A stretch of DNA of 64,000 nucleotides from Candidatus Gottesmanbacteria bacterium RIFCSPLOWO2_01_FULL_43_11b (GTDB taxonomy: Bacteria > Patescibacteriota > Microgenomatia > UBA10105 > UBA927): assembly GCA_001780985.1 (NCBI GenBank), contig MFJV01000001.1:37466-101465 (forward strand). The letters run 5' to 3'. Every line of letters begins with the position of its first letter. Positions within the stretch are counted from its first letter, which is position 1. This document shows, piece by piece, positions 1 to 64,000 of this stretch. The notes below the pieces were generated by a model that made no database searches, had not been told where the DNA came from, and was given only the letters and a program-made list of their open reading frames with translations. Made by a program: the position numbers and the translations under genes.

Positions 1-133
1 ACATCCAACGTATGATTTGTTATGTTGCTTGCTTTTTAAAATATATACAAACCACATGCTCTACTCGCCGGAGGCGAAGTCTCGCCTTTGGCGGACCATT
101 GAGCTACACCCGCGCGAATGGCATAATTATAAC

Positions 134-1780
134 ATGATAATCCTGATATTGTCTTTTTTCTTATTGCTGTTTCCTGCTTCTGTTCAAGCTAAATACGATC
201 CTCGGACTGTTCCCAACAATAAATTCGGTATCCACGTTGCTGATGTGAATGACATTGCAGATACCGCAGCACTTGTTAATTCAAGTGGAGGCGATTGGGG
301 GTATGTAACGATTGTCATGCAGAATAATGATCGTGATTTTGGTAAGTGGCACAATATTTTTAATCAAATGCGACGACTTCACCTGATTCCTATTATCCGT
401 TTGGCAACCCATCCGCAAGGAAATTACTGGACTAAACCACAGATAGTTGATGCAAATATAACTGCACAATTTCTTGATAGTCTCAATTGGCCGATTGAAA
501 ATCGCTACGTGGTCCTCTTTAACGAACCAAATCATGCAAAAGAGTGGGGAAATGAAATTAATCCGGAAGGGTATGCGGAAGTTTTTGTGACATACGCACA
601 GGCTCTCAAGTCCGTTTCAGACGATTTCTTTATTCTTCCTGCAGGCTTTGACTCCTCTGCGGCAAATACATCTGATACCCTTGATGCCGAAGAATTTATT
701 AAACGAATGGTAGTTGCAAAACCGGAAATATTGGATCTTTTAGACGGTTGGACGTCGCATTCATACCCAAATCCCGGTTTTTCCGGTTCACCGCTGGCTC
801 GGGGGAAAGGTACCATCAGATCTTATCTTTGGGAGCTTGATTTTATTGGTAAAAATTTGCCCGTGTTTGTTACAGAGACAGGGTGGGTAAACACCGTGGC
901 AAATAATCTTCGCACCGCCGCATCATCTGTTTGGCAGGATCCCGCAATTGTCGCAGTCACACCGTTTGTTTTTAGTTATCAAGGTGAACCATTTGATAAC
1001 TTTTCATGGAAAAAATTAGGAGTGAACGAGTTTTATCCACATTACTTTGAATACCAGGGTTTATCGAAAGTGAAGGGAACACCGAAACAACGTCATTCAT
1101 TTATTGTAGGTACGTCACTTATACCCGACATTCTCGTTAGCTCATCTCACTATAATCTTGAATTGACGATTCAAAATACGGGTCAGGCAATTGTTGGTAC
1201 AAAAGAAGGATATAGTGTAACACTCACTGCACCGGTTGACTTTGAAATTATTCTTGATTCAATTCCGAGCTTTGAACCGGGAGAAACCGCTGCAATCAAA
1301 GCAAAACTAACGACACCAAAAACTATTGGAGAAAATAAAGTAAAACTTTCATTCATCCGCGGAAATGAAACATATACCATTGAAGAAAAAACAGTTACTA
1401 TTGTTCCTCCGCCATCACTTTCCGTTGAAGCAAAACTCGGTTGGCGTAGGGTAAGTAACGCCAGTGATGTTACCGTTCTTGTGTATGAAAGTGATACGAT
1501 AATTCATAAATTTACCGGACTATCAATTGATAATGGTATCCTTTCTGTTGACGGACTAACCGATATAATTCCGGGAAATAGCTACCGTGTCGTTGTCCTT
1601 GTACCGTACTATCTTCCTCGTCAAACTGTCGCTATTTTAAAAGGGGACATCACCACTCTTTCATTCAGACGATTTCTTCCGCTTGACATAAATGGTGACG
1701 GAGCACTCACAATTTCTGACATAGTCTTACTTATCACAAGTAGGCCTGCTGATATTCTTCCGCGCTTCTTCGGACCGTGA
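134..1780 (+). CDS. Secreted clan GH-A glycoside hydrolase (GH5-like), with a C-terminal Ig-like region and a dockerin-like calcium-binding repeat
   Basis: Signal peptide MIILILSFFLLLFPASVQA. LFNEPN acid/base motif and VFVTETGW nucleophile motif typical of clan GH-A. C-terminal DINGDGALTISDIVLLI matches the dockerin D-x-N-x-D-G-x(5)-D pattern. Start taken at an internal ATG after the in-frame upstream extension. Confidence 0.55.
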   Translation: MIILILSFFLLLFPASVQAKYDPRTVPNNKFGIHVADVNDIADTAALVNSSGGDWGYVTIVMQNNDRDFGKWHNIFNQMRRLHLIPIIRLATHPQGNYWTKPQIVDANITAQFLDSLNWPIENRYVVLFNEPNHAKEWGNEINPEGYAEVFVTYAQALKSVSDDFFILPAGFDSSAANTSDTLDAEEFIKRMVVAKPEILDLLDGWTSHSYPNPGFSGSPLARGKGTIRSYLWELDFIGKNLPVFVTETGWVNTVANNLRTAASSVWQDPAIVAVTPFVFSYQGEPFDNFSWKKLGVNEFYPHYFEYQGLSKVKGTPKQRHSFIVGTSLIPDILVSSSHYNLELTIQNTGQAIVGTKEGYSVTLTAPVDFEIILDSIPSFEPGETAAIKAKLTTPKTIGENKVKLSFIRGNETYTIEEKTVTIVPPPSLSVEAKLGWRRVSNASDVTVLVYESDTIIHKFTGLSIDNGILSVDGLTDIIPGNSYRVVVLVPYYLPRQTVAILKGDITTLSFRRFLPLDINGDGALTISDIVLLITSRPADILPRFFGP

Positions 1781-1801
1781 TATACTCTCTTTGGTATACA
1801 T

Positions 1802-3466
1802 ATGGAAGAAAAAAAGGAAGAAGAGCCAAAAGAACTCCTCACACTTACCAAACAAGTTGACCAGATGGTCCACTCATTTGAGGTGGGAATCCGTGAAACG
1901 AAAAAGAAAGAAACACCGATGCATGTGGATGAAATTGCCTCGAGAATTGCAAAATTTTATGAAATGGTAAGGAAAGTTATTGACTGGAAAGAAGATAATG
2001 TCCTTCGTCGTGCCGCAATCGTTCGAATTCTCAAACGCCTGCTTTTCCCAAAAATAAGCGGTGTATCACTGCGGCCTGATATTGATACATATCGAATTGC
2101 CTATAGTGTCACTGCAGATCTTATTCGCGGCGGGCATCTACCCAATGATGAAATTCCGCAGGAGAGCGTTCTCCTGGTCGAGACTGCAGTAAAGAAATAC
2201 CTCCACATTTTAAAACATGCATCATTTGCAACTGCTGATCCGCTTTTGGTTAAGAGAAAAATAAACTTTACGACGTTTCTTATAGACCTTGCTGCCTGTG
2301 AAATCGAAGAAATCCTTACTAACCCCATAAAAGAACGAGCAATTATTCAGACCATGACAGAACTCATGACAGAACGGATTATCGTTTTACCCGAGGGGAG
2401 CATGAATGACGACGAAAAACGAACGCATGTGTTTATTGCCATTTGCCGAACGCTCTATGAGCTTGATGATGAATTTATTATTTACCAACTCTTAAAATTC
2501 AGTTACCCCGGGTGGCATAATCCGGATGCGGAGCAACTTAAAAAACTGACAGAAGAGGTACCAAAAATTTGGAAATCATCAGATTCAATTCTCGATCATC
2601 CGCTTGCACGACAATTCTATACAATCTGTGAACGCGTCGATACAATCTTCATGCTTTTGGGAGATATCTTAGATAAATATGTTGAGGAACCCAAAAAATT
2701 AAAAGAGGCGCTGCAGGAAAAAAATGAATTAACCAAGTTAGCAACGGAAGCTTACGATAAACGGTACAAAACCCTCAAAACCAGGCTTGTTCGACTTGCC
2801 ATATTTTCGACCCTATCTGTATTTCTTTCCAATTGGGTGACGTTTTATATTATCGAAGTACCGCTTGCCGAAGTTTTTTATGAAGGATTCAACTTGTTTA
2901 CGGCATTTATTGACTTCCTCATCCCCACTGCTCTTATGTTTATTCTTGTTGCCATTATCAGGCCTCCGCCCGAGCAGAATGCAAAACGGGTACTTTCCAC
3001 CCTCTATCGATTTGTCTATGAGGATGAAAAGAAACCACTCTTTGAAGTGAGATTACGCAAACGAAGGAACATCTTTTTCACCTTTATCGTCGCTTTCTTA
3101 TATTTTGCAATGATGTTTTTAGTATTGGGTGGAGTTTGGTATATTTTCTATTTCTTCAAACTCCCAATAACATCAGTATTTTTTGATACATTCACGATTG
3201 CGCTTACTATTTTTGCCGCAGTACTCATCCGTAATAAAGCCCGGGAACTCTCAGTTGATGATCGGACAACATTCTGGGAATTTATTCTCGATATGTTTTC
3301 CGTTCCGGTTGCTAAAATAGGGGAGTTTTTAGCTGCAAAATGGAAAGAATACAACATCATTGCAATTTTATTCACCTTCCTAATCGAAACGCCGTTCGTA
3401 GTTGTACTTGATTTTATCGAAAACTGGAGCCAATACCTCAAGGAGCGGCGGAGCGAACTACACTAA
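1802..3466 (+). CDS. Hypothetical protein: soluble N-terminal domain plus about 5 C-terminal transmembrane helices
   Basis: Long ORF with hydrophobic C-terminal segments; no motif recognised. Confidence 0.45.
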   Translation: MEEKKEEEPKELLTLTKQVDQMVHSFEVGIRETKKKETPMHVDEIASRIAKFYEMVRKVIDWKEDNVLRRAAIVRILKRLLFPKISGVSLRPDIDTYRIAYSVTADLIRGGHLPNDEIPQESVLLVETAVKKYLHILKHASFATADPLLVKRKINFTTFLIDLAACEIEEILTNPIKERAIIQTMTELMTERIIVLPEGSMNDDEKRTHVFIAICRTLYELDDEFIIYQLLKFSYPGWHNPDAEQLKKLTEEVPKIWKSSDSILDHPLARQFYTICERVDTIFMLLGDILDKYVEEPKKLKEALQEKNELTKLATEAYDKRYKTLKTRLVRLAIFSTLSVFLSNWVTFYIIEVPLAEVFYEGFNLFTAFIDFLIPTALMFILVAIIRPPPEQNAKRVLSTLYRFVYEDEKKPLFEVRLRKRRNIFFTFIVAFLYFAMMFLVLGGVWYIFYFFKLPITSVFFDTFTIALTIFAAVLIRNKARELSVDDRTTFWEFILDMFSVPVAKIGEFLAAKWKEYNIIAILFTFLIETPFVVVLDFIENWSQYLKERRSELH

Positions 3467-4346
3467 CTTTATAAATTGAAAGGACGAGCGCCAGAACTCC
3501 AAGTATTTGAGTGGGAGATAGTGGTTTATGGAAATAAGTGTAATCCAAAACCACTGCAGAAAGTGGCCAGGCAAGTTCACAGATGGTTGCGATCCGGGCA
3601 GGTGTTCGTTTGAGACCGTAGTAGTAAATAGAAAGTGCAACCATTCCTGTTGAAAGAGCGATTGCAACCAGTGTCAACCATTGCACCTGTGTGAGTGTCG
3701 GTAAAACTGTATTGTGACCTAAACCTACGACGAGTGCCCCAGCCAGTATCGAGGCAAGACCAAATCTTACAGCAGTTGTTAAAAGTGTCGGGAGTCGGAG
3801 TAAGGCGTACCGGCTAAATACTGTTGAAGACCCCCAGGAAAAAGCTGCTCCGATTGCAAAAAGCGCTGCCATTGTTGTTCCGCTTCCTGTGGAAAGATTC
3901 ACCTGTAAATTTGGAAATGATATGAAATACGCAGCAATAAGGGCGGTAATAAACCAGGGGATATAAGCACGGGATAGTTTTTCCTTGAGAATTATCCGTG
4001 CAAATAGTAATACTACGAACGGCTCCAATTGCTGTAAAAGCACAACCACGGAAAATTGTGCAAACTGAACGAGTCCTAAAGCCGAAGTATATAATACCGT
4101 TCCCATAATACTTGAAAGCACTGTTACCCAGGCAAACGCTCCCCAGGTTTTGATGGATATTTTTTTTAATAAATAGCTTTTGTTAAAAACAATGGGGACA
4201 AGGAAGATAAATCCGATGAGGTGTTCTAAAAATACAACAACGATTGGGGGGAGGGAGTATAAACTTACGCGCAGTAATCCGTCAAAACTCCAAAGAAGAG
4301 CTGCAAGAACAACAAAAACCGGTCCGATTGAAAGGACTTTTTTCAT
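3438..4346 (-). CDS. EamA/DMT-family permease (10 TM); candidate ImpX-like riboflavin transporter given the upstream riboswitch-like leader
   Basis: 302 aa, about 10 hydrophobic helices with two EamA-like halves. Preceded on the minus strand by a structured 5' UTR. Confidence 0.65.
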   Translation of the reverse strand: MKKVLSIGPVFVVLAALLWSFDGLLRVSLYSLPPIVVVFLEHLIGFIFLVPIVFNKSYLLKKISIKTWGAFAWVTVLSSIMGTVLYTSALGLVQFAQFSVVVLLQQLEPFVVLLFARIILKEKLSRAYIPWFITALIAAYFISFPNLQVNLSTGSGTTMAALFAIGAAFSWGSSTVFSRYALLRLPTLLTTAVRFGLASILAGALVVGLGHNTVLPTLTQVQWLTLVAIALSTGMVALSIYYYGLKRTPARIATICELAWPLSAVVLDYTYFHKPLSPTQILGVLALVLSIYKVSVVRSAAP

Positions 4347-4391
4347 ATTCCTTCTTTTCCCCCGCTTCCTCTATCATTTCGATAGTTCTCT

Positions 4392-4556
4392 AGCGGGGTT
4401 ATCCCGTTTTTAACGGGACATCCCGACTGTACGGTCGGCCTACGTATTTCGCGTAGTCATGTCCTATTATGGACTCGTGGGCTTTAACCACCGATTGGGA
4501 CTTCCTGCCCTCCGTAGCTTTATGCGAAGGACGGGTCACCCTACCCCGAAGGATAC
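4392..4556 (-). promoter_or_regulatory. FMN riboswitch (RFN element)-like aptamer in the 5' UTR of the EamA transporter
   Basis: Minus-strand RNA reads CCUUCGGGGUAGGGUGA ... AAGCCCACGAGUCC ... CUACGCGAAAUACGUAGGCCGACCGUACAGUCGGGAUG ... closing helix ACCCCGC. The order and sequence of these segments resemble the conserved RFN blocks CUUCGGGGCAGGGUGA / AGCCCGUGACC / GCCGACAGUGAAAGUCUGGAUG. An RBS-proximal hairpin follows. Confidence 0.45.
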
Positions 4557-4561
4557 GTTTA

Positions 4562-4590
4562 TGCTATACCTTTGTGGGAATACCAGTCAA
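4562..4590 (-). promoter_or_regulatory. Sigma70-type promoter (TTGACT-16-TATAGC) driving the riboswitch-EamA transcript
   Basis: Hexamers read on the minus strand immediately upstream of the structured leader. Confidence 0.4.
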
Positions 4591-4602
4591 GAGGTTATCC
4601 GT

Positions 4603-4631
4603 TTGATACGCTTTCTTATCTACGATATACT
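4603..4631 (+). promoter_or_regulatory. Sigma70-type promoter (TTGATA-17-TATACT) for the GIY-YIG gene and tRNA-His
   Basis: Good -35/-10 hexamers with 17-bp spacing. A GC-rich hairpin (4655-4697) lies in the 5' UTR. Confidence 0.45.
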
Positions 4632-4705
4632 ATCGGTATTGGTGGCCCCTGCCCGCCATCGCAAGCATGAGCTTGCTCAGGCGTTGCGGGCGGGGTAGCT
4701 CATTG

Positions 4706-4942
4706 ATGTATTACACATATGTATTAAAGAGTATTGAGGATAATAAGTTTTATATTGGTTTTACTGATAATTTAAAAAAGCGGTTTCGAGAACATCAGAG
4801 AGGCGAAGTTGAATCGACAAGGACGAGACGTCCATTCATTCTAATTTATTACGAAGCTTGTCTTGATAAGGGACAGGCAATAAAGAGAGAGAAATATTTC
4901 AAAACTGGATTTGGTCGAAGATTTTTAAAATCAAGAATTTAA
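4706..4942 (+). CDS. Small GIY-YIG nuclease-domain protein (UPF0213/YhbQ-like)
   Basis: YTYVLKS..KFYIGFTDNLKKRFREH matches the GIY-(10)-YIG motif plus a conserved Arg/Glu. Only about 78 aa. Confidence 0.7.
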   Translation: MYYTYVLKSIEDNKFYIGFTDNLKKRFREHQRGEVESTRTRRPFILIYYEACLDKGQAIKREKYFKTGFGRRFLKSRI

Positions 4943-4944
4943 TT

Positions 4945-5018
4945 GGTGGCGTGTGCCGAACGGCTTAGGCGTCTGCTTGTGGAGCAGATTTTAGCGGGTT
5001 CAACTCCCGTACGCCACC
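4945..5018 (+). tRNA. tRNA-His(GTG) with the extra G-1 paired to C73; CCA is encoded
   Basis: Acceptor GTGGCGT/ACGCCAC with a preceding G pairing to discriminator C. Anticodon stem TCTGC/GCAGA, loop TTGTGGA. T-arm GCGGG-TTCAACT-CCCGT. CCA follows at 5019-5021. Confidence 0.8.
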
Positions 5019-5056
5019 CCAAAATATCAGCTATGTTATGCTATAATGTCGTTACT

Positions 5057-5296
5057 ATGAAAATTAAGAAATTAGACTACTTGATTGAGTTAACGTACGA
5101 CGCATCTTACAAAGGTTACGTTGCGGATGTCGTTAATTTGTTTGGCTGCATGTCTCAAGGAAAGACGAAAAAGGAAGCGTTAGCGAACGCTGAAAAAGCG
5201 ATTAAAGCCTATATGAAAGTACTCGTCAAAACCGGTAAGAATACTGACATTGTTCGAAGAAGCGTCGGCACTCCAATGCCGGTGGCATATGCCTAA
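5057..5296 (+). CDS. hicB: HicB-family antitoxin (UPF0150)
   Basis: 80 aa. YLIELTYDASYKGYVADVVNLFGCMSQGKTKKEALANAEKAIKAYMK matches the HicB N-terminal RNase-H-like-fold pattern. It overlaps the downstream hicA by 8 nt. The upstream in-frame extension is actually tRNA-His. Confidence 0.6.
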   Translation: MKIKKLDYLIELTYDASYKGYVADVVNLFGCMSQGKTKKEALANAEKAIKAYMKVLVKTGKNTDIVRRSVGTPMPVAYA

Positions 5297-5510
5297 ACTT
5301 ACCAATATCTCCGGTAAAAAGGCAGTCAAGGCATTTCTCAAATTCGGCTACGTTCATGTTCACACATCTGGAGATCACGCAATCCTGCAAAAACCAGGGT
5401 CCCCAACACTCTCAATCCCTCTCCATAAAGAAGTAGCACAATTTCTTCTGAAGTCACAAGTCAAGAGGGCCGAAATTTCAATCCGTGATTTAATCCAAGC
5501 ACTGAAATGA
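5289..5510 (+). CDS. hicA: HicA-family mRNA interferase toxin
   Basis: 73 aa. KKAVKAFLKFGY..HTSGDHAIL..PLHKE fits the HicA/YcfA dsRBD-like motif (GSH...H, P.HK). Antitoxin-then-toxin order with overlap. Confidence 0.6.
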   Translation: MPKLTNISGKKAVKAFLKFGYVHVHTSGDHAILQKPGSPTLSIPLHKEVAQFLLKSQVKRAEISIRDLIQALK

Positions 5511-5584
5511 TCTAACCTCATAATTTCCCTTAACTCCCACATCCGCCGTGTTAGTTACCACCAAAAAAATTATTCCCGGAAGAG

Positions 5585-6352
5585 TTAGTTAAAAACGATT
5601 GCGGGAGGAATGCTGATGCGATCAGCGATCGAATAGAGTTCATTCGCCTCAAATCCGAGGATTTCCGGCAAGTAAAGTATCGCCCGCATATTTTTAGCAA
5701 GAGGAGGAGGGTAGGAACTATCAAACTCGCTTTCTCTCGCAATAGTAGCAATATAGAAATGTTCTATCCCAAGTAACTCTGCCGTAGCTCGAACAGTCGC
5801 ACCCGTGCTATAAACATCTTCTGCAATTGTAAGGCCATACCCATCCGGAGTAAGTTTTGCAATCGCCCTTCGGTCTTCCGGCATTATTCCGACATATTTC
5901 GCCTTTCCGGTCGCAAGCCGTGTCACGGGTACATATGCTACTGCGACATCTCCTGTGATATGCTTAACCTCATCGGCGGACTCTCCTCCTATTAACTGAA
6001 TTACTTTCTGCGGTTTTTTGTGAAGAATTGCAATTGCGGTGTCTATAAAAAGACCTGATTTGGTTGATGGTTCTTTAATAACAATCCTGGGTTTCATTTT
6101 TTCAAGTAGACCGGCCATTTCTTTTGAAGATGCAAGTGCCAGTTCATAATTTATGTTTGGATCGGGTATGAAAAAAGCGATTGCTTTCGATTGATTGTCA
6201 CCGACATTCACGAGAGGTAATCCAAAACGACGACCACCGAGTTTTATGGGAAGCCAACGTTTGCCTTCAAAAAGGATAATATCTTCTTTACCATATACAT
6301 CTGGTTTTCCGATAATCATATCGTGCACTCGTTCGAAATAGGGGATTGGCAT
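5585..6352 (-). CDS. Type I phosphoribosyltransferase-domain protein
   Basis: C-terminal LTIAEDVYSTGATVRAT resembles the PRPP-binding motif of type I PRTases. N-terminal about 150 aa unassigned. Confidence 0.45.
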   Translation of the reverse strand: MPIPYFERVHDMIIGKPDVYGKEDIILFEGKRWLPIKLGGRRFGLPLVNVGDNQSKAIAFFIPDPNINYELALASSKEMAGLLEKMKPRIVIKEPSTKSGLFIDTAIAILHKKPQKVIQLIGGESADEVKHITGDVAVAYVPVTRLATGKAKYVGIMPEDRRAIAKLTPDGYGLTIAEDVYSTGATVRATAELLGIEHFYIATIARESEFDSSYPPPLAKNMRAILYLPEILGFEANELYSIADRISIPPAIVFN

Positions 6353-6425
6353 ATATAAGCGGGCAGATAAAAACGACTATAAAGTACCATTCACGCCATT
6401 GTCAAGCTAATCTTTCTCTCCAATT

Positions 6426-6434
6426 TGATATAAT
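6426..6434 (+). promoter_or_regulatory. Extended -10 promoter element (TGaTATAAT) for the tRNA-Arg/tRNA-Lys/GIY-YIG transcript
   Basis: TG-n-TATAAT about 10 nt upstream of tRNA-Arg. Confidence 0.4.
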
Positions 6435-6443
6435 TAGAGCATT

Positions 6444-6517
6444 GCGCCTGTAGCTTAACCGGATAGAGCGTCTGTCTTCGGAACAGAAGGTTGGGGGTTC
6501 GATTCCCTCCAGGCGCG
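6444..6517 (+). tRNA. tRNA-Arg(TCG)
   Basis: Cloverleaf: acceptor GCGCCTG/CAGGCGC, anticodon loop CTTCGGA, T-arm GGGGG-TTCGATT-CCCTC. Confidence 0.8.
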
Positions 6518-6525
6518 CATAATGA

Positions 6526-6597
6526 GGGCGCATAGCTCAACGGTAGAGCAACTTCCTCTTAAGAAGTCGGTTGGAGGTTCGAATCCTCCTGCGCTCA
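6526..6597 (+). tRNA. tRNA-Lys(CTT)
   Basis: Acceptor GGGCGCA/TGCGCTC, anticodon loop CTCTTAA, T-arm GGAGG-TTCGAAT-CCTCC. Confidence 0.8.
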
Positions 6598-6601
6598 CAA
6601 T

Positions 6602-6850
6602 ATGATATGGTTTGTGTATATAGTCCGCTGCGCGGATAATACGCTATATACCGGTATTACCACCGATATTACTAGGAGAGTACGGGAACACAATGGTGAG
6701 ATCGGAACCGGTGCCCGCTATACGCTTTCAAAACGGCCTGTTACTCTTGTGTATTCCAAAAAAATGAAATCGAGAAGTGCCGCACTTATCTACGAAGCAA
6801 AAATAAAAAAGCTTTCCCGTGATGAAAAAAATGCTATGCTTACGGTATGA
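6602..6850 (+). CDS. Small GIY-YIG nuclease-domain protein (second copy), immediately 3' of tRNA-Lys
   Basis: WFVYIVRCADNTLYTGITTDITRRVREHN is a GIY-YIG motif. 82 aa. Starts 5 nt after the tRNA. Confidence 0.7.
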   Translation: MIWFVYIVRCADNTLYTGITTDITRRVREHNGEIGTGARYTLSKRPVTLVYSKKMKSRSAALIYEAKIKKLSRDEKNAMLTV

Positions 6851-7581
6851 ACTTTGATCTTGAAGAACATCTCCGGAAGGAACATAAACGGACTGCGTTT
6901 TCGCAGTACCTCCGGGAAATTGTATACGGCGGAAACGACGGAATTGTGACGACATTTGCGGTTGTTGCAGGCTTTGCGGGTGCACAAAGGGATCCTGCCA
7001 CAAGCGCCGTTCCCGTAGTTTCGGTGCTTCTTTTCGGATTAGCAAATTTGTTTGCAGACGGATTATCCATGAGTCTCGGAAGTTTCCTTTCCATCCGGGC
7101 TGATCAGGATGTGTACAGAAACGAGAGAGCGAAAGAGCATCACGAAATTATACATTCGACGCAATCTGAATTTGACGAAACCGTTGAGATTCTCAAACGC
7201 CAGAAATTTGGGGAAGCTGATGCGCAAGCAATTGCAAAACTGTACCAAAAAAATGAAACCTATTGGACGGAATTTATGATGACCGATGAACTGCAAATGA
7301 CGAATCCTGAAAATGAAAAACCAGTTTCCATTGCACTTGCAACGTTTGGAGCGTTCATCTTTTTTGGTTTTATTCCGCTCGTACCGTATGTGCTTCGGCT
7401 GAAACAGGGAAATCTCTTTGAAATTTCCGTACTTTTTACCGCTGCCGCACTTATATTCTTAGGTTTTTTTCGCGCAATTGTTGCGAGACAGCGGATGCTA
7501 CGGGGAATCATAGAAACGCTCATCGTTGGTGGATCTGCCGCAGGAGTCGCGTATCTCGTTGGCTCATTTTTCAGAATTTGA
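6847..7581 (+). CDS. VIT1/CCC1-family (DUF125) iron/manganese transporter
   Basis: YGGNDGIVTTFAVVAGFAGA signature and C-terminal TM helices. ATGA overlap with the upstream gene. Confidence 0.75.
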   Translation: MNFDLEEHLRKEHKRTAFSQYLREIVYGGNDGIVTTFAVVAGFAGAQRDPATSAVPVVSVLLFGLANLFADGLSMSLGSFLSIRADQDVYRNERAKEHHEIIHSTQSEFDETVEILKRQKFGEADAQAIAKLYQKNETYWTEFMMTDELQMTNPENEKPVSIALATFGAFIFFGFIPLVPYVLRLKQGNLFEISVLFTAAALIFLGFFRAIVARQRMLRGIIETLIVGGSAAGVAYLVGSFFRI

Positions 7582-8216
7582 CAGAAACGCACCTCTATGT
7601 CACTATACTTTTTATGATTAGGAAACTGCTCGTTATAAGTTTTTGGTTTCCAATAGTCCTCGTCCTCCTTATTATTAACCTTGGGCTGTTAATTGATACG
7701 GTTAATCGAAATTCGGAGGAAGTTGTTGCATCTGTTTCTTCTGAACAAACGCATTTTCAGGTAGCCTCATCAGCCAATGGAACCGGAATGGTGTTAGGAA
7801 CTTCAGTTGAAGGGGCTGATGCAAGGTCCATTCTTTTGGAAACTTTTTTGCGTGAACACAAATCGCCAATGGCACCGTACGCAAACTATATTGTTGAAAA
7901 ATCCGATGAGAATGGCATTGATTTTCGCTTGGTTGTCGCAATTGCCATGTGTGAGTCAAATGCAGGAAAGCATATGCCAAAAAGAAATGAATTCAATGCA
8001 TGGGGTATAGGAGTCTATACAGGCCAGCTAACCGGAGCAGGCTTTGATAGTTGGCCGCATGCAATTGACTGGGTGACAACCTATATTCGAGAAAATTATT
8101 ATGATGAGGGACTTATCGATCTTCGGGAAATCGGTGCAAAGTGGGCGCCTCCTTCTGTTGAAAATGGATATTCATGGACAAACTGTGTTGAAGAGTTCCA
8201 GGGAAGTATCCTATAA
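7578..8216 (+). CDS. Membrane-anchored secreted protein; putative GH73-like peptidoglycan hydrolase (paralog 1)
   Basis: N-terminal TM. VVAIAMCESNAGKH...NAWGIGVY resembles the glucosaminidase (GH73/FlgJ-like) catalytic Glu region. Paralogous to 8344-8883. Confidence 0.4.
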   Translation: MTETHLYVTILFMIRKLLVISFWFPIVLVLLIINLGLLIDTVNRNSEEVVASVSSEQTHFQVASSANGTGMVLGTSVEGADARSILLETFLREHKSPMAPYANYIVEKSDENGIDFRLVVAIAMCESNAGKHMPKRNEFNAWGIGVYTGQLTGAGFDSWPHAIDWVTTYIRENYYDEGLIDLREIGAKWAPPSVENGYSWTNCVEEFQGSIL

Positions 8217-8261
8217 ATAAATATTTAGTCCTTCGATATTTCTGAAACAAAGCCTTAGGAC

Positions 8262-8290
8262 TTGACAAGTGTTGTCCTATAGGCTATACT
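8262..8290 (+). promoter_or_regulatory. Sigma70-type promoter (TTGACA-17-TATACT)
   Basis: Consensus hexamers. Followed by a hairpin plus U-run (8300-8343) directly before the start codon. Confidence 0.5.
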
Positions 8291-8343
8291 CCCAGATTAG
8301 ATCCTAAAGTTGATGCCGTCAAACGTATCTGCTTTAGGATTTT

Positions 8344-8883
8344 TTGATGCTTATGAAATACATTGCGCTCATCGCGCTTTTTTTGTCGGCCCTAACCCCT
8401 GTTTTTGCAGAAGGGGAATCTGACGCGGCAGCTTCGCTTGTCGCACACGCAGCCTCCCAGGATGAGCGGGTTGAGCGGCTTACCGACTTCCTTGCTTCCC
8501 AAAACTCGCCATTTGCGGATGAAGCCTCCTATTTTGTTGCTGAAGCTGACCGATTAAACCTAGATTGGAAACTTGTTGCCGCCATTGCCGGTGTTGAATC
8601 AACATTCGGAAAGCATATTCCTACAGGTTCATACAACGCCTGGGGTTGGGGAGTATTTACAGGAACCCAGTGGGGAGTTGCGTTTGCAAACTGGAGGGAT
8701 GGTATTACCCAGGTATCTGAGGGAATCAAGTTTAACTACATCGACAAAGGTGCAGAGACAATTGAACAGATTGGTCGAATTTACGCTGCCTCTCCGGCTT
8801 GGAGCTGGAAGGTGCATTTCTTTCTCGATCAAATTGAAGCATTTGCTCCAAACGACTCAACCCAACTAGATATCACCATCTAA
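8344..8883 (+). CDS. Secreted protein; putative GH73-like peptidoglycan hydrolase (paralog 2)
   Basis: Signal peptide. LVAAIAGVESTFGKH...NAWGWGVF mirrors the upstream paralog. Confidence 0.45.
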   Translation: MMLMKYIALIALFLSALTPVFAEGESDAAASLVAHAASQDERVERLTDFLASQNSPFADEASYFVAEADRLNLDWKLVAAIAGVESTFGKHIPTGSYNAWGWGVFTGTQWGVAFANWRDGITQVSEGIKFNYIDKGAETIEQIGRIYAASPAWSWKVHFFLDQIEAFAPNDSTQLDITI

Positions 8884-8921
8884 GGAACGGTATAATATGC
8901 TTGCCCTGAGTTCATCGAAGG

Positions 8922-9004
8922 GCTCCCGTGGCGGAATCTGGTATACGCGTACGCTTTAGGAGCGTATCCCGCAAGGGTTAGAGGTTCAACTCCTCTCGGG
9001 AGCA
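8922..9004 (+). tRNA. tRNA-Leu(TAG), class II with a long variable arm
   Basis: Acceptor GCTCCCG/CGGGAGC, anticodon stem TACGC/GCGTA with loop TTTAGGA, variable arm CCCGCAAGGG, T-arm AGAGG-TTCAACT-CCTCT. Confidence 0.75.
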
Positions 9005-9008
9005 CATA

Positions 9009-9026
9009 GAAGGTTCGCATACTTCC
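9009..9026 (+). repeat. REP-like palindromic element, copy a (GAAGGTTCGCATACTTCC)
   Basis: Exact copy of the 18-19 bp GGAAG-GTTCGCATA-CTTCC palindrome, immediately 3' of tRNA-Leu. Confidence 0.8.
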
Positions 9027-9076
9027 ACTCTCATTGACCTCTTGAAAAACTACGATGCCAGATGTATTGTGGGAGT

Positions 9077-9334
9077 ATGTTGACGAAAAACGACCTTTCT
9101 CAAATTCAGAAAATTGTTCAGGTTGAAACAAAAAAAATTGTTCAAGTGGAGACAAAAAAAATAGTAAGTAACGAACTTCAAAGAGAATTAAAACCGGTCA
9201 AGAAAGATATAAAAAAAATTAAGAGCGACATAAGTATTATTGTGAAAACATACGACCGAGATTTTGTTCATTTACGACGAAGAGTCAATCGTGTTGAAAG
9301 TCACCTCCAACTTCCTCCATTGCCTGCGTATTGA
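9077..9334 (+). CDS. Small hypothetical protein with a tandem KKIVQVET repeat
   Basis: ORF carrying an imperfect 27-bp tandem repeat; no homolog recognised. Confidence 0.3.
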   Translation: MLTKNDLSQIQKIVQVETKKIVQVETKKIVSNELQRELKPVKKDIKKIKSDISIIVKTYDRDFVHLRRRVNRVESHLQLPPLPAY

Positions 9335-10167
9335 TCAATTTTCCCCTCAATGCTACGATCGATTTAATGCGAAAGATTTTATTTCTAGTTTTACTTGCGT
9401 TGCCGGCCTTGCTTGCATACTCAGTTTATGCTTCTTCCCAACAAGCCTATCAGGACTATGTCTTTCAGGGGGACCTGTACCGCAAGGCATATTCTGAATT
9501 TACCATCGCAAAAAATGAGTATGAGAAGTTTAAGTCACTGGCTAGCGAAACCATTGCACTCGATAAAACCAAGCAGATGCTTACTACCCGCGATTCCTAC
9601 GTCCGCTCCTACTTATTGCTCCTTGTTGAAAAACTCGTTGAAAATCCGGGACTAACCTCCAGTGTACGGAATACTTCCGTTTCGCTTTTGACTGCTGAAG
9701 GTTCATTTTTAGAAAAACACAGCGCACTAGTTTCGGCAGTTGGATCGATATCCGAGACAGTGACTGTCTCTGGGCAGTTTGAATCACGATACGAACCGCT
9801 CGTTGGCATCGTTGAACAAACAAGAACAACGCTCATGCTCGGCAGTCTCAATAGCCTCGCCCTTTCCTACGATTCTACGGTTGCGATGGCACAAAATCTT
9901 ATCACTACTTACCGTGAGAGTTTACCGCCGACCAAACGCGCAACGATTGATCGATGGCTTCTAGAGATTCAAAACAAGCGCGGTCTTTACGAGCAAAAAA
10001 TCGATATCATTACGAGAAAAAATAAGGAACTGGCGGAAAGTGATGCATATGAAATACAACGACAATCCGTTGAAATTGGAGAAGAAGTTGCCGCAGCAAG
10101 ACAATTCCTTTTAGACGGTGCGTCATTTTTAAAAGAACTCGTTGCTGCTCTTAAATACGAAAATTAA
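9331..10167 (+). CDS. Hypothetical secreted coiled-coil protein
   Basis: N-terminal signal/TM (ILFLVLLALPALLAYSVYA) and helical, charged remainder. Confidence 0.4.
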   Translation: MINFPLNATIDLMRKILFLVLLALPALLAYSVYASSQQAYQDYVFQGDLYRKAYSEFTIAKNEYEKFKSLASETIALDKTKQMLTTRDSYVRSYLLLLVEKLVENPGLTSSVRNTSVSLLTAEGSFLEKHSALVSAVGSISETVTVSGQFESRYEPLVGIVEQTRTTLMLGSLNSLALSYDSTVAMAQNLITTYRESLPPTKRATIDRWLLEIQNKRGLYEQKIDIITRKNKELAESDAYEIQRQSVEIGEEVAAARQFLLDGASFLKELVAALKYEN

Positions 10168-10546
10168 TATGGATCAAAATGTGCCGGAAGAACAATCTGC
10201 TTTGATTGAACCAATACAGGAAACTCCACCGGTGCCCAAGAAAAGTGAAGTACCGAAAATAGTTATCATATCTTCACTTGTACTTCTCGCAGTAACTATC
10301 ATTGCTATTGGTGTCGTAAGTTGGAGTCAGAGTCAAAGAGAAATTGCTCAGCCTACTCCCACTCCGGTTCCACCCACGCCAACGCCTGTTCGTATACTTT
10401 CAAAAGTCGCTACAGAGTCAGCATTTATGCAATTTGAGGAAAGTACAGCCAGTCTTTCCGCGCTTATGTCCGGCTACACGATAATCGATAGTACGCTCTC
10501 ACTTCCAAACGTTCAGAGCTCTCCATTGGACTTTGGAAAACCGTAG
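10142..10546 (+). CDS. Hypothetical membrane-anchored protein with a Pro/Thr-rich linker
   Basis: Single TM, then a PTPTPVPPTPTPV linker. Confidence 0.35.
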   Translation: MLLLNTKINMDQNVPEEQSALIEPIQETPPVPKKSEVPKIVIISSLVLLAVTIIAIGVVSWSQSQREIAQPTPTPVPPTPTPVRILSKVATESAFMQFEESTASLSALMSGYTIIDSTLSLPNVQSSPLDFGKP

Positions 10547-10566
10547 TTTTGTGGTACACTCCACAC

Positions 10567-11418
10567 ATGAATTCTTCATTGCAAAAGCTTTCTGACAATA
10601 CTCTTGAGCTTACGATTACGATTCCCTGGGCGGATGTTGCCAAACAATACCAAACCTCCGTCGACGAGGCAGCTGCCAATACGGAACTTTCAGGATTCCG
10701 AAAAGGAAAAGCACCCCGCGATCTTGTTGAAAAGAATCTCGACAAAACAAAAGTCTACGAAGAAGTTCTTAAGGTACTTATCCCTAAAGTTTACAATGAA
10801 GCAGTTACTGAGAAAAAAATTAAACCTATTATTTCCCCGAAAGTTGAACTCAAAGAAGCTAATGAAAACAAAGACTGGGTTATCAGAATTCTCACCTGCG
10901 AAAAGCCGGATGTCACTCTTGGTGATTACAAAAAAGCTATTGGCGATCTTAAAGCAGGTATGAGCGCAAAAATTTGGAAGCCGGGAGATAAACAAGAAGA
11001 AAAACCTCAAACAACCAAACCTACACTCGACGAATTACTTATGGCGCTCTATGGAACGGTGACTATCAGTCTTCCGTCTCTTCTTATTGAGCACGAAGTA
11101 AATAGGCTTCTTTCTGAGCTCATTGACCAAACAAAAAAATTGGGTCTTTCTGTTGAGCAGTACCTTGCATCAACAAAACGCACAGCTGATTCTGTCCGAC
11201 ATGAGTATGAAGAACAGGCTAAGCGTACTCTAACGTTGGAATTTGCCCTTGAGACTATTGCAGACAAAGATGGGGTTCTCATTTCAGATGATGAGATCGA
11301 TACTGTTATTAACACGGCAAAAACAGATGAAGAAAAGAAGGCACTGGCAAATCAGCGATACTACCTGGCTTCGATTCTCCGTCGACAGAAAACACTTGAC
11401 ATGCTTGCGTCTTTATAA
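10567..11418 (+). CDS. tig: Trigger-factor-like chaperone (N-terminal ribosome-binding domain plus C-terminal arm; no PPIase domain evident)
   Basis: GFRKGKAPRDLVEKN matches the trigger factor GFRxGxxP ribosome-binding signature. At about 284 aa it is too short to include an FKBP domain. Confidence 0.55.
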   Translation: MNSSLQKLSDNTLELTITIPWADVAKQYQTSVDEAAANTELSGFRKGKAPRDLVEKNLDKTKVYEEVLKVLIPKVYNEAVTEKKIKPIISPKVELKEANENKDWVIRILTCEKPDVTLGDYKKAIGDLKAGMSAKIWKPGDKQEEKPQTTKPTLDELLMALYGTVTISLPSLLIEHEVNRLLSELIDQTKKLGLSVEQYLASTKRTADSVRHEYEEQAKRTLTLEFALETIADKDGVLISDDEIDTVINTAKTDEEKKALANQRYYLASILRRQKTLDMLASL

Positions 11419-11445
11419 TATAGGATAGTATAATTCCATATCGCC

Positions 11446-12039
11446 ATGACATCAAAGCAGCAAAATCAGAAAAAGTCCGTTACAAACTTCACAAACGACA
11501 ATATTCTTGAGTCGCTTCGGGGAGTAGGTGGCAACGTGGTCAAAACATCAGCTGACACAGCAACAAAAATTAGTAGCGACGTTCTCACGTCTCTTTTTGG
11601 TGCACTTCCTAAATCCGGTGAGCTTAAAGCTAATGAACCGATAGATATCAGAACTGAACAAGAGGCTGTACCTGTTGTTGCCCGAAGACCGGATATACTC
11701 TCCCCTCGAACAGATATTGCGGAATTAAACCTCAAACAGCAAATTGAGGCTGTTCGGATGGAACTCAAGGGTCTTGCTGAATCGCTCAAGAATCTCCATA
11801 CAGAGGTGGAGAAAACCATTAACGAAGTGCCTGTTGAACCGGGAATTTATCATGTCAACTTTTTTGCCCGACTCCGTTCATTTTTGAAAATTCTTCGGGA
11901 GCAAATAGATGACAGTCGCTCATGGATGGCAGTTTCTAACACCCGCAAAAAGAAAATGGGGTACTGGGGCATGTTCAAAAAACACGGAACAACTTTCGGT
12001 CTCTCCGGCGAACGCGCTATTGCCACGCAAGCTGGCTAA
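11446..12039 (+). CDS. Hypothetical protein
   Basis: 197-aa ORF, no recognised motif. TATAAT close to the ATG suggests a leaderless mRNA. Confidence 0.4.
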   Translation: MTSKQQNQKKSVTNFTNDNILESLRGVGGNVVKTSADTATKISSDVLTSLFGALPKSGELKANEPIDIRTEQEAVPVVARRPDILSPRTDIAELNLKQQIEAVRMELKGLAESLKNLHTEVEKTINEVPVEPGIYHVNFFARLRSFLKILREQIDDSRSWMAVSNTRKKKMGYWGMFKKHGTTFGLSGERAIATQAG

Positions 12040-12062
12040 TATATAATAAGGTAGTATCCTTA

Positions 12063-12134
12063 GGACGATTAGCTCAGTGGTAGAGCGCTGCATTCACATT
12101 GCAGATGTCGCAGGTTCAAATCCTGCATCGTCCA
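12063..12134 (+). tRNA. tRNA-Val(CAC)
   Basis: Acceptor GGACGAT/ATCGTCC, D-arm GCTC-AGTGGTA-GAGC, anticodon loop TTCACAT, T-arm GCAGG-TTCAAAT-CCTGC. Confidence 0.8.
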
Positions 12135-12191
12135 CAAGATCCACCTCTTGACCCCCAATAATTAGTAAGTTATCTTACAATTTCCCTGCAC

Positions 12192-12220
12192 TTGACATTT
12201 ATAACTATAGGGTGTATATT
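12192..12220 (+). promoter_or_regulatory. Sigma70-type promoter (TTGACA-17-TATATT) for the giant surface protein gene
   Basis: Perfect -35, 17-bp spacer, good -10, about 30 nt upstream of the ATG. Confidence 0.5.
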
Positions 12221-12249
12221 CCACAGACTATCGGCCTAATGCAACAAAA

Positions 12250-15200
12250 ATGAAATTTTTCCACAAAAGCATTTCATTAATAACTGGCCTTCTCCTGGTA
12301 CTTCAATCATTAGTGCCGGCCCTTAGCATCGCTCCAAATTACGTTTTCGCACAAGATGCAGAAGAACAAGTTCAGGAGCAGGTTGAGCCAACGGCAGCGA
12401 TCGAACCATCTCCCGAACCCACGTTTGAACCAACTCCTACTGAAGAAGTTTTGCCTACTCCTACTGAAGAAGTAAGTCCGACACCGGAAACATCAGAACC
12501 TCCTCATGAAACAAGCCCCCCTGAGCCTGTCGAAGGGGACATTCTTGACGGTGTATCTTCTACTATAATGCCAACACCGCAAGTCAGTTCAGCTACGACG
12601 GAAGAAGGACAAGTTAATGCAATTCTTTTACATGAAGTTGAAGCAAATAGCCTTGATTTAGATTCAGTCGATCCTAAAAGTGCAACACTCTCAACAGATA
12701 AAGCTGATTATGCTCCCACAGACACAGTTGTTATCACAGGCACAAATTTTGATCCAAACACAAACTACACATTATCGATTACATCTGGTGACGAACCGGC
12801 ATATTCATTCCAGACGGCTATAACTACAGATGGTGAAGGAAGCTTTGTCTACGCCCACCAATTGGATGGTACGTATAGGCCAAACTATCAGGTAACAGTC
12901 ACCGCAGGGGAATCTACTGTGGCATCAACCACGTTTACTGATAGCCCTCCTTCCGGCTGTTTCAATGATTCAGCAGGTGCAAATGATGAACCAGGGCAAA
13001 AAGATTTATCAAAAGCGTGTGTAGACTATACAGGGCTTCCAACCTCAATTGACGTTGATTGGAATTGGGATGAAATTGCCTGGTCTGGTGCAAACACCGG
13101 TGATGCATGTAGTCTTTTTGATACGGATAACGATGGATTTGCAAATTATTCGCTGTGTGTTCGGGTTTCAGGTGATCCCGCAACATACCAAAATCATGTA
13201 CTCTTCTCATGTACCGATACAAAAGCAGATCGCTGTAGCGGTTCAGCAGGCATCGCAAATACGAGTTCCTGCACTGCTTCAGTCCAGTCTACAGATCCGT
13301 TTTTAACAGGTGATGAGTATCCTGATGACACAGGTGCAAGTTGTACAATAAATATGGCTGATGTCGGTGGAGCCACAGCAAGTCTTATTGATGTCTGTTC
13401 CTATCCATCTCAACAGCCCAATTCCGATCCATCAGACTGTATTTTTGCTTCAACTGCAAGTCAAACCGGACTTTTGGAGGTTCGAAAAGCATTAAGTCCA
13501 ACCACTGATTCCGGACTATTTAATCTTTCGATTAACAGCATTACATATGCTTTTGATGCTGGCCACAATGGTACTACTGGAGAAAAAGTCGTCGATACGG
13601 GCAATCACACCTTTGGTGAAACCCAAGGCACAGGTACGATTCTCAGCGATTACACAACAACAGTCCAATGTTTAAACGCTGCCGGTGCACAGGTTACAAC
13701 GACTGGAACTAACCCTTGGACTGTTAATATTGCCAATAACGCAGATATTGTTTGTACGATTACCAATACGCTCAACCAGGGCACACTCATCGTTGAAAAA
13801 GTGGTGGTTAATGACAATGGTGGCACACTCCTGGCTAATAACTTTTCTTTCCAAGTTGATGGCGGTACCGCTCAACCATTTGAAGCCGACGGCCACAATG
13901 AGATTACCGTAAGCCCTGGAACATATGATGTCACTGAACCGGCTGTGTCAGGCTATAGCACCACATATGATAACTGTACAGATGTCGTTGTTCCAAACGG
14001 TGGATCTGCTACTTGTATTATTACCAACAACGACCAGCAAGCGTATATCATTGTCGACAAGACAGTAGTTAACGACAACGGTGGATTAGCGGTTGCCAAC
14101 GACTTCCTTTTAACCGTTGATGGTAATCCAGTTTCAGACGGAGCGACCTTCGCAGTTAACCCAGGCGCTCACTCAGTCGGTGAAACGCCTCTTCCTGGCT
14201 ACACGGCCGGGGCTTGGGGTGGAGACTGTGACGTGAATGCAGGTGTCACTGTTAATCTTGGAGAAACAAAGACATGTACTATCACCAACGACGATCAGGC
14301 GGGAATGCTCATAGTCAAAAAGATTGTCACCAACGATAACGGTGGAACTTTGGAAACTGACGACTTTACTTTTGAAGTAAATGGCGGAGGCGCACAGGCA
14401 TTTGAAGCAGATGGCCAAAATGATCTTACGGTAGATGCAGGATCATATACCATAACAGAACCTACGGTTACAGGATATGAAACCTCGTATGACAATTGTA
14501 CGAGAGTTGCTGTCACAAACGGCGGATCTGCAACCTGTACGATCACAAATGACGATATTCAGCCACTTTTGACTGTTACGAAGATTGTCACCAACGATAA
14601 CGGTGGAAACGCGGTTATCTCCGATTTCCCGTTGTTTGTAAATGCAACACAGGTAACTAGCGGTGTACAAAACGGATTTAATGCAGGAAGTTACGTCGTA
14701 AGCGAAACGAGTCTAACTGGCTATACCGGAAACGTTAGCGGCAATTGTGCTGGAAACGGTTCTGTTACACTCGCAATTGGTGACGTAAAAGAATGTACGA
14801 TAACCAATGACGATGTTGCTCCTACGATTACTTTGATTAAATTAGTTAAAAACGATAATGGGGGAACGGCAGACGTTGGAGACTTTATACTCTCACTTGG
14901 CAACGGCAACGTCACGAGTGGTGTTCAAAATACTGTTAATGCAAACACAGCCTATGAAATTGATGAGGCCGGTCCTCTGGGATATGAATTTGTGTCTATT
15001 GCCGGCGACCCTGAATGTCCTTTGGTGCTCGCGGGGAACGTCACTGCAGACGAAGGAAAAAACATTACGTGTACAATCACCAATACCGACCAACCGGCAA
15101 CACTTACACTCATAAAGAACTTACCCAATGATAACGGAGGTACAGCGGGTGATGTCGCCTTCAACGTCTACATTAATACCGTCGCCTCAACATGGGGTAG

Positions 15201-17772
15201 CCACATTCTTGATGCAGGATCATACACAATAAGTGAAGACACGCTTTCCGGCTACACCGCGGGAATTTGGAGCGGCGACTGTGACGAAAACGGCAATGTA
15301 ACACTGCTTCCGGGCGATCAAAAAACGTGTGAAATTACCAATGATGATGAAGCCTCAACCTTGATAGTTAAAAAGATTGTAGTTGGTGGGTCAGCCAGTG
15401 CCAATGACTTCACATTTCAAGTGAATGGTGGAGAACCCAATCCGTTTGAAGCAGACGGTCAAAATGATCTGACACTCGATGCCGGAACGTATACGGTCAC
15501 AGAACCGGAAGTAACCGGTTATTCCGTCTCTTACGATAACTGTACCGAAGTTGTTATTCCAAATGGGGGCACGGAAACATGTACGATTACCAATACCCGT
15601 GATACAGGCGGCCTCACAGTTCATAAGCTCGTCGATAGCGACGCTGACGGTGTATATGAAGGCGCTGATGCAGAAGCAACTGTACTCGGGTTTGATTGGG
15701 GATTTGATCCAAGTGACACCCCCAACGCAATGGGCGCATCACTTTCCTTAGATACTGACAGTTACAATGTCTTTGAAAGTGGCGTTACTGGATATCACTC
15801 GGTCGGTTGGTTCTATACAAATAGTGAGGGAAGCTGTGAAAATCCTGCTGGCAGAGAACCTCCTGCAGTTGTTGATGTAACAAAAGACACAACCACAAAT
15901 ATCACATTCTGTAACACCCGCGATCTTGGAACAATCACAGTTCTTAAAAATATTGACTGGGATGAAAGCGGTCAAATCGGTGATCATCCAAATGATGTAT
16001 TGGGAGATACCACATGGACTTGGGATATTGAAAGCGGGCAGCAAGATATTGCAACCGGAGAATCAAGAACTTTAGCAACTGGAAGCTACACGATAACTGA
16101 AGACGAACAAACGTATTATCAGCTCGTCGGTTGGGTCTGTGACAATGACACGAGTGGTGAGTCAAATAGCATTCCGGTTGACCTTACCCAAGACGGTCAA
16201 AACATTACGTGTACATTCACCAATACACCTGATAAGGGAACTGTGACGGTAAACAAAGACGTTGATTCAGACGGTGATGGTGTTGTTGATATTTTTGGAT
16301 CTAGCGACTGGATTTGGGAATTAGGCAGTCTCGACTACCCAACCGGTACTACAGTAGACGTCGTACCCGGAGACTACTCTCTCACGGAATTTCAGGAGAC
16401 TGATTACCATGTTACAGATCTTACCTGTGATGATATCTCTTTGGGAGCAGTTGAAAGTACCCAAGTAAGCGTTGAACCGGGACAAGATATTACGTGTACA
16501 TTCACAAATACCCGTGACACTGGCGGACTTACTGTACACAAAATGGTTGATGGAGGTGACGGTAACTTTGTCTCTGCTGATCCCGGTGCATTTACCTGGG
16601 GATTTGATTTTGGTAATACCCCCAATGCAATGGGATCAGGACTTACCCTTGTTACGGGAAGCTACAATGTTTATGAAAGTGAAGTTCCCGGATATCACTT
16701 GACTGGTTGGTTCTATACGAATGACGATGCAAGTTGTGAAGATACTGATGGTGGTGAGCCTCCTGCAGTTGTCGATGTAACAAATGGTGACACAACTGAA
16801 ATTACATTCTGTAACGTCCGCGACACCGGTGACCTTCGAGTCAATAAATTTGTCGATACAGATGGCGACGGTGACTATGACTCATTTAATCCGGAAGCAT
16901 TTAAGTGGGGTACGGAAAGTGCTGTTCTTGCCGCTACAGATATGGGATCCAGTCAAACGCTGATTACAGGAACCTACGATGTCTTTGAAAATGATGTTCT
17001 CGGATATCAATTTACCGGTTGGTACACTGGTGATCCTCGGGAAAATCAATTTAGCTGCGATAACCCTGAATTTACAACGCTGCCGACTAACCTTAATGTT
17101 ACGGGTGAAGGATTGGAGATTACCTTATGTAATAAGCTTATGAATCCGGTCTTAACTATTTCAAAGACAAATGATGCTGGTGGAGACAAAAATCCTGGTG
17201 ACAGTGTTGTCTTTACCATTACCGTTGAGGCAACACAAAGCGCAGCGTATAACGTATTTGTCACCGATCTTCCGGATGGTGGATTCACCTACCGCGCAGG
17301 AAGCTGGACTGCAACCAAAAACGGCATTCCGTTTGCGATCACTGAACCGGTCTATGCATCTCCAGGACTCTGGTCAATCGGGGATATGAGTATTGGTGAC
17401 GTAGTTGTTCTTACCTATATTGCTGATATTGCTTCGGATATTACTCCGGGGCTTTACAAAGATCTTGTCTGGGCATTTGGTTGTATATTTGATACCGATT
17501 GTGTGGTAGGAGACGGCAATGATGTTTTGGCTACGGCAATTGACCCGGGATTTGTATCAGAAAACTATGCAGGAACAGGCGTAAATATTGTCAAAGAACA
17601 GCAAAATGGTTCTTCAATTACCGTCGAACAAAAATCAGAAGTTTTGGGGGCATCAACTGAGCTTCCGGCAACCGGAGCAAACGCCAAATGGCTTCTTGTT
17701 GCAGTATTACTATTCTTATCAGGTGTCGGATTTGTCTCTGCCGGAAGATTAGTTCGGAGGTATTATGCGTAA
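12250..17772 (+). CDS. Giant (1840 aa) cell-surface protein: signal peptide, Pro/Glu-rich stalk, at least 12 tandem Ig-like repeats, C-terminal LPATG sortase-sorting signal
   Basis: N-terminal signal peptide. Repeated roughly 90-aa modules (IVKKIVTNDNGGT...TCTITNDD). The C-terminus LPATGANAKWLLVAVLLFLSGVGFVSAGRLVRRYY is an LPXTG motif plus hydrophobic segment plus basic tail. Confidence 0.75.
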   Translation: MKFFHKSISLITGLLLVLQSLVPALSIAPNYVFAQDAEEQVQEQVEPTAAIEPSPEPTFEPTPTEEVLPTPTEEVSPTPETSEPPHETSPPEPVEGDILDGVSSTIMPTPQVSSATTEEGQVNAILLHEVEANSLDLDSVDPKSATLSTDKADYAPTDTVVITGTNFDPNTNYTLSITSGDEPAYSFQTAITTDGEGSFVYAHQLDGTYRPNYQVTVTAGESTVASTTFTDSPPSGCFNDSAGANDEPGQKDLSKACVDYTGLPTSIDVDWNWDEIAWSGANTGDACSLFDTDNDGFANYSLCVRVSGDPATYQNHVLFSCTDTKADRCSGSAGIANTSSCTASVQSTDPFLTGDEYPDDTGASCTINMADVGGATASLIDVCSYPSQQPNSDPSDCIFASTASQTGLLEVRKALSPTTDSGLFNLSINSITYAFDAGHNGTTGEKVVDTGNHTFGETQGTGTILSDYTTTVQCLNAAGAQVTTTGTNPWTVNIANNADIVCTITNTLNQGTLIVEKVVVNDNGGTLLANNFSFQVDGGTAQPFEADGHNEITVSPGTYDVTEPAVSGYSTTYDNCTDVVVPNGGSATCIITNNDQQAYIIVDKTVVNDNGGLAVANDFLLTVDGNPVSDGATFAVNPGAHSVGETPLPGYTAGAWGGDCDVNAGVTVNLGETKTCTITNDDQAGMLIVKKIVTNDNGGTLETDDFTFEVNGGGAQAFEADGQNDLTVDAGSYTITEPTVTGYETSYDNCTRVAVTNGGSATCTITNDDIQPLLTVTKIVTNDNGGNAVISDFPLFVNATQVTSGVQNGFNAGSYVVSETSLTGYTGNVSGNCAGNGSVTLAIGDVKECTITNDDVAPTITLIKLVKNDNGGTADVGDFILSLGNGNVTSGVQNTVNANTAYEIDEAGPLGYEFVSIAGDPECPLVLAGNVTADEGKNITCTITNTDQPATLTLIKNLPNDNGGTAGDVAFNVYINTVASTWGSHILDAGSYTISEDTLSGYTAGIWSGDCDENGNVTLLPGDQKTCEITNDDEASTLIVKKIVVGGSASANDFTFQVNGGEPNPFEADGQNDLTLDAGTYTVTEPEVTGYSVSYDNCTEVVIPNGGTETCTITNTRDTGGLTVHKLVDSDADGVYEGADAEATVLGFDWGFDPSDTPNAMGASLSLDTDSYNVFESGVTGYHSVGWFYTNSEGSCENPAGREPPAVVDVTKDTTTNITFCNTRDLGTITVLKNIDWDESGQIGDHPNDVLGDTTWTWDIESGQQDIATGESRTLATGSYTITEDEQTYYQLVGWVCDNDTSGESNSIPVDLTQDGQNITCTFTNTPDKGTVTVNKDVDSDGDGVVDIFGSSDWIWELGSLDYPTGTTVDVVPGDYSLTEFQETDYHVTDLTCDDISLGAVESTQVSVEPGQDITCTFTNTRDTGGLTVHKMVDGGDGNFVSADPGAFTWGFDFGNTPNAMGSGLTLVTGSYNVYESEVPGYHLTGWFYTNDDASCEDTDGGEPPAVVDVTNGDTTEITFCNVRDTGDLRVNKFVDTDGDGDYDSFNPEAFKWGTESAVLAATDMGSSQTLITGTYDVFENDVLGYQFTGWYTGDPRENQFSCDNPEFTTLPTNLNVTGEGLEITLCNKLMNPVLTISKTNDAGGDKNPGDSVVFTITVEATQSAAYNVFVTDLPDGGFTYRAGSWTATKNGIPFAITEPVYASPGLWSIGDMSIGDVVVLTYIADIASDITPGLYKDLVWAFGCIFDTDCVVGDGNDVLATAIDPGFVSENYAGTGVNIVKEQQNGSSITVEQKSEVLGASTELPATGANAKWLLVAVLLFLSGVGFVSAGRLVRRYYA

Positions 17773-18703
17773 ACTTGTTACAGCTCTAACCATATTCATG
17801 TTTGCAGGCGCTGTTTATGCGGCAAACCTTGACGTGCGAATTGAACAGCCAAAGTCACCGACCAACCAAAATAGTTTTCCTGTGCATTTTGTTGCTCTTG
17901 ATATATTAGACCGTCCGGTTACTGTTAAATGTTTCAAAAAGGGTCCATCCGATGGTGGATTTGTCCAGTTTGGCAGCGACATAAATCTTGCCTCGGGAGG
18001 AAACAGCGGAAATTGTGACGTCAATAGCTCTATTCTTACAGGAAACGGGACGTATGAATTTAAAGTAGAAGCAACTGCAGGTAGCGACTCTGATTCAGAG
18101 ACCACCAGTGTTGTCTATAATACAGACGGCCCGGGTGATCCGCGTGACTATCAGAAAAACAAAACTAACAGTTGTGAATACACCATTCACTTTAAAACTG
18201 CAGATGATGCAGGTAAAACAGTAAAAGTCGAAGTATACCGTTCAGAAAACATGTCATTTAATACAGACAGCGGTACGCGCGTAGGAACAGTCGGTGCGGG
18301 CTCAAATGAAACGAAAGATTTTACAAACACCATTCCTGACTGCAACAAAACCTATTACTATGCTATTCGATCTTTCGATAGCACCGGAAATGGCTCTGGA
18401 GTCGTCGGGGATAGCGTGACAACAACAACTGTTATTAACCCAACACCGACTCCGGGCGGAACGGCATCTGCAATTGCGGTAAGTGGCGGATCAGTATTGG
18501 ATGAAACAGCTCCGGAAACTACACCTGAGTCAACACCGACACCCCAACCTTCATTGGAAGATGTGGAAGGTAGTGTTGAAGGAATTGCAACAGGAGATGC
18601 ATCGTCATCTAACAATCTCTATGGATGGCTCCTTGGCGGTGGTATACTGGGAGTAGGAATATTGCTCTATGCCATCGCAAAAAGCCGCAAACAAGCTCGC
18701 TAA
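17765..18703 (+). CDS. Secreted protein with a C-terminal membrane anchor; possible minor sortase substrate or fibre subunit
   Basis: Signal peptide, Ig-like content, C-terminal GWLLGGGILGVGILLYAIAKSRKQAR. Translationally coupled to the upstream giant gene. Confidence 0.45.
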   Translation: MRKLVTALTIFMFAGAVYAANLDVRIEQPKSPTNQNSFPVHFVALDILDRPVTVKCFKKGPSDGGFVQFGSDINLASGGNSGNCDVNSSILTGNGTYEFKVEATAGSDSDSETTSVVYNTDGPGDPRDYQKNKTNSCEYTIHFKTADDAGKTVKVEVYRSENMSFNTDSGTRVGTVGAGSNETKDFTNTIPDCNKTYYYAIRSFDSTGNGSGVVGDSVTTTTVINPTPTPGGTASAIAVSGGSVLDETAPETTPESTPTPQPSLEDVEGSVEGIATGDASSSNNLYGWLLGGGILGVGILLYAIAKSRKQAR

Positions 18704-19280
18704 ATCGTTTACAAGCCTCGGTATCCTTCTTATTCTCATATCAGCAGTTATTGCTATCCTGACGTTTCTTCCTGTTGCCAAAGAAGAAATCAGCTATGCC
18801 TTCCGTCCAAAAAATATAACTGCTGAGATTGTCCCTGTTGACACGGACTTCGGTATCGTTATTCCCAAATTAAATGCGAATAGTAAAGTGATAACAAACG
18901 TCGACCCGTTTGACAGTCGAATTTACCAAATCGCATTGACCCAAGGTGTTGCCCATGCGAGAGGGACCGGACTTCCCGGAGCTCCCGGTAATGTTTTTTT
19001 ATTCTCTCACTCCTCAGTCAATTTTTATGAAGCATCCCGCTACAATTCAGTATTTTACCTCTTAACGAAACTTGAACTTGATGATGAAATACAGATTTAT
19101 TATCAAGGAAATAAATACACCTATACGATAAGAAACAAATCTATTGTGTTGCCTACTGATGTCCAGTATCTCAAAGCATTAAATGCTGATAGAGAAACGG
19201 TGACTCTTATGACCTGCTGGCCGCCGGGGACAACGTTTAAGCGTCTTCTTGTCATTGCGGAGCGTAAAGTTGACGAATAG
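18669..19280 (+). CDS. Sortase (transpeptidase)
   Basis: N-terminal TM, catalytic His region NVFLFSHS, active-site TLMTCWP (TLxTC). Confidence 0.7.
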   Translation: MPSQKAANKLAKSFTSLGILLILISAVIAILTFLPVAKEEISYAFRPKNITAEIVPVDTDFGIVIPKLNANSKVITNVDPFDSRIYQIALTQGVAHARGTGLPGAPGNVFLFSHSSVNFYEASRYNSVFYLLTKLELDDEIQIYYQGNKYTYTIRNKSIVLPTDVQYLKALNADRETVTLMTCWPPGTTFKRLLVIAERKVDE

Positions 19281-19307
19281 GTAAATGAGTACTATAGTAT
19301 TCCGGCT

Positions 19308-19787
19308 GTGAATATTGTCGTTATCATCATTGCCTCAATAATTGTTATTGCCGGTGCCCTCGCACGTCCTTCTAAAATTGAAGAGCAAGAACCAGTCCTT
19401 GGCGAAACAGCTACAGTTGAAGAAACTCCGACGCCAACTCCACAGAAGGATGCGAACCTTCCAACTATCACCCCCACCCCAACCCTGCAGCCACCCGAGA
19501 AGGATGCGAACCTTCTATGGCAGTATCCAAACAGCAGTATTATTACAAAAAGCGAGACTGCACTTATACTTGAATCCAATGGCGATGTGGATGCAATAAC
19601 CGATTGGTACAAAGAAAAAATTAAAGCCATGGGGATGAACGCAAAATCATTTGTCGTTACAAAAACGAACGGAAATGTCCTTAATAAACTTGTGGGTGAC
19701 AACGGAAACATCGAAATTCGCGTCGAAATTTCAAAATCCGCGGGTGAAAGCACTGTTCGGATTGTTGTGACCTATCATACCTCTTGA
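19308..19787 (+). CDS. Small membrane-anchored protein carrying two in-frame REP-like insertions (KDANLP) in its Pro/Thr linker
   Basis: GTG start, N-terminal TM. The two element copies are translated as QKDANLPTI and EKDANLLWQ. Confidence 0.4.
   Translation: MNIVVIIIASIIVIAGALARPSKIEEQEPVLGETATVEETPTPTPQKDANLPTITPTPTLQPPEKDANLLWQYPNSSIITKSETALILESNGDVDAITDWYKEKIKAMGMNAKSFVVTKTNGNVLNKLVGDNGNIEIRVEISKSAGESTVRIVVTYHTS
19445..19462 (-). repeat. REP-like palindromic element, copy b (GGAAGGTTCGCATCCTTC, reverse orientation)
   Basis: C-variant of the repeat loop, lying inside the coding sequence. Confidence 0.7.
19499..19515 (-). repeat. REP-like palindromic element, copy c (reverse orientation, C-variant)
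   Basis: GAAGGATGCGAACCTTC, 37 bp from copy b, in the same ORF. Confidence 0.7.
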
Positions 19788-19845
19788 CAGAGGCTATTTT
19801 TGTTGTTACTATACGCCAAATTCGACCTGCCCCGAAATCCTCATA

Positions 19846-20505
19846 ATGAAACATCGCAATTCGTCAACAATAACGCTTGAGCTTCCCAATGCTATGGCTG
19901 TGTTTATTTCCCGATTCAAACAAATAGTCTCACGACCGCTTGCTCGTGTAAATTTTAAACTTCCGAGAGATCCGCAAAAGAAATTACCGTACATTTTGCT
20001 CGGCGTCATTATCATTGGTGCGGTCGGCCTTGGAATCAATACACTGGTTAAAACCAGTGGAGATTCTAGAGTTGAGATAAAAGCTGCAAGGGCAACGCAG
20101 GCAATCAATAAAGAATTTTCTTTCCCTCTTAAAGACGACAAGGGGAAAGTTGTTACCACAATTACGTATACAGTAGAAGCAGCAGAACTTCGTGATGAAA
20201 TTGTTGTCAAAGGCCAACGGGCAAGTTCAGTCAGAGGAAGAACGTTTCTTACCATCCCTCTTAAAATTAATAATCCATATAATCAGGCAATAGAAATTCA
20301 GTCAAAGGATTACATCAGATTAATCGTCAATGGAAAGGACAAAGATCTTTTAGCTGCTGATATTCACAACGACCCGGTAACTGTACAAGCCTCTTCAACC
20401 AAACAAACCCGTCTTGGTTTTCCGATTAACGATACGGACAAAAACATTGTTCTCCGCGTCGGAGAACTTAACGGCACAAAAGAAGATATTACGCTTACTT
20501 TTTAA
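19846..20505 (+). CDS. Hypothetical protein with an N-terminal TM anchor
   Basis: ORF with hydrophobic segment ILLGVIIIGAVGLGINTLV. Confidence 0.4.
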   Translation: MKHRNSSTITLELPNAMAVFISRFKQIVSRPLARVNFKLPRDPQKKLPYILLGVIIIGAVGLGINTLVKTSGDSRVEIKAARATQAINKEFSFPLKDDKGKVVTTITYTVEAAELRDEIVVKGQRASSVRGRTFLTIPLKINNPYNQAIEIQSKDYIRLIVNGKDKDLLAADIHNDPVTVQASSTKQTRLGFPINDTDKNIVLRVGELNGTKEDITLTF

Positions 20506-20511
20506 AAACAC

Positions 20512-20715
20512 ATGGCACAGGCATTTATTCAGGGAACAGCCAAAGTCAAACTTTCCACACAAAAAATAACCCCGCAACTTCTTTCGGAAATAGAAGCAGC
20601 CCTCCATTTGGTCAGAAATTACGGAAGCATCGAAATCTACGTGCAGAACAGTATAGTCACCCAAATCACAGTTCGGAATATAAAGAAAACACAGGTTGGC
20701 TTGACTGGTACTTGA
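20512..20715 (+). CDS. Small DUF2292-like protein
   Basis: 67 aa. YGSIEIYVQNSIVTQITVRNIKK resembles the YGSV-I-VQDG-V-I short-protein family. Confidence 0.3.
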   Translation: MAQAFIQGTAKVKLSTQKITPQLLSEIEAALHLVRNYGSIEIYVQNSIVTQITVRNIKKTQVGLTGT

Positions 20716-20867
20716 CAAACGATATTTAATTAGGCTAAATAGTTCATAGTACTAGTGAATTAGATCACAATTCCACTGCCCCAAATAGTTTTTCCCTGCC
20801 CAACTAAAGAACGCTGACCGCGAACGGAGGCTTCCCTTCTTAGATCCTGAGCTTGTCGAAGGATTGA

Positions 20868-20888
20868 GGAGAGGCGCCTCCGTTTTTT
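20868..20888 (+). terminator. Putative intrinsic terminator (GGAG-AGGCGC-CTCC + T6)
   Basis: Short GC hairpin followed by TTTTTT. Lies in the long structured leader of the repeat-protein gene. Confidence 0.35.
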
Positions 20889-20984
20889 AATCCGCTTAAG
20901 CGGAAAACGGAGTTCTGAAGTGCACTAGCCCCGCGAAGCTTTAGCGAAGTGGGGAATATACGACGAAGGGAGGTGAAAATAATA

Positions 20985-22226
20985 ATGAATAAATTATATA
21001 AACAATTCGTCTCTGTTTTGGCGACCGGGTCTTTGTTACTCAGCGTCGTTGCTCCAGTTTCAGCGACAACGCTCGAAATTTCTGGAAACGGCAGTAGTAG
21101 TGACAACGACATCACTTTTGATGTCGACCAGACCACATCAGTAACCCAGACCAATGACGCCGATGTTTACAACAACATTGATGCCGAGGCAAAAACCGGT
21201 GGGAACGATGCAAATGATAACACTGGCGGCGATGTTTCTATCGAAACGGGTGATGCCACGACTGAAGTCAAGGCTGCAACAACCGTCAATAGCAATTCCG
21301 CTTCCGTCGATTGTTGTGCAACGCAGGATGTTGACGTGCTCATTTCCGGTAACGGATCTGACAGCGACAACACGGTGGATCTTGACATAAATCAAGACTC
21401 AAAGTCTGGTACATATGTCAAACAGACGAACACTGCTGACGTGACTAATGAAGTCGATGCGGATGCAAAAACTGGCTGGAATGACGCGGAAGACAACACT
21501 GGTGGCGATGTTTCTATCGAAACCGGGGATGCTGAAACGTCAGTTACCTTATCCACAACCGCTAATGCCAACTGGGCACAGGTCGGTGATGGTGGACAGG
21601 GTAGCGCTGTCAGCTTGAAAATTCTCGGCAATGGAACCCACAGTGACAACGACATAGACTTGGATCTTGACAGTCTAATTTCTGTCATTCAATCCAATGA
21701 CGCGGATGTCTACAACGATGTTGATGCGAACGCAAAAACTGGTGGGAACGATGCCAATGACAACACTGGTGGTGATGTTTCCATCGAAACAGGTGACGCA
21801 GAAACAACAGTAGAAGTCGACAACATGGTCAACTTTAACTGGGCAGACGTTGACTGCGGATGTCTCTTTGATGTTCTCGGAAAAATAGCCGGAAACGGTT
21901 CTGATTCCGATAATACAATCACAGCAGACCTTTATCCTGAACTTTTTGTCGACCAAGACAACACTGCTTTAGGAAGTGGTGGGTTGAATAATGATATTGA
22001 TGCGGACGCAAAAACCGGCCACAACGATGCAGAAGACAACACTGGTAGCGTAGAGGGAGGAGATCCATCTATCGAAACCGGCGATGCCGAAAGTACTGTT
22101 GAAGTTTCCAACGCAGGAAACAGCAACGTCTTCGGTGAAGATGTTCCGAGTGATTGGCCAGAGTTCGAATTCAACTTCAACCTTACGTTGAGTTGGTCAC
22201 AGCTTATGGCTTTACTCGGTCTGTAA
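20985..22226 (+). CDS. Secreted tandem-repeat protein (four roughly 90-aa modules); paralog family member 1
   Basis: Strong SD GGGAGGTG. Signal peptide. Modules read ISGNGSxSDN...DADAKTGGNDAxDNTGGDVSIETGDA...VDCC. Confidence 0.55.
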   Translation: MNKLYKQFVSVLATGSLLLSVVAPVSATTLEISGNGSSSDNDITFDVDQTTSVTQTNDADVYNNIDAEAKTGGNDANDNTGGDVSIETGDATTEVKAATTVNSNSASVDCCATQDVDVLISGNGSDSDNTVDLDINQDSKSGTYVKQTNTADVTNEVDADAKTGWNDAEDNTGGDVSIETGDAETSVTLSTTANANWAQVGDGGQGSAVSLKILGNGTHSDNDIDLDLDSLISVIQSNDADVYNDVDANAKTGGNDANDNTGGDVSIETGDAETTVEVDNMVNFNWADVDCGCLFDVLGKIAGNGSDSDNTITADLYPELFVDQDNTALGSGGLNNDIDADAKTGHNDAEDNTGSVEGGDPSIETGDAESTVEVSNAGNSNVFGEDVPSDWPEFEFNFNLTLSWSQLMALLGL

Positions 22227-22323
22227 ATACCTATCGGTTCGTAGGGTGATTCTTAGGAAGCACTTCGCTAAGACACCCTACGACCGAGAAGGAAAAAAAG
22301 TTTAAAGTTTTAAAGTTAAACTA

Positions 22324-24435
22324 ATGAAGAAATTACAAAAAATAGTTTCGGTGTTAAGCGTAGGACTCTTAGTCTTTGGACAACTTGCGCCGATTGTCCG
22401 TGCTCAGGAAGCACCAACAGCTCCTACTGCGCCTTCTGCGCCTGAAGCACCGACATACGACGAACCAGCTCCCACTCCTCCTCCAGCACCGACCCTTGAG
22501 GAAGAAACAACGACTAATACTGAAGAAACACCTCCCGAAGAACAGCAAACTGAAGAAACCACTGTTACCCAAACGTCTGAAACAGAAGAAGGGGGGGAGG
22601 ACGGTTCGGGGGGAAATGTCGGTGATACAGAAATTAACACCGGTGACGCAACGACAACAGCAACAGGCATGACAGAAGCAAATAACAACTCCTCCTCCAT
22701 AGCCGATTGTTGTGAGAGCGAAGGAATAACTGTAGCAAATACAGGAAATGGGTCTGATTCTACTAATACTGGTTCAGTTGTTCTTGCTGATACAAACAAT
22801 ACCTTTCAGAATAATTCTGCAACAGTCGTAAGTGACGTCGATGGCGAGAGCAACACAGGTGACAACGATTCTTCCGGAAATGTCGGCAATACCACAATTA
22901 ATACCGGCGACGCCAATACATCCGGAACACTTATAACCGCAGTCAATACCAATGTCGACGGCATTATGGTTTCGGAGTTTAACGTTATCGACGATCATGT
23001 TGGCGATATCATCCTTGACTTTAATTCCGGCTGTATTAGCGGCTGTGGTGGCGATACAGCAATCATAAACAGCGGAAACGGATCTGATTCAACTAATACA
23101 GGAACTGCTGATATCACAAATGCTGACAACACGTTCCAGACAAATGACGCAACAGTGCTTAACGGAATGGTATTGGATTCAAATAGCGGTGACAACACAG
23201 GGGACAAGAACACTGGCGGGGACACAACTATTACAACCGGTGATGCCAATATATCTGCTAATCTTTTAACATTTGCCAACAACAACCTTTCCGGTGACGT
23301 CATCTATTCTGTTGTCAATATCTACGGAGATCTCCTGGGAGACATCATCTTCCCGGAGAGTGAATTTACAAACTGCTGCGGCACGTCAGCAACTCTGGCA
23401 AATACCGGCAATGGTTCAGATTCAACAAATACGACTGATGTAAATCTTACGAACACTGATACATCAGTTCAGAATAATGTCGCTATCATAGAAAACAATC
23501 TCGACATGGAGGCAACAAGTGGAGACAACAGTACGAGCAAAAACACCGGTGGAAACAATTCAATTACCACAGGAGATACGAGTATCGACGCACAGGTTGT
23601 TAATGTCGCAAACACAAATATTGACGGTGGAAACTGGTGGTTGGTGTTAGTGAATGAAGCAGGTAACTGGATCGGACATATATTGGGCGCAGACGGCTCA
23701 TACGCCGGATCTGTGGGAACTGAGTTTGAAGTTAATGAAGCAGGAGAGATCACAGTAACCAATAGCGGGAATGGTTCAGGATCGACCAACACGGGTACGG
23801 TCAATCAAGACACATCAAATACCACAATTCAAAATAACACTGCACACGTGGTTAATAATGTAACACTTGATGCCAACACGGGAGGCAATAGCGCGAGTAA
23901 AAATACCGGCGGCAACAGTACGATCGAAACAGGTGATGCCAATATAGTTGCCAACATCGTTAACTTCGTCAACAACAACATAATAGGCGGAGGCAAGCTA
24001 TTCGTTACGGTCATTAATGTATTCGGCAGCTGGACAGGAAACTTCCTTCCACCCGGTTTCCAAAAACCAGCGGCACAGGCAGCAAATAATCCGGAAATTG
24101 GCGGAGCAGACGTACACCAAGGATCAAACAGTCAATCAAACTCAAACTCACAATCGTCTAACTCATCCGGAAACAGCGGAAACAGTTCAACAACGACAAC
24201 TGCTACAGTTGAGACGACAGATCCGGAGGGTACAACGCAATTAACGTTTGCCGCAGGACAATTGGGGAGTGTCCATATATTAGGTACAACCACCACTGAT
24301 GATGCGGAACCGGTTACCCAGGGCCGTCAGGTAGTCCAAATAAATCTTGCATGGTTGCTTTTGTTGATACCATGTGCTATACTCCTCGTCGTGTTGCGCC
24401 GATTACGACGTAACGCATCTGCCACTGCCTCCTAA
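22324..24435 (+). CDS. Secreted tandem-repeat protein (703 aa) with a C-terminal hydrophobic anchor; paralog family member 2
   Basis: Signal peptide, a Pro/Ala/Thr/Glu-rich region, repeated NTG-D-NTGGN-I-TGDA modules with CC/CxC pairs. C-terminal LLLIPCAILLVVLRRLRRN. Confidence 0.55.
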   Translation: MKKLQKIVSVLSVGLLVFGQLAPIVRAQEAPTAPTAPSAPEAPTYDEPAPTPPPAPTLEEETTTNTEETPPEEQQTEETTVTQTSETEEGGEDGSGGNVGDTEINTGDATTTATGMTEANNNSSSIADCCESEGITVANTGNGSDSTNTGSVVLADTNNTFQNNSATVVSDVDGESNTGDNDSSGNVGNTTINTGDANTSGTLITAVNTNVDGIMVSEFNVIDDHVGDIILDFNSGCISGCGGDTAIINSGNGSDSTNTGTADITNADNTFQTNDATVLNGMVLDSNSGDNTGDKNTGGDTTITTGDANISANLLTFANNNLSGDVIYSVVNIYGDLLGDIIFPESEFTNCCGTSATLANTGNGSDSTNTTDVNLTNTDTSVQNNVAIIENNLDMEATSGDNSTSKNTGGNNSITTGDTSIDAQVVNVANTNIDGGNWWLVLVNEAGNWIGHILGADGSYAGSVGTEFEVNEAGEITVTNSGNGSGSTNTGTVNQDTSNTTIQNNTAHVVNNVTLDANTGGNSASKNTGGNSTIETGDANIVANIVNFVNNNIIGGGKLFVTVINVFGSWTGNFLPPGFQKPAAQAANNPEIGGADVHQGSNSQSNSNSQSSNSSGNSGNSSTTTTATVETTDPEGTTQLTFAAGQLGSVHILGTTTTDDAEPVTQGRQVVQINLAWLLLLIPCAILLVVLRRLRRNASATAS

Positions 24436-24453
24436 ACCTGCCTTTTATTTTTT

Positions 24454-25038
24454 ATGAAATTTTTCTTATCTATTATTTCATTTCTTCTTGCCGGATATTT
24501 TTTTGCAACCGCAATACACGCGGATGAATTTATTATTGAAGGCAATGCAGATGGAAGTGAAAATTCCATAAACTTCGAGTCGTCTTCACAAACAAACGTC
24601 ACGCAATCTAACCAAATGGATGTAAATAACCAAGTTGATGCCGATGCCAACACAGGTGGGAACAACACTGATGGTGGTTCCGTAGAAACCGGCGATGCGT
24701 CGGTCTGGGTACAAATCAAAAATTTCTTTAACTGGAATCAAGCAGATGTTGACGACTGTTGCCCGGAAGGCGTTACGCCAACCCCAACAGTCTACGATCC
24801 CGGTAAACCCACACCAACACCAACCACAGCCCCTGGAGTTGGAGGACCAGGACCATCCAATGGAGATGGCGGAAATGGTGGGGGAGGAAACGGTGGAGGC
24901 GGTGGTGCCGGAGAAGTACTTGGACTTTCAGCTGCAGCGGGTGAACCGACGACAGAAATCCTCTTCTACACTTTGGGTGCGCTATGCCTAGCCCTCGGAG
25001 GCGCCATGTTGCGCCAACCAAAAAATCTTCTCTCATAA
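24454..25038 (+). CDS. Small secreted repeat-family protein (one module) with a PT/Gly linker and a C-terminal hydrophobic anchor; paralog 3
   Basis: Signal peptide. Module NADGSENSINFES...DADANTGGNNTDGGSVETGDAS...DDCC. C-terminal TM plus RQPKN. Confidence 0.5.
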   Translation: MKFFLSIISFLLAGYFFATAIHADEFIIEGNADGSENSINFESSSQTNVTQSNQMDVNNQVDADANTGGNNTDGGSVETGDASVWVQIKNFFNWNQADVDDCCPEGVTPTPTVYDPGKPTPTPTTAPGVGGPGPSNGDGGNGGGGNGGGGGAGEVLGLSAAAGEPTTEILFYTLGALCLALGGAMLRQPKNLLS

Positions 25039-25643
25039 TAGCTTGGATTTCTTCCCATCGTCGCACAGTTGGTTTATGGTTTCTCATGCTCGGATTCCTT
25101 TTTGTCACGTTTCCGACTGCCTACAAAACTCTCTACACAGGAACATTAACACCTCCACAGGCTTCTCTAGAAACATCATCTTCAACAACAAACATTTTTG
25201 ATTTTGGCCCGATTCGCATTGACCAAAAACTCTTAGGTTTAACTGTTCCTTCTCAACAACCTCTTCGCATTGTGATTCCTTCGCGAAAAATTGATCTCTC
25301 TGTTGTTGAAGCACCTGTTATCAACGGGTACTGGGAACTTTCTGAAACAACCGCTTCTCATGGCGTAGGATCGGCTAATCCGGGTGAAATCGGCAATACC
25401 GTCATCTTTGCTCATGCCAGAGAGGGTCTCTTTTTACCTATTCGGGACATTCAAGTGAGTGAGGTTATCTATGTACTCACCAAAGACCGCTGGTATCGCT
25501 ATACAGTGGCTCAGACACAGCTTGTAGATCCCAATCAGGTAGAAGTTATCGCTCCCACCCCAGACGAAACGCTCACTCTTTTCACCTGCTCCGGTTTCTT
25601 CGATACCAAGCGTTTGATTGTAATTGCGAAGCCACAACGATAG
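24984..25643 (+). CDS. Sortase (second copy)
   Basis: N-terminal TM, catalytic His VIFAHA, active-site TLFTCSG. Its stop TAG lies within a REP-like element. Confidence 0.6.
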   Translation: MPSPRRRHVAPTKKSSLIIAWISSHRRTVGLWFLMLGFLFVTFPTAYKTLYTGTLTPPQASLETSSSTTNIFDFGPIRIDQKLLGLTVPSQQPLRIVIPSRKIDLSVVEAPVINGYWELSETTASHGVGSANPGEIGNTVIFAHAREGLFLPIRDIQVSEVIYVLTKDRWYRYTVAQTQLVDPNQVEVIAPTPDETLTLFTCSGFFDTKRLIVIAKPQR

Positions 25644-25660
25644 AAGGTTCGCATACTTCC
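25643..25660 (+). repeat. REP-like palindromic element, copy d (GAAGGTTCGCATACTTCC)
   Basis: Exact copy, overlapping the sortase stop codon. Confidence 0.8.
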
Positions 25661-25663
25661 ATA

Positions 25664-25722
25664 AAAAAGCCCCACCTGGGCAGACCTGTCCGCCAACTGG
25701 CGGGCCATGATGGGGCTTTTTC
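25664..25722. terminator. Bidirectional intrinsic terminator between convergent genes
   Basis: AAAAAGCCCCA...(internally structured loop)...TGGGGCTTTTT, with symmetrical A/T runs on both sides. Confidence 0.6.
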
Positions 25723-25738
25723 TCTCCAAAATCGAGAA

Positions 25739-26338
25739 TTACTCAGTCAATGTATTCGTTGAACCTGTGACAGTTACACCTGTCGTGTCTGTTGCATTTC
25801 CGCTTGTATTCGTAACAACACTTCCTGTGTTGCCGTTAGCTCTATTGCGTCGAGAGCGAGCTCGAGACACCGCTAAAACCCCGACTAACTGTCCATTACT
25901 TTGTCCTCTCACCTTCGTGTTAACGAGTGGAGCTACTACCGTATTTGTTGAATCTTTTCCGTTGCCACTAATTTCGGTTGTCGGAGGGTCTCCGCATCCA
26001 CACGGACTACTCAACGTTGCGGTATTAGAGCTTCCAGTCACAACAACAGATGTTGTAGCGGTCGCATCACCACTCGTGTTAGTCACTACTGAGTTAGTGT
26101 TATTATTTGCTTGATTTCCTCCCGTTTTTGCCGAAGAGAACGCACCAATCAAAATTAATGACTCGTTTGATTGTCCAACAACATCGGTATTTGTTTCTGA
26201 TGCAACAATCGTGTTCGTTGATCCTGCGCCATTATCCATGATTTCAAGATCAGCAGCTAGAGCCACTGGAGAAACGATAGTTGCAACCAAACTTAATGAA
26301 GCAACTGTTGCACCAAATTTTACTAATTGTTTTTGCAT
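25739..26338 (-). CDS. Secreted repeat-family protein on the opposite strand (paralog 4)
   Basis: Strong SD AAAGGAGGTGAAAC. Signal peptide. ISGNGKDSTNTV...ANNNTNSVVTNTSGDAT modules, CGCG pair. Confidence 0.5.
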   Translation of the reverse strand: MQKQLVKFGATVASLSLVATIVSPVALAADLEIMDNGAGSTNTIVASETNTDVVGQSNESLILIGAFSSAKTGGNQANNNTNSVVTNTSGDATATTSVVVTGSSNTATLSSPCGCGDPPTTEISGNGKDSTNTVVAPLVNTKVRGQSNGQLVGVLAVSRARSRRNRANGNTGSVVTNTSGNATDTTGVTVTGSTNTLTE

Positions 26339-26592
26339 TTTTTTGTTTCACCTCCTTTCATAAAAAAACCACTCCAAATCTATGGAATGGTTATTCTATA
26401 TAAACGAAATATTTGGGCAGAGTCATCGTAATTTCAAAAGGAGGCAACTGTTAACGCACTTTTTACTTTTGGCAGGATGCGAAACAATTGCCTCCGTTTG
26501 CGGTGGGCAGTTTTAATTATCCGCATACTAGTTTTCATGTAGCACTCTGTCAAGATCATCAAAGTGGATCTATTTGATTTATAATAGTACTC

Positions 26593-27093
26593 ATGTATAC
26601 AGCTCTCTCTATATTTTTTTTCACAGTTCATATTTTCTTTGCATTTTTTGTTTTGTATTTATGCATTTCGTTTTTTACCGGAGCACCGTTTGTTCCGTCA
26701 AACAAAAATAGTGTTGCTGCGATGATTGAAATTGCAAAATTAAAACCGGGAATGAAAATATATGATCTGGGATCCGGAGACGGAAGAATTTTAATGGAGG
26801 CTACTAACAAAGGAGCTCATGCTGTCGGGATTGAGATGAATCCATATCTCGTTTTATGGAGTCGGATAAGAAAGTTACAGGTGAGATGGCAAAGTTTTTG
26901 GCGCACAAATATTTCAGATGCAGATGTCATTTTCGTTTACTTACTGCCCAATCATATGAGAAAACTTGAAAAAAAATTGAAGAGAGAGCTTCGACCGGGT
27001 GCACTCGTCGTCTCCAACAGTTTTATTTTTCCTAACCTGCAGAGTGTGAGGCAAGACAAAAAAAACCATGTCTATGTCTTTCGTGTAGTATAA
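26593..27093 (+). CDS. Class I SAM-dependent methyltransferase with an N-terminal TM segment
   Basis: Motif I KIYDLGSGDGRILMEA. TATAAT 7 nt upstream of the ATG suggests a leaderless transcript. Confidence 0.55.
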   Translation: MYTALSIFFFTVHIFFAFFVLYLCISFFTGAPFVPSNKNSVAAMIEIAKLKPGMKIYDLGSGDGRILMEATNKGAHAVGIEMNPYLVLWSRIRKLQVRWQSFWRTNISDADVIFVYLLPNHMRKLEKKLKRELRPGALVVSNSFIFPNLQSVRQDKKNHVYVFRVV

Positions 27094-27102
27094 TGGGGGA
27101 GC

Positions 27103-27675
27103 ATGTCAATAAGTTTTGAGGGGCAGCAAACTGATGAACGAATATTGGCTGAAATTCGCTCATACGCGTTGAGTAAATACATTGCCATTGTAAAAATAAT
27201 CTTGCTGTCCGTTTTCTTCTATTTTGTATTGCGTTCTATAGGTAACGTCGTTCCCCAATTTGCCTCTCTTCTCACTATTTTCGGTTCACTCTTTTCTCTC
27301 GCTCTTTTTGTTATCGGCACATGGTGGAATAATCTTGTGTATACCCGTGACCGCACGTATATTACAGATCGGCGCATTATCCGCTTTGATCAGGTTTCTC
27401 CGTTTTTTAGAACCAAACGCGAACTATTCTGGAATGAGGCATTAAAAGCAAAAGGCTATGCACCCAATCTCTTCTTTCGCATGATGAAAGTGGGAACGCT
27501 TGAGGTAGATCCTATCATGGGGGAGAGAGAAAACGTTATAGTTAAGGATGTGTATTATTTTGAGGATTTAGCAAATTATATTGATAAAATTCTCTATACG
27601 TTTAAAAACAAACCTGTTGAAATTGCTGCAATACAACCATTTGTTGCCAAACCCCGGGGACAAAGAGACACATAG
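27103..27675 (+). CDS. Hypothetical membrane protein (2 TM)
   Basis: ORF with two hydrophobic helices. Its stop TAG is part of a REP-like element. Confidence 0.4.
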   Translation: MSISFEGQQTDERILAEIRSYALSKYIAIVKIILLSVFFYFVLRSIGNVVPQFASLLTIFGSLFSLALFVIGTWWNNLVYTRDRTYITDRRIIRFDQVSPFFRTKRELFWNEALKAKGYAPNLFFRMMKVGTLEVDPIMGERENVIVKDVYYFEDLANYIDKILYTFKNKPVEIAAIQPFVAKPRGQRDT

Positions 27676-27691
27676 AAGGTTCGCATACTTC
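27675..27691 (+). repeat. REP-like palindromic element, copy e, between convergent stop codons
   Basis: CATAGAAGGTTCGCATACTTCTA overlaps the stop of 27103-27675 (+) and the stop of the RAYT gene (-). Confidence 0.8.
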
Positions 27692-28386
27692 TATTCTTCG
27701 CCTCTATCGATAATATAGTTTTCTATCACCTTCGCTTCTTGTTCTGAAATAACCGCATCCACAAACTCTTTATATCGATTCGGCAACCCCTTAAAATACG
27801 AAAGTACCAAATCCGTACTCGTTACTTGTTGGAAGGTTCGCATACTTCCAATCGCATACACACGGTAATCGCTGAATAACCAATGTTCAGGTTTCTGTAC
27901 TAACCCAGCAACTACCGGATTCAAATGAATGTACCGAACTACTTGTAAAAGATCTGGGTCGCTAGGGATATTTTTGATTTTGAATCTTCCCTGAAAAATA
28001 GCTCCTTCACGATTATACTTTTTATTAAACTTGTGGCTGTACGTAATACACAGCCTTCGCACCAACTCCGGTATTGGTTGAAAGGAGACGGGATTTGTTT
28101 CTGCTTTTTGTTGAATCAAAAGATGAAAATGATTAGGCATAAGACAATAAGCGAGTACGGAAAGTAAAGACTTAAATAATCCGTTGCTTTTTGGATCGGC
28201 TTTATACGTGACAGGAACTGGAAGGTTCGCATCCTTCTTCTCCGGAAAACCAGCAACAAGATATCGAAGAATATCTTCAAAACTATGGTAATCCTCTGAA
28301 TCTAAAAACGTTGGAAGCTTCGCGACCCCTCTGTTGTATATATGATAGACTCCGTGTTCGAAGTATTCTGGTCGAAAATGGGGCAT
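27691..28386 (-). CDS. IS200-like HUH tyrosine transposase of the REP-associated (RAYT/TnpA-REP) type
   Basis: YHIYNRG, HUH motif MPNHFHLL, and the C-terminal catalytic-Tyr region RYIHLNPVVAGLV...HWLFSDY resemble E. coli RayT/YafM. Flanked by REP-like copies at both ends and containing two more (GSMRTF, KDANLP) in-frame. Start taken at the internal ATG (MPHFRP); the TTG-extended ORF would absorb copy h. Confidence 0.65.
   Translation of the reverse strand: MPHFRPEYFEHGVYHIYNRGVAKLPTFLDSEDYHSFEDILRYLVAGFPEKKDANLPVPVTYKADPKSNGLFKSLLSVLAYCLMPNHFHLLIQQKAETNPVSFQPIPELVRRLCITYSHKFNKKYNREGAIFQGRFKIKNIPSDPDLLQVVRYIHLNPVVAGLVQKPEHWLFSDYRVYAIGSMRTFQQVTSTDLVLSYFKGLPNRYKEFVDAVISEQEAKVIENYIIDRGEE
27831..27849 (+). 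repeat. REP-like palindromic element, copy f (inside the RAYT gene)
   Basis: GGAAGGTTCGCATACTTCC, translated on the minus strand as GSMRTF. Confidence 0.8.
28220..28237 (+). repeat. REP-like palindromic element, copy g (inside the RAYT gene, C-variant)
   Basis: GGAAGGTTCGCATCCTTC, translated as KDANLP. Confidence 0.75.
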
Positions 28387-28390
28387 TAAT

Positions 28391-28409
28391 GGAAGGTTCG
28401 CATACTTCC
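28391..28409 (+). repeat. REP-like palindromic element, copy h (just upstream of the RAYT start)
   Basis: GGAAGGTTCGCATACTTCC, 5 nt upstream of the ATG. Confidence 0.8.
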
Positions 28410-28422
28410 ATCGTGTAGTCAA

Positions 28423-29217
28423 CTACTCAGCTTTGATGATAAAAGTTAAAAGCTTCATTCCGGCACCAAAGTCCCGTTCGTAGAGGGCGATGCGCGCTGT
28501 CTCCCGAATCTTCTTTCCCCAATCTGACGGATTTTCAAAAATTCCCTCAAGAAATGCCTGTGACCCTCTCGGTTGCCAGAAAGAAAATTTGCTTGTCTGA
28601 TTCACTGTCGTAAATGAGTCAAGGTGTGCGTAAATCGTCTCAAGTTGTTCGTAGTCATGAGCATTGGGATGTTCGTTACTTGGCGGGCCGTCGGGATCAC
28701 TTGTGTAGTCCATGCATGTCCCTAAATTTGGATTATCAAAAGCTTCATCCTGATGGTCAAGCCCCAGCGTGTGGCCAACCTCCTGACACATCACGAGGTT
28801 TTTCCACGCCGGCGTATTGTATGTTGAAGTATTAAAGTAGCTATCGTTTACTTTCGCTAAACCTTTCGTAATATGGTCTCCGCTCACCCAAATCTGAGCC
28901 AGTCCCAACCAGCCATTTCGACCATAGCGATAATTACATGCTTCGACACGTCCGCTGGTTGCGCGACATCGACGCGCATTGGTTCCCCCGGCAACAATCG
29001 TAGTATCAAGCACGGACGAAACGCTCCAGTCGCTTGAGGTCGTCACCAGGTACGGATCCCAGCTTGAGGAAAGATTGTCTCCGAGTTTAAGAGTAAATGG
29101 ATTGGCGGTTCGCGCCCAGTGGTAGTTTCCCCACGAGTGATTCGCTTTTGCCGTTCCGGTATATGAAAAGAAGAAAAAACCTAAAAGAAGCAAAACAAAC
29201 AGTTTAACAAGTTTCAT
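28423..29217 (-). CDS. Secreted zinc metalloprotease of the metzincin type (HExxHxxGxxH)
   Basis: Signal peptide. CQEVGHTLGLDHQ zinc-binding motif. Snapalysin/matrixin-like size. Confidence 0.65.
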   Translation of the reverse strand: MKLVKLFVLLLLGFFFFSYTGTAKANHSWGNYHWARTANPFTLKLGDNLSSSWDPYLVTTSSDWSVSSVLDTTIVAGGTNARRCRATSGRVEACNYRYGRNGWLGLAQIWVSGDHITKGLAKVNDSYFNTSTYNTPAWKNLVMCQEVGHTLGLDHQDEAFDNPNLGTCMDYTSDPDGPPSNEHPNAHDYEQLETIYAHLDSFTTVNQTSKFSFWQPRGSQAFLEGIFENPSDWGKKIRETARIALYERDFGAGMKLLTFIIKAE

Positions 29218-29251
29218 ACATTTCGTATCCTACCTAACAAGTCTAAGTAAG

Positions 29252-29269
29252 CTTGACAATAATGTCAAG
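29252..29269. promoter_or_regulatory. Perfect palindrome CTTGACAATAATGTCAAG; candidate operator carrying a TTGACA -35 box in each direction
   Basis: 7-4-7 inverted repeat 35 bp upstream of the metalloprotease start. On the minus strand it reads TTGACA-17-TAGACT. Confidence 0.4.
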
Positions 29270-29371
29270 TGATGGTTTTCTTAAATATGGGGAGCTCGTG
29301 AAACGGGCTGAGAGTTCCGTCAGTAGACGGATGACCCTTTGAACCTGTTCGGATAATGCCGGCGGAGGGAC

Positions 29372-30064
29372 ATGAACGTAGAACGCGTATTTCTCAAACG
29401 AATCGATAAAGCAAATCTCGTGTGTCAACAACACCAAATTTGTAACCACGACCACAAGCATCACAAACGCGTTCTTGAAAACGCACTTGTTATAAACAGC
29501 ATCCTACCAAAACCTTTTAACGAACGGGATATACATACACTTGTTCTCGGCCATGACATCGGCTATAGTTGCCAAGGAATTGTCTGGGTAGGGAAAAATG
29601 CTATTAATCATGCTCAACGAGGTAATGAAGTTCTCAAACGCGCTGCGACAATATTTCTGAGAGGCCAAGAAAAAATCGCCGTAGTCGCGCTTATTAATAC
29701 ACTCCCCACAAACACAAAAGAAGCCATAGCACGTCTTGAGGCAACCGATCCTCTTCCTGCCGCAATTAAACTGGCTGATTGTCTAGACTACTTTCACACT
29801 GATCGTGTCAAGCATGTCCCTCAACCCTATCCTGACGAACATAACTACTACTTTTTAGCTAAGAGTGTTACGTCATACACAATCCATAACGAAGCACCCA
29901 AAACACTCGCATGGACCATTGATCTCAAGCCGGGCGTCGACAAAACCTTGTGGGAGTCGACCGCACAAGCAAATTTTCAACAAATTTTTACTCTTGCAGA
30001 ACTCTTTGCACAACGACTGCATTTTACATTTCGACTCGCATTGACATTGAATGGGGAGGCATGA
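29372..30064 (+). CDS. Hypothetical protein, possibly an HD-domain phosphohydrolase
   Basis: H..H...LVLGHDIGY...D pattern compatible with an HD domain. Weak. Confidence 0.3.
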   Translation: MNVERVFLKRIDKANLVCQQHQICNHDHKHHKRVLENALVINSILPKPFNERDIHTLVLGHDIGYSCQGIVWVGKNAINHAQRGNEVLKRAATIFLRGQEKIAVVALINTLPTNTKEAIARLEATDPLPAAIKLADCLDYFHTDRVKHVPQPYPDEHNYYFLAKSVTSYTIHNEAPKTLAWTIDLKPGVDKTLWESTAQANFQQIFTLAELFAQRLHFTFRLALTLNGEA

Positions 30065-30136
30065 TATAAAACGTATACTTCTCGCTTGTATGAGACCTTA
30101 CCAACCTCAAAGAGAAGCGCTCTATCTGCGTAAAGA

Positions 30137-30195
30137 TAGAAAGTGAGTCACCAAGTTGGATGGAACCTCCCGCAAAGCGGGATCCAACAAGTAGG
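30137..30195 (+). promoter_or_regulatory. Structured leader/attenuator upstream of thrS (compound hairpin plus T6)
   Basis: TCACCAAGTTGGAT-[TCCCGC-AAA-GCGGGA]-ATCCAACAAGTAGGTGGC followed by TTTTTT. A further imperfect palindrome lies at 30223-30262. Confidence 0.4.
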
Positions 30196-30324
30196 TGGCT
30201 TTTTTGATGTGTTAGTTAATAAGTGAATTCTGATTCACGAATTTACTAACTATCAATCCCGTATCAGCGCTCCTCGCGAGTGCGAGGCTGTAAGCCTCCA
30301 GCGCGAGGCAAGCTTGGTACTGGG

Positions 30325-32100
30325 ATGGTGTACAATAAAATTATGAACGACGAACAATTAACCAATTTGCGTCACTCTGCTGCACATCTACTTGCCAAAG
30401 CGGTCAAGGAATTATGGCCTGGAGCACACAACGCAATTGGCCCCGCCATTGAAAACGGGTTTTATCAGGATTTTGATATGGGTGACCATAAAATTTCTGA
30501 AGAGGACTTTCCCAAAATTGAAGCGAAAATGAGAGAAATTCTTCCCACCTGGCAAAAATTCTCATTCAACGAAGTCACACTCGCAGAAGCCAAGAAATTA
30601 TTTAAAGACAATAAATATAAAGTGGAAATGGCAACTGAATTTGCTAAAGAGGGCAAAAAACTCATGACCAACGATCCGGGCGACTTTTTGGATCTTTGCA
30701 AAATGGGTCACGTAGAAAACCCATCAAAAGAACTTATTCACTTCAAGCTTCTTTCAGTTGCCGGCGCCTACTGGCGGGGGAGTGAAAAGAATAAGATGCT
30801 CACAAGAATTTACGGCACCTGCTGGCCGTCTCAAAAAGAACTCGATTCCTACCTTCATCAACTCGAAGAAGCCAAAAAACGCGACCACAGAAAGCTCGGA
30901 AAAGACCTTGGGTTGTTCGTATTCTCAGATCTTGTTGGTGCTGGACTCCCGCTTCTCACGCCGAAAGGCGCAACAATCCGGCGGATTCTGGAGCGATTCA
31001 TAGTGGATGAGGAGCTCAAACGCGGCTACAGCCATGTGTATACCCCTCCTCTTGCTAAAGTCGATTTATACCGAACTAGCGGTCATTATCCTTACTACAA
31101 AGAGACGATGTACCCGTCGATGAAAATAGATGAGGATGAGCTCATTTTGCGCCCTATGACTTGTCCTCATCACTTTATGCTTTACAAATCCGAACCAAGA
31201 AGTTATCGCGACCTTCCTATCCGATATGCCGAAATTTCGCCACAATTCAGATACGAAAAAAGCGGAGAACTCACAGGGCTTATGAGGGTTCGTACATTCA
31301 TGCTTTCTGATGCGCATATTATTACCCAGCCTGAAAATGCAAAAAGTGAAATCAGGAAGGTTCTTGATCTTATCGACTATGTGAACAAATCTTTGGGACT
31401 TACACGTGGTCGCGATTATCGCTACCGACTCTCACTTGGCGACAGAAATGAAGAGATAAAATACCAGAAGGATGACGCTGCATGGGATAAGGCAGAAGCC
31501 ATTCTTCGTCAAGTGCTCGATGAAGTAAAAGCGCCCTATTTTGAAGCGCCAAACGAGGCGGCATTTTATGGACCAAAAATAGACGTACAGATTAAAAACG
31601 TCAACGGGAAAGAAGATACTGCATTTACAGTTCAGTATGACTTCGTCATGCCGAAACGCTTTAAACTTACATACATCGATCAGTCAGGCAAAGAAGTACA
31701 GCCGGTTGTGGTGCACAGAGCCTCCCTGGGCGCTTTTGAACGAACGATAGCGTTCCTTATTGAGAAGTACGCGGGAGCGTTCCCTTTGTGGCTCGCGCCC
31801 GTTCAGGTTGAGGTCATTCCTATTGCCGAACGGCACAATAAAGCCGCTCTAGAGGCCGTAGAGAGGCTAAAAACGGTAGATATACGGGCAGAGGCAGATA
31901 CAAGGAATGAACCTATGCAGGCTAAAGTGAGAAATCATGCGTTGCAAAAAGTGCCATATCTGGCTATAATCGGAGATCAGGAGTTAAAAAATCAGACCCT
32001 CGCAATTCGTACGCGGGGAGGTAAGGATCTCAAAGGGCTAACCTTTGAGGATTTCCTTGCCAAGCTCAAAGAAGAGATTGAAGCCAAGCTACCAACGTAA
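30325..32100 (+). CDS. thrS: Threonyl-tRNA synthetase (compact form lacking the N-terminal TGS domain)
   Basis: HSAAHLLAKA editing-site motif and class II aaRS motifs (FRYE, GLTRG). Alternative start at 30343. Confidence 0.85.
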   Translation: MVYNKIMNDEQLTNLRHSAAHLLAKAVKELWPGAHNAIGPAIENGFYQDFDMGDHKISEEDFPKIEAKMREILPTWQKFSFNEVTLAEAKKLFKDNKYKVEMATEFAKEGKKLMTNDPGDFLDLCKMGHVENPSKELIHFKLLSVAGAYWRGSEKNKMLTRIYGTCWPSQKELDSYLHQLEEAKKRDHRKLGKDLGLFVFSDLVGAGLPLLTPKGATIRRILERFIVDEELKRGYSHVYTPPLAKVDLYRTSGHYPYYKETMYPSMKIDEDELILRPMTCPHHFMLYKSEPRSYRDLPIRYAEISPQFRYEKSGELTGLMRVRTFMLSDAHIITQPENAKSEIRKVLDLIDYVNKSLGLTRGRDYRYRLSLGDRNEEIKYQKDDAAWDKAEAILRQVLDEVKAPYFEAPNEAAFYGPKIDVQIKNVNGKEDTAFTVQYDFVMPKRFKLTYIDQSGKEVQPVVVHRASLGAFERTIAFLIEKYAGAFPLWLAPVQVEVIPIAERHNKAALEAVERLKTVDIRAEADTRNEPMQAKVRNHALQKVPYLAIIGDQELKNQTLAIRTRGGKDLKGLTFEDFLAKLKEEIEAKLPT

Positions 32101-32122
32101 ATTTTACAAGCTAAACTACCAA

Positions 32123-32605
32123 ATCACGAGTCCGCAGGTGCGGCTTTTGGATGAGGCAGGGAAGCAAATCGGCGTTGTCAGTAAACTTGAGGCGCTGCAA
32201 AAAGCCAAAGAAGCTGGCATAGACGTCGTTGAAATTGCGCAGAATGCAAAGCCGCCGGTGGCAAAGCTTATTGATTTTAAAAAATTTAAGTATCAGGAGT
32301 CCAAAAAGGAGCGGGAAAGCAGAAAGAGCCAGAAAAATGTCGGTGTTAAAGAAATCAGGCTTCGGCCATTTATCGGCGCTCACGATTTTAATACACGGGT
32401 AGCAAAAGGAAAAGAGTTTCTAAAAGACGGTAATCAGGTAAAATTGAGCGTATTTTTCCGGGGTCGGGAGATTACAAGAAAAGAATTCGGGTACGATATC
32501 ATGAAGCGCTATATTGGGCAGATGGAATCGATCAAAGTCGTCAGAGAACCGCATATGGAAGGAAGGACACTCGTAGCAATGCTCGTTAATGTCAAAAAAT
32601 CATGA
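32123..32605 (+). CDS. infC: Translation initiation factor IF-3; the start is non-canonical and uncertain (ATC at 32123 or GTG at 32138)
   Basis: VRLLDEAGKQIGVVS...AKPPVAKLIDFKKFKYQ is typical of IF-3. There is no in-frame ATG after the thrS stop, consistent with the AUU/AUC autoregulatory starts known for infC. Confidence 0.7.
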   Translation: MTSPQVRLLDEAGKQIGVVSKLEALQKAKEAGIDVVEIAQNAKPPVAKLIDFKKFKYQESKKERESRKSQKNVGVKEIRLRPFIGAHDFNTRVAKGKEFLKDGNQVKLSVFFRGREITRKEFGYDIMKRYIGQMESIKVVREPHMEGRTLVAMLVNVKKS

Positions 32606-32796
32606 AAGTTAAAACGAAAAAAATTGTTTCAAAACGATTTAAAGTTACCGGAACCGGTAAAATTATGCACCGGGTGCAGGGAGCACGGCATCTTCGGAGG
32701 AAAAAAAGTAAAAGGAGACAGCGAAGACAGGATAAAATGGTTCAAGTAACCACACGAGCGTTTGAACGAAACATTGCCCGATTTCTTGATGTCTAA
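32602..32796 (+). CDS. rpmI: Ribosomal protein L35
   Basis: MKVKTKKIVSKRFKVTGTGK. ATGA overlap with infC. Confidence 0.85.
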   Translation: MKVKTKKIVSKRFKVTGTGKIMHRVQGARHLRRKKSKRRQRRQDKMVQVTTRAFERNIARFLDV

Positions 32797-32798
32797 CT

Positions 32799-33149
32799 AT
32801 GAGAATAAAACGGGGAGTAACCAGTCACGCCAAACATAAAAAATTACTGCGATCAACAAAAGGCTATCGCATGACCAAGCGCCGGCTCGTTCGTGTAGCT
32901 CGGGAAGCCTATCTTCATGCGGGTGAATATGCATTTGCAGGGAGAAAAAACCGGAAGCGCGATTTCCGAAGACTGTGGATTACAAGAATTTCCGAGGCAG
33001 TCAAACTACGGGGACTCTCATACAGTTCATTTATCCATAAACTTAAAGAAGCAAACATTGAACTCGACCGGAAGGTACTTGCAGATCTCGTCGTCGAAGA
33101 CCCTGAAGTTTTCGAAGAAGTTCTTGATGAAGTAAAATCAGTGAATTGA
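32799..33149 (+). CDS. rplT: Ribosomal protein L20
   Basis: MRIKRGVTSHAKHKKLL...RDFRRLWITRI. Confidence 0.9.
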   Translation: MRIKRGVTSHAKHKKLLRSTKGYRMTKRRLVRVAREAYLHAGEYAFAGRKNRKRDFRRLWITRISEAVKLRGLSYSSFIHKLKEANIELDRKVLADLVVEDPEVFEEVLDEVKSVN

Positions 33150-33154
33150 TTCTT

Positions 33155-33180
33155 GTCATTCCGGGCTTGACCCGGAATCC
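33155..33180 (+). repeat. Second palindromic repeat family, copy 1 (GTCATTCCGGGCTTGACCCGGAATCC)
   Basis: Stem ATTCCGGG / CCCGGAAT around a CTTGA loop, 5 nt after the rplT stop. Confidence 0.7.
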
Positions 33181-33217
33181 GCCTCATTTCCTTCTTGACC
33201 TATTATCACTCCCAGTA

Positions 33218-33243
33218 CCCCGCACAAGCGGGGTTTATTTTTT
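33218..33243 (+). terminator. Intrinsic terminator (CCCCGC-ACAA-GCGGGG + T-run) between rplT and pheS
   Basis: Perfect 6-bp GC stem followed by TTTATTTTTT. Ends the thrS-infC-rpmI-rplT unit or attenuates pheST. Confidence 0.7.
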
Positions 33244-33275
33244 GGAGCGTAAAACGTACAATAAAATAGATTGAT

Positions 33276-34376
33276 ATGGCGGAAGAAATTATATCGGCGA
33301 CGAATTTAATTAGTTTGCTTATTCAGGCTCAAGAGGAAGCGCTTGAGCTTATTAAATCGGGTAGTAAATCAAGTGAAGAACTTCGACTGCTAATTTTAGG
33401 GGCAAAAAGCGATATCGCTCGTCTCACCAAACAAATCCGGCTTGTTTCCAAAGAAGAACGGCAAAAGGTGGGGCCGGTTGTAACTCAAGTTAAACGGTCG
33501 ATCGAAGAAGCCCTCGGACAACTACCGACCCGGAATGTATCAAAAGAATGGATTGACGTTACTATGTCCGGGATTCGTCCTCCCCAAGGGCACCTTCACA
33601 TTGTCTCGCAGGCAATCATAGAAATCACGAGAATTTTTGAGCGTATTGGGTTTACCCGCGTACGGCATCCGGAGGTTGACTGGGACTGGTATGCGTTTGA
33701 ATCCCTCAATATGCCGGCAAATCATCCGGCACGGGATGAATGGGAAACGTTTTTTATAGAGTCTTCTTTGTCATTCCGGCCGTTGAGCCGGAATCCATCA
33801 TCGAGAAAAACCCGGATCCCGGGTCGAGCCCAGGATGACAATCAGCATATTGTTCTGACTCCCCATACATCCAACGGACAGGTTCGGGAAATGGAAAAAA
33901 AGAATTTACCTATACGGATGATTAACATTGCAAAATGTTACCGCAGACAATCAGATGTATCACATGTCCCCATGTTTCATCAATTCGAGGGATTATATAT
34001 AGACAGAAGTGTTTCCATCGGGCACCTGAAAGGTGTTCTTGATTATTTTGTTAAACAATTTTTCGGGCCTCAAAGAAAGTCGCGTATCAGACCATTTCAT
34101 TTTCAATTTACTGAACCGTCGTTTGAAGTCGATATAACGTGCGGAGTCTGTTTAGGAAAAGGTTGTAAACTCTGTAAGTCCGGCTGGCTGGAATTAGGTG
34201 GTGCAGGCATGGTACACCCTGAAGTTCTCAAAAACGGTGGTATTGATCCTGAAAAATATTCAGGTTTTGCGTTCGGATGGGGAATAGAGCGAACCTACAT
34301 GATGAAAGCAGGAACACAACTAGACGATATAAGATTATTGTATTCAAACGATATACGTTTCTTAGAACAATTTTAA
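33276..34376 (+). CDS. pheS: Phenylalanyl-tRNA synthetase alpha subunit carrying an in-frame insertion of about 25 aa derived from a palindromic element
   Basis: HPARDEWETF...HVPMFHQFEGL, FTEPSFEV and GLGLERT-like motifs. The insertion SSLSFRPLSRNPSSRKTRIPGRAQDDNQ sits where E. coli PheS has only TTR. Confidence 0.85.
   Translation: MAEEIISATNLISLLIQAQEEALELIKSGSKSSEELRLLILGAKSDIARLTKQIRLVSKEERQKVGPVVTQVKRSIEEALGQLPTRNVSKEWIDVTMSGIRPPQGHLHIVSQAIIEITRIFERIGFTRVRHPEVDWDWYAFESLNMPANHPARDEWETFFIESSLSFRPLSRNPSSRKTRIPGRAQDDNQHIVLTPHTSNGQVREMEKKNLPIRMINIAKCYRRQSDVSHVPMFHQFEGLYIDRSVSIGHLKGVLDYFVKQFFGPQRKSRIRPFHFQFTEPSFEVDITCGVCLGKGCKLCKSGWLELGGAGMVHPEVLKNGGIDPEKYSGFAFGWGIERTYMMKAGTQLDDIRLLYSNDIRFLEQF
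33770..33839 (+). repeat. Inverted pair of second-family palindromic units inserted in-frame within pheS
   Basis: GTCATTCCGGCCGTTGAGCCGGAATCC (33770-33796), then a 17-nt spacer, then the reverse-oriented unit GGATCCCGGGTCGAGCCCAGGATGAC (33814-33839). Both closely match copy 1 at 33155. Confidence 0.7.
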
Positions 34377-34381
34377 AATTT

Positions 34382-36280
34382 ATGAATATTTTGGTTCCTG
34401 ATTCATGGCTTCGTGAATACCTTAAAACGAAAGCTACTCCTTCTCAAATAAAAGAGTATCTGTCGCTTTGCGGTCCTTCTGTTGAAAGGATTACTAAAGA
34501 CAGGGTCTATGAAATTGAAATCACGTCAAATAGACCGGATAGCATGTCAATTTTTGGTGTTGCGAGAGAGGCAGCCGCGATATTACCCCGCTTCGGAATT
34601 CCGGCCAAATTAGCCCTACAAGGAGTCTCCTTGAAGGGCAAGGAGAGTCACCAACGGAAACTTAAACTTACGGTAAAGACTGATTCAAAACTCAATCCCC
34701 GCTGGACATCGGTTGTGTTCGATGATGTCAATGTCGGGGTATCTCCGAAATGGCTTTCAGAGTGGTTGGAACTCTCAGGTATCAGGTCAATAAATAATGT
34801 CATTGATGTAACAAACTTTCTCATGCGCGCGTTCGGCCAGCCGGCTCATGTCTTTGACTATGATACAATCTCCGGTCACAGTATGAAACTTCGTGCTTCC
34901 AAAAAAAGAGAAAAGATTACAACGCTTGATGGAAAAACACATACGTTACCCGGCGACGACATTGTGATTGAAGATGGGTCGGGAAAACTAATTGATCTAT
35001 GCGGAATTATGGGGGGAAAGAATTCTTCTGTAACGGATAAAACTACCCGCGTCATCCTGTTTTTACAAACCTATGATCCGTCCCACATTCGGAAAACATC
35101 AATGATGGTATCACACCGTACTGAAGCTGCAAGTCTTTTTGAAAAAGGACTTGATACTGAATCTATTATGCCGGTCTTTCTCAAAGGCGTTTCCATGATG
35201 CAGGAGTTGACTGGTGGAAAAATTGCAAGCGCAGTTACTGATATGTATCCGTCACCGTACAAATCTAACATCGTTTCAGTAAACCTATCAAAAATAGTTT
35301 CATACATCGGTGATATAACAGAGGCAGAAATCAAAAAAATTCTTGAACCGTTAGGATTTACGGTAAAAAAGGATTTGCATGTTGTTGTACCTAGTTTTCG
35401 TCGTGATGTCACTCTCGATGTCGATATTATTGAAGAAATTGCCAGAATTTACGGTTATCACAACATTACATCAACTCTTCCTAAAGGAGAACTCCCAATG
35501 ACAATACAAAATCCGATGTTATTTTGGGAGGAAGAAACAAAAATTCGATTACGTGACTGGGGATACACTGAACTTTTAACATATTCCATGATTTCAGAAG
35601 AACAAATGGATACTTTTGTATTAGATAAATCTAAAGCATATAAAATATCAAATCCTTTATCCAATGAATGGCTCTATATGCGACCGAGTCTTCTTCCTTC
35701 AGTACTTTCCGCGGTCAAACAAAATTTGAATATCCGTGAAGACTTAAAGTTATTTGAATTATCGTTTGTTTATGAGCTCAGACAAAACGATTTACCTCTC
35801 GAAAAACCAATGCTCATCGTTGTCTGGACAGGGAAAAAATATCCGGAAGCAAAAGGATTAGCGGAGGCGCTTTTCGATGTATTTGGTATTCCGTTTCCGG
35901 AAGCCATCAAGGAGTATGGATCAATTGAAATACTAGCTGGTGAAATAACGGTATTATATTTGGATTTTTCCCGGCTTGTTGCAAATGCTAAGCCAATAAA
36001 AACCTACAAACCCATTCCCAAATATCCGCCCATTGTTGAAGACCTTGCATTTGTTGTACCGGAACAATTCGAAGTCGGTCCGCTTATTGCGCTACTCAAA
36101 AAAGCTCACCCACTCGTTTTTCATGTCAGCCTCCTCGACGTCCATGGAAGTATGCGAACCTTCCATATTGAATATCAGAATTCGAAGAAGAATTTAACAA
36201 ACGAATATGTTACCCCAATCCGTGAAAAACTGATTCGTCTGGCCGAAGAAAAATTTGGTGTAACAATTAAAAACCCCTAG
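34382..36280 (+). CDS. pheT: Phenylalanyl-tRNA synthetase beta subunit (compact, about 632 aa) with a 6-aa REP-derived insertion near the C-terminus
   Basis: Begins MNILVPDSWLREYL. B3/4 and B5 regions recognisable. GSMRTF at the C-terminal domain is encoded by REP-like copy i. Confidence 0.8.
   Translation: MNILVPDSWLREYLKTKATPSQIKEYLSLCGPSVERITKDRVYEIEITSNRPDSMSIFGVAREAAAILPRFGIPAKLALQGVSLKGKESHQRKLKLTVKTDSKLNPRWTSVVFDDVNVGVSPKWLSEWLELSGIRSINNVIDVTNFLMRAFGQPAHVFDYDTISGHSMKLRASKKREKITTLDGKTHTLPGDDIVIEDGSGKLIDLCGIMGGKNSSVTDKTTRVILFLQTYDPSHIRKTSMMVSHRTEAASLFEKGLDTESIMPVFLKGVSMMQELTGGKIASAVTDMYPSPYKSNIVSVNLSKIVSYIGDITEAEIKKILEPLGFTVKKDLHVVVPSFRRDVTLDVDIIEEIARIYGYHNITSTLPKGELPMTIQNPMLFWEEETKIRLRDWGYTELLTYSMISEEQMDTFVLDKSKAYKISNPLSNEWLYMRPSLLPSVLSAVKQNLNIREDLKLFELSFVYELRQNDLPLEKPMLIVVWTGKKYPEAKGLAEALFDVFGIPFPEAIKEYGSIEILAGEITVLYLDFSRLVANAKPIKTYKPIPKYPPIVEDLAFVVPEQFEVGPLIALLKKAHPLVFHVSLLDVHGSMRTFHIEYQNSKKNLTNEYVTPIREKLIRLAEEKFGVTIKNP
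36146..36164 (-). repeat. REP-like palindromic element, copy i (reverse orientation) inside pheT
   Basis: GGAAGTATGCGAACCTTCC; 18 nt in-frame, giving GSMRTF. Confidence 0.8.
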
Positions 36281-36289
36281 CCCGTACGT

Positions 36290-37483
36290 ATGAAGAAAAC
36301 CATTGTTGTTGGTGTAACCGGAGGGATTGCGGCGTATAAGATGGTTGAGCTTGTCGAAAAATTGAAAACACAGGGAAATCGGACGGTTGTGGTCATGACA
36401 CCGAGTGCGATGAAGATTACATCCTCCAAAGATTTTGAAAAAGCATCCGGAGAAAAAGTCATCAGTGAATTATTTCAAAAAAACTTTGATTACAGAAAAA
36501 TACTGAAAGCGCGAAAAGTCGAACATATTAGTTTGGTACAATCAGCCAATCTTATTGTTATCGCTCCGGCAACAGCAAATATCATTGCAAAACTTGCGCA
36601 GGGAATTGCAGATGATTATCTAACCACAAGTATACTTGCTGCAACATGTCCTATTATCATTTGTCCTTCGATGAACGTGTATATGTGGCATCATCCTGCA
36701 ACGCAAAAAAATATTTCAATTCTTAAATCTTTCGGTTACCACATTATTGATCCTGATTCGGGAATGCTTGCATGCGGCTATGAAGGGCAGGGAAGGCTCG
36801 CAGCAATCGAAACGATTTTGCAGCAAATTAACAATTTAACAAAATTAACGAAACAACTTCAAGGGAAAAGGATAGTAGTTACCGCCGGCGGAACCAGGGA
36901 ACCGATTGATGATGTCCGCTTTATTACGAATAAAAGTTCAGGCAAAATGGGAGCTGCAATTGCCGAAAGCGCGTATTTGCGGGGAGCTGATGTATTGCTT
37001 CTTCGTGCAAAAACGTCTGTTAAACCGCGACTGGATATAAAGGAAAAACTTTTTGAAACTGCGGATGATTTAGAAAAATTATTATTAAAAGAAATTCGTG
37101 ACTACGATATTTGTATCCACACTGCCGCTGTGTCGGATTTTTCTATAAAGAATATTAAAGGAAAGTTATCGAGTGATGAAAAACATACGGTTATTTTAGA
37201 ACCGCGTCAAAAAATTCTTGATCAAATAAAAAGAGTAAACCCAAAAATATTTCTTGTCGCTTTTAAAGCTGAAGTCGGATTATCGGATAAACAACTCCTT
37301 GAAAAAGCGAGAAAAATTCAAGCAAACATGATTGTTGCTAATCACGTAGGCAGATCTGACCGGGGTTTCGAATCCGATAACAATGAAGTGTTTATCCTTG
37401 GTAAAACCATCCGTCATGTTCTGCTCTCCCCAAAATCTGTCGTTTCCGAAATAATACTCGATGAAATCGTTCGCGCCTGCTAA
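36290..37483 (+). CDS. coaBC: Bifunctional phosphopantothenoylcysteine decarboxylase / phosphopantothenate-cysteine ligase
   Basis: N-terminal flavoprotein domain (VGVTGGIAAYK, PAMN-like) and C-terminal CoaB domain. Confidence 0.85.
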   Translation: MKKTIVVGVTGGIAAYKMVELVEKLKTQGNRTVVVMTPSAMKITSSKDFEKASGEKVISELFQKNFDYRKILKARKVEHISLVQSANLIVIAPATANIIAKLAQGIADDYLTTSILAATCPIIICPSMNVYMWHHPATQKNISILKSFGYHIIDPDSGMLACGYEGQGRLAAIETILQQINNLTKLTKQLQGKRIVVTAGGTREPIDDVRFITNKSSGKMGAAIAESAYLRGADVLLLRAKTSVKPRLDIKEKLFETADDLEKLLLKEIRDYDICIHTAAVSDFSIKNIKGKLSSDEKHTVILEPRQKILDQIKRVNPKIFLVAFKAEVGLSDKQLLEKARKIQANMIVANHVGRSDRGFESDNNEVFILGKTIRHVLLSPKSVVSEIILDEIVRAC

Positions 37484-38207
37484 TATCAGTCTCATTTTCA
37501 AAGCACTCAAACGCGGATCTCTTGGGGTGGGATTTACCGTGGATAAAGGGGTAACTGCCGAAGTTTATCCGTCAAAAAAAACAAAGATATTTTTTAATGG
37601 TAAAAGAATACTTTTTCCAACTGTTGAAGCAATCCTCACAAAACCAACAAAAGTATTGTTGAAATCTGATTTGCCTCTGGGAGCAGGATTTGGGTTAAGC
37701 GGGGCTTCTGCATTTGCTACAGCTCTTGCGACTCGCAATAAAACAAAACTCGAATGCGCAAAAATTGCACACCGGGCAGAAGTAAAAAATAAAACCGGAT
37801 TAGGCGACGTCGTGAACCAATATTACGGAGGATTCTTAGTAAAACGGGTTTCAAGTGCAAAGTTTCAAGTGCAGAGAATTCCAATCAAGAATATTCCCCT
37901 GTACTGTATTTCTTACGGAAAACTTCTTACGTCTTCTATATTGCAAAACGAAAAACTCATCAAACGAATAAACATTGCTGCAGACAGTGCACTTGAAAAA
38001 ATTAATCGAAAAATGAAGCTTGCTGAAATTCTTACTGTTGCAAAAAAATTTGCGATCGAAAGCGGACTATTAACGTCGAAAAGAGTAATACATTTAATTG
38101 AGAACGTTGAAAACCGAGGCGGACATGCATCGATGATAATGTTAGGAGAAGGAGTCGTCAGTGATATTCCGTTTGAAGGAGCGATAAAACTTATGGTGTC
38201 GGGGTAG
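37461..38207 (+). CDS. GHMP-family small-molecule kinase, translationally coupled to coaBC (candidate pantoate/pantothenate-pathway kinase)
   Basis: PLGAGFGLSGASAFATALA matches the GHMP ATP-binding motif. 23-nt overlap with the coaBC end. Confidence 0.5.
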   Translation: MKSFAPANISLIFKALKRGSLGVGFTVDKGVTAEVYPSKKTKIFFNGKRILFPTVEAILTKPTKVLLKSDLPLGAGFGLSGASAFATALATRNKTKLECAKIAHRAEVKNKTGLGDVVNQYYGGFLVKRVSSAKFQVQRIPIKNIPLYCISYGKLLTSSILQNEKLIKRINIAADSALEKINRKMKLAEILTVAKKFAIESGLLTSKRVIHLIENVENRGGHASMIMLGEGVVSDIPFEGAIKLMVSG

Positions 38208-40758
38208 GGGTGGGGGTACTGTAGGGTTGGTTGACACCTATACGAACTTGGGTTTCGGCGCTTCTTCCGGAATTATCATACGCTTTTGCTTTAATCGTGT
38301 GATTGCCGTTGCTCATTGAAATCGTTTCCGTGATTTTATTGGATGACCTGTCCTTGACAAGGCTTCCGTCAAGGTAAAGTTCAATTTTTGTAATATCACT
38401 GTTGCTTCCTGCCTCAGCTACGACTTTCACATTATTATCATTGACCTGCGACGTATCTCCGGGTTCTTTAATGGAAACCACAATATCTTCTGCACCGGAG
38501 GCAACTTCTGTTGGGGGATGGAACTTGCTATCTGATTGACTGGCTACCCAGGCATCAATTGCTTCCTGCCATCTGTTTTTTCCGTCAGTTGAAACCGGAT
38601 CATCTTCTTTAAATACAACAAATGATTTTGCATCATATTCACCTTTTGCAATATCAACGCTGCTTGCAAGTTTATTGCTGTCTTTCCTTGAAATTTTAAG
38701 CTGCTGGTAAATATATGCAGGTCCGGTTGGTTCTGTTCCCCGAATAAATAGCTCTTTTCTCGTCGCACTTCCCTCAAATGGTAATCCTCCGCCATAGGCG
38801 TCTACGTCTATTTCAACAATTGAATCCGGTCGTCGAAATTGTTCATCGGGAATATCTTTAATCACTTCCCGCATGATACGGTTCCAAATGGGAGCCGCAC
38901 CGGTAACTCCGGATGCTAACGACGGATGCATGGGAGAATTGTCGTTATTTCCAACCCATGTTCCGACCACTCGTGTCGTGGTGTATCCAATTGTCCAGTT
39001 GTCGCGTTTATCATCTGTGGTTCCGGTTTTGACGGCAACGGTACTCCCGGGAATATAGAGATACGAGCGAAGCCCGAATATTTCCTTACGTGCTTCATTA
39101 TCCGAGAGAATATGGGAAATAAGATACGCAACATCTTCTTCCAAAACCCGTCTTCCGGCTATGGGTTTGTGTTCATATAAAACTTTTCCCTTCTGATCAA
39201 CGACTTTGAGGACCGATACAGGATCCATGCGATTCCCGCCGGTTGCAAGTACTCCGAAAGCTGTTGCCATGTCAATGAGCCGAATCTCACCACCGCCTAA
39301 TGTTAGGGATAATCCTATTCGCCGAATATTAGCATCGGTCGGTTCCAATGTAGTCAGCCCCATATCAAATGCTGTTCGAAGCACATCTTTGACTCCGACA
39401 AGCGCACTCACTTTAACGGCAATTGTGTTAATTGAGTTTGCCAGAGCAAAACGGAGTTGTATTGGTCCGCGGAATTTACTATCGTAGTTTTTTGGATTAT
39501 ATTCCGGCTTTACCGGATCACCGGAGGGATATTTCGTATCAACGTCTAAAAGAAGCATTGAGGGGGTATATCCTTTTTTAAATGCAGCAGCATAGGTTAT
39601 TGGTTTAATTGAACTTCCCGGCTGCCTCAATCCTTGGGTAACCACATTAAACATGAGTCCACCGCTATCGGTTGCCACGTAATCTTTACTTCCTACCATT
39701 GCCAAAATTTCACCGCTTGTTGCGTCTGTGACAATTGCAGCACCGTTACTTACCTTCAGTCCTTTGGCTTTATTAACTTCTTCTTTAACAATAGTTTGGG
39801 CTTTTTCCTGAATTTTCCAGTCAAGAGTTGTCGTGACAATGAGTCCTCCTGAATCAACTGCCTTTGATCCTAATTTTTCAACGAGTTGGTCGCGGACATA
39901 GGCGACAAAATGAGGCGCACGTAGCCCCACATCACCTTGAGTAAATTGAACTTTTTCAAGCTCTTCTCTTATTTGTGTTTCTTGAGTAGCTGAAATATAG
40001 CCATCCTCACGCATCCGTCGAAGAACTGCTTGGCCGCGGTTTACATATGCTTTATCTTCACCGGTAAAAGGGGAATAGCGTGATGGCGCTTGAGGAAGTC
40101 CGGCTAAAATAACAGACTCAACTAACGTAAGATCATGTACTGGTTTTGCAAAATAGTATTCAGATGCCGCAACGACTCCGACAGCGGTTCCGCCGTAGGG
40201 CGCTTCGTTGAGATACATTTGCAAAATTTCATCTTTGCTGTATTTTCGTTCAATTTGAATCGAAAGAATTGCTTCTTTAATTTTTCTGGGCAGCGTACGT
40301 TCCTGGGTAAGGAGCGCGTTTTTCACCAATTGCTGGGTTAGCGTTGATCCTCCCTGACAGCGCCTGGTTAATACACAGGAAACTAGTCCTCTGACAATTC
40401 CTGCTGTCGATAGCCCCTGATGTTCGTAAAAACCTTTATCTTCTATTGCAACGGTTGCGTCTTTAAGGTGTTGGGGGATATCTTCTGCTTTAACTGGGAT
40501 TCTATTTTCGTTTTCAAAAATATCGTAGAGTTTTTCGCCGTTTCGATCGAGGATTTCCGTTGACAGTCCTTCAACGCGTCGTACTTTATCAGGGCGGGGG
40601 AGGTCTTTAGCGTACCAGGCAAACATGATGCCGGTCATAAGTGTTAAACCTACAATTGCAAGAAATCCTACTGTTGCAACACTGGACCAAAATTTAAGCC
40701 GTGCACTCCTCGTTCCGAACATCCTCTTCCTCTGCCGCTCCATAAAGTAATCGTACAT
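38191..40758 (-). CDS. Class A penicillin-binding protein (glycosyltransferase plus transpeptidase) with C-terminal Ig-like and Pro/Thr-rich extensions
   Basis: N-terminal TM. GT51 motifs (EDKGFYEHQG, RQGGSTLTQQ). Transpeptidase SSIKP, SxN and KTGT. C-terminal PYSTPTPTPTP. Confidence 0.85.
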   Translation of the reverse strand: MYDYFMERQRKRMFGTRSARLKFWSSVATVGFLAIVGLTLMTGIMFAWYAKDLPRPDKVRRVEGLSTEILDRNGEKLYDIFENENRIPVKAEDIPQHLKDATVAIEDKGFYEHQGLSTAGIVRGLVSCVLTRRCQGGSTLTQQLVKNALLTQERTLPRKIKEAILSIQIERKYSKDEILQMYLNEAPYGGTAVGVVAASEYYFAKPVHDLTLVESVILAGLPQAPSRYSPFTGEDKAYVNRGQAVLRRMREDGYISATQETQIREELEKVQFTQGDVGLRAPHFVAYVRDQLVEKLGSKAVDSGGLIVTTTLDWKIQEKAQTIVKEEVNKAKGLKVSNGAAIVTDATSGEILAMVGSKDYVATDSGGLMFNVVTQGLRQPGSSIKPITYAAAFKKGYTPSMLLLDVDTKYPSGDPVKPEYNPKNYDSKFRGPIQLRFALANSINTIAVKVSALVGVKDVLRTAFDMGLTTLEPTDANIRRIGLSLTLGGGEIRLIDMATAFGVLATGGNRMDPVSVLKVVDQKGKVLYEHKPIAGRRVLEEDVAYLISHILSDNEARKEIFGLRSYLYIPGSTVAVKTGTTDDKRDNWTIGYTTTRVVGTWVGNNDNSPMHPSLASGVTGAAPIWNRIMREVIKDIPDEQFRRPDSIVEIDVDAYGGGLPFEGSATRKELFIRGTEPTGPAYIYQQLKISRKDSNKLASSVDIAKGEYDAKSFVVFKEDDPVSTDGKNRWQEAIDAWVASQSDSKFHPPTEVASGAEDIVVSIKEPGDTSQVNDNNVKVVAEAGSNSDITKIELYLDGSLVKDRSSNKITETISMSNGNHTIKAKAYDNSGRSAETQVRIGVNQPYSTPTPTPTP

Positions 40759-40779
40759 AGGTACTATTCTACTTGATAC

Positions 40780-40808
40780 TTGAAAAAAATGACAAATTGT
40801 GGTATAGT
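40780..40808 (+). promoter_or_regulatory. Sigma70-type promoter (TTGAAA-17-TATAGT) driving the T-box-like leader
   Basis: Consensus-like hexamers with 17-bp spacing. Confidence 0.5.
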
Positions 40809-40814
40809 AGATTC

Positions 40815-41131
40815 ACAATTGAATAGGAAAAGCGTTGAAAGAGACTCTAGTAGATGGCTTATTGAGACATAAGAGAGAAGACGGTTGTTGCAAGATCTTC
40901 CGTTAATAAGCAATCGAATTACCCTCTGGAGCTGAGTAAAATCCGGGTAAGCCCGTAAGCGCTGAAAGCGAATGTTGCCAAAGCAAAGTTCGCAAATGAG
41001 GCTAAGGTAGAACCGACCTCTGGTCGGTTTTTTAGTGCTTTAGCAGTGCAAGGTGGTACCGCCTATTTTGAAGGCCCTTGTAAATTTCTAATCCGTTAGC
41101 TGACGGATTGGGGATTTGCAAGGGCTTTTTT
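40815..41131 (+). promoter_or_regulatory. T-box-riboswitch-like leader ending in an intrinsic terminator
   Basis: AGGTGGTACCGCC (41051-41063) closely matches the T-box AGGGUGGNACCGCG. A terminator follows (GAAGGCCCTTG...CAAGGGC + T6, 41070-41131), whose 3' arm could alternatively pair with the CAAGG of the T-box. About 230 nt of structured RNA precedes it. Confidence 0.45.
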
Positions 41132-41134
41132 ATT

Positions 41135-41204
41135 GCTGGGGTATTGGAACCGCTGGCGGAGTTTATCCCGCACCGCGGGAGAGGTTCGAATCCTCCCCTC
41201 AGCA
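41135..41204 (+). other. tRNA-like element (7-bp acceptor stem plus canonical T-arm) without a normal D/anticodon region
   Basis: GCTGGGG ... AGAGG-TTCGAAT-CCTCC-CCTCAGC-A. Acceptor pairs 1-7/66-72 include one G-U. The internal 38 nt form only two short hairpins (CCGC-TG-GCGG and CCCGC-ACC-GCGGG). Confidence 0.35.
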
Positions 41205-41226
41205 CTTATGAAAGGAGGTGAAAAGT

Positions 41227-41619
41227 ATGCCAAAAGAATTATTGTCGTCTGATTTAGTAGGATTACCCAAAAACTTTGGGAACGATCGTGAGACCGCTCT
41301 CCGAGCGATGGCCATTGATTTAAATATTGAACAGTCTCTGCTCGAACCGTTTTCGCGAACCGACCACAACATAATATTCTGGTTACTAAAAGATGATCAT
41401 ATGGAAGCGATAGGTCAGTTTATTAAAGACCCTGAAACTTTCCGCAGTGAACATCAAAAACTATTTTCAGTTGCCGAAGAACACTTACACTGGCAAGACA
41501 TATGGGTAACCGGAAATTGGTTTTGGGCGTCAACCAGAGATTTGGATCGTGCAACAAAGGATTTACAGGCTGAGTTAGACAAATTAAATCAGCCAAAGGT
41601 CGATAATCGGCCACAATGA
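41227..41619 (+). CDS. Hypothetical protein
   Basis: Strong extended SD AAAGGAGGTGAAAAGT before the ATG. No recognised domain. Confidence 0.45.
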   Translation: MPKELLSSDLVGLPKNFGNDRETALRAMAIDLNIEQSLLEPFSRTDHNIIFWLLKDDHMEAIGQFIKDPETFRSEHQKLFSVAEEHLHWQDIWVTGNWFWASTRDLDRATKDLQAELDKLNQPKVDNRPQ

Positions 41620-41647
41620 ACAACATTTTAAAAGGAGGTGAAAATAT

Positions 41648-41896
41648 ATGCGTACATGTGAACATCTTGACAACGGAATGTGTCAAGGTATGAAAATTTT
41701 AAAAAATGAAAAGGGAGTCTCGTTGGCAATCAAACATTTACCTAAATTTGCAATGGCGCTTGGCGTAGATGGTGAAAATGGAAAATTTACTTGGATTGCT
41801 CAGTGCGTTGTGGCAAACGAACCTGCCAACCAAAGACATTGTTCCGATTTTAAATTTCATGAAATTTTTCACTCGGATATTGGTAAATTGTATTGA
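41648..41896 (+). CDS. Hypothetical small Cys-containing protein
   Basis: Same extended SD AAAGGAGGTGAAAATAT. 82 aa. Confidence 0.45.
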   Translation: MRTCEHLDNGMCQGMKILKNEKGVSLAIKHLPKFAMALGVDGENGKFTWIAQCVVANEPANQRHCSDFKFHEIFHSDIGKLY

Positions 41897-42016
41897 TAAA
41901 TGCCCAAACGGAGACAGGTAACCACCTTCGGCTGGGCACAAGAAATTTTTTTGTGATATACTAACGGCCTATGACAGTCCGAATACAATATTGGTACCAA
42001 TTCACTTATTCCCAAA

Positions 42017-42084
42017 CCGGGAGGGTTGGTACTGCATAAAATACTTATTTTTTAACCAACATAACTCCCGAAAGGGAGTTTTTT
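42017..42084 (+). promoter_or_regulatory. T-box-like antiterminator/terminator attenuator upstream of the racemase-tyrS operon
   Basis: GGGAGGGTTGGTACTGC approximates the T-box AGGGTGGTACCGC. GGGAGGGTTGGT can pair with ACCAACATAACTCCC. That pairing competes with the terminator CTCCC-GAAA-GGGAG + T7 (42063-42084), which ends 12 nt before the racemase ATG. Confidence 0.4.
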
Positions 42085-42096
42085 TGTGGAAATCAT

Positions 42097-42747
42097 ATGA
42101 AAACAGTAGGCATTATCGGAGGATTCGGGCCGGAAGCTACAGCACAGTTTTACATGGGGCTGACGGCTAAAACACGAACGAACATACTTGTTCGTCATGT
42201 TTTCGTGCCCAGAAAACTGGAACACGATGCCCTTATCTCGGGAAATAACTTAGATGCGTTTAAACCACTTCTTGTTTCTGCAGCAATGGAGTTGGAAAAA
42301 AACGGCGCAGATATTATTGTGCTTCCGTGTAATACGCTTCATATTCATGAAGATGCTATCCGCTCGGCTCTTGGTATACCGTTTATCAGCATTATCGAAG
42401 AAACTGCGCGGTTTCTTCACAAACAAAATATCTCAAAAATCGGATTTCTTGGAACACGTGTTACTATTCGAGAAAATTTATTCAAAAAAAGAGCAAACGG
42501 CACCACATTTATTACGATTCCTTCTTCAGTACAACGACGTATTGATTTTGGACTTGACCAGTTTGTCGGAGAACAAAAAGATAAAAATTTAAAATCTGCT
42601 CTCCATGAATCTTTCCGGTTTTTCCGTAACAAAAACGTTCAGGATGTGCTTCTGGCATGCACGGATTTTCATGGTCTTTGTCCCAATGGTGTGCGGATTC
42701 ACGATACACTCGATATACTGGTTCGTGCGACAATAGATATGATATAG
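42097..42747 (+). CDS. Asp/Glu/hydantoin racemase family protein (aspartate-racemase-like)
   Basis: GIIGGFGPEATAQFY, VLPCNTLH and LACTDFH match the two-Cys racemase family signature. Confidence 0.65.
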   Translation: MKTVGIIGGFGPEATAQFYMGLTAKTRTNILVRHVFVPRKLEHDALISGNNLDAFKPLLVSAAMELEKNGADIIVLPCNTLHIHEDAIRSALGIPFISIIEETARFLHKQNISKIGFLGTRVTIRENLFKKRANGTTFITIPSSVQRRIDFGLDQFVGEQKDKNLKSALHESFRFFRNKNVQDVLLACTDFHGLCPNGVRIHDTLDILVRATIDMI

Positions 42748-42761
42748 TTAAGGAGAAAACT

Positions 42762-43949
42762 ATGGATAATGTTGAGGAATTATTGACGCGTGGAGTTGAA
42801 AATATTATTCCGAATAAAGAAAAACTTCGGAAGCTTCTTGAGAGCGGCCTGCCTGCGCAGGCAGGTAAAAAGCTCAATATTTACCTGGGGATTGATCCCA
42901 CAGCTACACAAATTCACATTGGCCACGCAGTACCTCTTCGAAAACTTAATGCGTTTGCCCAACTTGGTCACAATGTTACGTTTCTCATCGGTGATTTTAC
43001 GGCATTAATAGGGGATACGTCAGATAAAGATAGCGAGCGCCCCGTATTAACCAGTGAACAGATTAAAGAGAATTTTCAAACATACAAAAAACAAGCGGAA
43101 AAAGTTTTGGATTTTTCCAAAGTTAAAGTTCGTTTTAACAGTGAGTGGCTCAAAGATTTGAAGTTTGCTGACATTGTGAAATTATGTCAGCATTTCTCAG
43201 CCGGAGATTTTGTCGGTCGCGAGCTTATTAAAAAAAGATTACAGGAAGGCAAAAAAGTTGGTCTTCACGAACTTCTTTACCCGGTAATGCAAGGGTACGA
43301 CAGCTATTTCATGGACACCGATATCCAATTGGGTGGTACTGACCAAACATTTAATATGCAGGCGGGTCGTGTTTTTCAAAAAGATTTACGTAATAAAGAA
43401 TCGTTTATTATTGCCAATGGTTTTCTGGACGGAACAGACGGCAGGAAAATGAGTAAAACATGGAATAATGCAATCTGGTTGACAGACGAACCTAACGATA
43501 TGTTTGGCAAGGTTATGTCGTTATCCGATACCCTCATTGTTTCCTACTTTACTCTGGCAACCAATGCGTCAATCGATGAAATCGAGTCAGTCAAAAAGAG
43601 GCTAAGTAGCAAAGAGAACCCTATGAAACTCAAAATTGATCTTGCGCATCGCATGGTTACGGAACTTCATAGTAAAGCTCTTGCTAATGCAGCTCAAAAC
43701 GAATTCGAGCGGGTCCATCAAAAAGGAGATACACAATCCGTTTCTGCGCCGACACTTAAAGCAACAGCGGGACTTACTCTTACTGATGCGTTAATCACCG
43801 GTAGTCTTGTACAGAGTAAGTCGGAAGTAAAAAGACTCCTTCAACAGAAAGCGATCGAACAAAACGGAGTAGTGGTAACCAACGATACAAAAGTTTCAGC
43901 AGGTGATATACTGAGAATCGGTAAAAAGAAATTCCTCAAACTCGTATGA
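42762..43949 (+). CDS. tyrS: Tyrosyl-tRNA synthetase with a C-terminal S4 domain
   Basis: HIGH motif (IHIGHAV), KMSKT in place of KMSKS, GDFTALIGD, C-terminal S4-like region. Confidence 0.8.
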   Translation: MDNVEELLTRGVENIIPNKEKLRKLLESGLPAQAGKKLNIYLGIDPTATQIHIGHAVPLRKLNAFAQLGHNVTFLIGDFTALIGDTSDKDSERPVLTSEQIKENFQTYKKQAEKVLDFSKVKVRFNSEWLKDLKFADIVKLCQHFSAGDFVGRELIKKRLQEGKKVGLHELLYPVMQGYDSYFMDTDIQLGGTDQTFNMQAGRVFQKDLRNKESFIIANGFLDGTDGRKMSKTWNNAIWLTDEPNDMFGKVMSLSDTLIVSYFTLATNASIDEIESVKKRLSSKENPMKLKIDLAHRMVTELHSKALANAAQNEFERVHQKGDTQSVSAPTLKATAGLTLTDALITGSLVQSKSEVKRLLQQKAIEQNGVVVTNDTKVSAGDILRIGKKKFLKLV

Positions 43950-44067
43950 ACTTTTTTAGGCGACACGAACGCGTTTGGAAAATTATTGTTATAATTGCAA
44001 CGGTTGCGCTCATCGCTACATCCTTCATCCCCCTTCTTTCCGCTGGATTGTGAATTATTTCTAATAT

Positions 44068-44688
44068 ATGAAAAAACTATTTTTGACCTCCTACTCAAGC
44101 TTGGTTTTAGATAAGATTGTTGATATTTTGCCGGCCAAACCAGAATTGCTAAAATTAGCTTTTATTCCAACCGCGCGTGACCCATATCATATCACCGCGA
44201 AAGTTGATCCGGAAAAAGAAAAACTTAAATCAATGGGATTTTCTATTAAAACCGTCGATTTAAAAAACAAATCAAAAGAACAATTACGAAAAGAGTTAGA
44301 AAATATTGATGTTATTTTTGTTGCTGGAGGCAATACTTTCTATTTGCTTGAAAAAACAATAGAAAGCGGATTTGATAGTCTTCTCAAAGAATTGATTAAT
44401 AATGGAGTTATTTATATTGGGTCAAGTGCCGGCTCTGTATTAGTTGGTCCGGATATTGATATTACGAGAGAACTAGATGACCCAAACAAAGCTCCTCGGC
44501 TTTCCACAACAAAAGGAGTTGGATTGGTAGATTTTATTGTTTTGCCTCATTTTGGAGAAGGGGTATATAGCGATAAAGTTGAGAAAATTTATGAGAAATG
44601 GAAACATTCACCGTATACTGTAATTCCGCTCACAAACAAGCAAGCAATTATTGTCGAAAATAAAACCTATAGAATTATATCTATCTAA
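44068..44688 (+). CDS. pepE: Peptidase family S51 (dipeptidase E / cyanophycinase-like)
   Basis: FIPTA...VAGGNTFYLL...GSSAGS catalytic Ser region. Confidence 0.65.
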   Translation: MKKLFLTSYSSLVLDKIVDILPAKPELLKLAFIPTARDPYHITAKVDPEKEKLKSMGFSIKTVDLKNKSKEQLRKELENIDVIFVAGGNTFYLLEKTIESGFDSLLKELINNGVIYIGSSAGSVLVGPDIDITRELDDPNKAPRLSTTKGVGLVDFIVLPHFGEGVYSDKVEKIYEKWKHSPYTVIPLTNKQAIIVENKTYRIISI

Positions 44689-44773
44689 AAACATACAATC
44701 TCATTAATTTCTACTTAATAATACTGTATAAATAAAAGTAGGTGAGTGGCCAATTAAACGCTATAATCAGGAC

Positions 44774-46795
44774 ATGGAGCTTACCCTTTCGTCTTCGGTT
44801 CAGTACGTCCCCCGGGTTGGACCCAAGATGGCAACAAAACTTGAAATACTGGGTATTAAAACAGTCGAAGATCTTCTTTGGTACGCACCTTTCCGCTACA
44901 ACGACTACTCAATTATTTCTCCGATTGCCCGTATGCAACCCGGTGAAACCGTTACTGTTCGAGGCTACGTGATCTCCATGAAAAACGCATTTACAAAAAC
45001 AGGGAAAAAACTTCAGCAGGCAAAAATCCGCGATAGTTCCGGAACGTTGGATGTTATTTGGTTTAACCAAATGTATCTGACAAACATTATAAAAGTCGGA
45101 GATACACTGAGTTTAAGCGGAAAGGTTGATTGGTTCGGGCGAAGTATAGTCATGATCTCCCCTGAATACGAGATTTACAAAGAGCAAAGTTTACATACAG
45201 GCCGGCTTGTGCCTGTGTATTCGGAAACAGAAGGCTTAAGTTCAAAGTGGCTCCGCGGCAGAATCGCGTTTGTAATCGAGTCCTGTCTTGAAAAGCTTGA
45301 GGAATACATCCCCGAATTTATTAGAAATGAAAATAAACTGCCTGATATTACTCATGCAATTTCTTCCGTTCATTTCCCAAAAACAAATCATGAGGCAGAG
45401 TTAGCGCGTCAACGGCTTGCCTTTGACGAACTATTCCTTTTAATTATGCGGGCAAAAGAGCAGAAACGGCATTGGCAAATGACTAAAAAATCCCATCCTA
45501 TGAATGTAAATACTTCGACCGTTGCTGAGATTATTTCATCGCTTCCATTTGAACTTACCGGAGATCAAAAAAAAGCAGTAAACGAAATATTAGATGATCT
45601 AAAAAAACCGATTCCTATGAACCGACTTTTAGAAGGAGACGTGGGAAGCGGAAAAACCGTCGTAGCTGCAATTGCCATGTATATAGTGAAAAAAAATGGT
45701 TTTCAGTCGCTTCTTATGGCACCAACAGAAATTCTGGCTACCCAGCATTTTGAAACGTTATCCCAGTTTTTATCTCCCCTTGGAATATCAGTTGGTCTTA
45801 TTACCGGCGCACATAAGGACAAAGGGGCTATTGATGTATATGTAGGAACCCATGCACTTCTTTTTCAAAAATATACCTCGGGGCGTATAGCACTAATTGT
45901 TATTGACGAACAGCAGCGCTTCGGCGTTGCCCAAAGGGGGCTTCTTGCAAAAAAAACGAGTCGAGGAAAAAATGCGCATCTCCTTACTATGACCGCAACG
46001 CCCATTCCGCGAACCGTTGCCCACACTATGTACGGCAATCTCGATCTTTCTATCCTTAAAGAGATGCCTGTTGGTCGATTAAAAGTAAAAACATGGGTCG
46101 TAGATCGCGAAAAACGGACTGCTGCATACGCTTGGATACAAAAACAGATTGCTGAGGAACACGCTCAAGCGTTTATTGTGTGTCCGCTTATTGAAGAGTC
46201 GGAATCAATGAGTACAGTAAAGGCGGTAAACAAAGAATATAGAAGACTTAAAAAAGACGTATTCCCACGTTTACGACTGGGGCTATTGCACGGAAGAATG
46301 AACTCATCTAAAAAATCATCGGTTCTTACGAAATTTCGTGATCAAAAACTCGATATTTTAGTTACCACTCCGGTGGTTGAGGTTGGTATCGATATCCCCA
46401 ACGCAACTATTATGATGATTGAGGCGGCTGATCGATTCGGACTATCCCAACTTCACCAGCTTCGCGGGCGTGTCGGGAGGAGAAATAAACCATCCTACTG
46501 TCTTCTTTTTACTGAAAAAGAACAAGACACCGTAATTACCCGCCTTAAAGCAATGGAGCGTGTTTATAATGGTCCGGAGCTAGCTGAACTTGATCTTAGG
46601 CTTCGGGGTCCGGGAGAACTTTTTGGAAACTTGCAGCACGGTTTCACTACTCTTCGGGTTGCGAGTTTTTCTGATACGGAACTTATTAGTCAGGCTAAAG
46701 CATCTGCGGAGCGTCTGTTTGCACTCGATCCTGATCTTACGGCTCATCCGCTCTTGAGAGGGAAGCTCAAATCTAGTATAATTCTACCCGTATGA
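44774..46795 (+). CDS. recG: ATP-dependent DNA helicase RecG
   Basis: Wedge domain, GDVGSGKT Walker A, DEQQRFGV, TATPIPRT, QLRGRVGR. TATAAT 7 nt before the ATG suggests a leaderless transcript. Confidence 0.85.
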   Translation: MELTLSSSVQYVPRVGPKMATKLEILGIKTVEDLLWYAPFRYNDYSIISPIARMQPGETVTVRGYVISMKNAFTKTGKKLQQAKIRDSSGTLDVIWFNQMYLTNIIKVGDTLSLSGKVDWFGRSIVMISPEYEIYKEQSLHTGRLVPVYSETEGLSSKWLRGRIAFVIESCLEKLEEYIPEFIRNENKLPDITHAISSVHFPKTNHEAELARQRLAFDELFLLIMRAKEQKRHWQMTKKSHPMNVNTSTVAEIISSLPFELTGDQKKAVNEILDDLKKPIPMNRLLEGDVGSGKTVVAAIAMYIVKKNGFQSLLMAPTEILATQHFETLSQFLSPLGISVGLITGAHKDKGAIDVYVGTHALLFQKYTSGRIALIVIDEQQRFGVAQRGLLAKKTSRGKNAHLLTMTATPIPRTVAHTMYGNLDLSILKEMPVGRLKVKTWVVDREKRTAAYAWIQKQIAEEHAQAFIVCPLIEESESMSTVKAVNKEYRRLKKDVFPRLRLGLLHGRMNSSKKSSVLTKFRDQKLDILVTTPVVEVGIDIPNATIMMIEAADRFGLSQLHQLRGRVGRRNKPSYCLLFTEKEQDTVITRLKAMERVYNGPELAELDLRLRGPGELFGNLQHGFTTLRVASFSDTELISQAKASAERLFALDPDLTAHPLLRGKLKSSIILPV

Positions 46796-46989
46796 CACCG
46801 CTTCCAAAACGGAGATTATCTCGTAGGAGACAAGGAAAAAGAAGAGCAGCACTCAAATTTCCCCTCGGAACTCTCATAAAGTGTGCAAACTGCGGCAAAA
46901 TGCGTTTACCACACAGAGCATGTCCTCACTGTGGTTATTACGACGGGAAAGTGATATTTGTGAAAAAAGTAAAGAAAACGAAAAAGTGA
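46792..46989 (+). CDS. rpmF: Ribosomal protein L32
   Basis: [16 protein letters not shown] plus a zinc-ribbon CANCGK..CPHCG. Confidence 0.85.
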
Positions 46990-47303
46990 AAACTTCCGCT
47001 GACCCCAGGCACCGTCGCCGAATAAAACGCATGCAGCGAATCTTTGCATCCAGTTTCGATTCGTCAAGTAATGATGCAGTTATTGACGAAAAGATTGCAG
47101 GAGCAGCACCGGAATGGCCATTACCGAAAATTTCAAAAATTGACCTTGCGATTTTACGATTGGCGGTTACTGAACTTGTTGAGAAAAAAGAGCCTCCGAA
47201 AGTTATTATTGATGAAGCAGTGGAACTTGCAAAACAATTCGGTAACGACAATAGCTCTAAATTTGTAAACGGAGTACTCGGTACAATTCTTAAATCTCTA
47301 TGA
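46986..47303 (+). CDS. nusB: Transcription antitermination factor NusB (GTG start overlapping the rpmF stop as GTGA)
   Basis: [17 protein letters not shown] then [12 protein letters not shown]...FVNGVLG. Alternative ATG start at 47031. Confidence 0.7.
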
Positions 47304-47986
47304 CATTTGATGATCTTCAAAAAAAAGTTGGAATTCAATTTAAAGACACGGCGCTTCTTAAACATGCGTTTATCCACAGATCGTATCTTAACGAAAACAA
47401 GCAAATTACTTCATCCAATGAACGACTCGAATTTTTAGGAGACGCAGTATTATCCTTCCTCACCTCAAATTTTCTCTATAAAACCTACCCGCAATATCCT
47501 GAGGGAGTACTTACAAATATCCGTTCAAGTCTCGTTAAAACACAGAGCCTTGGTGACGTAGCAAAAACACTTAATTTCGGCGAGCTTTTGTTTTTAAGCC
47601 GGGGGGAAGAAGAGTCGGAAGGGCGAAAAAATTCATCGCTTCTTGCTGACACATTTGAGGCATTCTTGGGAGCGCTCTTTTTAGACCAGGGAATTGAGAA
47701 AGCGCAACGGTTTCTTGAACAATACCTCTTCACTAAAACCAGCCATGTGATAACCAGTAGGTCCTATATTGATTTTAAAAGCTTACTCCAGGAAATCATT
47801 CAGGAAAAATCACGTATATCACCCACATATCGGGTAACAAAAACAGAAGGCCCTGATCATTCAAAAACATTTTGGGTCGAAGCGGTCATGGAAAATAACG
47901 TATTAGGAATTGGAAAAGGAAAATCTAAGCAGGAAGCAGAGCAACAAGCAGCCACGGACGCCCTTGAGAAGTTAGGCAAAATTTGA
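47300..47986 (+). CDS. rnc: Ribonuclease III
   Basis: [11 protein letters not shown] signature plus a C-terminal dsRBD. Confidence 0.85.
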
Positions 47987-47999
47987 TAAAATTTGTATT

Positions 48000-48239
48000 A
48001 TGGTAAAAATACGTCTAGCTCAAACAGGAGCCAAAAACAGTAGAAAATACAGAATCGTTGCCATAGAGGAAGGGAAGCGAAGAGACGGGCGTACAATCGA
48101 ACTGCTTGGCTTCTATGACCCACAAGTTAACCCACCACACCTTAGTATTAAGCGTGACCGTGTTTCATACTGGCTCTCTGTTGGAGCCCAGTTAACCGAC
48201 GGAACCAAAAAACTTCTCAGTGAAAAAAAGATTCAATGA
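48000..48239 (+). CDS. rpsP: Ribosomal protein S16
   Basis: MVKIRLAQTGAKNSRKYRIVA. Confidence 0.85.
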   Translation: MVKIRLAQTGAKNSRKYRIVAIEEGKRRDGRTIELLGFYDPQVNPPHLSIKRDRVSYWLSVGAQLTDGTKKLLSEKKIQ

Positions 48240-48475
48240 AAGATACCCTTCTATATCTTGTCACAGCGCTCGTTGATAATCCAAAAGATGTTGAGGTTAC
48301 AGAGTCAAACGAAAATGACCGAGTACTCTTGTCGTTATCGGTTAACCCCGCGGATATGGGCAAAATTATCGGAAAAAGCGGGAGAATTATTAAAGCACTT
48401 CGGGATCTTATGAAAGTATTGGCTGCCAAACGCAACCAATACGTTGATATCGTACTATCAGAAGAAGCAAAATGA
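48236..48475 (+). CDS. KH-domain RNA-binding protein (YlqC-like)
   Basis: GKIIGKSGRIIKALR KH motif. Conserved position between rpsP and trmD. Confidence 0.7.
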   Translation: MKDTLLYLVTALVDNPKDVEVTESNENDRVLLSLSVNPADMGKIIGKSGRIIKALRDLMKVLAAKRNQYVDIVLSEEAK

Positions 48476-49125
48476 ACATTACGATCCTTACTCTCTTCCC
48501 CGACATGATACGTTCGGCGTTAAACCACTCGATAATAAAACGGGCACTAAGTGCAGGTATACTCAAAATTACACTCGTTAATATCAGGGATTTTACGACT
48601 GACTCGTATAAATCGGTTGACGATCATCCCTATGGCGGGGGAGTCGGAATGATCATGCGCGTTGATGTTATTGACAGAGCACTCCAAAACCAGCGAGGGA
48701 AAAAAATCCTTCTTGATCCGCAAGGAAAACAATTTACACAAAGCACAGCCCGAAAGCTAAGTAAACTTGAAACTATAATACTAATCTGCGGGCACTATGA
48801 GGGAGTTGATGAGCGGGTTCGATCTATCGTTGATGAACAAATCTCCATCGGTGATTATGTTTTAACCGGTGGTGAAATTCCTGCACTTGTTGTTGTTGAC
48901 AGTGTTGCACGGCTTATTCCCGGTGTTTTATCAAAAGAAGAAGCGACTATCCACGAGTCTTTTTCCCCAAAACTCCTTGAGTACCCTCAATACACCCGGC
49001 CAGATGAGTACAAAGGAATGTCCGTTCCTGATATTCTCAAAGGTGGCAACCATGCCCAAATTGCAAAGTGGAGAATAGAACAAGCGAAAAAGAAAACATT
49101 ATCCCGCCGCCCTGATCTGGGTTAG
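48472..49125 (+). CDS. trmD: tRNA (guanine37-N1)-methyltransferase
   Basis: TLFPDM, ICGHYEGVDERV and GGE motifs of TrmD (SPOUT). Confidence 0.85.
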   Translation: MNITILTLFPDMIRSALNHSIIKRALSAGILKITLVNIRDFTTDSYKSVDDHPYGGGVGMIMRVDVIDRALQNQRGKKILLDPQGKQFTQSTARKLSKLETIILICGHYEGVDERVRSIVDEQISIGDYVLTGGEIPALVVVDSVARLIPGVLSKEEATIHESFSPKLLEYPQYTRPDEYKGMSVPDILKGGNHAQIAKWRIEQAKKKTLSRRPDLG

Positions 49126-49859
49126 GGGGCGAAGGGGTCAGGTTTGGCGATACCAATTGATGGAGGGGGCAGTTCCGTAGCTTGGGTAAGATTTGGGAGT
49201 GCTGCTACTTTTGCGATAACTTCTTCTTCCTCTGTTGATAGTGGAGATAGCTTTGCTTGTGCACTCGCTGCTCCAATTGAAAGTGGAGCAAAGTAACTTT
49301 CCATTTCTATTTTTGCCTGTACGTTTCCTGATACGCCGAGAGCCAGGTCAAAACTCTTAATTCCCATAAATCGACGAACTCTCCCTATCGTCTCAAAAAA
49401 TTGCAATACATTTTCTATGGGGCCGTCGATAAGCGCTGAAAACTGAACTGCTTTAGCACCAGAAGAATGTGCAGGCGATTTCTGGGCGGATTCCGTTGAT
49501 AATGATCCTCCTCCTGAGAGAGATACATTGAGTAAACTCACTCCGGACTGTCCGCTTACCCCCTCAAGTGTTACAAAAAGGGTCGGTACTGATGTTGTTG
49601 TTGGGACAGCAGCGCTCATTTCAAAAAGATCGCTTTTAAGAGACTCGCTGCTTTGTGAATTGAGGATATTCATTTTGTCAGAAAGATCGTTCATGTCTTT
49701 TTGAACGGTACTTTGCTGACCAAAAAGATTTATAGAAGATTGAATCGCCGGAATTATGCCAAAGATAGTTCCGAAAAAAATGACCAACAAAACAACAATC
49801 TGCCGAAGGAGCGGCTGGTATTCCCGAAAAAAACGGCGCTGTTCAATAGAAAGTTTCAT
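49122..49859 (-). CDS. pilO: Type IV pilus inner-membrane assembly protein PilO-like
   Basis: N-terminal TM plus coiled coil. Position after pilM-pilN. Confidence 0.5.
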   Translation of the reverse strand: MKLSIEQRRFFREYQPLLRQIVVLLVIFFGTIFGIIPAIQSSINLFGQQSTVQKDMNDLSDKMNILNSQSSESLKSDLFEMSAAVPTTTSVPTLFVTLEGVSGQSGVSLLNVSLSGGGSLSTESAQKSPAHSSGAKAVQFSALIDGPIENVLQFFETIGRVRRFMGIKSFDLALGVSGNVQAKIEMESYFAPLSIGAASAQAKLSPLSTEEEEVIAKVAALPNLTQATELPPPSIGIAKPDPFAP

Positions 49860-50398
49860 AAAACCGGAATAAATGTAATAACTAAACGTGATATTCCTTC
49901 TTTATCAATCCCAAATGAAGAAACTTGGGGACTGAGAATTTTTTTATTCTCTGTATCGGTTAATATCTCTGCAAGTATTGGGAACATTTCTTCAGTCGTA
50001 TTTGTTTGTATAGTCGCAACGACACGCCGTTTCGCATCAACTGCGATGGAAGATAGTGCCGGGGGAGGGGCTATTTCTGTCATTCGTGATAATGTTGACC
50101 CCCAATGTATCTGATCTTGTATAATTTTTCCTACAATTATGCCTCTTTGTTTAAGAGCCACAAGAAGTGCTTCTGCCTCCGCTTGTGCAGTAATTTGGGA
50201 TCGGAGTCTATCCCGTGCGCTTGTTAGTGTTGTTAAACGGAGCCTAAGGACTGCATACACTCCGCCAACGAGTAAACTAACGATCACAAAAATAGTTAAC
50301 CCGGTAACTGTAGTCTTTTGAAGGTTACCAATAAGATGAGAAAGACTCCCGGGAATCTTTGTTTGAGTAATGAGATTTATGGAACGGTTTTCTTCCAT
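49856..50398 (-). CDS. pilN: Type IV pilus assembly protein PilN-like
   Basis: Single TM, coiled coil, coupled to pilM. Confidence 0.5.
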   Translation of the reverse strand: MEENRSINLITQTKIPGSLSHLIGNLQKTTVTGLTIFVIVSLLVGGVYAVLRLRLTTLTSARDRLRSQITAQAEAEALLVALKQRGIIVGKIIQDQIHWGSTLSRMTEIAPPPALSSIAVDAKRRVVATIQTNTTEEMFPILAEILTDTENKKILSPQVSSFGIDKEGISRLVITFIPVL

Positions 50399-50417
50399 GT
50401 TGATTTGTATCTTTTAT

Positions 50418-51437
50418 TTACCGTAATGACAGTCCAACGGCAACGCTAAACACAGGGCCTTGTGAATCAAGTGCTGTGAACCTATTGTCGCGTTTTATTC
50501 CAATCCATGGATTAACCAACTGGGTCTCTATATTCATCTCGCTTGCTATATACACAACCATTCCGGGAACTTTTGACGTACCTCCAGAAAGAATAATAAC
50601 CTCTACGTGTTGATTGGGGTGTTCCTTTTCGTAAAATGCAATTGCCCGTTTCATTTCTCCGATAATAGTATCCATAATTGGTTTTACCGCCTCAACAATT
50701 TTTCCCTCCAGCTTATTTGTTTCTAATCCATAGATTTTTTTGTATTCCTCAGCCTGTGAAATATCAAATTCAAGCCGTTGAGCAAGCGCTCTCGAAAGCG
50801 CTTCACCACCGCTACTTATCGAACGTGTAAATGATAGAACTCCGTCTTCTAAGATGGCAAAGTCAGTGGTTTGAGCGCCTAATGAGGCAACCATCACGGT
50901 TCGAAGTGATGGCGTGGTTCTGATTACAGCGCGTGAGGCTGCAATAATTTCCGTTTCCACACCGACAGGTGTAATTTCAGCAAGTTCTAAAATTGTTAAG
51001 TACTTTTCCACTAAAACTTTAGGAGCAGCAACAAGGAGTGCTTCCATTGTTGATTTACCCGTTTGTTTACTATCGCGCAAGATTGTAAAGTCTAAATTTA
51101 CCTGATCAAGAGGAAGTGGAATATACTGTTCAGCTTCCCATCGCATGGCAGAAGAAAGTTCACGAGCAGATAGTTGCGGTACTGCGATAACTCTCGTAAA
51201 TACCTGTGATTCGGGGAGTGCCACATTGGCATCCCGGCTTTTGGCTCCGATATCTTTCAGGAGTTTTTTAAGTGCTACTGCCACTGCTTCGTAATCAACG
51301 CTGCTATTACTGCTTAATGCTCCGGGTGGTGTTGGAATTGATCCAGCAGAAAGAAGAGACGCTGTTTTAATATCTTTTGATATCTCCACGACTTTAATGC
51401 TATGAGAACCAATATCAACCCCAAGTATTGCATTCAT
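50418..51437 (-). CDS. pilM: Type IV pilus assembly ATPase-fold protein PilM
   Basis: Actin-like/FtsA fold start ILGVDIGSHSIKVVE. Confidence 0.75.
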   Translation of the reverse strand: MNAILGVDIGSHSIKVVEISKDIKTASLLSAGSIPTPPGALSSNSSVDYEAVAVALKKLLKDIGAKSRDANVALPESQVFTRVIAVPQLSARELSSAMRWEAEQYIPLPLDQVNLDFTILRDSKQTGKSTMEALLVAAPKVLVEKYLTILELAEITPVGVETEIIAASRAVIRTTPSLRTVMVASLGAQTTDFAILEDGVLSFTRSISSGGEALSRALAQRLEFDISQAEEYKKIYGLETNKLEGKIVEAVKPIMDTIIGEMKRAIAFYEKEHPNQHVEVIILSGGTSKVPGMVVYIASEMNIETQLVNPWIGIKRDNRFTALDSQGPVFSVAVGLSLR

Positions 51438-51461
51438 ATGGGCAGTCTGACAGCTATCTTT

Positions 51462-52286
51462 TTAGTAGCCAAATGAACTCTGACTATAGACAGCTGCGTC
51501 GAAAAGAGTGGGGGCGGAGGTGTATGTGTTGTCGACAACCACCTTTCTGGTCACACCTGTTTGGGTGGTGCCGACAGATTCTATCCGGCTTCCTTGAAGA
51601 GGGAGGCCTGATCCTGAACTGAAGGCAAATTGTGCATCCGCATAGACTGGGCGAAATCGTAATGCTATTAGAATATCCTGATTTGGTTGTATACTGTAGG
51701 AGGCAAATGAGAGTGTTTTTTTGTGGACATTCTCGAGTCCACATCCGGTACTTGCGGAAGAAATTTTTGTAAAATTATTGGTGTCAGCTCGTGATGAGTC
51801 AGGGTCAAATGCATCCCGGGCGACTTGGTAGGTTCCGTCAGCAGAATTCCTATATAAAAGTGAAATGACAACTGCAGTCTCGGGATTTCCCCGGCTCCAA
51901 CAGATATCGATGTTATCTCCTCCGTAGGTCACAATTTCAGAGATTGTTCCATCGGCATTATGTTCCACAAACCAGAATGTGTCTGTTGCTGCAATTGGCG
52001 TCTTTTTGGGAAATTTATAATCACCGATAACTCCACCCAAAGCATTTACTGTCGTTGTGTAGGTAATCCCTGATGTTAAAACTTGTGCGCCTGCTGTTCC
52101 TTGACCGCTTCGGAGAGCTTCTTCGATGCCTGCCTCAGCAGCTGAGAAAGCCCGTGCTGATTCTTCAACTTGGCCGCTTATTGATGTATCAATGGTTGTT
52201 CTGCCGATAACAGAGAGTGCGACGGTTACCCCAACAGCTAATACGAGAAGTGTAATAAGGACGATTTGTCCAGATTGTCTTTTCAT
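51462..52286 (-). CDS. Pilus-associated protein with a pilin-like hydrophobic N-terminus but no Glu+5 (PilX-like?)
   Basis: MKRQSGQIVLITLLVLAVG. Located between pilM and the pilin array. Confidence 0.35.
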   Translation of the reverse strand: MKRQSGQIVLITLLVLAVGVTVALSVIGRTTIDTSISGQVEESARAFSAAEAGIEEALRSGQGTAGAQVLTSGITYTTTVNALGGVIGDYKFPKKTPIAATDTFWFVEHNADGTISEIVTYGGDNIDICWSRGNPETAVVISLLYRNSADGTYQVARDAFDPDSSRADTNNFTKISSASTGCGLENVHKKTLSFASYSIQPNQDILIALRFRPVYADAQFAFSSGSGLPLQGSRIESVGTTQTGVTRKVVVDNTYTSAPTLFDAAVYSQSSFGY

Positions 52287-52307
52287 ATTTTTATTGTATA
52301 ACACTTT

Positions 52308-52850
52308 TTACTGCCGCGTCACAACAGTTGTTTGAAACTGTGTACTGGCCTTTTCAAATTGAGCTTCCGGCGTTCCAAGTTGTGATAGGGTAAACAGTAT
52401 TTGAATCTCCTTTTTTTCCTCGGCAATATCAGTGCAGATAAATGTGAGTGCGTTCGTACAAGAACTACCTAACGTAACGTTCTGATTTGTCAGGTATTCG
52501 GTTCTTGTTGCGCTTGTCGACGCAATACGTGCAATGGTGCCGTCCATTTGGCAGTCAAATGTTGTCGAATTTCCGTCAGTATTTAATAGTGAGAGGGATG
52601 ACGTTGTGGTACCCCCGGAACTACATGTCGTCGTAACCGATGAGGCATTTCGAATCATTCGTGACATCACGCTTAATGAGAAATCTCCGTTTTGCTTAAC
52701 CGTCGTCAAAAGATTTGTTTTGATATTAGTTCGCACCATGCTAAAAAAGCTTTGAGCAATCACCGAACCAACAATAGCAATAATACCCACGGAAACCAGT
52801 ATTTCAATAAGGGTAAAACCCCGCCAGTGGGCGGGCTGGCTTTTTTTCAT
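52308..52850 (-). CDS. Type IV prepilin-type protein (class III signal RG|FTLIE)
   Basis: MKKSQPAHWRGFTLIEILVSVGI; cleavage motif and Glu+5. Confidence 0.65.
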   Translation of the reverse strand: MKKSQPAHWRGFTLIEILVSVGIIAIVGSVIAQSFFSMVRTNIKTNLLTTVKQNGDFSLSVMSRMIRNASSVTTTCSSGGTTTSSLSLLNTDGNSTTFDCQMDGTIARIASTSATRTEYLTNQNVTLGSSCTNALTFICTDIAEEKKEIQILFTLSQLGTPEAQFEKASTQFQTTVVTRQ

Positions 52851-53275
52851 ATGTTTATTGTCCACTCGGTAAAAAACGTGGTGAGCGTGCTTTGGTGCGT
52901 TGCTCCACCATCTTGCCAACTTACGACACTCACTATATCCATACGTAAGTTGGTCTCGTTCCATGAAAAGGTAACAGCCCTCGTAAATGTATTATCAATA
53001 TTTATTGGGCAGGCTGTAATTGCCTGGGTCCATACACCGTCTTTATCAAGGCACCACAGGCCGGTCATATCATGAAACTCCGTCCAATTTTCATCACGGA
53101 GTTTCCGCGTTAACTCGATTGCTTCCTGGTTATATGAAACTGCTAAACTCCTCAATCTACTCTGATCGCTTGTTCTTATTGCAGTTGTTCCGCCTCCAAT
53201 TAGGCCAGTGACAAGGAGTAATACAATTCCAAGTGCGACCACGATTTCGGCTAGAGTCTGTCCTTTTTGATTCAT
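52847..53275 (-). CDS. Minor pilin/pseudopilin (KG|QTLAEIVVAL)
   Basis: Prepilin-like N-terminus with Glu+5. Confidence 0.55.
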   Translation of the reverse strand: MNQKGQTLAEIVVALGIVLLLVTGLIGGGTTAIRTSDQSRLRSLAVSYNQEAIELTRKLRDENWTEFHDMTGLWCLDKDGVWTQAITACPINIDNTFTRAVTFSWNETNLRMDIVSVVSWQDGGATHQSTLTTFFTEWTINI

Positions 53276-53289
53276 AAGAAAACATTCTG

Positions 53290-53781
53290 CTATTGGAATC
53301 CTCCGTCGGTGATCGTACCGTTCACTTCAACAACTATGTCGTAATTATGATTAAATCCGGAGACTGTTATTGTGACTGAATTATTTATATTCACTAACCC
53401 CCGCGTTAATACTCCGAATATAAGTGTCGTGGGAACGGGTACAAAAGACGTTGTGGTAGGGAGTGTTACATTCGTTATTGAGCCCACAAGCCCTTCAGGA
53501 GTACATTGTGCTTGGATACTATAGGAAGACTGGGTAAAGTTTACTGTGTAGCCGGTTAGTTCTGTGCAGCCGCTGGTTGGTTTTACACCGGATTGCGCCC
53601 TACTTTGTGCAAGACGTAAATTTGCTTTCACTGTTTGAGCTGTCTGTTTGACAACTTGGCTTTGGTTGTAGTTGTTGTAACTAATAAGTAACCCGCCCAA
53701 TAGAAGCATCAGGACTCCTATGGAAACAAGGAGCTCAATAAGGGTAATACCAAAGCAGCGTGGAATGTGACGATTCGTCAT
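53290..53781 (-). CDS. Type IV prepilin-type protein (CFG|ITLIELLVSI)
   Basis: Class III signal plus Glu+5. Confidence 0.6.
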   Translation of the reverse strand: MTNRHIPRCFGITLIELLVSIGVLMLLLGGLLISYNNYNQSQVVKQTAQTVKANLRLAQSRAQSGVKPTSGCTELTGYTVNFTQSSYSIQAQCTPEGLVGSITNVTLPTTTSFVPVPTTLIFGVLTRGLVNINNSVTITVSGFNHNYDIVVEVNGTITDGGFQ

Positions 53782-54233
53782 GGACTTTTTAATCCGTAAT
53801 TGTGGGAATTAACCGTATCGGGTGTGCAGGTATCGGTGGGGTTCTCCGTTTCAATGAGACTGCTTACGCAGTAACCGTAATAGTTACCGCTTACTAAGTT
53901 GGTTGCCTGATAGCGATAAACCTGAGTAGTACTTTTCGGGTCGCTGGGAATCGCTGCCATGTAACTTGAAACAAGTGTTGCAGATAAGTTACTTGCATCC
54001 GTCCAGCTGCCGCTTCCCGTATTTGGATACCCCCCGTTATCGGATCTGTACATTTCCAAAGCAGATCGGATCTGCTCCATATCGCTTTTCCGTTTTGTAT
54101 CACGGCTTCTTTTGTTGATATTGGTGTAGGAAACAATGCCGATAGCGGTAAGAACGGAAATTATGGTTGCGGTTACCAGAACTTCAACAAGTGTAAATCC
54201 CCGCCAGTGGGCGGGCTGGCTGTTTTTTTTCAT
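53778..54233 (-). CDS. Type IV prepilin-type protein (RG|FTLVEVLV)
   Basis: Shares a near-identical leader-coding stretch of about 35 nt with the gene at 52308-52850. Confidence 0.65.
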   Translation of the reverse strand: MKKNSQPAHWRGFTLVEVLVTATIISVLTAIGIVSYTNINKRSRDTKRKSDMEQIRSALEMYRSDNGGYPNTGSGSWTDASNLSATLVSSYMAAIPSDPKSTTQVYRYQATNLVSGNYYGYCVSSLIETENPTDTCTPDTVNSHNYGLKSP

Positions 54234-54643
54234 TGGAGATTTTTAACACAAAAGTACGCACCGCTCCCGAAGGTACAGGACGCATCGGATGCATTTCCCA
54301 ATGTCGTTGTCCCTTCAAGGAGTGCACAACTGCAGTATGTTGCGCCGGTTGCGTCGCAGGTTATGGTGTAGGCAACACTGGTTTTCGGATCTTTGGGAAT
54401 TCCGGCTGGTAGGTACGTTGTTCCTACAGTGCATGAAGCAGAGGTTGGGTACGCGCGGTTATCTGCGTAGTACTGCTCAAGTCCATTCTGGATAGCTCGG
54501 AGGTCTCCCTGACGTCTACCATCTCTGCTTTTTTTCTGTGCTGAAGTAAATGCCGCGGTACCGATGGAAATGAGAATGCCTATAATTGCAACAACAACCA
54601 AAACCTCAAGGAGAGTAAAACCACGTACGAATCGTTGTTTCAT
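54230..54643 (-). CDS. Type IV prepilin-type protein (RG|FTLLEVLVVV), with a conserved pilin alpha1 region
   Basis: MKQRFVRGFTLLEVLVVVAIIGILISIGTAAF. Confidence 0.65.
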   Translation of the reverse strand: MKQRFVRGFTLLEVLVVVAIIGILISIGTAAFTSAQKKSRDGRRQGDLRAIQNGLEQYYADNRAYPTSASCTVGTTYLPAGIPKDPKTSVAYTITCDATGATYCSCALLEGTTTLGNASDASCTFGSGAYFCVKNLQ

Positions 54644-55322
54644 AGAGAATTGAGATAAGCGCACCGAGTATAAGAAACGGGCCAAATGCAATTTTGCTTT
54701 TTAGCCCCGCACGCTTTCTTAAAATTAGTATGACACCCACAATAGCTCCAGTCAAGAATGCAACATAGAGTGCAAAAGCGATTCTGGGAAATCCTAAAAA
54801 GAGTCCCAGGAGGAATCCAAGTTTAACGTCTCCTAACCCCATACCTCGCCCTTTTGTAATTATCCACAGGAGGAGGAAAAAGAGTGCTGCACCAATGCCG
54901 GGAATAAAATATGGCTTCGATAGGAGAGCACCAAGAATTCCCACAAGAATCATGCTATCCGGGATAATTTGATATTTAAGGTCTGCAACAAAAATAACAA
55001 GGAGTGCACAAAAAATAATCATGAATGCATATTGGGGATACAGCAATAGAAAACCAAAGCCTGTTGTTAATTCAATAAGAGGATACTGTAATGATAGTCG
55101 TTTGTGACATCGTCTGCATCGGCCAAATTGTCCGATATATGAAATTATGGGAACAAGTTCAAACCAACGAAGCTTTTTGTTACAATGGTCACAGTGCGAC
55201 CTGCCCCAAATTGTCTGCCCCCTCGGTAACCGGTCAATGAGCACATTCATAAACGATCCGAAAGAAATACCGAGTAAAAAAAATACAATAGGAGTCACGA
55301 ACATACCGTAGCATACAAACAT
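54606..55322 (-). CDS. pilD: Prepilin peptidase (A24 family) with an N-terminal zinc-finger
   Basis: CDHCNKKLRWFELVPIISYI..CRRCHKRL and the catalytic Asp-containing TM core. Confidence 0.8.
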   Translation of the reverse strand: MFVCYGMFVTPIVFFLLGISFGSFMNVLIDRLPRGQTIWGRSHCDHCNKKLRWFELVPIISYIGQFGRCRRCHKRLSLQYPLIELTTGFGFLLLYPQYAFMIIFCALLVIFVADLKYQIIPDSMILVGILGALLSKPYFIPGIGAALFFLLLWIITKGRGMGLGDVKLGFLLGLFLGFPRIAFALYVAFLTGAIVGVILILRKRAGLKSKIAFGPFLILGALISILYETTIRTWFYSP

Positions 55323-55324
55323 AT

Positions 55325-57511
55325 ATGTTTACAACAAAAAGATATTGGCACGACTTAGTTTGTATTCTGTTTATTTTTTTCGTCATCGGATTATTTTTTC
55401 TGCCGCTATTTTGGCCGCAACAAAAACTTATTGTAACGCCGGATTTTGGCAGAAGCGACGCATGGCACTTCAGTTTTCCGACGAAATATCTCCTTTGGGA
55501 AAGTATCCAGCAAAATAAACTCCCGCTGTGGACCGATAAAATAGGTACGGGTTTTCCAATATTTGCAGAAGGACAGATTGGGGCTCTCTATATACCAAAT
55601 CTCATTATATACAAACTTTCGTCAAATCCGGTTGCTGCATATAACTTAAGCTATGTTTTTACCATGCTTACGCTCGGGTGGGGGATGTACGTATGGTTAC
55701 GGACACTGAAAATTTCCTATATTCCAAGTTTATTCGGCGCTCTCACTTTGATTCTTTCAGGTATTGTTGTCTTACAGTTTCCCCATGTGACCCTTCTCCA
55801 AGGATTTTCGCTATTACCCTGGTTTATGGCAGTTATTCAAAAACTCAGTGAAAAATTCAGCAGACGTCTTATTGGAATAGCTGCAATTCTTCTTTCACAA
55901 CAATTCTTTGCTGGTTTTCCTCAAGCAACGTTTCTTACATTACTTTTTGCGGGGTCATGGGCTCTTTTTGATCGTATTCTCATTCCGTTTATCCTTGTAG
56001 TTTTTCTCGGAATTGGTATAAGTGCTATTCAGATTCTCCCTTCGTGGGAGTTTATTAAGGAAGCAGGTATCTCCGGAGGATTATCTCCGGGGATGGCGAG
56101 CTACTTTTCATTCCCGCTTGTTCATCTTTTAAGTTTTTTTAATCCTTTTGCCGTCGGCAACCCAAAGTTCGGAACCTATCCGCCTTTTTCAGAATTCGAC
56201 GGGAGTATTTTTTGGGAAAATACGGGCTATGTTGGCCTTTTGCCACTCACTCTTCTCCTTATTCCTCTTCGGTATCGAAACAAACGTACTGTCTTCTTTT
56301 TTGCAGTACTGCTTATGTCCTTTCTTTTCATGTGGGGGAGTCACTCGCCGCTCTATTTTATTTACTCAATCTGGCCATTTAACCTCTTTCGCGTCCCGTC
56401 ACGATTTTTATGGATTTTTGTGTTTGCATTGCTCACTCTCTCATCCTTGGCTATACAAAAGATTTTTGATCTCAAAGTAAAAAGAACTCTCATTGGCCTC
56501 ACTCTCGTTCTCATACTCATAAATACCGGTCAATTATTCTTTCTTTGGAAACCGTATCACTTGATAGAAAATGCAGACCTCTGGGTTAAAAAACCGGAAC
56601 TAGCGACTCTCATTTCAAAAACCTCACGAATGCTTACTCTCGGAGCTGAATCTGCCCATAATGCATTCTTTTTAAAATCCGGCTGGAAAGAAGAAAATCC
56701 GTATCTATCGCTTCGATCTACTTTAGCGCCTGATAGCAATATTATTTGGGATATTTCTCAACACGAAGCATATGCAGGAAGATCACTTCGACGCCCGGGT
56801 TTTGTGGATAGCTTGCTATTGAGTCATATGCATATAAATGAAAATGAAGCATCGGGATCCGCTATGTTTCAAAAACTTATTGATCTCCTTGGAATAACGC
56901 ACGTTGTTAGTACCCTCCCTTTAACTTTTGATACTAATCTTCAGAAACCGCTCATTTTTGACCAACAGATTAACGGTACAGGTGATTATGTGCGGCTTTA
57001 TGTAAATCCAACTGCCTTACCACGAGCGTATTTTGCAACTGACACAATTAGCGTCCGTACGGTGGAGTCTGCAATTTCAGCATTAACTAAAGATTCGTTT
57101 GATCCAAAAAAATCCGTACTTGTTGAAAAAGACTTATCAGTGCCTTATGGAGAAGGGGGATCTGTAAATGTCGAATCTAGTAAATCAAATGAGCTTATCG
57201 TAACCACCCAAAGTGAGACTCCTGGGGTTTTAGTCACCCTGGATACATTCTATCCGGGTTGGCATGCATATATTGATGGAAGATCTGAGGTTGAAATATT
57301 TCCGGTTAATATTAGGTTTAGGGGGGTTGTTGTTCCAAAGGGGAGTCATACAGTAACATTCATCTATTCCCCGAATAGCGTTCGAGTTGGGGCCGCTGTT
57401 AGTTTAATGGCGTTTCTCGTTCTTGTTGTTCTTTTTCGAACTGAGAAAAAAGTTCTCCGGCCCGCACCTGTTCTCCGCAGGCGCGGTAAGCCTCGGACTC
57501 GTAGAGGGTGA
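55325..57511 (+). CDS. YfhO-family polytopic membrane protein (putative glycosyltransferase)
   Basis: Multi-TM N-terminal domain with a YfhO-like start, plus a large extracytoplasmic C-terminal domain. Overlaps the convergent DUF2723 gene by 113 bp. Confidence 0.5.
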   Translation: MFTTKRYWHDLVCILFIFFVIGLFFLPLFWPQQKLIVTPDFGRSDAWHFSFPTKYLLWESIQQNKLPLWTDKIGTGFPIFAEGQIGALYIPNLIIYKLSSNPVAAYNLSYVFTMLTLGWGMYVWLRTLKISYIPSLFGALTLILSGIVVLQFPHVTLLQGFSLLPWFMAVIQKLSEKFSRRLIGIAAILLSQQFFAGFPQATFLTLLFAGSWALFDRILIPFILVVFLGIGISAIQILPSWEFIKEAGISGGLSPGMASYFSFPLVHLLSFFNPFAVGNPKFGTYPPFSEFDGSIFWENTGYVGLLPLTLLLIPLRYRNKRTVFFFAVLLMSFLFMWGSHSPLYFIYSIWPFNLFRVPSRFLWIFVFALLTLSSLAIQKIFDLKVKRTLIGLTLVLILINTGQLFFLWKPYHLIENADLWVKKPELATLISKTSRMLTLGAESAHNAFFLKSGWKEENPYLSLRSTLAPDSNIIWDISQHEAYAGRSLRRPGFVDSLLLSHMHINENEASGSAMFQKLIDLLGITHVVSTLPLTFDTNLQKPLIFDQQINGTGDYVRLYVNPTALPRAYFATDTISVRTVESAISALTKDSFDPKKSVLVEKDLSVPYGEGGSVNVESSKSNELIVTTQSETPGVLVTLDTFYPGWHAYIDGRSEVEIFPVNIRFRGVVVPKGSHTVTFIYSPNSVRVGAAVSLMAFLVLVVLFRTEKKVLRPAPVLRRRGKPRTRRG

Positions 57512-59300
57512 TATTGGGCTGCGGAGTAAAACTTGTCTCTTTGGCTTTACTAAAATGTTCAAGTGATTTTTGGCAATCATCTAAAAATAGCTCGGTAAGT
57601 CCAAGGTACATGTAGCTATCAGAGAGTTCAGTATCACCACTAATATTGATCGCTAGTTCAAACTGATGTTTTGCCTCTGCTAGTTTACCCGCCCGCACCA
57701 GCAATTTCCCTAGCTCAATTCTTGCTCCCATATAGACGTTTAAAACATCTGAGAGCATGAGATGGCTATATCGGGATAATAAACCAGCTTTGGGGTCATG
57801 ATACGTATTCCATACTGTTTCGTTTGTTTTAATAAGATCGTCAAAAGAAGGAAGATCAACTTCTTTTGTTAGGGTAAAAACGAGACCGAGCGGAACCCAA
57901 AAATACCCATCAGGCACCGTTAGTCTCGCATTACTCACGATGGGGAAATTTTTCGCATTGGATTCAATAAACTCACGCATAGTTTTTCCTGTAGATAGAA
58001 CGTCCGGATAGTTTTTAGCTAGTATTGAAGGATAGTCTGGTGAGGATAATCGCGCTGTATGAAGTAGTTTAATATCCTTTCTTTTTCCCAAGGCGTACCT
58101 CGCATATTGAGAAGTAAAAAGCGGTGTATCTCGTTGGAGAAGAAGTATTGCTCCATATGGCGTAGAGTTAAGTATATCAAGAGCGAGATTTTCGGCCGTC
58201 CTATCGACTCTAAGCCCCCAAAATCGCCATAGGGTCGTCCCATTGGAAAGGAGCGGGTAAAAAAACAATACTATTATTAAAAGAGTGGCAATGGATTTAC
58301 GGGTAAAGTCAAATATTCCCGCAACGCCACATCCGATAAAAATAGAGAGAAAGATATAACTAGGCAACAAAAACCGTTCGTAGGTTCCTAAGGTAAACCT
58401 ATTAACCAGCGGAAAACTCGCATAAAAGAAAAAAAATGGTCCGAGAAAAAAAAGCGCAAAAAATAGTCCCAGTGCAAACCGTTTATCTTTTCGCCATATC
58501 CAAATACATCCAATTATAGATAGAAGTATTCCTACAAGTTGAAAATCGAGGTAGGTAAATGTTACGTACGTTTTTACCTGCAGAATGCGGTCAGAGAGCT
58601 GACTGCCGTAAAATCCGCTTGATACAAATGTCCCGTAATCTTCACGGGTCAGCAAACGGATAAAATTTTTAAAATTCACCGCCCTATCCCAATTAATGAT
58701 TGCATTTCCGGAAGCCGCTATGGGTATATAGAAGTAGGGCAGAAGGCCGAGAATAAGAGGAACCGGTCGAATTTTCCTTACCCAATAGAGCAGGGTGGGG
58801 ACGAAAAAGAGGATGACGTGGTGGTGGGCGAGGGACAGTCCAAAAACAAAACTCACCCAAATATTGCGACGGGTGTAGATAAGATAGGTGAGAAGTATCA
58901 GAAATAAATCAAACAGAGCAAACACTTCCGCAGTTGTGCTGTAGAGGAAAAATAAATAATTACCCACTAGTACTAGGGAAGCAAAAATTCCTGCTACGAG
59001 TCTCCCGGTCATTTTCCATACAAGAACCATCACGAGGGTTGCGGTGACTGCATGGGGGATCGATGAGAGAAGGCTAAGGCGCCATACAACAGAAAAAAAC
59101 GGCAATTTCGAAAATAGGAATCCTAACAATGTATAGAGCGGGTAGCCCGGCGGGTGGGGGACGCCGCCAAGGTATGCAGCAGTGACAAGATCCCCTGTAT
59201 CACCGCCGTAAATTCCATTCGCTTGAAATAATAAGAATAGAAGCCACAAAAAAAGGCCCCAGACATATGGCAGGACAACTGTCATACTCTTAGAAACCAT
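57399..59300 (-). CDS. DUF2723 (TMEM260-like) membrane glycosyltransferase with C-terminal TPR repeats
   Basis: GGDTGDLVTAAYLGGVPHPPGYPLYTLLG matches the DUF2723 GDxGE...HPPGYPL signature. Multi-TM; TPR-like tail. Confidence 0.55.
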   Translation of the reverse strand: MVSKSMTVVLPYVWGLFLWLLFLLFQANGIYGGDTGDLVTAAYLGGVPHPPGYPLYTLLGFLFSKLPFFSVVWRLSLLSSIPHAVTATLVMVLVWKMTGRLVAGIFASLVLVGNYLFFLYSTTAEVFALFDLFLILLTYLIYTRRNIWVSFVFGLSLAHHHVILFFVPTLLYWVRKIRPVPLILGLLPYFYIPIAASGNAIINWDRAVNFKNFIRLLTREDYGTFVSSGFYGSQLSDRILQVKTYVTFTYLDFQLVGILLSIIGCIWIWRKDKRFALGLFFALFFLGPFFFFYASFPLVNRFTLGTYERFLLPSYIFLSIFIGCGVAGIFDFTRKSIATLLIIVLFFYPLLSNGTTLWRFWGLRVDRTAENLALDILNSTPYGAILLLQRDTPLFTSQYARYALGKRKDIKLLHTARLSSPDYPSILAKNYPDVLSTGKTMREFIESNAKNFPIVSNARLTVPDGYFWVPLGLVFTLTKEVDLPSFDDLIKTNETVWNTYHDPKAGLLSRYSHLMLSDVLNVYMGARIELGKLLVRAGKLAEAKHQFELAINISGDTELSDSYMYLGLTELFLDDCQKSLEHFSKAKETSFTPQPNITLYESEAYRACGEQVRAGELFSQFEKEQQERETPLN

Positions 59301-59311
59301 TTCTTGTTAAC

Positions 59312-59836
59312 TTACTGTACGCAGTAGAAGCAACTCTCAAGTCCGCCGGATGATTCTGATATACAACCGCTCGTTGCAAGGCCGCCGCTACCGTATACTG
59401 TATTTGCGTTCGCATTGAATGTTTTTGACTCCGGATCGTAACACACCGCAAGGTGGTCAACGGCAGTCGACGTCACAAGCATTTTTGCTAAATTGCCCGT
59501 TCCCGCAATGTCCATGAACCGATTCTTGAGCTCTCCTGCGTTTACGAGCGACGTAATATCGGATCCCATGGTGTCTGCCCCTCGTGCAGTAAATGTCGTT
59601 CCGGTTCCCCATGTAAACTGACCTTTGGTAGAGTAGTACCTAAGGTTTGCATTAAGGAACTCAGCGACCATGTTGGAAACTGATGTATCTCTCCCTTTCT
59701 TCAGCTGTTCAAACGGGTCCACGGTTGCTAAAAGTCCTATTGCGAGTGCTCCCAGAAGTGCGATGACGATAAGAAGCTCAACGAGGGTAAAACCCTGCCT
59801 GCCGGCAGGCTGGACATGGGACAGATATTTTTTCAT
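59312..59836 (-). CDS. pilA: Type IV pilin (candidate major pilin; RQG|FTLVELLIVIALLGALAIG; C-terminal Cys pairs)
   Basis: Class III signal, Glu+5, conserved alpha1 helix, C-terminal CxxxxC disulfide loop. Confidence 0.7.
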   Translation of the reverse strand: MKKYLSHVQPAGRQGFTLVELLIVIALLGALAIGLLATVDPFEQLKKGRDTSVSNMVAEFLNANLRYYSTKGQFTWGTGTTFTARGADTMGSDITSLVNAGELKNRFMDIAGTGNLAKMLVTSTAVDHLAVCYDPESKTFNANANTVYGSGGLATSGCISESSGGLESCFYCVQ

Positions 59837-59903
59837 AAAATTTACCTCTACATTTAGGTCTATCAGTCTTTGTACACCCTTGTCAAGTCCCTAAATTACT
59901 CTT

Positions 59904-61115
59904 TTATTTAATTTGACTTGTAAGGTTATATATTGGGGTAATTACTGAAATAACGATAAACCCAACACCAAGACCCAAAACCACCATGATGACCGGTTCA
60001 ATTGCGGTCGTTAAACCTTTGACGAGTCGCTCTGATTCTGTTTGAAAGTATCGTGAGAGCTTGGTTAACGTGTCATCAAGTTTTCCCGTTTCCTCTCCTA
60101 CTTTCATCATTTGGGAGACAATTGGCGGAAATACACTATACTGGGCAAAACTGTCAGCCAAGGGGAGACCTTTCTCCACACGCACCGCAGCATCTGCTAC
60201 AGCATTACGAAAAAGTATATTATCAAGAGATCCTTTGAGAATGCGCAGTCCTTCCAGGATATGAATGCCACTTCCGATAAGCATTGCAAGCGTTCTTGTA
60301 AATTCAACGAGAATTACTTTTCTTTTAAGGTCACCAACTATGGGAACTTTCAGGATTAACGTGTCCATGATTGTTTGGCCGACCGGTGTTTTTTTCCAAC
60401 GGGCAAAACCAATATACATGCCGATGATTGCAGCAATGGCAAGCCACCAAAATCGGACAAACAATGAGGAAACGTCAATGAGGAATTGAGTGCTAGCAGG
60501 AAGCTCCGTTCCAAAATCTTTATACAGTTCCGTAAGTTTCGGAATCACCACCGTCATCATGATAAAAACAACAACCGTCATTCCGATCATAATAATTGCC
60601 GGATACACCATTGCTCCCCCGACTTTTCCCCGAAAGTCCCGTTCATTCTCCATAGTTTCTGCGAGTCTATTAAGCACTTTATCGAGTGTTCCGGAGGATT
60701 CTCCTGCACGAATAAGTGCAATATAAATTGAGGAAAAATACTTAGGATACCTTGCGAGTGCGTCACCAAGATTTCCACCTGCAATAATTTGCGAGGCAAC
60801 ATCATCAAGCATAGAGGATAAAAGTGGATTTTCTGTTTGATTCCGTAAAATTGTGAGTGACTCAGGTAAAGAGAGACCGGCAGTTATCATTGTTGAAAGC
60901 TGCTGAGTAAAATTTACAATATCACCAAAACTAACTCTTCGAAATCGTGACAAAATGCTCGGAAGTGGTGACTGATCTCGTCCTGTAACGAGTTCAACAA
61001 CAAAAAGCTTTTTATCCCGGAGAACCCGGACAGCAGCAGGTGAGGAGGGGGCTTCCACAATACCACTTACTTGCTTTCCATCATTATCTCGAGCCTTATA
61101 GGTATAAAAAGCCAT
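59904..61115 (-). CDS. pilC: Type IV pilus platform protein PilC (GspF family)
   Basis: Two GspF repeats and 3 TM. 403 aa. Confidence 0.8.
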   Translation of the reverse strand: MAFYTYKARDNDGKQVSGIVEAPSSPAAVRVLRDKKLFVVELVTGRDQSPLPSILSRFRRVSFGDIVNFTQQLSTMITAGLSLPESLTILRNQTENPLLSSMLDDVASQIIAGGNLGDALARYPKYFSSIYIALIRAGESSGTLDKVLNRLAETMENERDFRGKVGGAMVYPAIIMIGMTVVVFIMMTVVIPKLTELYKDFGTELPASTQFLIDVSSLFVRFWWLAIAAIIGMYIGFARWKKTPVGQTIMDTLILKVPIVGDLKRKVILVEFTRTLAMLIGSGIHILEGLRILKGSLDNILFRNAVADAAVRVEKGLPLADSFAQYSVFPPIVSQMMKVGEETGKLDDTLTKLSRYFQTESERLVKGLTTAIEPVIMVVLGLGVGFIVISVITPIYNLTSQIK

Positions 61116-61121
61116 AGGGTA

Positions 61122-62177
61122 TTATTGCGTTTTGAGTAACCTCCCGAGCTCATCAGGACGGATTGCAAAAGAGGATGCTGTTTCCAAAGTAATTTTCCGT
61201 TCAGTTACTGCTCGGGAAAGCGATGTTTCGAGCGTCATCATACCAATCTCTGCTGATGTTTGAATGACATTATCAATTAAATGAGTCTTACCATCGCGAA
61301 TGAGTGTCCGAACAGCAGGCGTTGCCAAAAGTACTTCAGAAACAACTGTTCGTCCACCTGATGTTGTCGGAACTAATCGTTGAGAAATGACTCCCTCAAG
61401 TACTGATGAAAGTTGAATTTTAATTTGCGCCTGTTGATTTTCCGGAAATACATCAACAATACGGTCAATTGTTTGGGCAGCTGAGTTTGTATGGAGTGTT
61501 GCAAATACAAGATGCCCTGTTTCAGCAATGGTAAGTGTTGCAGCAATCGTTTCATAGTCACGCATCTCACCAACAAGCACAACGTCGGGATCTTCCCGAA
61601 GGACACTTCGCAGTGCAATTGACCACGAGTGGGTATCGCTGTGCATCTCCCGTTGCGAAATAAGGGAGAGTCCCGGAGGATATATGTATTCAATAGGATC
61701 TTCAATAGTAATTATATGGAGGGATTTTGATTGGTTAATTGCACCAATCATTGCAGCAAGGGTCGTTGATTTTCCGTGACCGGTTGGACCGGTAACTAAA
61801 ATTAGCCCTTGGCGACGTTTAACAAACTCGTGACAAATTGTTGGGAGACCCAATTCATCAATCGTTCTAATTTTAGCCGGGATCAGTCGAAATGATGCAC
61901 CAATCGTTCCTTTTTGATAGTAGGCGTTGGCACGAAACCGTCCCACAGCCGCAGGAACGGAAAAATCAATTTCTTTATTTGTAAGAAAGAGTTCTTTTTG
62001 TTGAGTGCTAAAAACAGCAAATACCAGATTCTCAAGTTCTTCTTTTACGAGCGGTTTGGTTCCTTCAACCGAAACAAGTTTCCCGGCAACTCTCAGAACC
62101 GGTGGGAATCCGGCAACCAAATGTAGGTCAGACGCCTCCAAACGAACTGTTTCAGCAAATAGTTGATTGATATCCAT
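61122..62177 (-). CDS. pilT: Twitching-motility retraction ATPase PilT
   Basis: GPTGHGKSTT Walker A. Asp box and His box of PilT/GspE ATPases. 351 aa. Confidence 0.8.
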   Translation of the reverse strand: MDINQLFAETVRLEASDLHLVAGFPPVLRVAGKLVSVEGTKPLVKEELENLVFAVFSTQQKELFLTNKEIDFSVPAAVGRFRANAYYQKGTIGASFRLIPAKIRTIDELGLPTICHEFVKRRQGLILVTGPTGHGKSTTLAAMIGAINQSKSLHIITIEDPIEYIYPPGLSLISQREMHSDTHSWSIALRSVLREDPDVVLVGEMRDYETIAATLTIAETGHLVFATLHTNSAAQTIDRIVDVFPENQQAQIKIQLSSVLEGVISQRLVPTTSGGRTVVSEVLLATPAVRTLIRDGKTHLIDNVIQTSAEIGMMTLETSLSRAVTERKITLETASSFAIRPDELGRLLKTQ

Positions 62178-62182
62178 AAATA

Positions 62183-63901
62183 TTAGTCCTGGGCAACTCT
62201 CAATACTTCCTCAAGTGTTGTCACTGCCTCAAGTACTTTGAGATACCCATCCTGTTTCATTGTAATCATGCCCTCTGAAACTGCTTTATCTTCAATATCT
62301 TTCATGGGGGTTCTCGTTAAAATGAGCTTACTTATCGCATCTGTCACAGGAAACACTTCAAATATACCGACTCTTCCATGATAGCCTGTTTTTGAACAAT
62401 TGGAACAATCAGCTCCATTCATTGTTCCTTTTCCTCGATAGAGTTTCATTGAAGATCCTTGGGGGAGTAAATTGCCTAAAACTTTCTTTACATCCTCAGA
62501 AACTGCTGCCTCGGGTTCATATTCTTCTTTACAGACACTACAAATTCTCCGCGCAATCCGTTGCCCGACAACAGCATTGAGCGCACTTGCGACCAAAAAC
62601 GGTTCTGCGCCTAAATCCAAAAGGCGGGGGATGGCCCCAGCTGCATTATTCGTGTGAAGTGTAGAAAATACTAAGTGGCCGGTTAATGCTGCCTGAATTG
62701 CAAGATCGGTCGTTTCTTTATCACGAATCTCTCCAACCAAAATTATATTAGGGTCTTGTCGTAAAAAACTACGCAGTCCCGTTGCAAAGGTAAGTCCTGC
62801 GGTCGGATTAATTTGCACCTGATTAATACCTGCAATTTGGTACTCAACAGGATCTTCGAGGGTGAGAATATTCACTCTGGAATTATTGAGCTTAGATAGC
62901 ACTGCGTAGAGTGTCGTCGTTTTTCCACTTCCCGTTGGCCCGGTTACTAAGATAATACCGTGGGGTCTCGTTATTGATGTTTCAAGATGTTTAAGTGCCA
63001 GTCCCCGAAGTCCTAACTCATTCATGGTGGGAACCCCACCGGATTTTTTGAGGAGCCGCATCACAATTTTTTCTCCGTGTACGGTCGGAAGTGACGAAAC
63101 ACGGAGGTCAACTTCGTTTTCTCCCATTTTAAAATTAAACCGTCCGTCTTGTGGAATTCTTTTCTCATCAATTTTCATGTCTGCTAAAATTTTAATACGC
63201 GAAATAACCGCCTCTTGAAGTCTCCGGGGTAGTGCAAGCCGCTCTTCTAAAATTCCGTCAACACGGTAGCGAACTCGTGTATCACCTAGTTGCGGTTCAA
63301 CGTGCACATCTGATGCACGAAGTCTTATTGCTTGTTCTAAAATTGCAGATACTATTTGCGCAATCGGCGCTTCACGAATAACCTCTCCAAGTTTTCCTGC
63401 CTCATATGTTTTTATCTCCTCCGGAGCTTCTTTGAGTGCTGCGGTCACATCTGCACCCATCTCTTGTGTGTAGATATCCTCAATTGTTGCGAGAATATCA
63501 TCTTTCATTGCCATGAATGGCTTAATTGTTTTTCCGGATTTTTTCTCAAGAAATTCAAGTACCTGAAAGTCAAGTGGGTCGAGCATGGCAACGGATAATT
63601 CGTTTGTTTTTTCGTCGTAGAGGAATGGAGCTAATGTATACCGTCTACTCACAGGTTCCGGAATAAAATTTACAACGTCCGGAGAAATTGAACGCACGCC
63701 GAGAGTGACAAAGGGAATGTTGAGAGTTTTTGCCCGGGCTTTTGTGACATCAATCTCAGTTACTAACCGTTTTCTTGTTATCAGTTCTTCAATGGAAGTT
63801 CCGGTTGAAAGGGATTGGGTATTGAGCTCTTCTGCTTGCTTTGGTGTTAACTTTTTATCAGCAACAAGCGCTTCTAATAATTGTTGGGCAGCAATGGCCA
63901 T
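62183..63901 (-). CDS. pilB: Type IV pilus extension ATPase PilB (GspE family) with N-terminal GSPII_E_N domain and a tetracysteine zinc motif
   Basis: GPTGSGKTTTLYA Walker A. CSVCKEEY...CSNCSKTG. Confidence 0.85.
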   Translation of the reverse strand: MAIAAQQLLEALVADKKLTPKQAEELNTQSLSTGTSIEELITRKRLVTEIDVTKARAKTLNIPFVTLGVRSISPDVVNFIPEPVSRRYTLAPFLYDEKTNELSVAMLDPLDFQVLEFLEKKSGKTIKPFMAMKDDILATIEDIYTQEMGADVTAALKEAPEEIKTYEAGKLGEVIREAPIAQIVSAILEQAIRLRASDVHVEPQLGDTRVRYRVDGILEERLALPRRLQEAVISRIKILADMKIDEKRIPQDGRFNFKMGENEVDLRVSSLPTVHGEKIVMRLLKKSGGVPTMNELGLRGLALKHLETSITRPHGIILVTGPTGSGKTTTLYAVLSKLNNSRVNILTLEDPVEYQIAGINQVQINPTAGLTFATGLRSFLRQDPNIILVGEIRDKETTDLAIQAALTGHLVFSTLHTNNAAGAIPRLLDLGAEPFLVASALNAVVGQRIARRICSVCKEEYEPEAAVSEDVKKVLGNLLPQGSSMKLYRGKGTMNGADCSNCSKTGYHGRVGIFEVFPVTDAISKLILTRTPMKDIEDKAVSEGMITMKQDGYLKVLEAVTTLEEVLRVAQD

Positions 63902-64000
63902 ATATTCATTATTGTTACTTTCGTACTATAATGCAAGCGTACAATGCACACATTTCTCTACGTCGGAGCAACGAAGGAAAAAAGGAAAAGGGTAATTGAG

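Follow-up and report, generated by a model that had tools for sequence, protein, structure and literature searches.

The closest described systems are the REP and REPIN repeats of Proteobacteria, in which a single-copy, vertically inherited enzyme (RAYT) is accompanied by cognate dispersed hairpins (10.1101/2022.05.22.493013; PMC3337134; PMC3733652). Intragenic REPs and REP termini that provide TAG stop codons have already been described (PMC3733652). Rickettsia palindromic elements (RPEs) and intragenic REPs are described as residue-adding insertions, with dimers or grouped repeats of 20–30 aa and clusters of 43–82 aa (Di Nocera et al., 2013; PMC3733652). Gene conversion as the mode of REP evolution goes back to Higgins et al. 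(1988), as cited in PMC3733652. A second group of related enzymes, the TnpA transposases of IS200/IS605 elements (IS608, ISDra2), also recognise ssDNA hairpins; in these multicopy elements the transposase is enclosed by a left and a right end that differ from each other, and the target is a tetra- or pentanucleotide, with insertion on its 3′ side. The uptake sequences USS of Haemophilus and DUS of Neisseria, and HIP1 of cyanobacteria, are 8–12 nt in length, arise in place without indels in tolerant coding DNA, and have conserved orthologous positions, many one-off variants and no known linked HUH nuclease gene. REPIN populations are expected to form a cloud of mutated copies. To our knowledge, the way in which RAYTs disseminate REP sequences has never been demonstrated experimentally.

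The window, which is the whole 64-kb stretch of DNA analysed, carries a RAYT-like gene and nine copies of a short hairpin, four of them on that single gene. The literature on CPR yielded nothing specific for this hairpin/RAYT arrangement. The features are:

9008..9026, + strand: copy after a tRNA, starting 3 nt past the 3′ end of tRNA-Leu(TAG)
19444..19462, − strand: copy within a 159-aa membrane-anchored protein, in its Pro/Thr-rich linker, read QKDANLP
19498..19516, − strand: second linker copy of the 159-aa protein, read EKDANLL, with its NL over a family-conserved NL
25642..25660, + strand: copy at the sortase gene end, its first bases completing the sortase TAG stop codon
27674..27692, + strand: copy 3′ of RAYT, between the stops of a 190-aa gene and RAYT
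27691..28386, − strand: predicted RAYT-like Y1/HUH nuclease gene, 231 aa (Pfam, NCBIfam and fold match)
27831..27849, + strand: RAYT internal site 3, in-frame G-S-M-R-T-F, residues 180–185, in a loop
28078..28095, − strand: RAYT internal site 2, a remnant read NPVSFQ, where homologues have GRFAYF, GRIASF or GRMRSF
28220..28238, + strand: RAYT internal site 1, in-frame K-D-A-N-L-P, residues 50–56
28391..28409, + strand: hairpin 5′ of RAYT, ending 4 nt before the RAYT ATG
36146..36164, − strand: copy in the FDX-ACB domain of PheT, GSMRTF being residues 589–594 of 632

The nine copies come from a pattern scan of the 64-kb window with GGAAGGTTCGCATMCTTCC at up to two mismatches, versus a chance expectation of zero (no match in 100 dinucleotide-preserving shuffles of the window). 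They lie where the initial annotation had placed them, with a 1-nt offset for the copies that start with A. The repeat consensus in the window is RGAAGGTTCGCATMCTTCY. Mismatches among the nine are confined to positions 1 and 19 (A/G and C/T), and the 17-nt core GAAGGTTCGCAT[AC]CTTC is invariant. The predicted hairpin was borne out by folding as ssDNA, which gives −5.6 to −7.8 kcal/mol with z-scores of −4.8 to −5.7. The extended element has the consensus a-T-R-GAAGGTTCGCATMCTTC-Y-A-t, a hairpin of about 17–23 nt in which the flank before the core is a-T-R (n = 38), i.e. ATAG or ATGG, with TAG in the A-variant.

Copies are found on both strands; relative to genes they take either orientation and occupy five of six reading frames, and their settings include intergenic DNA, gene ends and the interior of essential genes. 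Of the nine copies in the window, five fall within open reading frames. As had been claimed, the 159-aa protein contains KDANL twice and RAYT contains it once, and GSMRTF is found in PheT (36146–36163) and RAYT. Three copies mark the 3′ end of a gene or tRNA. Among them, TAG stops are supplied by the sortase copy and by the copy at 27674, which sits exactly between the convergent TAG stops of the 190-aa gene (27673–27675) and, on the other strand, RAYT (27691–27693). Both overlaps, and the position between convergent stops, had been noticed in the initial annotation.

The RAYT product displays the HUH motif HFH (28123–28131), the catalytic-Tyr motif RYIH (27925–27936) and an N-terminal YHIYNRG (28327–28347); the HFH and RYIH catalytic residues are invariant in an alignment of 26 homologues. 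Its earlier assignment to the Y1/HUH family agrees with a profile search, where it matches Pfam Y1_Tnp (PF01797) with 29.1 bits at a cut-off of 23. The sole NCBIfam family match is REP_Tyr_transpos (NF047646), at 64.6 bits and E = 8.7e-18, which is under the cut-off of 80 and marks a distant RAYT branch, not a canonical member. The AlphaFold model (pLDDT 85) has as its top PDB fold match 4er8_A, E. coli TnpAREP bound to a REP hairpin (E = 3.9e-8, TM-score 0.74, target-normalised), and IS200/IS605 TnpA proteins, which have the same HUH/Y1 fold, are at ranks 2–25 of the fold search. The gene product is thereby supported as a RAYT-like Y1/HUH enzyme; its activity on the hairpin is predicted.

The RAYT gene is present once within the 64-kb window. 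The neighbourhood PBP-PheT-PheS-L20-L35-IF3-ThrRS-...-RAYT is common to the window and to three relatives (L116, L118 and L124), and the RAYTs of syntenic relatives are 61–67 % identical. With its single-copy state scored in the 64-kb window, the gene appears to be vertically inherited in a conserved neighbourhood. L128, which at 67 % PheT identity is among the closest PheT relatives, is without RAYT at the syntenic site, and no hairpin copy is found in 13.6 kb of that locus.

The hairpins on and inside the RAYT gene show phylogenetically conserved properties. The 28391 copy ends 4 nt before the ATG and therefore occupies the position of a would-be ribosome-binding site. In five relatives (L116, L118, L120, L124 and L125) a hairpin is likewise found 2–5 nt before the RAYT ATG, and the five-hairpin layout on and in the gene is kept. 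Site 1 is in a disordered surface loop (pLDDT below 50 at residues 51–63 of the AlphaFold model), and homologues read KDANLP, KDAILP or KYANLP at the same position; at site 3 they read GSMRTF, GSMRSF or GSLRNF. An 8-residue deletion took most of the site 2 copy from the window RAYT (alignment columns ~170–185; tblastn), and the same five relatives have there a perfect copy of the local variant in the opposite orientation. With this site lost and the score under the curated NCBIfam cut-off, the present activity of the window RAYT is likewise a prediction from sequence. Relatives with RAYTs that are 44–67 % identical have one hairpin before the start, up to three in frame in surface loops and one past the stop. 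The in-gene hairpins are conserved throughout this RAYT clade; both that conservation and the loss of a third internal site from the window RAYT were overlooked in the initial annotation.

In each genome, the copies within the gene have the sequence of the variant dispersed in that genome (GGAAGGTTCGCATACTTCC, GGAAGGATCGCATCCTTCC, GGGAAGTTTCGTAAACTTCCC, GTAAAGTATCGCATACTTTAC). The variants differ by compensatory stem changes, and five hairpin variants co-vary with five RAYT lineages. In a sister clade with RAYTs of ~215 aa (L126), the gene is flanked by an unrelated hairpin.

The locus thus resembles REP/REPIN-RAYT systems (E. coli TnpAREP/YafM; Pseudomonas REPINs) in having a single-copy, vertical Y1/HUH enzyme flanked by its cognate dispersed hairpin, in the co-variation of hairpin sequence and enzyme lineage, and in copy termini that supply TAG stops. 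The REP/RAYT arrangement proposed initially stands in outline: the flanking dispersed hairpin, the 4er8_A fold, the single copy in the window, the synteny in relatives and the co-variation agree with it. The extragenic location, the GTAG tag and the REPIN doublet are not seen here. Most copies are in or overlap genes, unlike those of REPs; the 5′ tag is ATRG, not GTAG; and the unit is a single 17–23-nt hairpin instead of a REPIN doublet with a conserved spacer. Unlike in REP/RAYT systems, coding copies replace native codons with no indel, and up to three in-frame copies are inside the RAYT open reading frame. RAYT here is ~230–260 aa in length; the TnpAREP chain of known structure has 165 aa. 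Doublets 44–59 nt apart do occur, both inverted and direct; most copies are singletons. The spacers of doublets looked unrelated by eye at two loci of one genome (L043 vs L075), and the doublet was rejected as the unit on this basis.

Palindromic repeats read in frame within functional protein genes are also known from RPEs and intragenic GTAG/CGTC REPs. The behaviour, initially held to be unusual for REP/RAYT systems, is less unusual than claimed, given the intragenic REPs and TAG-supplying termini already on record (PMC3733652). RPEs differ in that they are not known to have a dedicated transposase; moreover, no residues are added here in the conserved genes tested. From IS200/IS605 elements the locus differs in that RAYT is fixed in position and the hairpin alone is repeated.

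The copies are unusually homogeneous. In ~370 kb of related DNA, from loci picked for holding a perfect copy, there are 76 perfect 17-nt cores, two one-off and no two-off matches. The ratios of perfect to one-off, two-off and three-off matches are 9:0:0:1 in the window, 30:0:0:1 in related MAG loci (153 kb) and 37:2:0:0 in metagenome loci (152 kb). Both one-off cores are a T7A allelic variant; the three-off match in the window is probably the T arm of tRNA-Lys, and that in the MAG loci, GGTTCGA, resembles a tRNA T arm. The mutated-copy cloud of REPIN populations is not seen, and a gradual mutational origin was rejected on the mismatch spectrum. In one orthologous copy conservation is 100 %, against 78 % identity in the flanks. 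Copies in related genomes are found inside MurE, MurC, MurT, GDH, YggS, PolX and other genes. A scan of contigs with the 17-mer against 596 Gb showed multi-copy MAGs among the matches listed, of which ~70 % are chance single matches, as expected. Five other contigs from independent assemblies of the same organism (L111–L115) are 99.9–100 % identical and have the same copies.

The initial annotation had interpreted the coding copies as 18-nt in-frame insertions that add six residues, proliferating in the manner of RPEs, and had predicted a 6-aa indel in PheT. Alignments do not bear this out. The six element codons of PheT align gap-free to E-N-T-R-T-[FL] in 119 of 120 orthologues, and no length change is seen at the element in eight out of eight conserved genes (PheT, GDH, YggS, MurE, M24 peptidase, MurT, a YfhO-like protein and MurC). 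The native PheT proto-site is CATGAAAACACGCGAACGGTTCAC or its ENTRTF version, and native orthologous PheT sites are off the element at 6–10 of 19 positions; roughly 14 of 19 mismatches would be expected, by our estimate, for unrelated sequence. Paralogues of the YfhO-like protein already have TGGAAG...TTCCA arms. Just past the element, GDH and MurE have H or Q (CAT/CAA) in place of their native T, and therefore the rewritten tract reaches ~21–23 nt. Conversion events and tract ends are read here from diverged orthologues of at most 70 % protein identity; among the PheT matches listed, none has 70–100 % identity, and no presence/absence pair was found among them. That native sites resemble the element may be survivorship alone, reflecting amino-acid changes that are tolerated and not a homology-dependent mechanism.

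The best explanation, with a probability of about 0.55, is that this is a Gottesmanbacteria-like (CPR) system of REP/RAYT type in which hairpins are spread and kept identical by conversion-like overwriting, along a biochemical route that we infer. Such a system would have two components, one vertically inherited gene for an HUH/Y1 nuclease, a domesticated transposase-like enzyme, and a population of identical hairpins. RAYT may bind and nick hairpins extruded in ssDNA, as E. coli TnpAREP does. The freed or nicked hairpin strand would then serve as a short template or oligonucleotide and be built in where the DNA is nearly complementary to it, such as at the replication fork, converting the site without a change in length. 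Inside genes, an equal-length stretch already resembling the hairpin would be overwritten and nothing inserted, and the survivors would be only those conversions tolerated by the encoded protein. Existing copies would be constantly restored to the master sequence of the time, a form of concerted evolution. The RAYT gene is the densest target, with a copy in the ribosome-binding region, up to three in-frame loop copies and a copy at the stop codon.

A further-reaching proposal, put forward tentatively and at somewhat less than even odds, is that the RAYT-type HUH nuclease itself drives a mode of propagation that has not been described. In place of cut-and-paste or copy-and-paste insertion, a hairpin of ~20 nt would be written over similar sequence genome-wide, including in essential genes and the enzyme's own open reading frame, and copies would be re-corrected to one master. 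This would be a natural, protein-guided short-patch overwriting (gene conversion) in a minimal genome.

Perhaps the hairpin is instead a selected genomic signal that arises by point mutation and bias, for example a USS/DUS-like uptake sequence of a naturally competent CPR bacterium or a motif bound by a nucleoid or replication factor, with the RAYT-like protein a mere binder. The absence of length change, native sites that are already motif-like with a tolerated peptide, and the recurrence of the MurE, MurC, PolX and YfhO-like copies at orthologous positions across genomes are all compatible with this, and USS and DUS in coding DNA have the same properties. A balance of mutation and drive, however, predicts many near-matches, whereas intermediates are near-absent in the census above and native PheT sites are 6–10 mismatches away. 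In addition, the motif co-varies with, flanks and sits within the gene of an HUH nuclease that is predicted to be catalytically intact, and the core, unlike USS, DUS and HIP1, is 17 nt, all-or-none and RAYT-linked. A selected signal is therefore considered unlikely.

Classical transposition, in which the 18-nt hairpin would move as a miniature element, inserting in frame and adding six residues as RPEs do, draws on the 3′ end of the sortase gene. In this one non-coding comparison the window has ~38 extra nt relative to the orthologous L128 region, with AAGCC at both junctions; therefore insertion seemingly also occurs, or indels confound the comparison. The 25642 copy, judged by sequence, looks like an insertion. 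The three copy-hosting RAYT loops are also absent from the ~215-aa sister clade, and intragenic REP insertions are documented in other systems (PMC3733652). For coding copies, the insertion model is already contradicted by the gap-free alignments, those of PheT being against 119 orthologues. The two-copy linker of the 159-aa protein, moreover, is 32 aa versus 31 aa in the closest homologue. Homologue linkers are highly variable around the first of these copies, at 19444, and the PolX copy, which is in a variable loop, shows a net gain of two residues versus T. thermophilus PolX. As a general account, transposition is distinctly improbable.

Very doubtful is an RNA or terminator role (tRNA T-arm mimics, mRNA-stabilising hairpins or terminators, selected per transcript with an incidental transposase link), since the copies at gene and tRNA 3′ ends, the copy over the RAYT ribosome-binding region, and the resemblance of GGTTCGCATCC to a T arm (GGTTCGAATCC), tRNA T arms being the nearest non-copy matches, are outweighed by the occurrence of copies in both orientations and five reading frames, and by identical loops and an all-or-none conservation that such a role leaves unexplained. 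T-arm mimicry as such was rejected because the sister variants GGATCGCATCC and AGTTTCGTAAACT lose the TTCG loop and keep the stem through compensatory changes, and Rfam gives no match at the copies.

If overwriting takes place as proposed, repeat families could spread indel-free into the coding DNA of streamlined genomes, and the gene-conversion idea of 1988 would be directly supported. A small protein able to write a defined 20-mer into similar sites would then also be attractive for genome-writing tools. In this CPR lineage the natural record that bears on REP dissemination is unusually clean, with a minimal spacer-less hairpin, perfectly homogeneous copies, easily scored codon-level changes and five own-site copies on the enzyme gene. 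For annotation, the recurrent GSMRTF, K[DY]ANLP, GRFAYF and KVRILL of Gottesmanbacteria proteins are to be read as footprints of a DNA repeat and not as protein motifs.

The host is a small groundwater bacterium. By a hand tally of orientations, the GSMRTF/KYANL strand is the sense strand at about 2:1, a weak bias.

A search of the window with GGAAGGTTCGCATMCTTCC, allowing up to two mismatches, yields nine sites, as the initial annotation had claimed, and the same search yields none in 100 dinucleotide-preserving shuffles of the window. Mismatches are confined to the first and final bases, and the 17-nt core GAAGGTTCGCAT[AC]CTTC is the same in all nine copies. Folding of the element as single-stranded DNA gives a predicted hairpin with energies between -5.6 and -7.8 kcal/mol and z-scores of about -5 (window G+C, 43%), in agreement with the one proposed for it. 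The copies are as follows.

Copies of the hairpin in the window; (-) denotes the minus strand
9008-9026: starts 3 nt past the 3′ end of tRNA-Leu(TAG), within a cluster of five tRNA genes (4946-12135)
19444(-) and 19498(-): in a 159-aa protein, read as KDANL twice; the pair spans 19444-19516
25642: 3′ end of a sortase gene, whose TAG stop overlaps the copy
27674: flanks ORF 27691-28386(-), exactly between two convergent stops, with TAG overlap
27831: in-frame within ORF 27691-28386(-), read as GSMRTF
28220: in-frame within ORF 27691-28386(-), read as KDANLP
28391: flanks ORF 27691-28386(-)
36146(-): in PheT, read as GSMRTF

Translation bears out the peptides first described for PheT and the 159-aa protein, and the TAG stops at 25642 and 27674 and the convergent-stop position of the latter were also correctly described. 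The copy at 9008-9026 might affect tRNA 3′ processing or termination. Copies are frequently paired, 44-59 nt apart, in inverted or direct orientation (window 19444-19516; related loci L043, L065, L075, L130, L138, L140, L147 and L149); in two such pairs compared by eye, both of one genome (L043, L075), the spacers seem unrelated. Hairpin density reaches four to five copies per 0.8 kb at ORF 27691-28386(-), versus about one per 7 kb in the rest of the window.

This ORF, the RAYT, had been assigned to the Y1/HUH transposases, and the assignment holds. The product passes the Pfam Y1_Tnp model (29.1 bits, cut-off 23), and its sole NCBIfam match is REP_Tyr_transpos, at 64.6 bits, under the curated cut-off of 80. 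An AlphaFold model built with 26 homologues as input has a mean pLDDT of 85; its top match among solved structures is 4er8_A, E. coli TnpAREP with a REP hairpin (E = 3.9e-8), and IS200/IS605 transposases are the next matches. The HUH and tyrosine (RYIH) motifs and, at the N-terminus, YH..NRG are invariant or nearly so in the RAYT alignment. The product is identical to a protein from 'uncultured bacterium ACD_36C00073', and those PheT orthologues for which a source is named belong, by label, to Candidatus Gottesmanbacteria or the Patescibacteria group; the window is therefore assigned to a CPR bacterium. One RAYT copy is present in the 64-kb window. The neighbourhood PBP, PheT, PheS, L20, L35, IF3, ThrRS, ..., RAYT is common to the window and related loci L116, L118 and L124, whose RAYTs are 61-67% identical to that of the window. 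Single copy number, vertical inheritance and flanking hairpins are the hallmarks published for RAYTs. Locus L128, whose PheT (67% identity) is among the closest, has no hairpin copy within 13.6 kb. The place of the RAYT, 264-aa and 230-aa genes of window 27691-30064 is taken at L128:3786-4750 by a Trp-repressor-like gene and an ORF of 57 aa.

At the amino acid level, copies within genes replace native sequence with an element of equal length. The PheT element codons GGA AGT ATG CGA ACC TTC align without gaps to ESSRTL (L116) and ENTRTL (L118), and six residues (consensus E-N-T-R-T-[F/L]) occupy these columns in all of 120 homologues except one truncated. The six-residue PheT indel expected from the initial annotation is thus not present, and its view that in-frame copies add six residues is contradicted also by seven further proteins, from related genomes rather than the window, in which length is unchanged.

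Coding copies in related genomes (element-bearing; native or reference sequence)
Glutamate dehydrogenase: MDDGSMRTFQGYR; MDDGSVK[IV]FTG[YF]R (solved GDHs)
YggS: RKVRILLQVN; SPKLCLQVK, PLNVLIQIN
MurE: GSMRTFHGVPGR; SSLETFTGVEGR
M24 peptidase: VKKDANLLPGMVF; FRNDSPLPENVVF
MurT: KKVRILLSKNPAG; KEAMINLAKNPAG
YfhO-like membrane protein: WKDANLPWWNP; WKMGQVPLWNP (its paralogue)
MurC: RSMRTFYSLK; GEERMFFRLS

In glutamate dehydrogenase and MurE the residue following the element is Q or H (CAA, CAT) where the native one is T, and therefore the rewritten tract reaches about 21-23 nt. A graded flank consensus, a-T-R...Y-A-t (38 copies), agrees with this length. In the 159-aa two-copy protein the linker is 32 aa, versus 31 aa in the nearest homologue. 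The sole PheT homologue gapped at the element columns is the 606-aa cluster representative P0121, which is 100% identical across 91% of the query and diverges at its C-terminus (RPHSAHRRKPPR...); a frameshift or truncation in assembly of the same gene may account for it.

Copies at orthologous positions are found in different genomes in MurE, MurC, PolX and the YfhO-like protein. At one orthologous copy, two genomes are 100% identical over about 26 nt and 78% identical in the flanks. Conservation of the core is all-or-none.

Matches to the 17-nt core (perfect, one, two, three mismatches), in the window and in loci picked through having a perfect copy
Window, 64 kb: 9, 0, 0, 1
Related-MAG loci, 153 kb: 30, 0, 0, 1
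Metagenome loci, 152 kb: 37, 2, 0, 0

Both one-mismatch matches are the T7A form, i.e. the master sequence of L118 and L124. Of the two three-mismatch matches, that in MAG loci is tRNA T-arm-like (GGTTCGATTCCC) and the window one is probably the T arm of tRNA-Lys; at three or more mismatches the window has about as many matches as expected from shuffling. Neutral drift of selfish insertions, or the build-up of a motif by point mutation, predicts many near-matches. That essentially none are found argues for homogenisation, very strong selection, or both. The hairpin copies evolve in concert. The sequence covered is the 64 kb of the window plus parts of related genomes, and the nearest PheT relative among those listed has 70% identity.

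The hairpin family is also tied to the RAYT lineage. All examined relatives in the ∼245-aa clade except L122, which has flanking copies only, share one layout: a copy 2-5 nt 5′ of the ATG, up to three in-frame in the ORF, and one directly past the stop, with orientations relative to the gene of -, -, +, -, -. The copy before the ATG is kept in six lineages, which suggests autoregulation. In every case with in-gene copies, these are the same variant as the dispersed copies of that genome. Differences between variants are mostly compensatory stem changes, and every variant folds well.

Hairpin variants by lineage
GGAAGGTTCGCATACTTCC: window, L116
GGAAGGATCGCATCCTTCC: L118, L124
GGGAAGTTTCGTAAACTTCCC: L120
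GTAAAGTATCGCATACTTTAC: L125
TGAAGGATCGCATCCTTGTAA: L122 (flanks only)

In the RAYT alignment, in-frame site 1 reads KDANLP, KDAILP or KYANLP, site 2 GRFAYF, GRIASF or GSLRNF, and site 3 GSMRTF or GSLRNF. The L125 site-2 copy reads KVSHTL, where L116 has GRFAYF; on our reading its register is shifted relative to conserved downstream codons, which suggests re-installation over simple descent. All three sites fall in predicted loops of the RAYT model, site 1 in a segment (51-63) with pLDDT below 50. The ∼215-aa sister clade is without these loops, and its flanking hairpin is unrelated. An 8-residue deletion takes out most of site 2 in the window RAYT (28078-28095, residues 98-103); the site is kept in most of its closer homologues, and homologue P0052 is without the same segment.

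These descriptive findings are solid. Perhaps they reflect overwriting by the RAYT, a mechanism to which a probability of roughly 0.4-0.55 is given. By homology to TnpAREP (the 4er8 fold) and general knowledge of IS200/IS605, the RAYT would bind and nick the hairpin in single-stranded DNA. The nicked or freed strand would then serve as a short template or oligonucleotide, built in at near-complementary sites, e.g. on the lagging-strand template. This route would leave length unchanged, require prior similarity, quickly correct slightly mutated copies, as these are the best possible targets, and make in-gene copies co-vary with dispersed ones. An enzyme acting preferentially near its own gene would be expected to give a hairpin excess around the RAYT. 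In five relatives, the native PheT sites have 6-10 mismatches to the 19-mer, versus about 14 expected if unrelated (our estimate), and the arms TGGAAG...TTCCA are already present in YfhO-like paralogues. This prior likeness may reflect a similarity-dependent mechanism, or survivorship, with only protein-tolerated events kept.

A motif that arises in place, like USS, DUS or HIP1, is a rival to overwriting. It accounts for the lack of indels and for the persistence of copies at orthologous sites, but leaves unexplained the missing intermediates and the close tie to an HUH gene that appears catalytically intact. Gene-end copies may act in RNA or as terminators, but such a role does not account for copies in both orientations and five of six reading frames, or for sister variants having lost the T-loop-like sequence. 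For coding copies, the unchanged length contradicts plain insertion. Outside coding DNA insertion may occur: at the 3′ end of the sortase gene, the window is about 38 nt longer, element included, than the otherwise well-conserved L128 region. An assembly artefact is excluded, because independent assemblies hold identical copies.

An intrinsic-terminator-like hairpin after the sortase (AAGCCCCACCTGGGCAG...GCCATGATGGGGCTTT) is common to window 25661-25740 and L128:1880-1925, with 20 nt more in the window loop (ACCTGTCCGCCAACTGGCGG).

The nearest precedent to overwriting is gene conversion, by which Higgins et al. (1988, as listed in PMC3733652) proposed that REPs evolve. Intragenic REPs and REP termini supplying TAG stops are on record (PMC3733652); thus copies in genes are not new as such. 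The literature search found no account of a RAYT ORF that has its own hairpin in-frame at conserved loop positions, of coding copies that overwrite rather than insert, of a repeat population with essentially zero mutated members, or of any REP/RAYT system in CPR.

Four MAGs (CAYNWD01, CAYVAR01, CAYSOR01 and CAYNJY01; L116, L001, L029, L043, L044, L042, L006 and other loci) are titled 'uncultured Gammaproteobacteria'. The same 17-mer is multicopy in all four, and CAYNWD01 (L116) shares with this Gottesmanbacteria-like window its gene order, a PheT orthologue and a RAYT of 67% identity. The label is probably wrong.

A TPP riboswitch (Rfam RF00059, 61.7 bits) at window 29278-29387(+) lies directly 5′ of the 230-aa ORF 29372-30064 and overlaps its start. 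This ORF has no Pfam family on record, and its product could be a transporter or enzyme that is related to thiamine and as yet uncharacterised. Window 12250-19280 encodes, in this order, a 1840-aa SpaA-type pilin-like protein, a 301-312-aa product without a Pfam match and a sortase (18669-19280), and a second sortase is encoded at 24984-25643. This gives the CPR genome a pilus locus of Gram-positive style.

Follow-up and report, generated by a model that had tools for sequence, protein, structure and literature searches.

A TGTC-tagged, REP-like hairpin dimer lies in frame in a variable loop of PheS in a Candidatus Gottesmanbacteria genome

The window analysed here is a stretch of 64,000 nt from a Candidatus Gottesmanbacteria genome. 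It carries pheS, together with three short hairpin units within or just upstream of this gene, and a transposase-like gene some distance away. The relevant features are the following.

27691..28422, minus strand: RAYT-like Y1 transposase gene, 5 kb from the dimer, with copies of the window's other palindrome family, GGAAGGTTCGCATACTTCC, on its flanks and within it
33154..33181, plus strand: REP-like unit A, single and extragenic, TGTC-ATTCCGGG-CTTGA-CCCGGAAT-CCG (head 33154-57, stem 33158-65 / 33171-78)
33217..33244, plus strand: intrinsic-terminator-like hairpin and T run between unit A and pheS, the context of singlet A
33276..34376, plus strand: pheS, the host gene (366 aa; PF02912 and PF01409), corresponding to OGG23659.1 of Candidatus Gottesmanbacteria
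33759..33848, plus strand: codons E162-H191, the expanded PheS loop, which lies between class II motifs 1 and 2, with the strand ..ETFFI before it and IVLTPHTS after it
33769..33797, plus strand: REP-like unit B, left arm of the dimer, TGTC-ATTCCGGC-CGTTGA-GCCGGAAT-CCA, read as L165-S-F-R-P-L-S-R-N-P
33798..33812, plus strand: 15-nt spacer between the tails of B and C, TCATCGAGAAAAACC
33813..33840, minus strand: REP-like unit C, right arm of the dimer, inverted (heads outward), TGTC-ATCCTGGG-CTCGA-CCCGGGAT-CCG

The three units, 28-29 nt each, all lie within 700 nt. They follow a common plan, consisting of a TGTC head, an 8-bp stem beginning with AT, a loop of 5-6 nt and a CCA or CCG tail. The stems of A, B and C (ATTCCGGG, ATTCCGGC and ATCCTGGG) are 8 bp each, their loops 5, 6 and 5 nt, so that the loop of B is 1 nt longer than that of A, and their tails CCG, CCA and CCG. 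A and C are 86% complementary over 29 nt. Detection relied on degenerate patterns and a custom scanner: the degenerate unit pattern matched A and C in the window, where 0.00 matches were expected (100 shuffles), a looser regular expression added B, and no other credible match was present in the 64 kb. A search of the window with unit A, allowing up to 3 mismatches, returned only A itself, since an indel or 4 mismatches set the copies apart. An earlier note on this DNA had placed three copies of a second palindromic family here, and its positions were right to within 1-2 nt. The TGTC units are indeed distinct from the GGAAGGTTCGCATACTTCC family, with the refinement that the superfamily they resemble was already published (PMC3733652).

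Unit A begins 4 nt past the stop codon of rplT (33147-33149), upstream of the terminator, and alone it folds into a perfect 8-bp hairpin. It belongs to the family of the pheS dimer and is an unremarkable single copy outside genes. Units B and C pair with each other in the minimum-free-energy structure, forming one long hairpin (-30.5 kcal/mol, z = -2.3). Together with the spacer they make up a dimer of 72 nt, TGTCAT...ATGACA (33769-33840), which lies in the pheS reading frame and codes for L165-D188, 24 aa, the plus-strand reading of unit C being ..R-I-P-G-R-A-Q-D-D. Of the dimer's three sense frames, only that used by pheS is free of stops. The full peptide of the loop E162-H191 is ESSLSFRPLSRNPSSRKTRIPGRAQDDNQH; the insert peptide is basic and rich in Ser and Pro, and the loop belongs to the catalytic domain. 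NPSSR and AQDDNQHIVLTPHTSNGQVR are tryptic peptides specific to the insert.

Two AlphaFold2 models of PheS, from 34 and 82 sequences, reached a mean pLDDT of 54 and 62, and the greater part of the catalytic domain (residues ~92-237) stayed below 50. They were too poor for placing the loop in three dimensions, and the insert was therefore mapped by sequence alignment to solved PheRS chains. HMMER alignments of the window PheS with solved alpha chains split into two blocks exactly at the insert. At this position the proteins of E. coli, P. aeruginosa and S. haemolyticus have 2-4 residues, E. coli having D-T-T-R alone (PDB 3pco_A, residues 149-178), much as the earlier note had stated, and T. thermophilus has 18 additional residues (1b70_A, residues 155-172).

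The nearest ortholog (L005/P0004; 83% identity overall, 90% in the catalytic core, same synteny) has a loop of 3 aa, ETFFL-TKN-IVLTPH, and no unit. The window loop is longer by 27 aa than this one, and by 16 aa than the commonest loop of the clade (14 aa). Across 120 PheS orthologs at 66-83% identity, the loop varies from 3 to 40 aa; about 85% of them have no such unit in it, and the distribution of inserts among close orthologs is patchy. With the nearest ortholog and the solved PheRS structures as reference, these alignments show the 72-bp segment to be an insertion. The earlier note's main claim, an inverted pair in frame in pheS that adds about 25 aa in a variable loop, is borne out by this ortholog alignment, one of the checks it had proposed. 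The note had also named what would speak against it, a segment common to all close orthologs with no repeat signature elsewhere; this is not what was found, since the signature recurs elsewhere.

Lineages related to the window read the unit in different frames, which gives unrelated peptides (LSF.., RHS.., VIP..), and the open reading and the frame are kept in every lineage. We had considered these different frames as proof of independent insertions, a view that was downgraded: all pheS dimers sit at one position, after the ancestral ..G-S-P codons, so that junction indels could also account for the frame shifts. In several related Gottesmanbacteria-like lineages, other subfamilies of the unit, which covary, occupy one loop of PheT and the very nucleotide position of PheS at which the window has its dimer. 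Units appear enriched several-fold in pheST and are concentrated in or beside pheS and pheT, and one relative (L146) has 9 units in 9.3 kb.

The units were compared with the CGTC/TGTC-tagged REP superfamily of Di Nocera, De Gregorio and Rocco (2013), which includes dRS3 (CGTC-1) of Neisseria, RPE-4/RPE-6 of Rickettsia conorii and the CGTC-1 units of Coxiella (PMC3733652). The published unit is a stem-loop of 20-40 bp, one end of which bears an unpaired tag, CGTC or one of the accepted variants TGTC and CCTC; its stem is 8-9 bp, with A-T then T-A as first pairs, its loop 4-5 nt, and its short unpaired tail mostly CCA (PMC3733652). Such units occur mostly as oppositely oriented dimers with spacers of 20-100 nt, and as singlets just downstream of ORFs (PMC3733652). 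The window units match the tag, the 8-bp stem starting with AT and the opposite-orientation dimer; their loops are 5-6 nt against the published 4-5, the 6-nt loop of unit B being just beyond the range. The window relatives L146 and L137 have the exact dRS3-like core ATTCCCGCG..CGCGGGAAT.

A scan with an exact pattern found the unit in at least 120 GTDB loci from many phyla, with a total of 202 units versus 0 for a control head. In these loci 46 of the 56 adjacent pairs were arranged heads-out, as is the B-C pair, the tail was CCA in 180 of 202 units, and loops were of 4 nt (135), 5 nt (38) or 6 nt (14). The base preceding GTCAT at 114 dimer ends was C in 66 cases and T in 46. The window units appear to fit the known pan-bacterial superfamily and to be no new kind of element. 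In-frame REP dimers in genes, including genes of aminoacyl-tRNA synthetases, are likewise documented: in-frame CGTC-1 dimers code for 20-30 aa, among others in GlyRS-beta and IleRS, and leave the peptide signatures also encountered here, RHSRAGGNP, VIPA.AG.. and IPAFAGMT (PMC3733652, supplement).

Conservation of the insert was examined in the pair formed by the window and L001, which has the same insert at 81% core identity. Third-codon identity was 23/29 in the loop, versus 98/242 elsewhere (Fisher p = 1e-4). Within the insert, 31/32 stem positions were identical and 7/11 loop positions, and the spacer had diverged, with a length difference of 3 nt that preserved the frame. Among 11 units, a set found in part by a scanner that demands a hairpin, 87/88 stem cells paired. 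Four of the eight pairs changed on both sides, which amounted to 16 covarying cells against 6.0 +/- 1.6 in shuffled sets (0/500 shuffles reached 16), and the first two stem columns, AU and UA, were invariant in 11/11 units. This pattern (tags and stems kept at all codon positions, compensatory changes in stems) shows a constraint on the insert at the level of the nucleic acid and not of the protein. Near-perfect stems in spite of saturated synonymous sites exceed what is expected of a purely neutral passenger, and point to either a function or an ongoing homogenisation.

CGTC-type REPs had no known dedicated transposase as of the 2013 survey (PMC3733652). For the RAYT-like ORF of the window, the bit scores were 29.1 on PF01797, above its cut-off of 23, and 64 on NF047646, below its cut-off of 80. 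Its flanks are GGAAGGTTCGCATACTTCC units, with no unit of the CGTC type, so that it goes with the other repeat family, and the search of the window for a transposase linked to the CGTC-type units gave none. In the other fetched loci, tblastn detected no RAYT homolog. Around 57 dimers, flanking direct repeats of 2, 3, 4 and 5 nt numbered 0, 3, 1 and 0, versus 3.6, 0.9, 0.2 and 0.06 expected, a result at or near chance that gives no sign of target-site duplication. Nor was a target motif detected around these dimers beyond the YGTC head.

The segment 33769-33840 is, with high probability, a heads-out dimer of TGTC-tagged REPs of REPIN-like architecture, carried as a translated passenger in the length-variable loop between motifs 1 and 2 of PheS. 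It would have entered, or would turn over, as DNA by means of an enzyme acting in trans. Single-strand 'peel and paste' handling of the HUH/Y1 type would agree with the lack of target-site duplication, which does not prove it. The dimer may then persist thanks to a length divisible by three, to its reading in the only sense frame that is free of stops, and to a loop that tolerates extra residues; being in frame, stop-free and tolerated, it would be translated as about 24 extra residues, probably disordered, in an active PheRS alpha subunit. More tentatively, and with rather low confidence, the recurrent occupancy of the PheS position and of the PheT loop may mean that something other than chance governs the presence of the REP dimer in the Gottesmanbacteria-like clade, either a site-specific insertion with precise excision or selection for a hairpin in PheRS genes.

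Other explanations were weighed against the translated passenger. Co-occurring Gottesmanbacteria lineages may have passed the insert on, or may exchange it, through homologous recombination of a stretch of pheS, with no transposition in this genome; we regard this as unlikely. The window and L001, despite a core identity of just 81%, share the dimer type, its position and the left flank GAGTCTTCT, when the relatives nearest to them (L005 at 90%, L132 at 89.6%) carry another insert or none at all; moreover their nucleotide identity peaks, at 84-92%, immediately upstream of the insert and across it. However, third-position identity over the left 40 codons was 23/40, versus 19/40 for the nearer relative, a difference that is not significant (p = 0.5), and it was low on the right flank (12/40). 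Any such transfer was not recent, since divergence in the loops and the spacer is close to that of synonymous sites. It is less probable still, and we consider it unlikely, that the dimer is kept as a nucleic-acid element, either as an mRNA hairpin tuning translation, stability or alpha:beta stoichiometry of pheST, or as a site for a DNA- or RNA-binding protein, the peptide being a tolerated by-product. The drift of loops and spacer beside stems and tags that are kept at every codon position, the compensatory stem changes in positional homologs and the clustering of units in or beside pheS and pheT would all suit such a role, and REPs near the ends of ORFs have been proposed to be post-transcriptional elements (PMC3733652, PMC12306157). 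Yet the dimer must be dispensable, since most orthologs and the nearest relative lack it; an Rfam scan of 32000-36500 gave no match at E <= 1, the folding z-score is only -2.3, and gene conversion among copies, or re-insertion from a conserved pool, could conserve the stems just as well.

It is very improbable that the segment was inserted long ago, in one lineage, as a protein feature with a selected role, for instance in binding tRNA or a partner, and that its DNA is palindromic by accident. A basic, Ser/Pro-rich peptide in a loop of the catalytic domain, at a point where the Thermus enzyme too has a natural insert, could be taken in favour of this, but conservation is at the nucleotide level, third positions included, the same DNA unit occurs outside genes 600 nt upstream and in many phyla, relatives read it in other frames as unrelated peptides, and its presence in close orthologs is patchy. 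An assembly artefact, or a segment missing from the mature message or protein (intron, intein, bypass), was considered solely on the ground that hairpins can cause assembly errors; with no positive support, it is scarcely credible. The same sequence is present in independent ENA assemblies and in an NCBI genome, with 100% identity in two independent assemblies over 13-21 kb, a pheS variant with 1 aa difference still has the insert, and homologous inserts were found in many other assemblies, reading and frame being intact in every lineage. There is no signature of intein or intron and no Rfam match, and an insert of 24 aa is far too short for an intein.

If the translated passenger is the right explanation, the Candidate Phyla Radiation would join Rickettsia and some Proteobacteria as a group in which selfish DNA is read as protein. 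It is a clean case, combining an essential aminoacyl-tRNA synthetase, an empty site in a near relative and conservation at the nucleotide level. It would also explain to annotators the odd low-complexity inserts of CPR proteins, such as ..SFRP..RNP.., RHSR.GGNP.., VIP..AG.. and ..GNDK. Should the preference for pheS and pheT sites be true, this clade would be a good place to seek the mover of CGTC-type REPs: an enzyme of site-specific insertion or excision would offer a handle on their mobilisation, the alternative being a selected hairpin in PheRS genes.

Several known systems resemble the dimer in part. Rickettsia palindromic elements are also non-autonomous palindromic DNA, read through in frame in essential or housekeeping proteins, thought to occupy structurally permissive places, and found in a reduced genome. 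The comparison rests on behaviour (an in-frame palindrome in a conserved protein, absent from orthologs) and not on sequence. RPE-1 elements measure ~100-150 bp and code for a conserved peptide (PMC10969869, PMC3733652), whereas here the dimer is 72 bp, made of 28-nt units, its frame varies by lineage, and stems rather than peptide are conserved; RPE-4 and RPE-6 have been equated with CGTC families (PMC3733652). With the REPIN-RAYT system (Bertels and Rainey 2011, PMC3116915), the dimer shares an inverted REP doublet that forms one hairpin, the occurrence of singlets, the absence of target-site duplication and a RAYT-like gene in the same window, but the REPIN head is GTAG and that of the window units YGTC. 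Classical MITEs (Correia/NEMIS, ERIC, RUP) are similarly short and non-coding, with terminal inverted symmetry, and are sometimes intragenic and in frame; unlike them, the dimer has no target-site duplication and no resemblance to IS ends, and its 'terminal repeats' are complete hairpin units. The insert of Thermus between motifs 1 and 2 occupies the same position of the fold, in an active, crystallised enzyme that tolerates the extra segment; its 18 aa have no known repeat origin, whereas the extra residues of the window would be translated repeat DNA. Compared with the published CGTC superfamily itself, which is dispersed and multi-copy, just 3 units were present in the sampled 64 kb of a roughly 1-Mb genome. 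The host, a member of the Patescibacteria/CPR, is outside the five phyla reported for CGTC repeats (PMC3733652), PheRS is absent from the listed host genes (PMC3733652), and here two loops, one in PheS and one in PheT, are occupied in several lineages.

The window contains three copies of a TGTC-headed hairpin repeat, located where the earlier note had placed them. Pattern and scanner searches both recovered them, and neither revealed any further credible unit in the 64 kb; 0.00 matches of the degenerate unit pattern were expected in shuffled sequence. The units and their host gene are:

33154-33181, + strand: unit A, TGTC-ATTCCGGG-CTTGA-CCCGGAAT-CCG
33769-33797, + strand: unit B, TGTC-ATTCCGGC-CGTTGA-GCCGGAAT-CCA
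33813-33840, - strand: unit C, TGTC-ATCCTGGG-CTCGA-CCCGGGAT-CCG
33276-34376: pheS, 366 aa, host of the B-C dimer

Unit A starts 4 nt 3' of the rplT stop codon, upstream of a terminator-like hairpin (33217-33244), and shows 86% complementarity to unit C over 29 nt. Units B and C are separated by a 15-nt spacer and together make up a 72-nt dimer with its heads at the outer ends, which can fold as two small hairpins or as a single long one (-30.5 kcal/mol, z = -2.3). Antisense to pheS (33836-33816, - strand), unit C followed by a spacer-derived T run (CCGGGTTTTT) is terminator-like by consensus scan.

The claim that the inverted pair lies in frame within pheS was borne out: the dimer is read as L165-D188 of PheS, in a loop (E162-H191) of sequence ESSLSFRPLSRNPSSRKTRIPGRAQDDNQH, and only one of its three sense frames, the one in use, is stop-free. 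The protein is identical to OGG23659.1 of Candidatus Gottesmanbacteria (Microgenomates, Patescibacteria/CPR). An assembly artefact is excluded, because the window matches two independent ENA assemblies without a difference (100% identity over 13.6 kb and 21.1 kb), and the insert is retained in a strain whose PheS differs by one residue.

Between ..WETFF. and ..LTPHTS, the 120 orthologs compared (66-83% identity) have 3 to 40 residues, and the flanks of this segment are invariant. Comparison of orthologs with and without the insert, as proposed in the earlier note, found both kinds. The nearest ortholog (P0004, locus L005) is 90% identical in the catalytic core and shares the rplT-pheS-pheT-coaBC gene order; its loop is only T-K-N, and the 7.6 kb of its locus contain no REP unit. 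Other relatives carry CGTC-type dimers. Alignments to solved PheRS alpha chains (HMMER) fell into two blocks that break at the insert, where E. coli PheS is indeed short (D-T-T-R, 3pco_A). T. thermophilus PheS (1b70_A, residues 155-172) has 18 extra residues at this point relative to S. haemolyticus, a natural extension that makes length variation here compatible with an active enzyme. AlphaFold models from two runs (pLDDT 54 and 62) were too weak for spatial placement of the loop. By the sequence comparisons, the dimer is an insertion in a permissive loop. The finding of the earlier note is real and its reading right.

CGTC-type dimers occupy the PheS loop in 16 of the 120 orthologs, scattered over the neighbour-joining tree and read in three frames (LSF/LSS.., RHS/CHS.. 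and VIP..). In the window and in five relatives (loci L001, L003, L137, L146 and L132) they all come after what remains of the ancestral loop codons (..G-S-P, TCTYC). This makes them positional homologs, whose stems differ and are mutually compensated; in the L132 dimer, 7-bp stems persist around loops enlarged to 20 and 14 nt. Presence of a dimer does not follow PheS similarity: the closest relative of the window is without insert, and L132, the closest relative of L001 (89.6%), carries another dimer type. Such a distribution may reflect one old insertion followed by precise losses and replacements, repeated site-specific insertion, or lateral exchange. The insert flanks gave no significant signal when tested for a recombination tract.

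Other palindromes were seen in the same loop in other lineages (L153/L158, L160), for example CCCTCTCC-loop-GGAGAGGG, with a 9-bp stem, read SPLKGEGQGE. Further loop motifs were ..RSTPGVE.. (P0003, P0007, P0016, P0097), ..PSAKATAG.. / ..PASRADLE.. (P0060, P0062, P0106, P0043) and ..NVQSQYTSEV..VRTSG.. (P0046, P0085, P0091, P0118). Several peptide motifs of 7 or 26 aa look like translated hairpins, and several unrelated repeat families seem to have accumulated in this loop. Many close PheS homologs (P0036, P0041, P0042, P0048, P0050, P0063 and others) are 583-634 aa long and carry an additional N-terminal domain (about 240 aa) matching PF01411/PF07973 (AlaRS core and second additional domain, AlaX-like). 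The extension is a fused domain rather than an insert in the loop, and it is unusual for PheRS alpha to be joined to an AlaX-type editing domain.

L001, a Gottesmanbacteria relative with 81% core identity, shares the dimer of the window and its position. At third codon positions the two are identical at 23 of 29 loop sites, compared with 98 of 242 across the remainder of pheS (Fisher p = 1e-4). Direct reading gave 31/32 identical stem positions and 8/8 in the heads, but only 7/11 in the loops, and the spacer is mostly different and 3 nt shorter, with the frame kept. Pairing holds in 87 of the 88 stem cells of 11 units (five pheS dimers and unit A), and four of the eight stem pairs were altered on both sides. 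Such both-side changes affected 16 cells, versus 6.0 +/- 1.6 after shuffling (reached in 0 of 500 shuffles), in a set partly found by a scanner that requires a hairpin. The constraint on the pheS dimer thus acts on nucleic acid, not on protein.

CGTC units also occur in a PheT loop before ..VPSFRRD, in four lineages and in different subfamilies:

L001, 8988-9059: in-frame CGTC-type dimer in pheT
L146, 6540-6611: in-frame CGTC-type dimer in pheT
L137, 12214-12240: single in-frame CGTC-type unit in pheT, with a head at each end
L153, 12179-12241 and 12773-12829: in-frame CGTC-type dimers in pheT

The dimers of L001 and L146 (76% PheS core identity) follow the pattern of the pheS dimers, with 32/32 identical stem positions; their differences are confined to one loop and one tail. 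The window pheT has the shortest version of this loop and no CGTC unit. The 34 credible units from non-redundant Microgenomates loci totalling 934 kb fall into these regions:

pheS, 79 kb: 10 units
pheT, 117 kb: 10 units
thrS, 65 kb: 1 unit (doubtful)
infC, rplT and PBP genes, 124 kb: 0 units
elsewhere, remainder of the 934 kb: 13 units, several adjoining pheS or pheT

The enrichment in pheST, about five-fold, is real in this sample, but it is only a lead, because the loci are pheS-centred, the events few and their ancestry partly shared.

A second, distinct 19-nt palindrome family, GGAAGGTTCGCATACTTCC, has 9 copies in the window versus 0.04 expected. These and other features are:

27691-28422, - strand: RAYT-like Y1 transposase gene (PF01797, 29.1 bits, cut-off 23)
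27669-27697, 27826-27854, 28215-28243, 28386-28414: GGAAGGTTCGCATACTTCC copies at both ends of this gene and, for two, inside its ORF
36141-36165: perfect GGAAGGTTCGCATACTTCC copy in pheT (34382-36280), in frame near the C-terminus, read HGSMRTFH
9008-9026, 19444-19462, 19498-19516, 25642-25660: further GGAAGGTTCGCATACTTCC copies
52790-52847, 54170-54227, 59764-59821, and weaker 53721-53778: 58-nt repeat, within a block of minus-strand genes

The pheT copy is complementary to 28389-28411 at 23/23 nt. It adds no length, relatives having HESTRTLH in the same columns (15/24 nt in common with L005), so a repeat unit has taken the place of native codons on a one-to-one basis. Some of the further copies lie at gene ends, that at 25642 overlapping the stop codon of ORF 24984-25643, and two, 54 nt apart, fall where both strands carry overlapping ORFs. 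The 58-nt repeat, which ends in a GC-rich hairpin (CCCGCC-AGTG-GGCGGG) and a T run, may represent either a third repeat family or gene ends that are conserved together with their terminators. Very large ORFs (12250-17772 and 20949-24435; 1840, 425 and 703 aa) have many internal tandem or dispersed repeats, with periods of about 260-285 and 330 nt, and probably encode repetitive surface proteins adjoining a sortase-like gene.

The RAYT-like protein carries HUH (LMPNHFHLL) and YIHxNP (VRYIHLNPV) motifs, and its best NCBIfam match is 'REP-associated tyrosine transposase' (64 bits, below the cut-off of 80). Like a classic RAYT, its gene is flanked by REPs, but here copies also lie inside the ORF; the peptides read from the copies are WKYANLP, KDANLPVP and GSMRTFQ. 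The flanking and interrupting family is GGAAGGTTCGCATACTTCC, not the CGTC units, and the search for target-site duplications or a target motif at the dimers found neither; the route of the dimer into pheS is therefore inferred. As of 2013, CGTC REPs had no dedicated transposase (PMC3733652).

Published CGTC-tagged REPs have stems of 8-9 bp whose first pairs are A-T and T-A, loops of 4-5 nt and CCA tails; oppositely oriented dimers predominate, and singlets lie directly 3' of ORFs (PMC3733652). The window units appear to fit this superfamily, the unit B loop (6 nt) being just above the published range. An exact scan of GTDB genomes for GTCATTCCGG-N5-9-CCGGAATCC gave at least 120 loci. The matches listed span Pseudomonadota, Chloroflexota, Patescibacteria, Planctomycetota, Bacteroidota, Bacillota, Actinomycetota, Nitrospirota and others; among them the scanner found 202 units (0 for a control head), a CCA tail in 180 of the 202, and a heads-out arrangement in 46 of 56 adjacent pairs. 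Together with the published description, this spread means that the family is already known and pan-bacterial. Patescibacteria are absent from the five phyla reported for these repeats (PMC3733652), and no published description of REPs in CPR genomes was found in the literature.

The window dimer is a CGTC/TGTC-tagged REP dimer, a known kind of element. What is new is its occurrence in this phylum and in this enzyme, and the fact that such elements recur in the same loops of PheS and PheT with stems conserved at the nucleotide level. In-frame CGTC dimers of 20-30 aa were already catalogued, including in GlyRS-beta and IleRS (PMC3733652), and share the peptide signatures RHSRAGGNP, VIPA.AG.. 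and IPAFAGMT with the relatives of the window. CGTC families have been equated with Neisseria dRS3 and Rickettsia RPE-4/-6 (PMC3733652), and the window dimer behaves like the in-frame palindromic elements of Rickettsia.

What the first reader, a model, noticed from the sequence alone, without database searches (positions are those of the whole stretch)
36290..38207. GHMP kinase fused in operon with coaBC: possible archaeal-type pantoate kinase route to CoA
The ORF at 37461-38207 has the GHMP ATP-binding motif (PLGAGFGLSGASAFA) and overlaps the coaBC stop by 23 nt. No panK/coaA-like gene is in the window. In archaea a GHMP-family pantoate kinase replaces pantothenate kinase. A bacterium with a minimal genome carrying such a gene coupled to coaBC would indicate an archaeal-like CoA pathway.
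Basis: inference. Interest (0 to 1): 0.5.

Follow-up and report, generated by a model that had tools for sequence, protein, structure and literature searches.

The report
Archaeal-type pantoate kinase beside coaBC
A tiny-genome groundwater bacterium (Candidatus Gottesmanbacteria) carries, overlapping its coaBC gene, a clear relative of the archaeal enzyme pantoate kinase, so it probably makes coenzyme A the archaeal way, although the partner enzyme (PPS) was not found in the 82 kb of its contig that I could read.

Summary
coaBC (36290-37483) and a 248-aa GHMP kinase ORF (37461-38207) overlap by 23 nt, the motif PLGAGFGLSGASAFA is present, and no PanK-like gene was found among the window ORFs scanned.

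The kinase is an ortholog of archaeal pantoate kinase (PoK):
- Its best profile is NCBIfam pantoate kinase, E=2.8e-37, against ThrB at 2e-5.
- Its only full-length PDB match by sequence is T. kodakarensis PoK (6JBC).
- An AlphaFold model (pLDDT 96) matches 6JBC far better than any other GHMP kinase.
- Six of seven residues I recall as functionally important in TkPoK are identical. The seventh is R->K across the whole family.

In related CPR bacteria (Levybacteria, Microgenomates) and DPANN archaea, the same gene sits in a (panB)-coaBC-PoK-PPS cluster. That ties the family to the archaeal phosphopantothenate route.

The window's own clade (Gottesmanbacteria-type, down to about 50% identity) always shows pheS-pheT-coaBC-PoK. 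Where downstream sequence exists, a convergent PBP1A gene follows. There is no PPS or panB in the roughly 82 kb of this contig that I read. I could not determine whether PPS lies elsewhere in the ~1 Mb genome.

Verdict: a new member of a known enzyme family in a lineage where no searchable paper reports it. The pathway claim is only partly supported.

The parts
37461..38207 (+). Pantoate kinase (PoK) orthologue, GHMP family, 248 aa. A shortened version of the ~278-aa CPR/DPANN form, differing by loop deletions only.
   Evidence: NCBIfam NF040725 pantoate kinase E=2.8e-37. PDB 6JBC E=1.8e-19 over residues 3-241. Family profile against PDB: 6JBC 2.4e-31, next-best homoserine kinase 1.2e-8. AF2 model pLDDT 96.1; Foldseek top hit 6jbc at E=2.1e-18 and TMq 0.83, next 4.4e-10 and 0.64. 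Residues S20, S80, H104, E107, D116, K128 and T157 align with TkPoK S28, S104, H131, E134, D143, R155 and T186.
37674..37718 (+). GHMP motif II (phosphate-binding loop), PLGAGFGLSGASAFA
   Evidence: Translation. Lies within the PF00288 match. G76, G78 and S80 are invariant, and the rest of the loop is invariant or nearly so, across 60 family members.
36290..37483 (+). coaBC: bifunctional phosphopantothenoylcysteine synthetase/decarboxylase, 397 aa. Its last 23 nt overlap the PoK start.
   Evidence: TIGR00521 370.5 bits against a cutoff of 219.7; PF02441 plus PF04127. coaBC lies directly upstream of PoK in all 5 loci of the window's clade and in 31 of 58 other loci with enough upstream sequence.
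37461..37483 (+). 23-nt coaBC/PoK overlap, a probable translational-coupling junction
   Evidence: Coordinates. Relatives show a 26-nt overlap (L010), 4-nt overlaps (L012, L014-L016) or a 1-nt gap (L001, L007).
33276..36280 (+). pheS (33276-34376) and pheT (called 34382-36280), the upstream genes of the probable pheS-pheT-coaBC-PoK transcription unit
   Evidence: Pfam families in the gene table. There is a 9-nt gap between pheT and coaBC. A terminator-like hairpin sits at 33217-33234 before pheS, and none was found on the + strand between pheT and the end of PoK. The same order occurs in L010, L013 and L036.
38191..40758 (-). Convergent class A penicillin-binding protein (PBP1A-like). It occupies the position where PPS sits in related clusters, and its 3' end overlaps the PoK 3' end by 17 nt.
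   Evidence: ORF. Transgly + Transpeptidase + Big_7 domains. The same convergent gene follows PoK in L010 and L036.

Best explanation
The ORF at 37461-38207 is an orthologue of archaeal-type pantoate kinase. It uses a nucleoside triphosphate to phosphorylate the 4-hydroxyl of pantoate, giving 4-phosphopantoate. A phosphopantothenate synthetase (PPS) encoded elsewhere in the ~1 Mb Gottesmanbacteria genome would then join this to beta-alanine to give 4'-phosphopantothenate, the substrate of CoaBC, whose gene overlaps the kinase gene by 23 nt.

The pair is the conserved core of a (panB)-coaBC-PoK-PPS cluster shared by Microgenomates-group CPR bacteria and DPANN archaea. In the window's clade that core sits behind pheS-pheT and is probably co-transcribed with them and translationally coupled.

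Shown: family membership, fold, residue conservation, and the operon context in relatives. Inferred: substrate, a PPS elsewhere in this genome, co-transcription.
For: Identity of the kinase:
- Profile hits: pantoate kinase NF040725 at 2.8e-37 and NF041122 at 8.6e-26, against ThrB at 2e-5 and archaeal shikimate kinase at 4e-4, with MvK and IspE weaker still.
- The only significant PDB match by sequence is TkPoK 6JBC, over nearly the full length. With the family profile, 6JBC scores 2.4e-31 against 1.2e-8 for the next hit.
- The AF2 model (pLDDT 96.1, pTM 0.92) has 6jbc as top Foldseek hit at E=2e-18 and TMq 0.83. All other GHMP kinases have E of 4e-10 or weaker and TMq of 0.59-0.72.

Genomic context in relatives:
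- PoK-panB-PPS in L006.
- coaBC-PoK-PPS with 4-nt overlaps in L014-L016.
- (panB)-coaBC-PoK-PPS in Levybacteria, including the complete chromosome CP066685.1, in Microgenomates and in Woesearchaeota.
- PPS is in view in 51 of 61 non-window-clade loci that have downstream sequence.

No sign of a changed substrate:
- All seven TkPoK-equivalent positions are conserved in both the PPS-linked clade and the window's clade. K128 in place of Arg155 is family-wide.
- Only three mild positions separate the clades: L/C at 11, L/I at 191, A/S at 194.

The gene is maintained:
- The same pheT-coaBC-PoK synteny holds down to about 49-53% identity, with all motifs intact.
Against: - No PPS (PF02006) or panB was found in the 64-kb window, in 10 kb beyond its end, or in 8 kb before its start.
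- None of the 4 distinct PoKs of the window's clade with downstream sequence has PPS in view, against about 51/62 in the other clade (Fisher p=0.0019). This probably reflects a single ancestral event.
- Two PPS searches of the large protein database returned no hit on contigs of 1,020,299, 111,984 or 1,142,061 bp. Calibration shows this absence carries no information.
- The NCBIfam score of 128 bits is far below the equivalog cutoffs of 380 and 500. PoKs that are unambiguously PPS-linked also score only 145-178 bits.
- A source of pantoate (panB, panE) and of beta-alanine is not evident in a ~1 Mb genome.
- No enzyme of this CPR/DPANN clade has been assayed.
Confidence: 0.62

Rival explanations
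1. PoK-derived pantothenate kinase. In the Gottesmanbacteria-type clade the ancestral cluster lost panB and PPS. The retained kinase then phosphorylates scavenged pantothenate directly, acting as a GHMP-fold 'fourth type' of PanK, and hands 4'-phosphopantothenate to the co-translated CoaBC.
For: - coaBC-PoK is kept as a tight pair while both flanking cluster genes are missing in every locus of this clade.
- No PPS or panB in about 82 kb of this contig.
- The direct product of such a kinase would be exactly CoaBC's substrate, which would explain the 23-nt coupling.
- Episymbiotic, reduced CPR genomes generally scavenge vitamins (general knowledge).
- The window's sub-lineage has a 6-aa deletion in the loop just after N-terminal motif I, a region that contributes to substrate binding in GHMP kinases (general knowledge).
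- From memory, unverified: TkPoK was reported to show weak activity on pantothenate.
Against: - There is no clade-specific change at the seven functionally mapped positions, and only three conservative discriminating positions.
- The loop deletion is confined to the window/P0003 sub-lineage. It is absent from other PPS-less members such as P0059 and P0011.
- Elsewhere PPS is often displaced by 1-3.4 kb or sits on the opposite strand (L023, L026, L032, L069, L087, L106-L108), so relocation is common.
- The rest of the genome was not searched.
Confidence: 0.2
2. Relic of a decaying pathway. PPS and panB were lost, and the kinase is a non-essential or soon-to-be-lost leftover carried along in the pheST-coaBC operon.
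For: The protein is about 30 aa shorter than most relatives. Partner genes are not in view. One public assembly shows coaBC split by a frameshift (L005).
Against: - The ORF is intact, with all motifs and catalytic residues conserved across the clade down to about 50% identity.
- The model is confidently folded, pLDDT 96.
- The identical protein occurs on 8-13 independent contigs.
- Reduced CPR genomes rarely keep useless genes (general knowledge).
- The L005 split is a single case among otherwise intact copies.
Confidence: 0.06
3. A different GHMP kinase (homoserine, mevalonate, shikimate, IspE or galactokinase) that merely neighbours coaBC.
For: Only the generic Pfam GHMP_kinases_N domain passes a curated threshold. 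Weak NCBIfam hits to ThrB, archaeal shikimate kinase and MvK exist.
Against: Those hits have E of 2e-5 or weaker and cover only the motif-II region, whereas PoK scores 2.8e-37 across the full length. PDB sequence, profile and fold searches all rank PoK first by 8-23 orders of magnitude. Operon linkage to PPS, panB and coaBC holds across about 95 loci.
Confidence: 0.02

Closest known systems
Thermococcus kodakarensis pantoate kinase TK2141 (PDB 6JBC/6JBD; COG1829)
   Same: GHMP fold. The alignment runs nearly the full length (residues 3-241 against 5-269). Motif II is shared, as are residues aligning with S28, S104, H131, E134, D143 and T186. It is the best hit by sequence, by profile and by structure.
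   Different: Only about 26% identical. The window protein is 248 aa against 300 aa. Lys replaces Arg155, as it does in the whole CPR/DPANN clade. The host is a bacterium. It scores far below the NCBIfam equivalog cutoffs.
(panB)-coaBC-PoK-PPS clusters of Levybacteria and other Microgenomates (CPR) and of Woesearchaeota (DPANN), e.g. CP066685.1, MFPD01000001.1, JACPMX010000014.1
   Same: PoK is 40-50% and CoaBC 47-57% identical to the window's proteins. The tight coaBC->PoK junction is the same.
   Different: Those clusters carry PPS immediately downstream of PoK, and often panB upstream. The window has pheT upstream and a convergent PBP1A gene downstream, with no PPS or panB in view.
PoK/PPS pair reported in sponge-symbiont Entoporibacteria (Thomes & Lescure 2020, PMC7883664)
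   Same: A bacterium carrying the 'archaeal' pantoate kinase alongside a bacterial-type CoaBC. Public records annotate the protein only as a GHMP kinase or as hypothetical.
   Different: A different phylum (CPR rather than Poribacteria). In Poribacteria both PoK and PPS were found and PanK/PS were shown to be absent genome-wide. Here PPS is unconfirmed and PanK/PS status is unknown.
Bacterial pantothenate kinases CoaA (type I), type II, and CoaX (type III)
   Same: They would supply the same product, 4'-phosphopantothenate, to CoaBC. coaBC-linked kinase genes are a familiar arrangement.
   Different: No sequence or fold relationship. The window protein matches none of their Pfam or NCBIfam models.

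Membership tests
Pantoate kinase family (PoK; COG1829 sense) | GHMP kinase superfamily fold with the phosphate-binding motif II | tested here: met
   PF00288 36.8 bits against a cutoff of 22.3. The AF2 model (pLDDT 96) matches GHMP kinases.
Pantoate kinase family (PoK; COG1829 sense) | Closer to characterised PoK than to any other GHMP subfamily, over the full length | tested here: met
   NCBIfam PoK 2.8e-37 against ThrB 2e-5. PDB 6JBC 1.8e-19 with no other real hit. Family profile 2.4e-31 against 1.2e-8. Foldseek 2e-18 and TMq 0.83 against 4e-10 and 0.64.
Pantoate kinase family (PoK; COG1829 sense) | Conservation of residues found important by TkPoK mutagenesis (S28, S104, H131, E134, D143, R155, T186). 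The list is recalled from Tomita et al. 2012 J Bacteriol; the paper is not held in the library. | tested here: met
   Six of seven are identical (S20, S80, H104, E107, D116, T157). R155 is replaced by K128, which occurs in 119 of 120 family members, including the PPS-linked ones.
Pantoate kinase family (PoK; COG1829 sense) | Genomic association of orthologues with phosphopantothenate synthetase and other CoA genes | tested here: met
   PPS is in view in 51 of 61 loci outside the window's clade. coaBC and panB are frequently adjacent.
Pantoate kinase family (PoK; COG1829 sense) | ATP-dependent phosphorylation of pantoate to 4-phosphopantoate | not testable with these tools
   Needs an enzyme assay. 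No member of the CPR/DPANN clade has been characterised, as far as the searchable literature shows.
NCBIfam equivalogs NF040725 (methanogen-type PoK) and NF041122 (Thermoplasmata-type PoK) | Score at or above the curated equivalog cutoff (380 and 500 bits) | tested here: not met
   128.2 and 90.9 bits. PPS-linked CPR/DPANN PoKs and a Hydrothermarchaeales PoK also fail, at 145-178 bits. These are narrow lineage models, not tests of the wider family.
Complete archaeal-type phosphopantothenate route (PoK + PPS) | A PPS gene (PF02006) in the same genome | tested here: inconclusive
   Absent from about 82 kb of the 112-kb contig. The remaining ~0.9 Mb of the genome could not be reached.
Complete archaeal-type phosphopantothenate route (PoK + PPS) | Absence of the bacterial PanC/PanK pair from the genome | tested here: inconclusive
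   None among the scanned ORFs of the window. The rest of the genome was not searched.
Pantothenate kinases, types I-III | Homology to CoaA, eukaryotic-type PanK or CoaX | tested here: not met
   No Pfam or NCBIfam hit to any PanK model at E<=1.

The most novel reading that the evidence does not exclude
In the Gottesmanbacteria-type clade the PoK orthologue has lost its PPS partner and serves as a GHMP-fold pantothenate kinase. That would be a fourth, unrelated type of PanK. It would let these ultra-small episymbionts turn scavenged pantothenate into CoA using only a translationally coupled kinase-CoaBC pair.
Probability: 0.18. Interest if true: 0.75.

Novelty: new member of a known kind. Interest (0 to 1): 0.45.

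Why it matters
The PoK/PPS route has been treated as a marker of archaea. Its discovery in a single bacterial group (Entoporibacteria) was published in 2020 as unexpected (PMC7883664).

The evidence here shows the same enzymes in a dedicated (panB)-coaBC-PoK-PPS cluster in Microgenomates-group CPR bacteria. The cluster is shared with DPANN archaea from the same groundwater habitats, at 42-49% (PoK) and 57-70% (PPS) identity. That is a concrete case of inter-domain exchange of a cofactor pathway between the two ultra-small radiations.

For annotation, thousands of 'GHMP kinase' or 'hypothetical' proteins in CPR genomes could be named.

The Gottesmanbacteria-type clade, which keeps only coaBC-PoK, poses a sharp and cheap question: is PPS elsewhere in the genome, or has a GHMP kinase become a pantothenate kinase? 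The answer bears on how CPR symbionts obtain CoA and which vitamin precursor they must take from their hosts.

Tried and rejected
- Looked for PPS, PanB, PanC, PanK, CoaD and CoaE in the window by Pfam (5 batches) and by tblastn with a CPR PPS and PanB. Nothing found.
- Extended the source contig (ENA ERZ4903072 k141_3137113, 111,984 bp) by 10 kb downstream and 8 kb upstream. No CoA genes. A first upstream attempt failed because the ORF start was wrong.
- Tried to detect a PPS in the same genome by matching the 'longest_contig' values of PPS hits to the 1,020,299-, 111,984- and 1,142,061-bp contigs. There was no match. Calibration on 20 PoK/PPS pairs showed the expected PPS identity (58-66%) sits right at the top-120 list cutoff, so I rejected this as evidence of absence.
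It was useful for context but says nothing about Gottesmanbacteria.
- Looked for clade-specific substrate-pocket changes that would support a switch to pantothenate. Only three conservative positions differ.
- Treated the sub-threshold NCBIfam score as possible evidence against PoK identity. Rejected, because PPS-linked PoKs and an archaeal PoK also fail the cutoffs.
- The primary PoK papers (PMC3457225, PMC2788864) are not held in the library. Residue roles and any weak pantothenate activity of TkPoK are therefore from memory only.
- The promoter scan was at background level, 18 found against 17.8 expected, so I made no promoter claim.
Full report
**Observation.** The window contains coaBC at 36290-37483 (+, 397 aa) and a 248-aa ORF at 37461-38207 (+). 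They overlap by 23 nt in different frames. coaBC is complete and bifunctional: TIGR00521 scores 370.5 bits against a cutoff of 219.7, and both the Flavoprotein and DFP domains are present. The second ORF carries the quoted motif PLGAGFGLSGASAFA at residues 72-86, inside a significant Pfam GHMP_kinases_N match (PF00288, 36.8 bits against 22.3). Its start codon is supported by the shared MK..AFAPANIS N-terminus of homologues and by independent gene calls on public contigs. Pfam scans of 52 window ORFs found no PanK of any type, and no PanC, PanB, PPS, CoaD or CoaE. 'Fused' should read 'overlapping'.

**Organism.** The kinase protein is identical to EKD66901.1 and OGG23662.1, which a source names Candidatus Gottesmanbacteria. 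It is seen on 8 contigs, the longest 1,020,299 bp. The window itself is part of ENA contig ERZ4903072 k141_3137113, which is 111,984 bp. Gottesmanbacteria belong to the Microgenomates group of Patescibacteria/CPR. The window's gene content fits that: sortases, a 1,840-aa SpaA-repeat protein, a type IV pilus cluster and translation genes.

**What the kinase is.** Four independent comparisons identify it as a pantoate kinase (PoK).
1. NCBIfam: pantoate kinase NF040725 scores E=2.8e-37 over residues 3-233 and NF041122 scores 8.6e-26. ThrB (2e-5), archaeal shikimate kinase, mevalonate kinase, galactokinase and IspE score far lower and cover only the motif-II region.
2. PDB by sequence: the only real hit is T. 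kodakarensis PoK 6JBC, E=1.8e-19, residues 3-241 against 5-269. With a 60-sequence family profile, 6JBC scores 2.4e-31 and the next hit, homoserine kinase, scores 1.2e-8.
3. Structure: an AlphaFold2 model (pLDDT 96.1, pTM 0.92) finds 6jbc first at E=2.1e-18 and TMq 0.83. Every other GHMP kinase has E of 4e-10 or weaker and TMq of 0.59-0.72.
4. Residues: the seven TkPoK residues I recall as functionally important from mutagenesis (S28, S104, H131, E134, D143, R155, T186; from memory, as the paper is not held) align with S20, S80, H104, E107, D116, K128 and T157. Six are identical. The Arg-to-Lys change occurs in 119 of 120 relatives.

The score of 128 bits is far below the NCBIfam equivalog cutoffs (380 and 500). 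PoKs that sit next to PPS in CPR, in DPANN and in a Hydrothermarchaeales archaeon also score only 145-178 bits. Those cutoffs define narrow lineages, not the family.

**Context in relatives.** The protein has more than 500 database relatives, most of about 278 aa. The window's version differs only by short loop deletions.
- L006: a 52%-identical homologue lies in PoK-panB-PPS (PF02548, PF02006).
- L014-L016: a 50%-identical one lies in coaBC-PoK-PPS, with 4-nt overlaps at both junctions.
- A scan of species-representative genomes with that PPS returned 19 loci. A tblastn map shows (panB)-coaBC-PoK-PPS in Levybacteria (MFPD01000001.1 and the complete 762,565-bp chromosome CP066685.1), in a Microgenomates MAG, and in several Woesearchaeota/Nanoarchaeia MAGs.
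- CP066685.1 is unmistakably bacterial: dnaG and rpoD follow the cluster.
- The Woesearchaeota contig L031 looks archaeal: it has a Hel308-type 'archaeal helicase domain 4' protein and tRNA genes of 97 and 87 nt.
- A metagenome scan added 80 loci. Over all loci, PPS is in view in 51 of 61 non-window-clade loci that have at least 900 nt downstream of PoK.
- Sixteen PoK hits sit on contigs of the same length as contigs carrying PPS hits, and five more such matches appear.

This context firmly links the family to the PoK/PPS route.

**The window's own clade.** A neighbour-joining tree places the window protein in a clade with P0002-P0012, P0059 (Gottesmanbacteria RBG_13_45_10) and others. No member of that clade is known to share a contig with PPS. 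Every locus from this clade shows coaBC-PoK (window, L010, L012/L013, L036, L041, L045). pheT lies directly upstream of coaBC wherever upstream genes were examined (window, L010, L013, L036). A convergent PBP1A gene follows PoK in the window, L010 and L036. This holds down to about 49-53% protein identity, so the arrangement without PPS is old and stable.

None of the four distinct clade members with downstream sequence has PPS in view, against about 51 of 62 in the other clade (Fisher p=0.0019). These cases are not phylogenetically independent and probably reflect one event. In this contig, PPS and panB are absent from the 64-kb window, from 10 kb beyond its end and from 8 kb before its start.

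**PPS elsewhere, or a changed function?** I could not search the remaining ~0.9 Mb of the genome.

Indirect evidence favours an unchanged function:
- All seven mapped residues are conserved.
- Only three conservative positions separate the clades: L/C at 11, L/I at 191, A/S at 194.
- Elsewhere PPS is often displaced by 1-3.4 kb or inverted (L023, L026, L032, L069, L087, L106-L108), and some other-clade loci also lack it in 10-kb flanks (L001, L007, L063, L098, L100). The cluster is therefore fluid.

The alternative remains open. A clade that has lost both flanking cluster genes, yet keeps the kinase translationally coupled to CoaBC, may use it on scavenged pantothenate. I put about 0.62 on canonical PoK with PPS elsewhere, about 0.2 on a shift to pantothenate, about 0.06 on a relic, and about 0.02 on another GHMP function. 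The remaining ~0.1 is not assigned to any named reading.

**Expression unit.** A terminator-like hairpin lies after rplT at 33217-33234. None lies on the + strand between pheT and the end of the kinase gene, and the pheT-coaBC gap is 9 nt. That suggests a pheS-pheT-coaBC-PoK transcript, which is an inference. Promoter-like matches were at background level.

**Comparison with what is known.** PoK and PPS were described as archaeal replacements for PanC/PanK (reviewed in PMC6650551). The only report of them in bacteria in the searchable library concerns Entoporibacteria (PMC7883664). Of the 22 papers that mention 'pantoate kinase', none concerns CPR. No paper combines 'pantoate' with 'Candidate Phyla Radiation', and the one listed paper that combines it with 'Patescibacteria' is unrelated. 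Annotation pipelines, however, already label CPR homologues 'pantoate kinase' (JGI) and 'phosphopantothenate/pantothenate synthetase' (NCBI). The finding is therefore a new member of a known enzyme family in a lineage where the literature has not discussed it. It is not a new kind of system.

**Verdict.** Interest is moderate (0.45). It rests on the CPR-DPANN shared cluster and on the testable question raised by the clade that lacks PPS.

Noticed in passing
window 33153-33180; 33768-33797 and 33814-33841 (inside pheS, 33276-34376): A ~28-nt palindromic element (TTGTCATTCCGG-N7-CCGGAATCC) sits just after rplT. Two further copies lie in opposite orientations inside the pheS coding sequence. There they form an in-frame insertion of about 22 aa (LSFRPLSRNPSSRKTRIPGRAQDDN) that is absent from the pheS of relatives L010 and L036. 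This resembles Rickettsia-palindromic-element-type insertions in an essential gene (2 pattern matches against 0.07 expected).
   Followed up: partly
L017-L035 (e.g. L030 7989-10714; L031 7969-10627): A (panB)-coaBC-PoK-PPS cluster is shared by true CPR bacteria (L030, followed by dnaG-rpoD) and DPANN archaea (L031, with a Hel308-type helicase and long tRNA genes). PoK is 42-49% and PPS 57-70% identical across the two domains, which implies inter-domain transfer of a CoA-precursor module.
   Followed up: partly
L001 11093-12601; L007 11329-12837: In another lineage whose coaBC-PoK pair lacks PPS (1.14-Mb contig), the next gene downstream is an archaeal-type PEP carboxylase (PF14010 PEPcase_2). 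This is another archaeal-flavoured gene in a CPR-like bacterium.
   Followed up: no
L005 980-2171 (equivalent to window 36290-37483): One public assembly of the same population (ANAN16-1 scaffold_133270) has coaBC split into 232-aa and 168-aa ORFs, although the translated segments are 100% identical. This is either a frameshift variant or an assembly error.
   Followed up: no
window 38191-38207: The 3' end of the PoK gene overlaps the 3' end of the convergent PBP1A gene (38191-40758, -) by 17 nt, leaving no intergenic space for a terminator. Relative L010 shows a similar overlap, while L036 has a 67-nt gap.
   Followed up: no
L026, L027, L035 (genome contigs records CAYXZV01, CAYIKX01, CAYNCK01): MAGs titled 'uncultured Methanosarcinales archaeon' carry PoK/PPS loci of the Woesearchaeota/CPR type: L035 has panB, coaBC, PoK and PPS in that order; L027 has coaBC-PoK-PPS; L026 has PoK on the opposite strand about 1 kb from PPS. 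PPS is 62-64% identical to the L006 PPS. The taxonomic labels look doubtful.
   Followed up: no
window 12250-17772, 18669-19280, 24984-25643; 49122-63901; 27691-28422; about 5232-5510: Other window content: a 1,840-aa SpaA-repeat surface protein with two sortases; a large type IV pilus gene cluster (PilB/T/C/M, prepilin peptidase, several pseudopilins); an IS200-like Y1 transposase; and a HicAB toxin-antitoxin pair. All are typical of CPR genomes.
   Followed up: no
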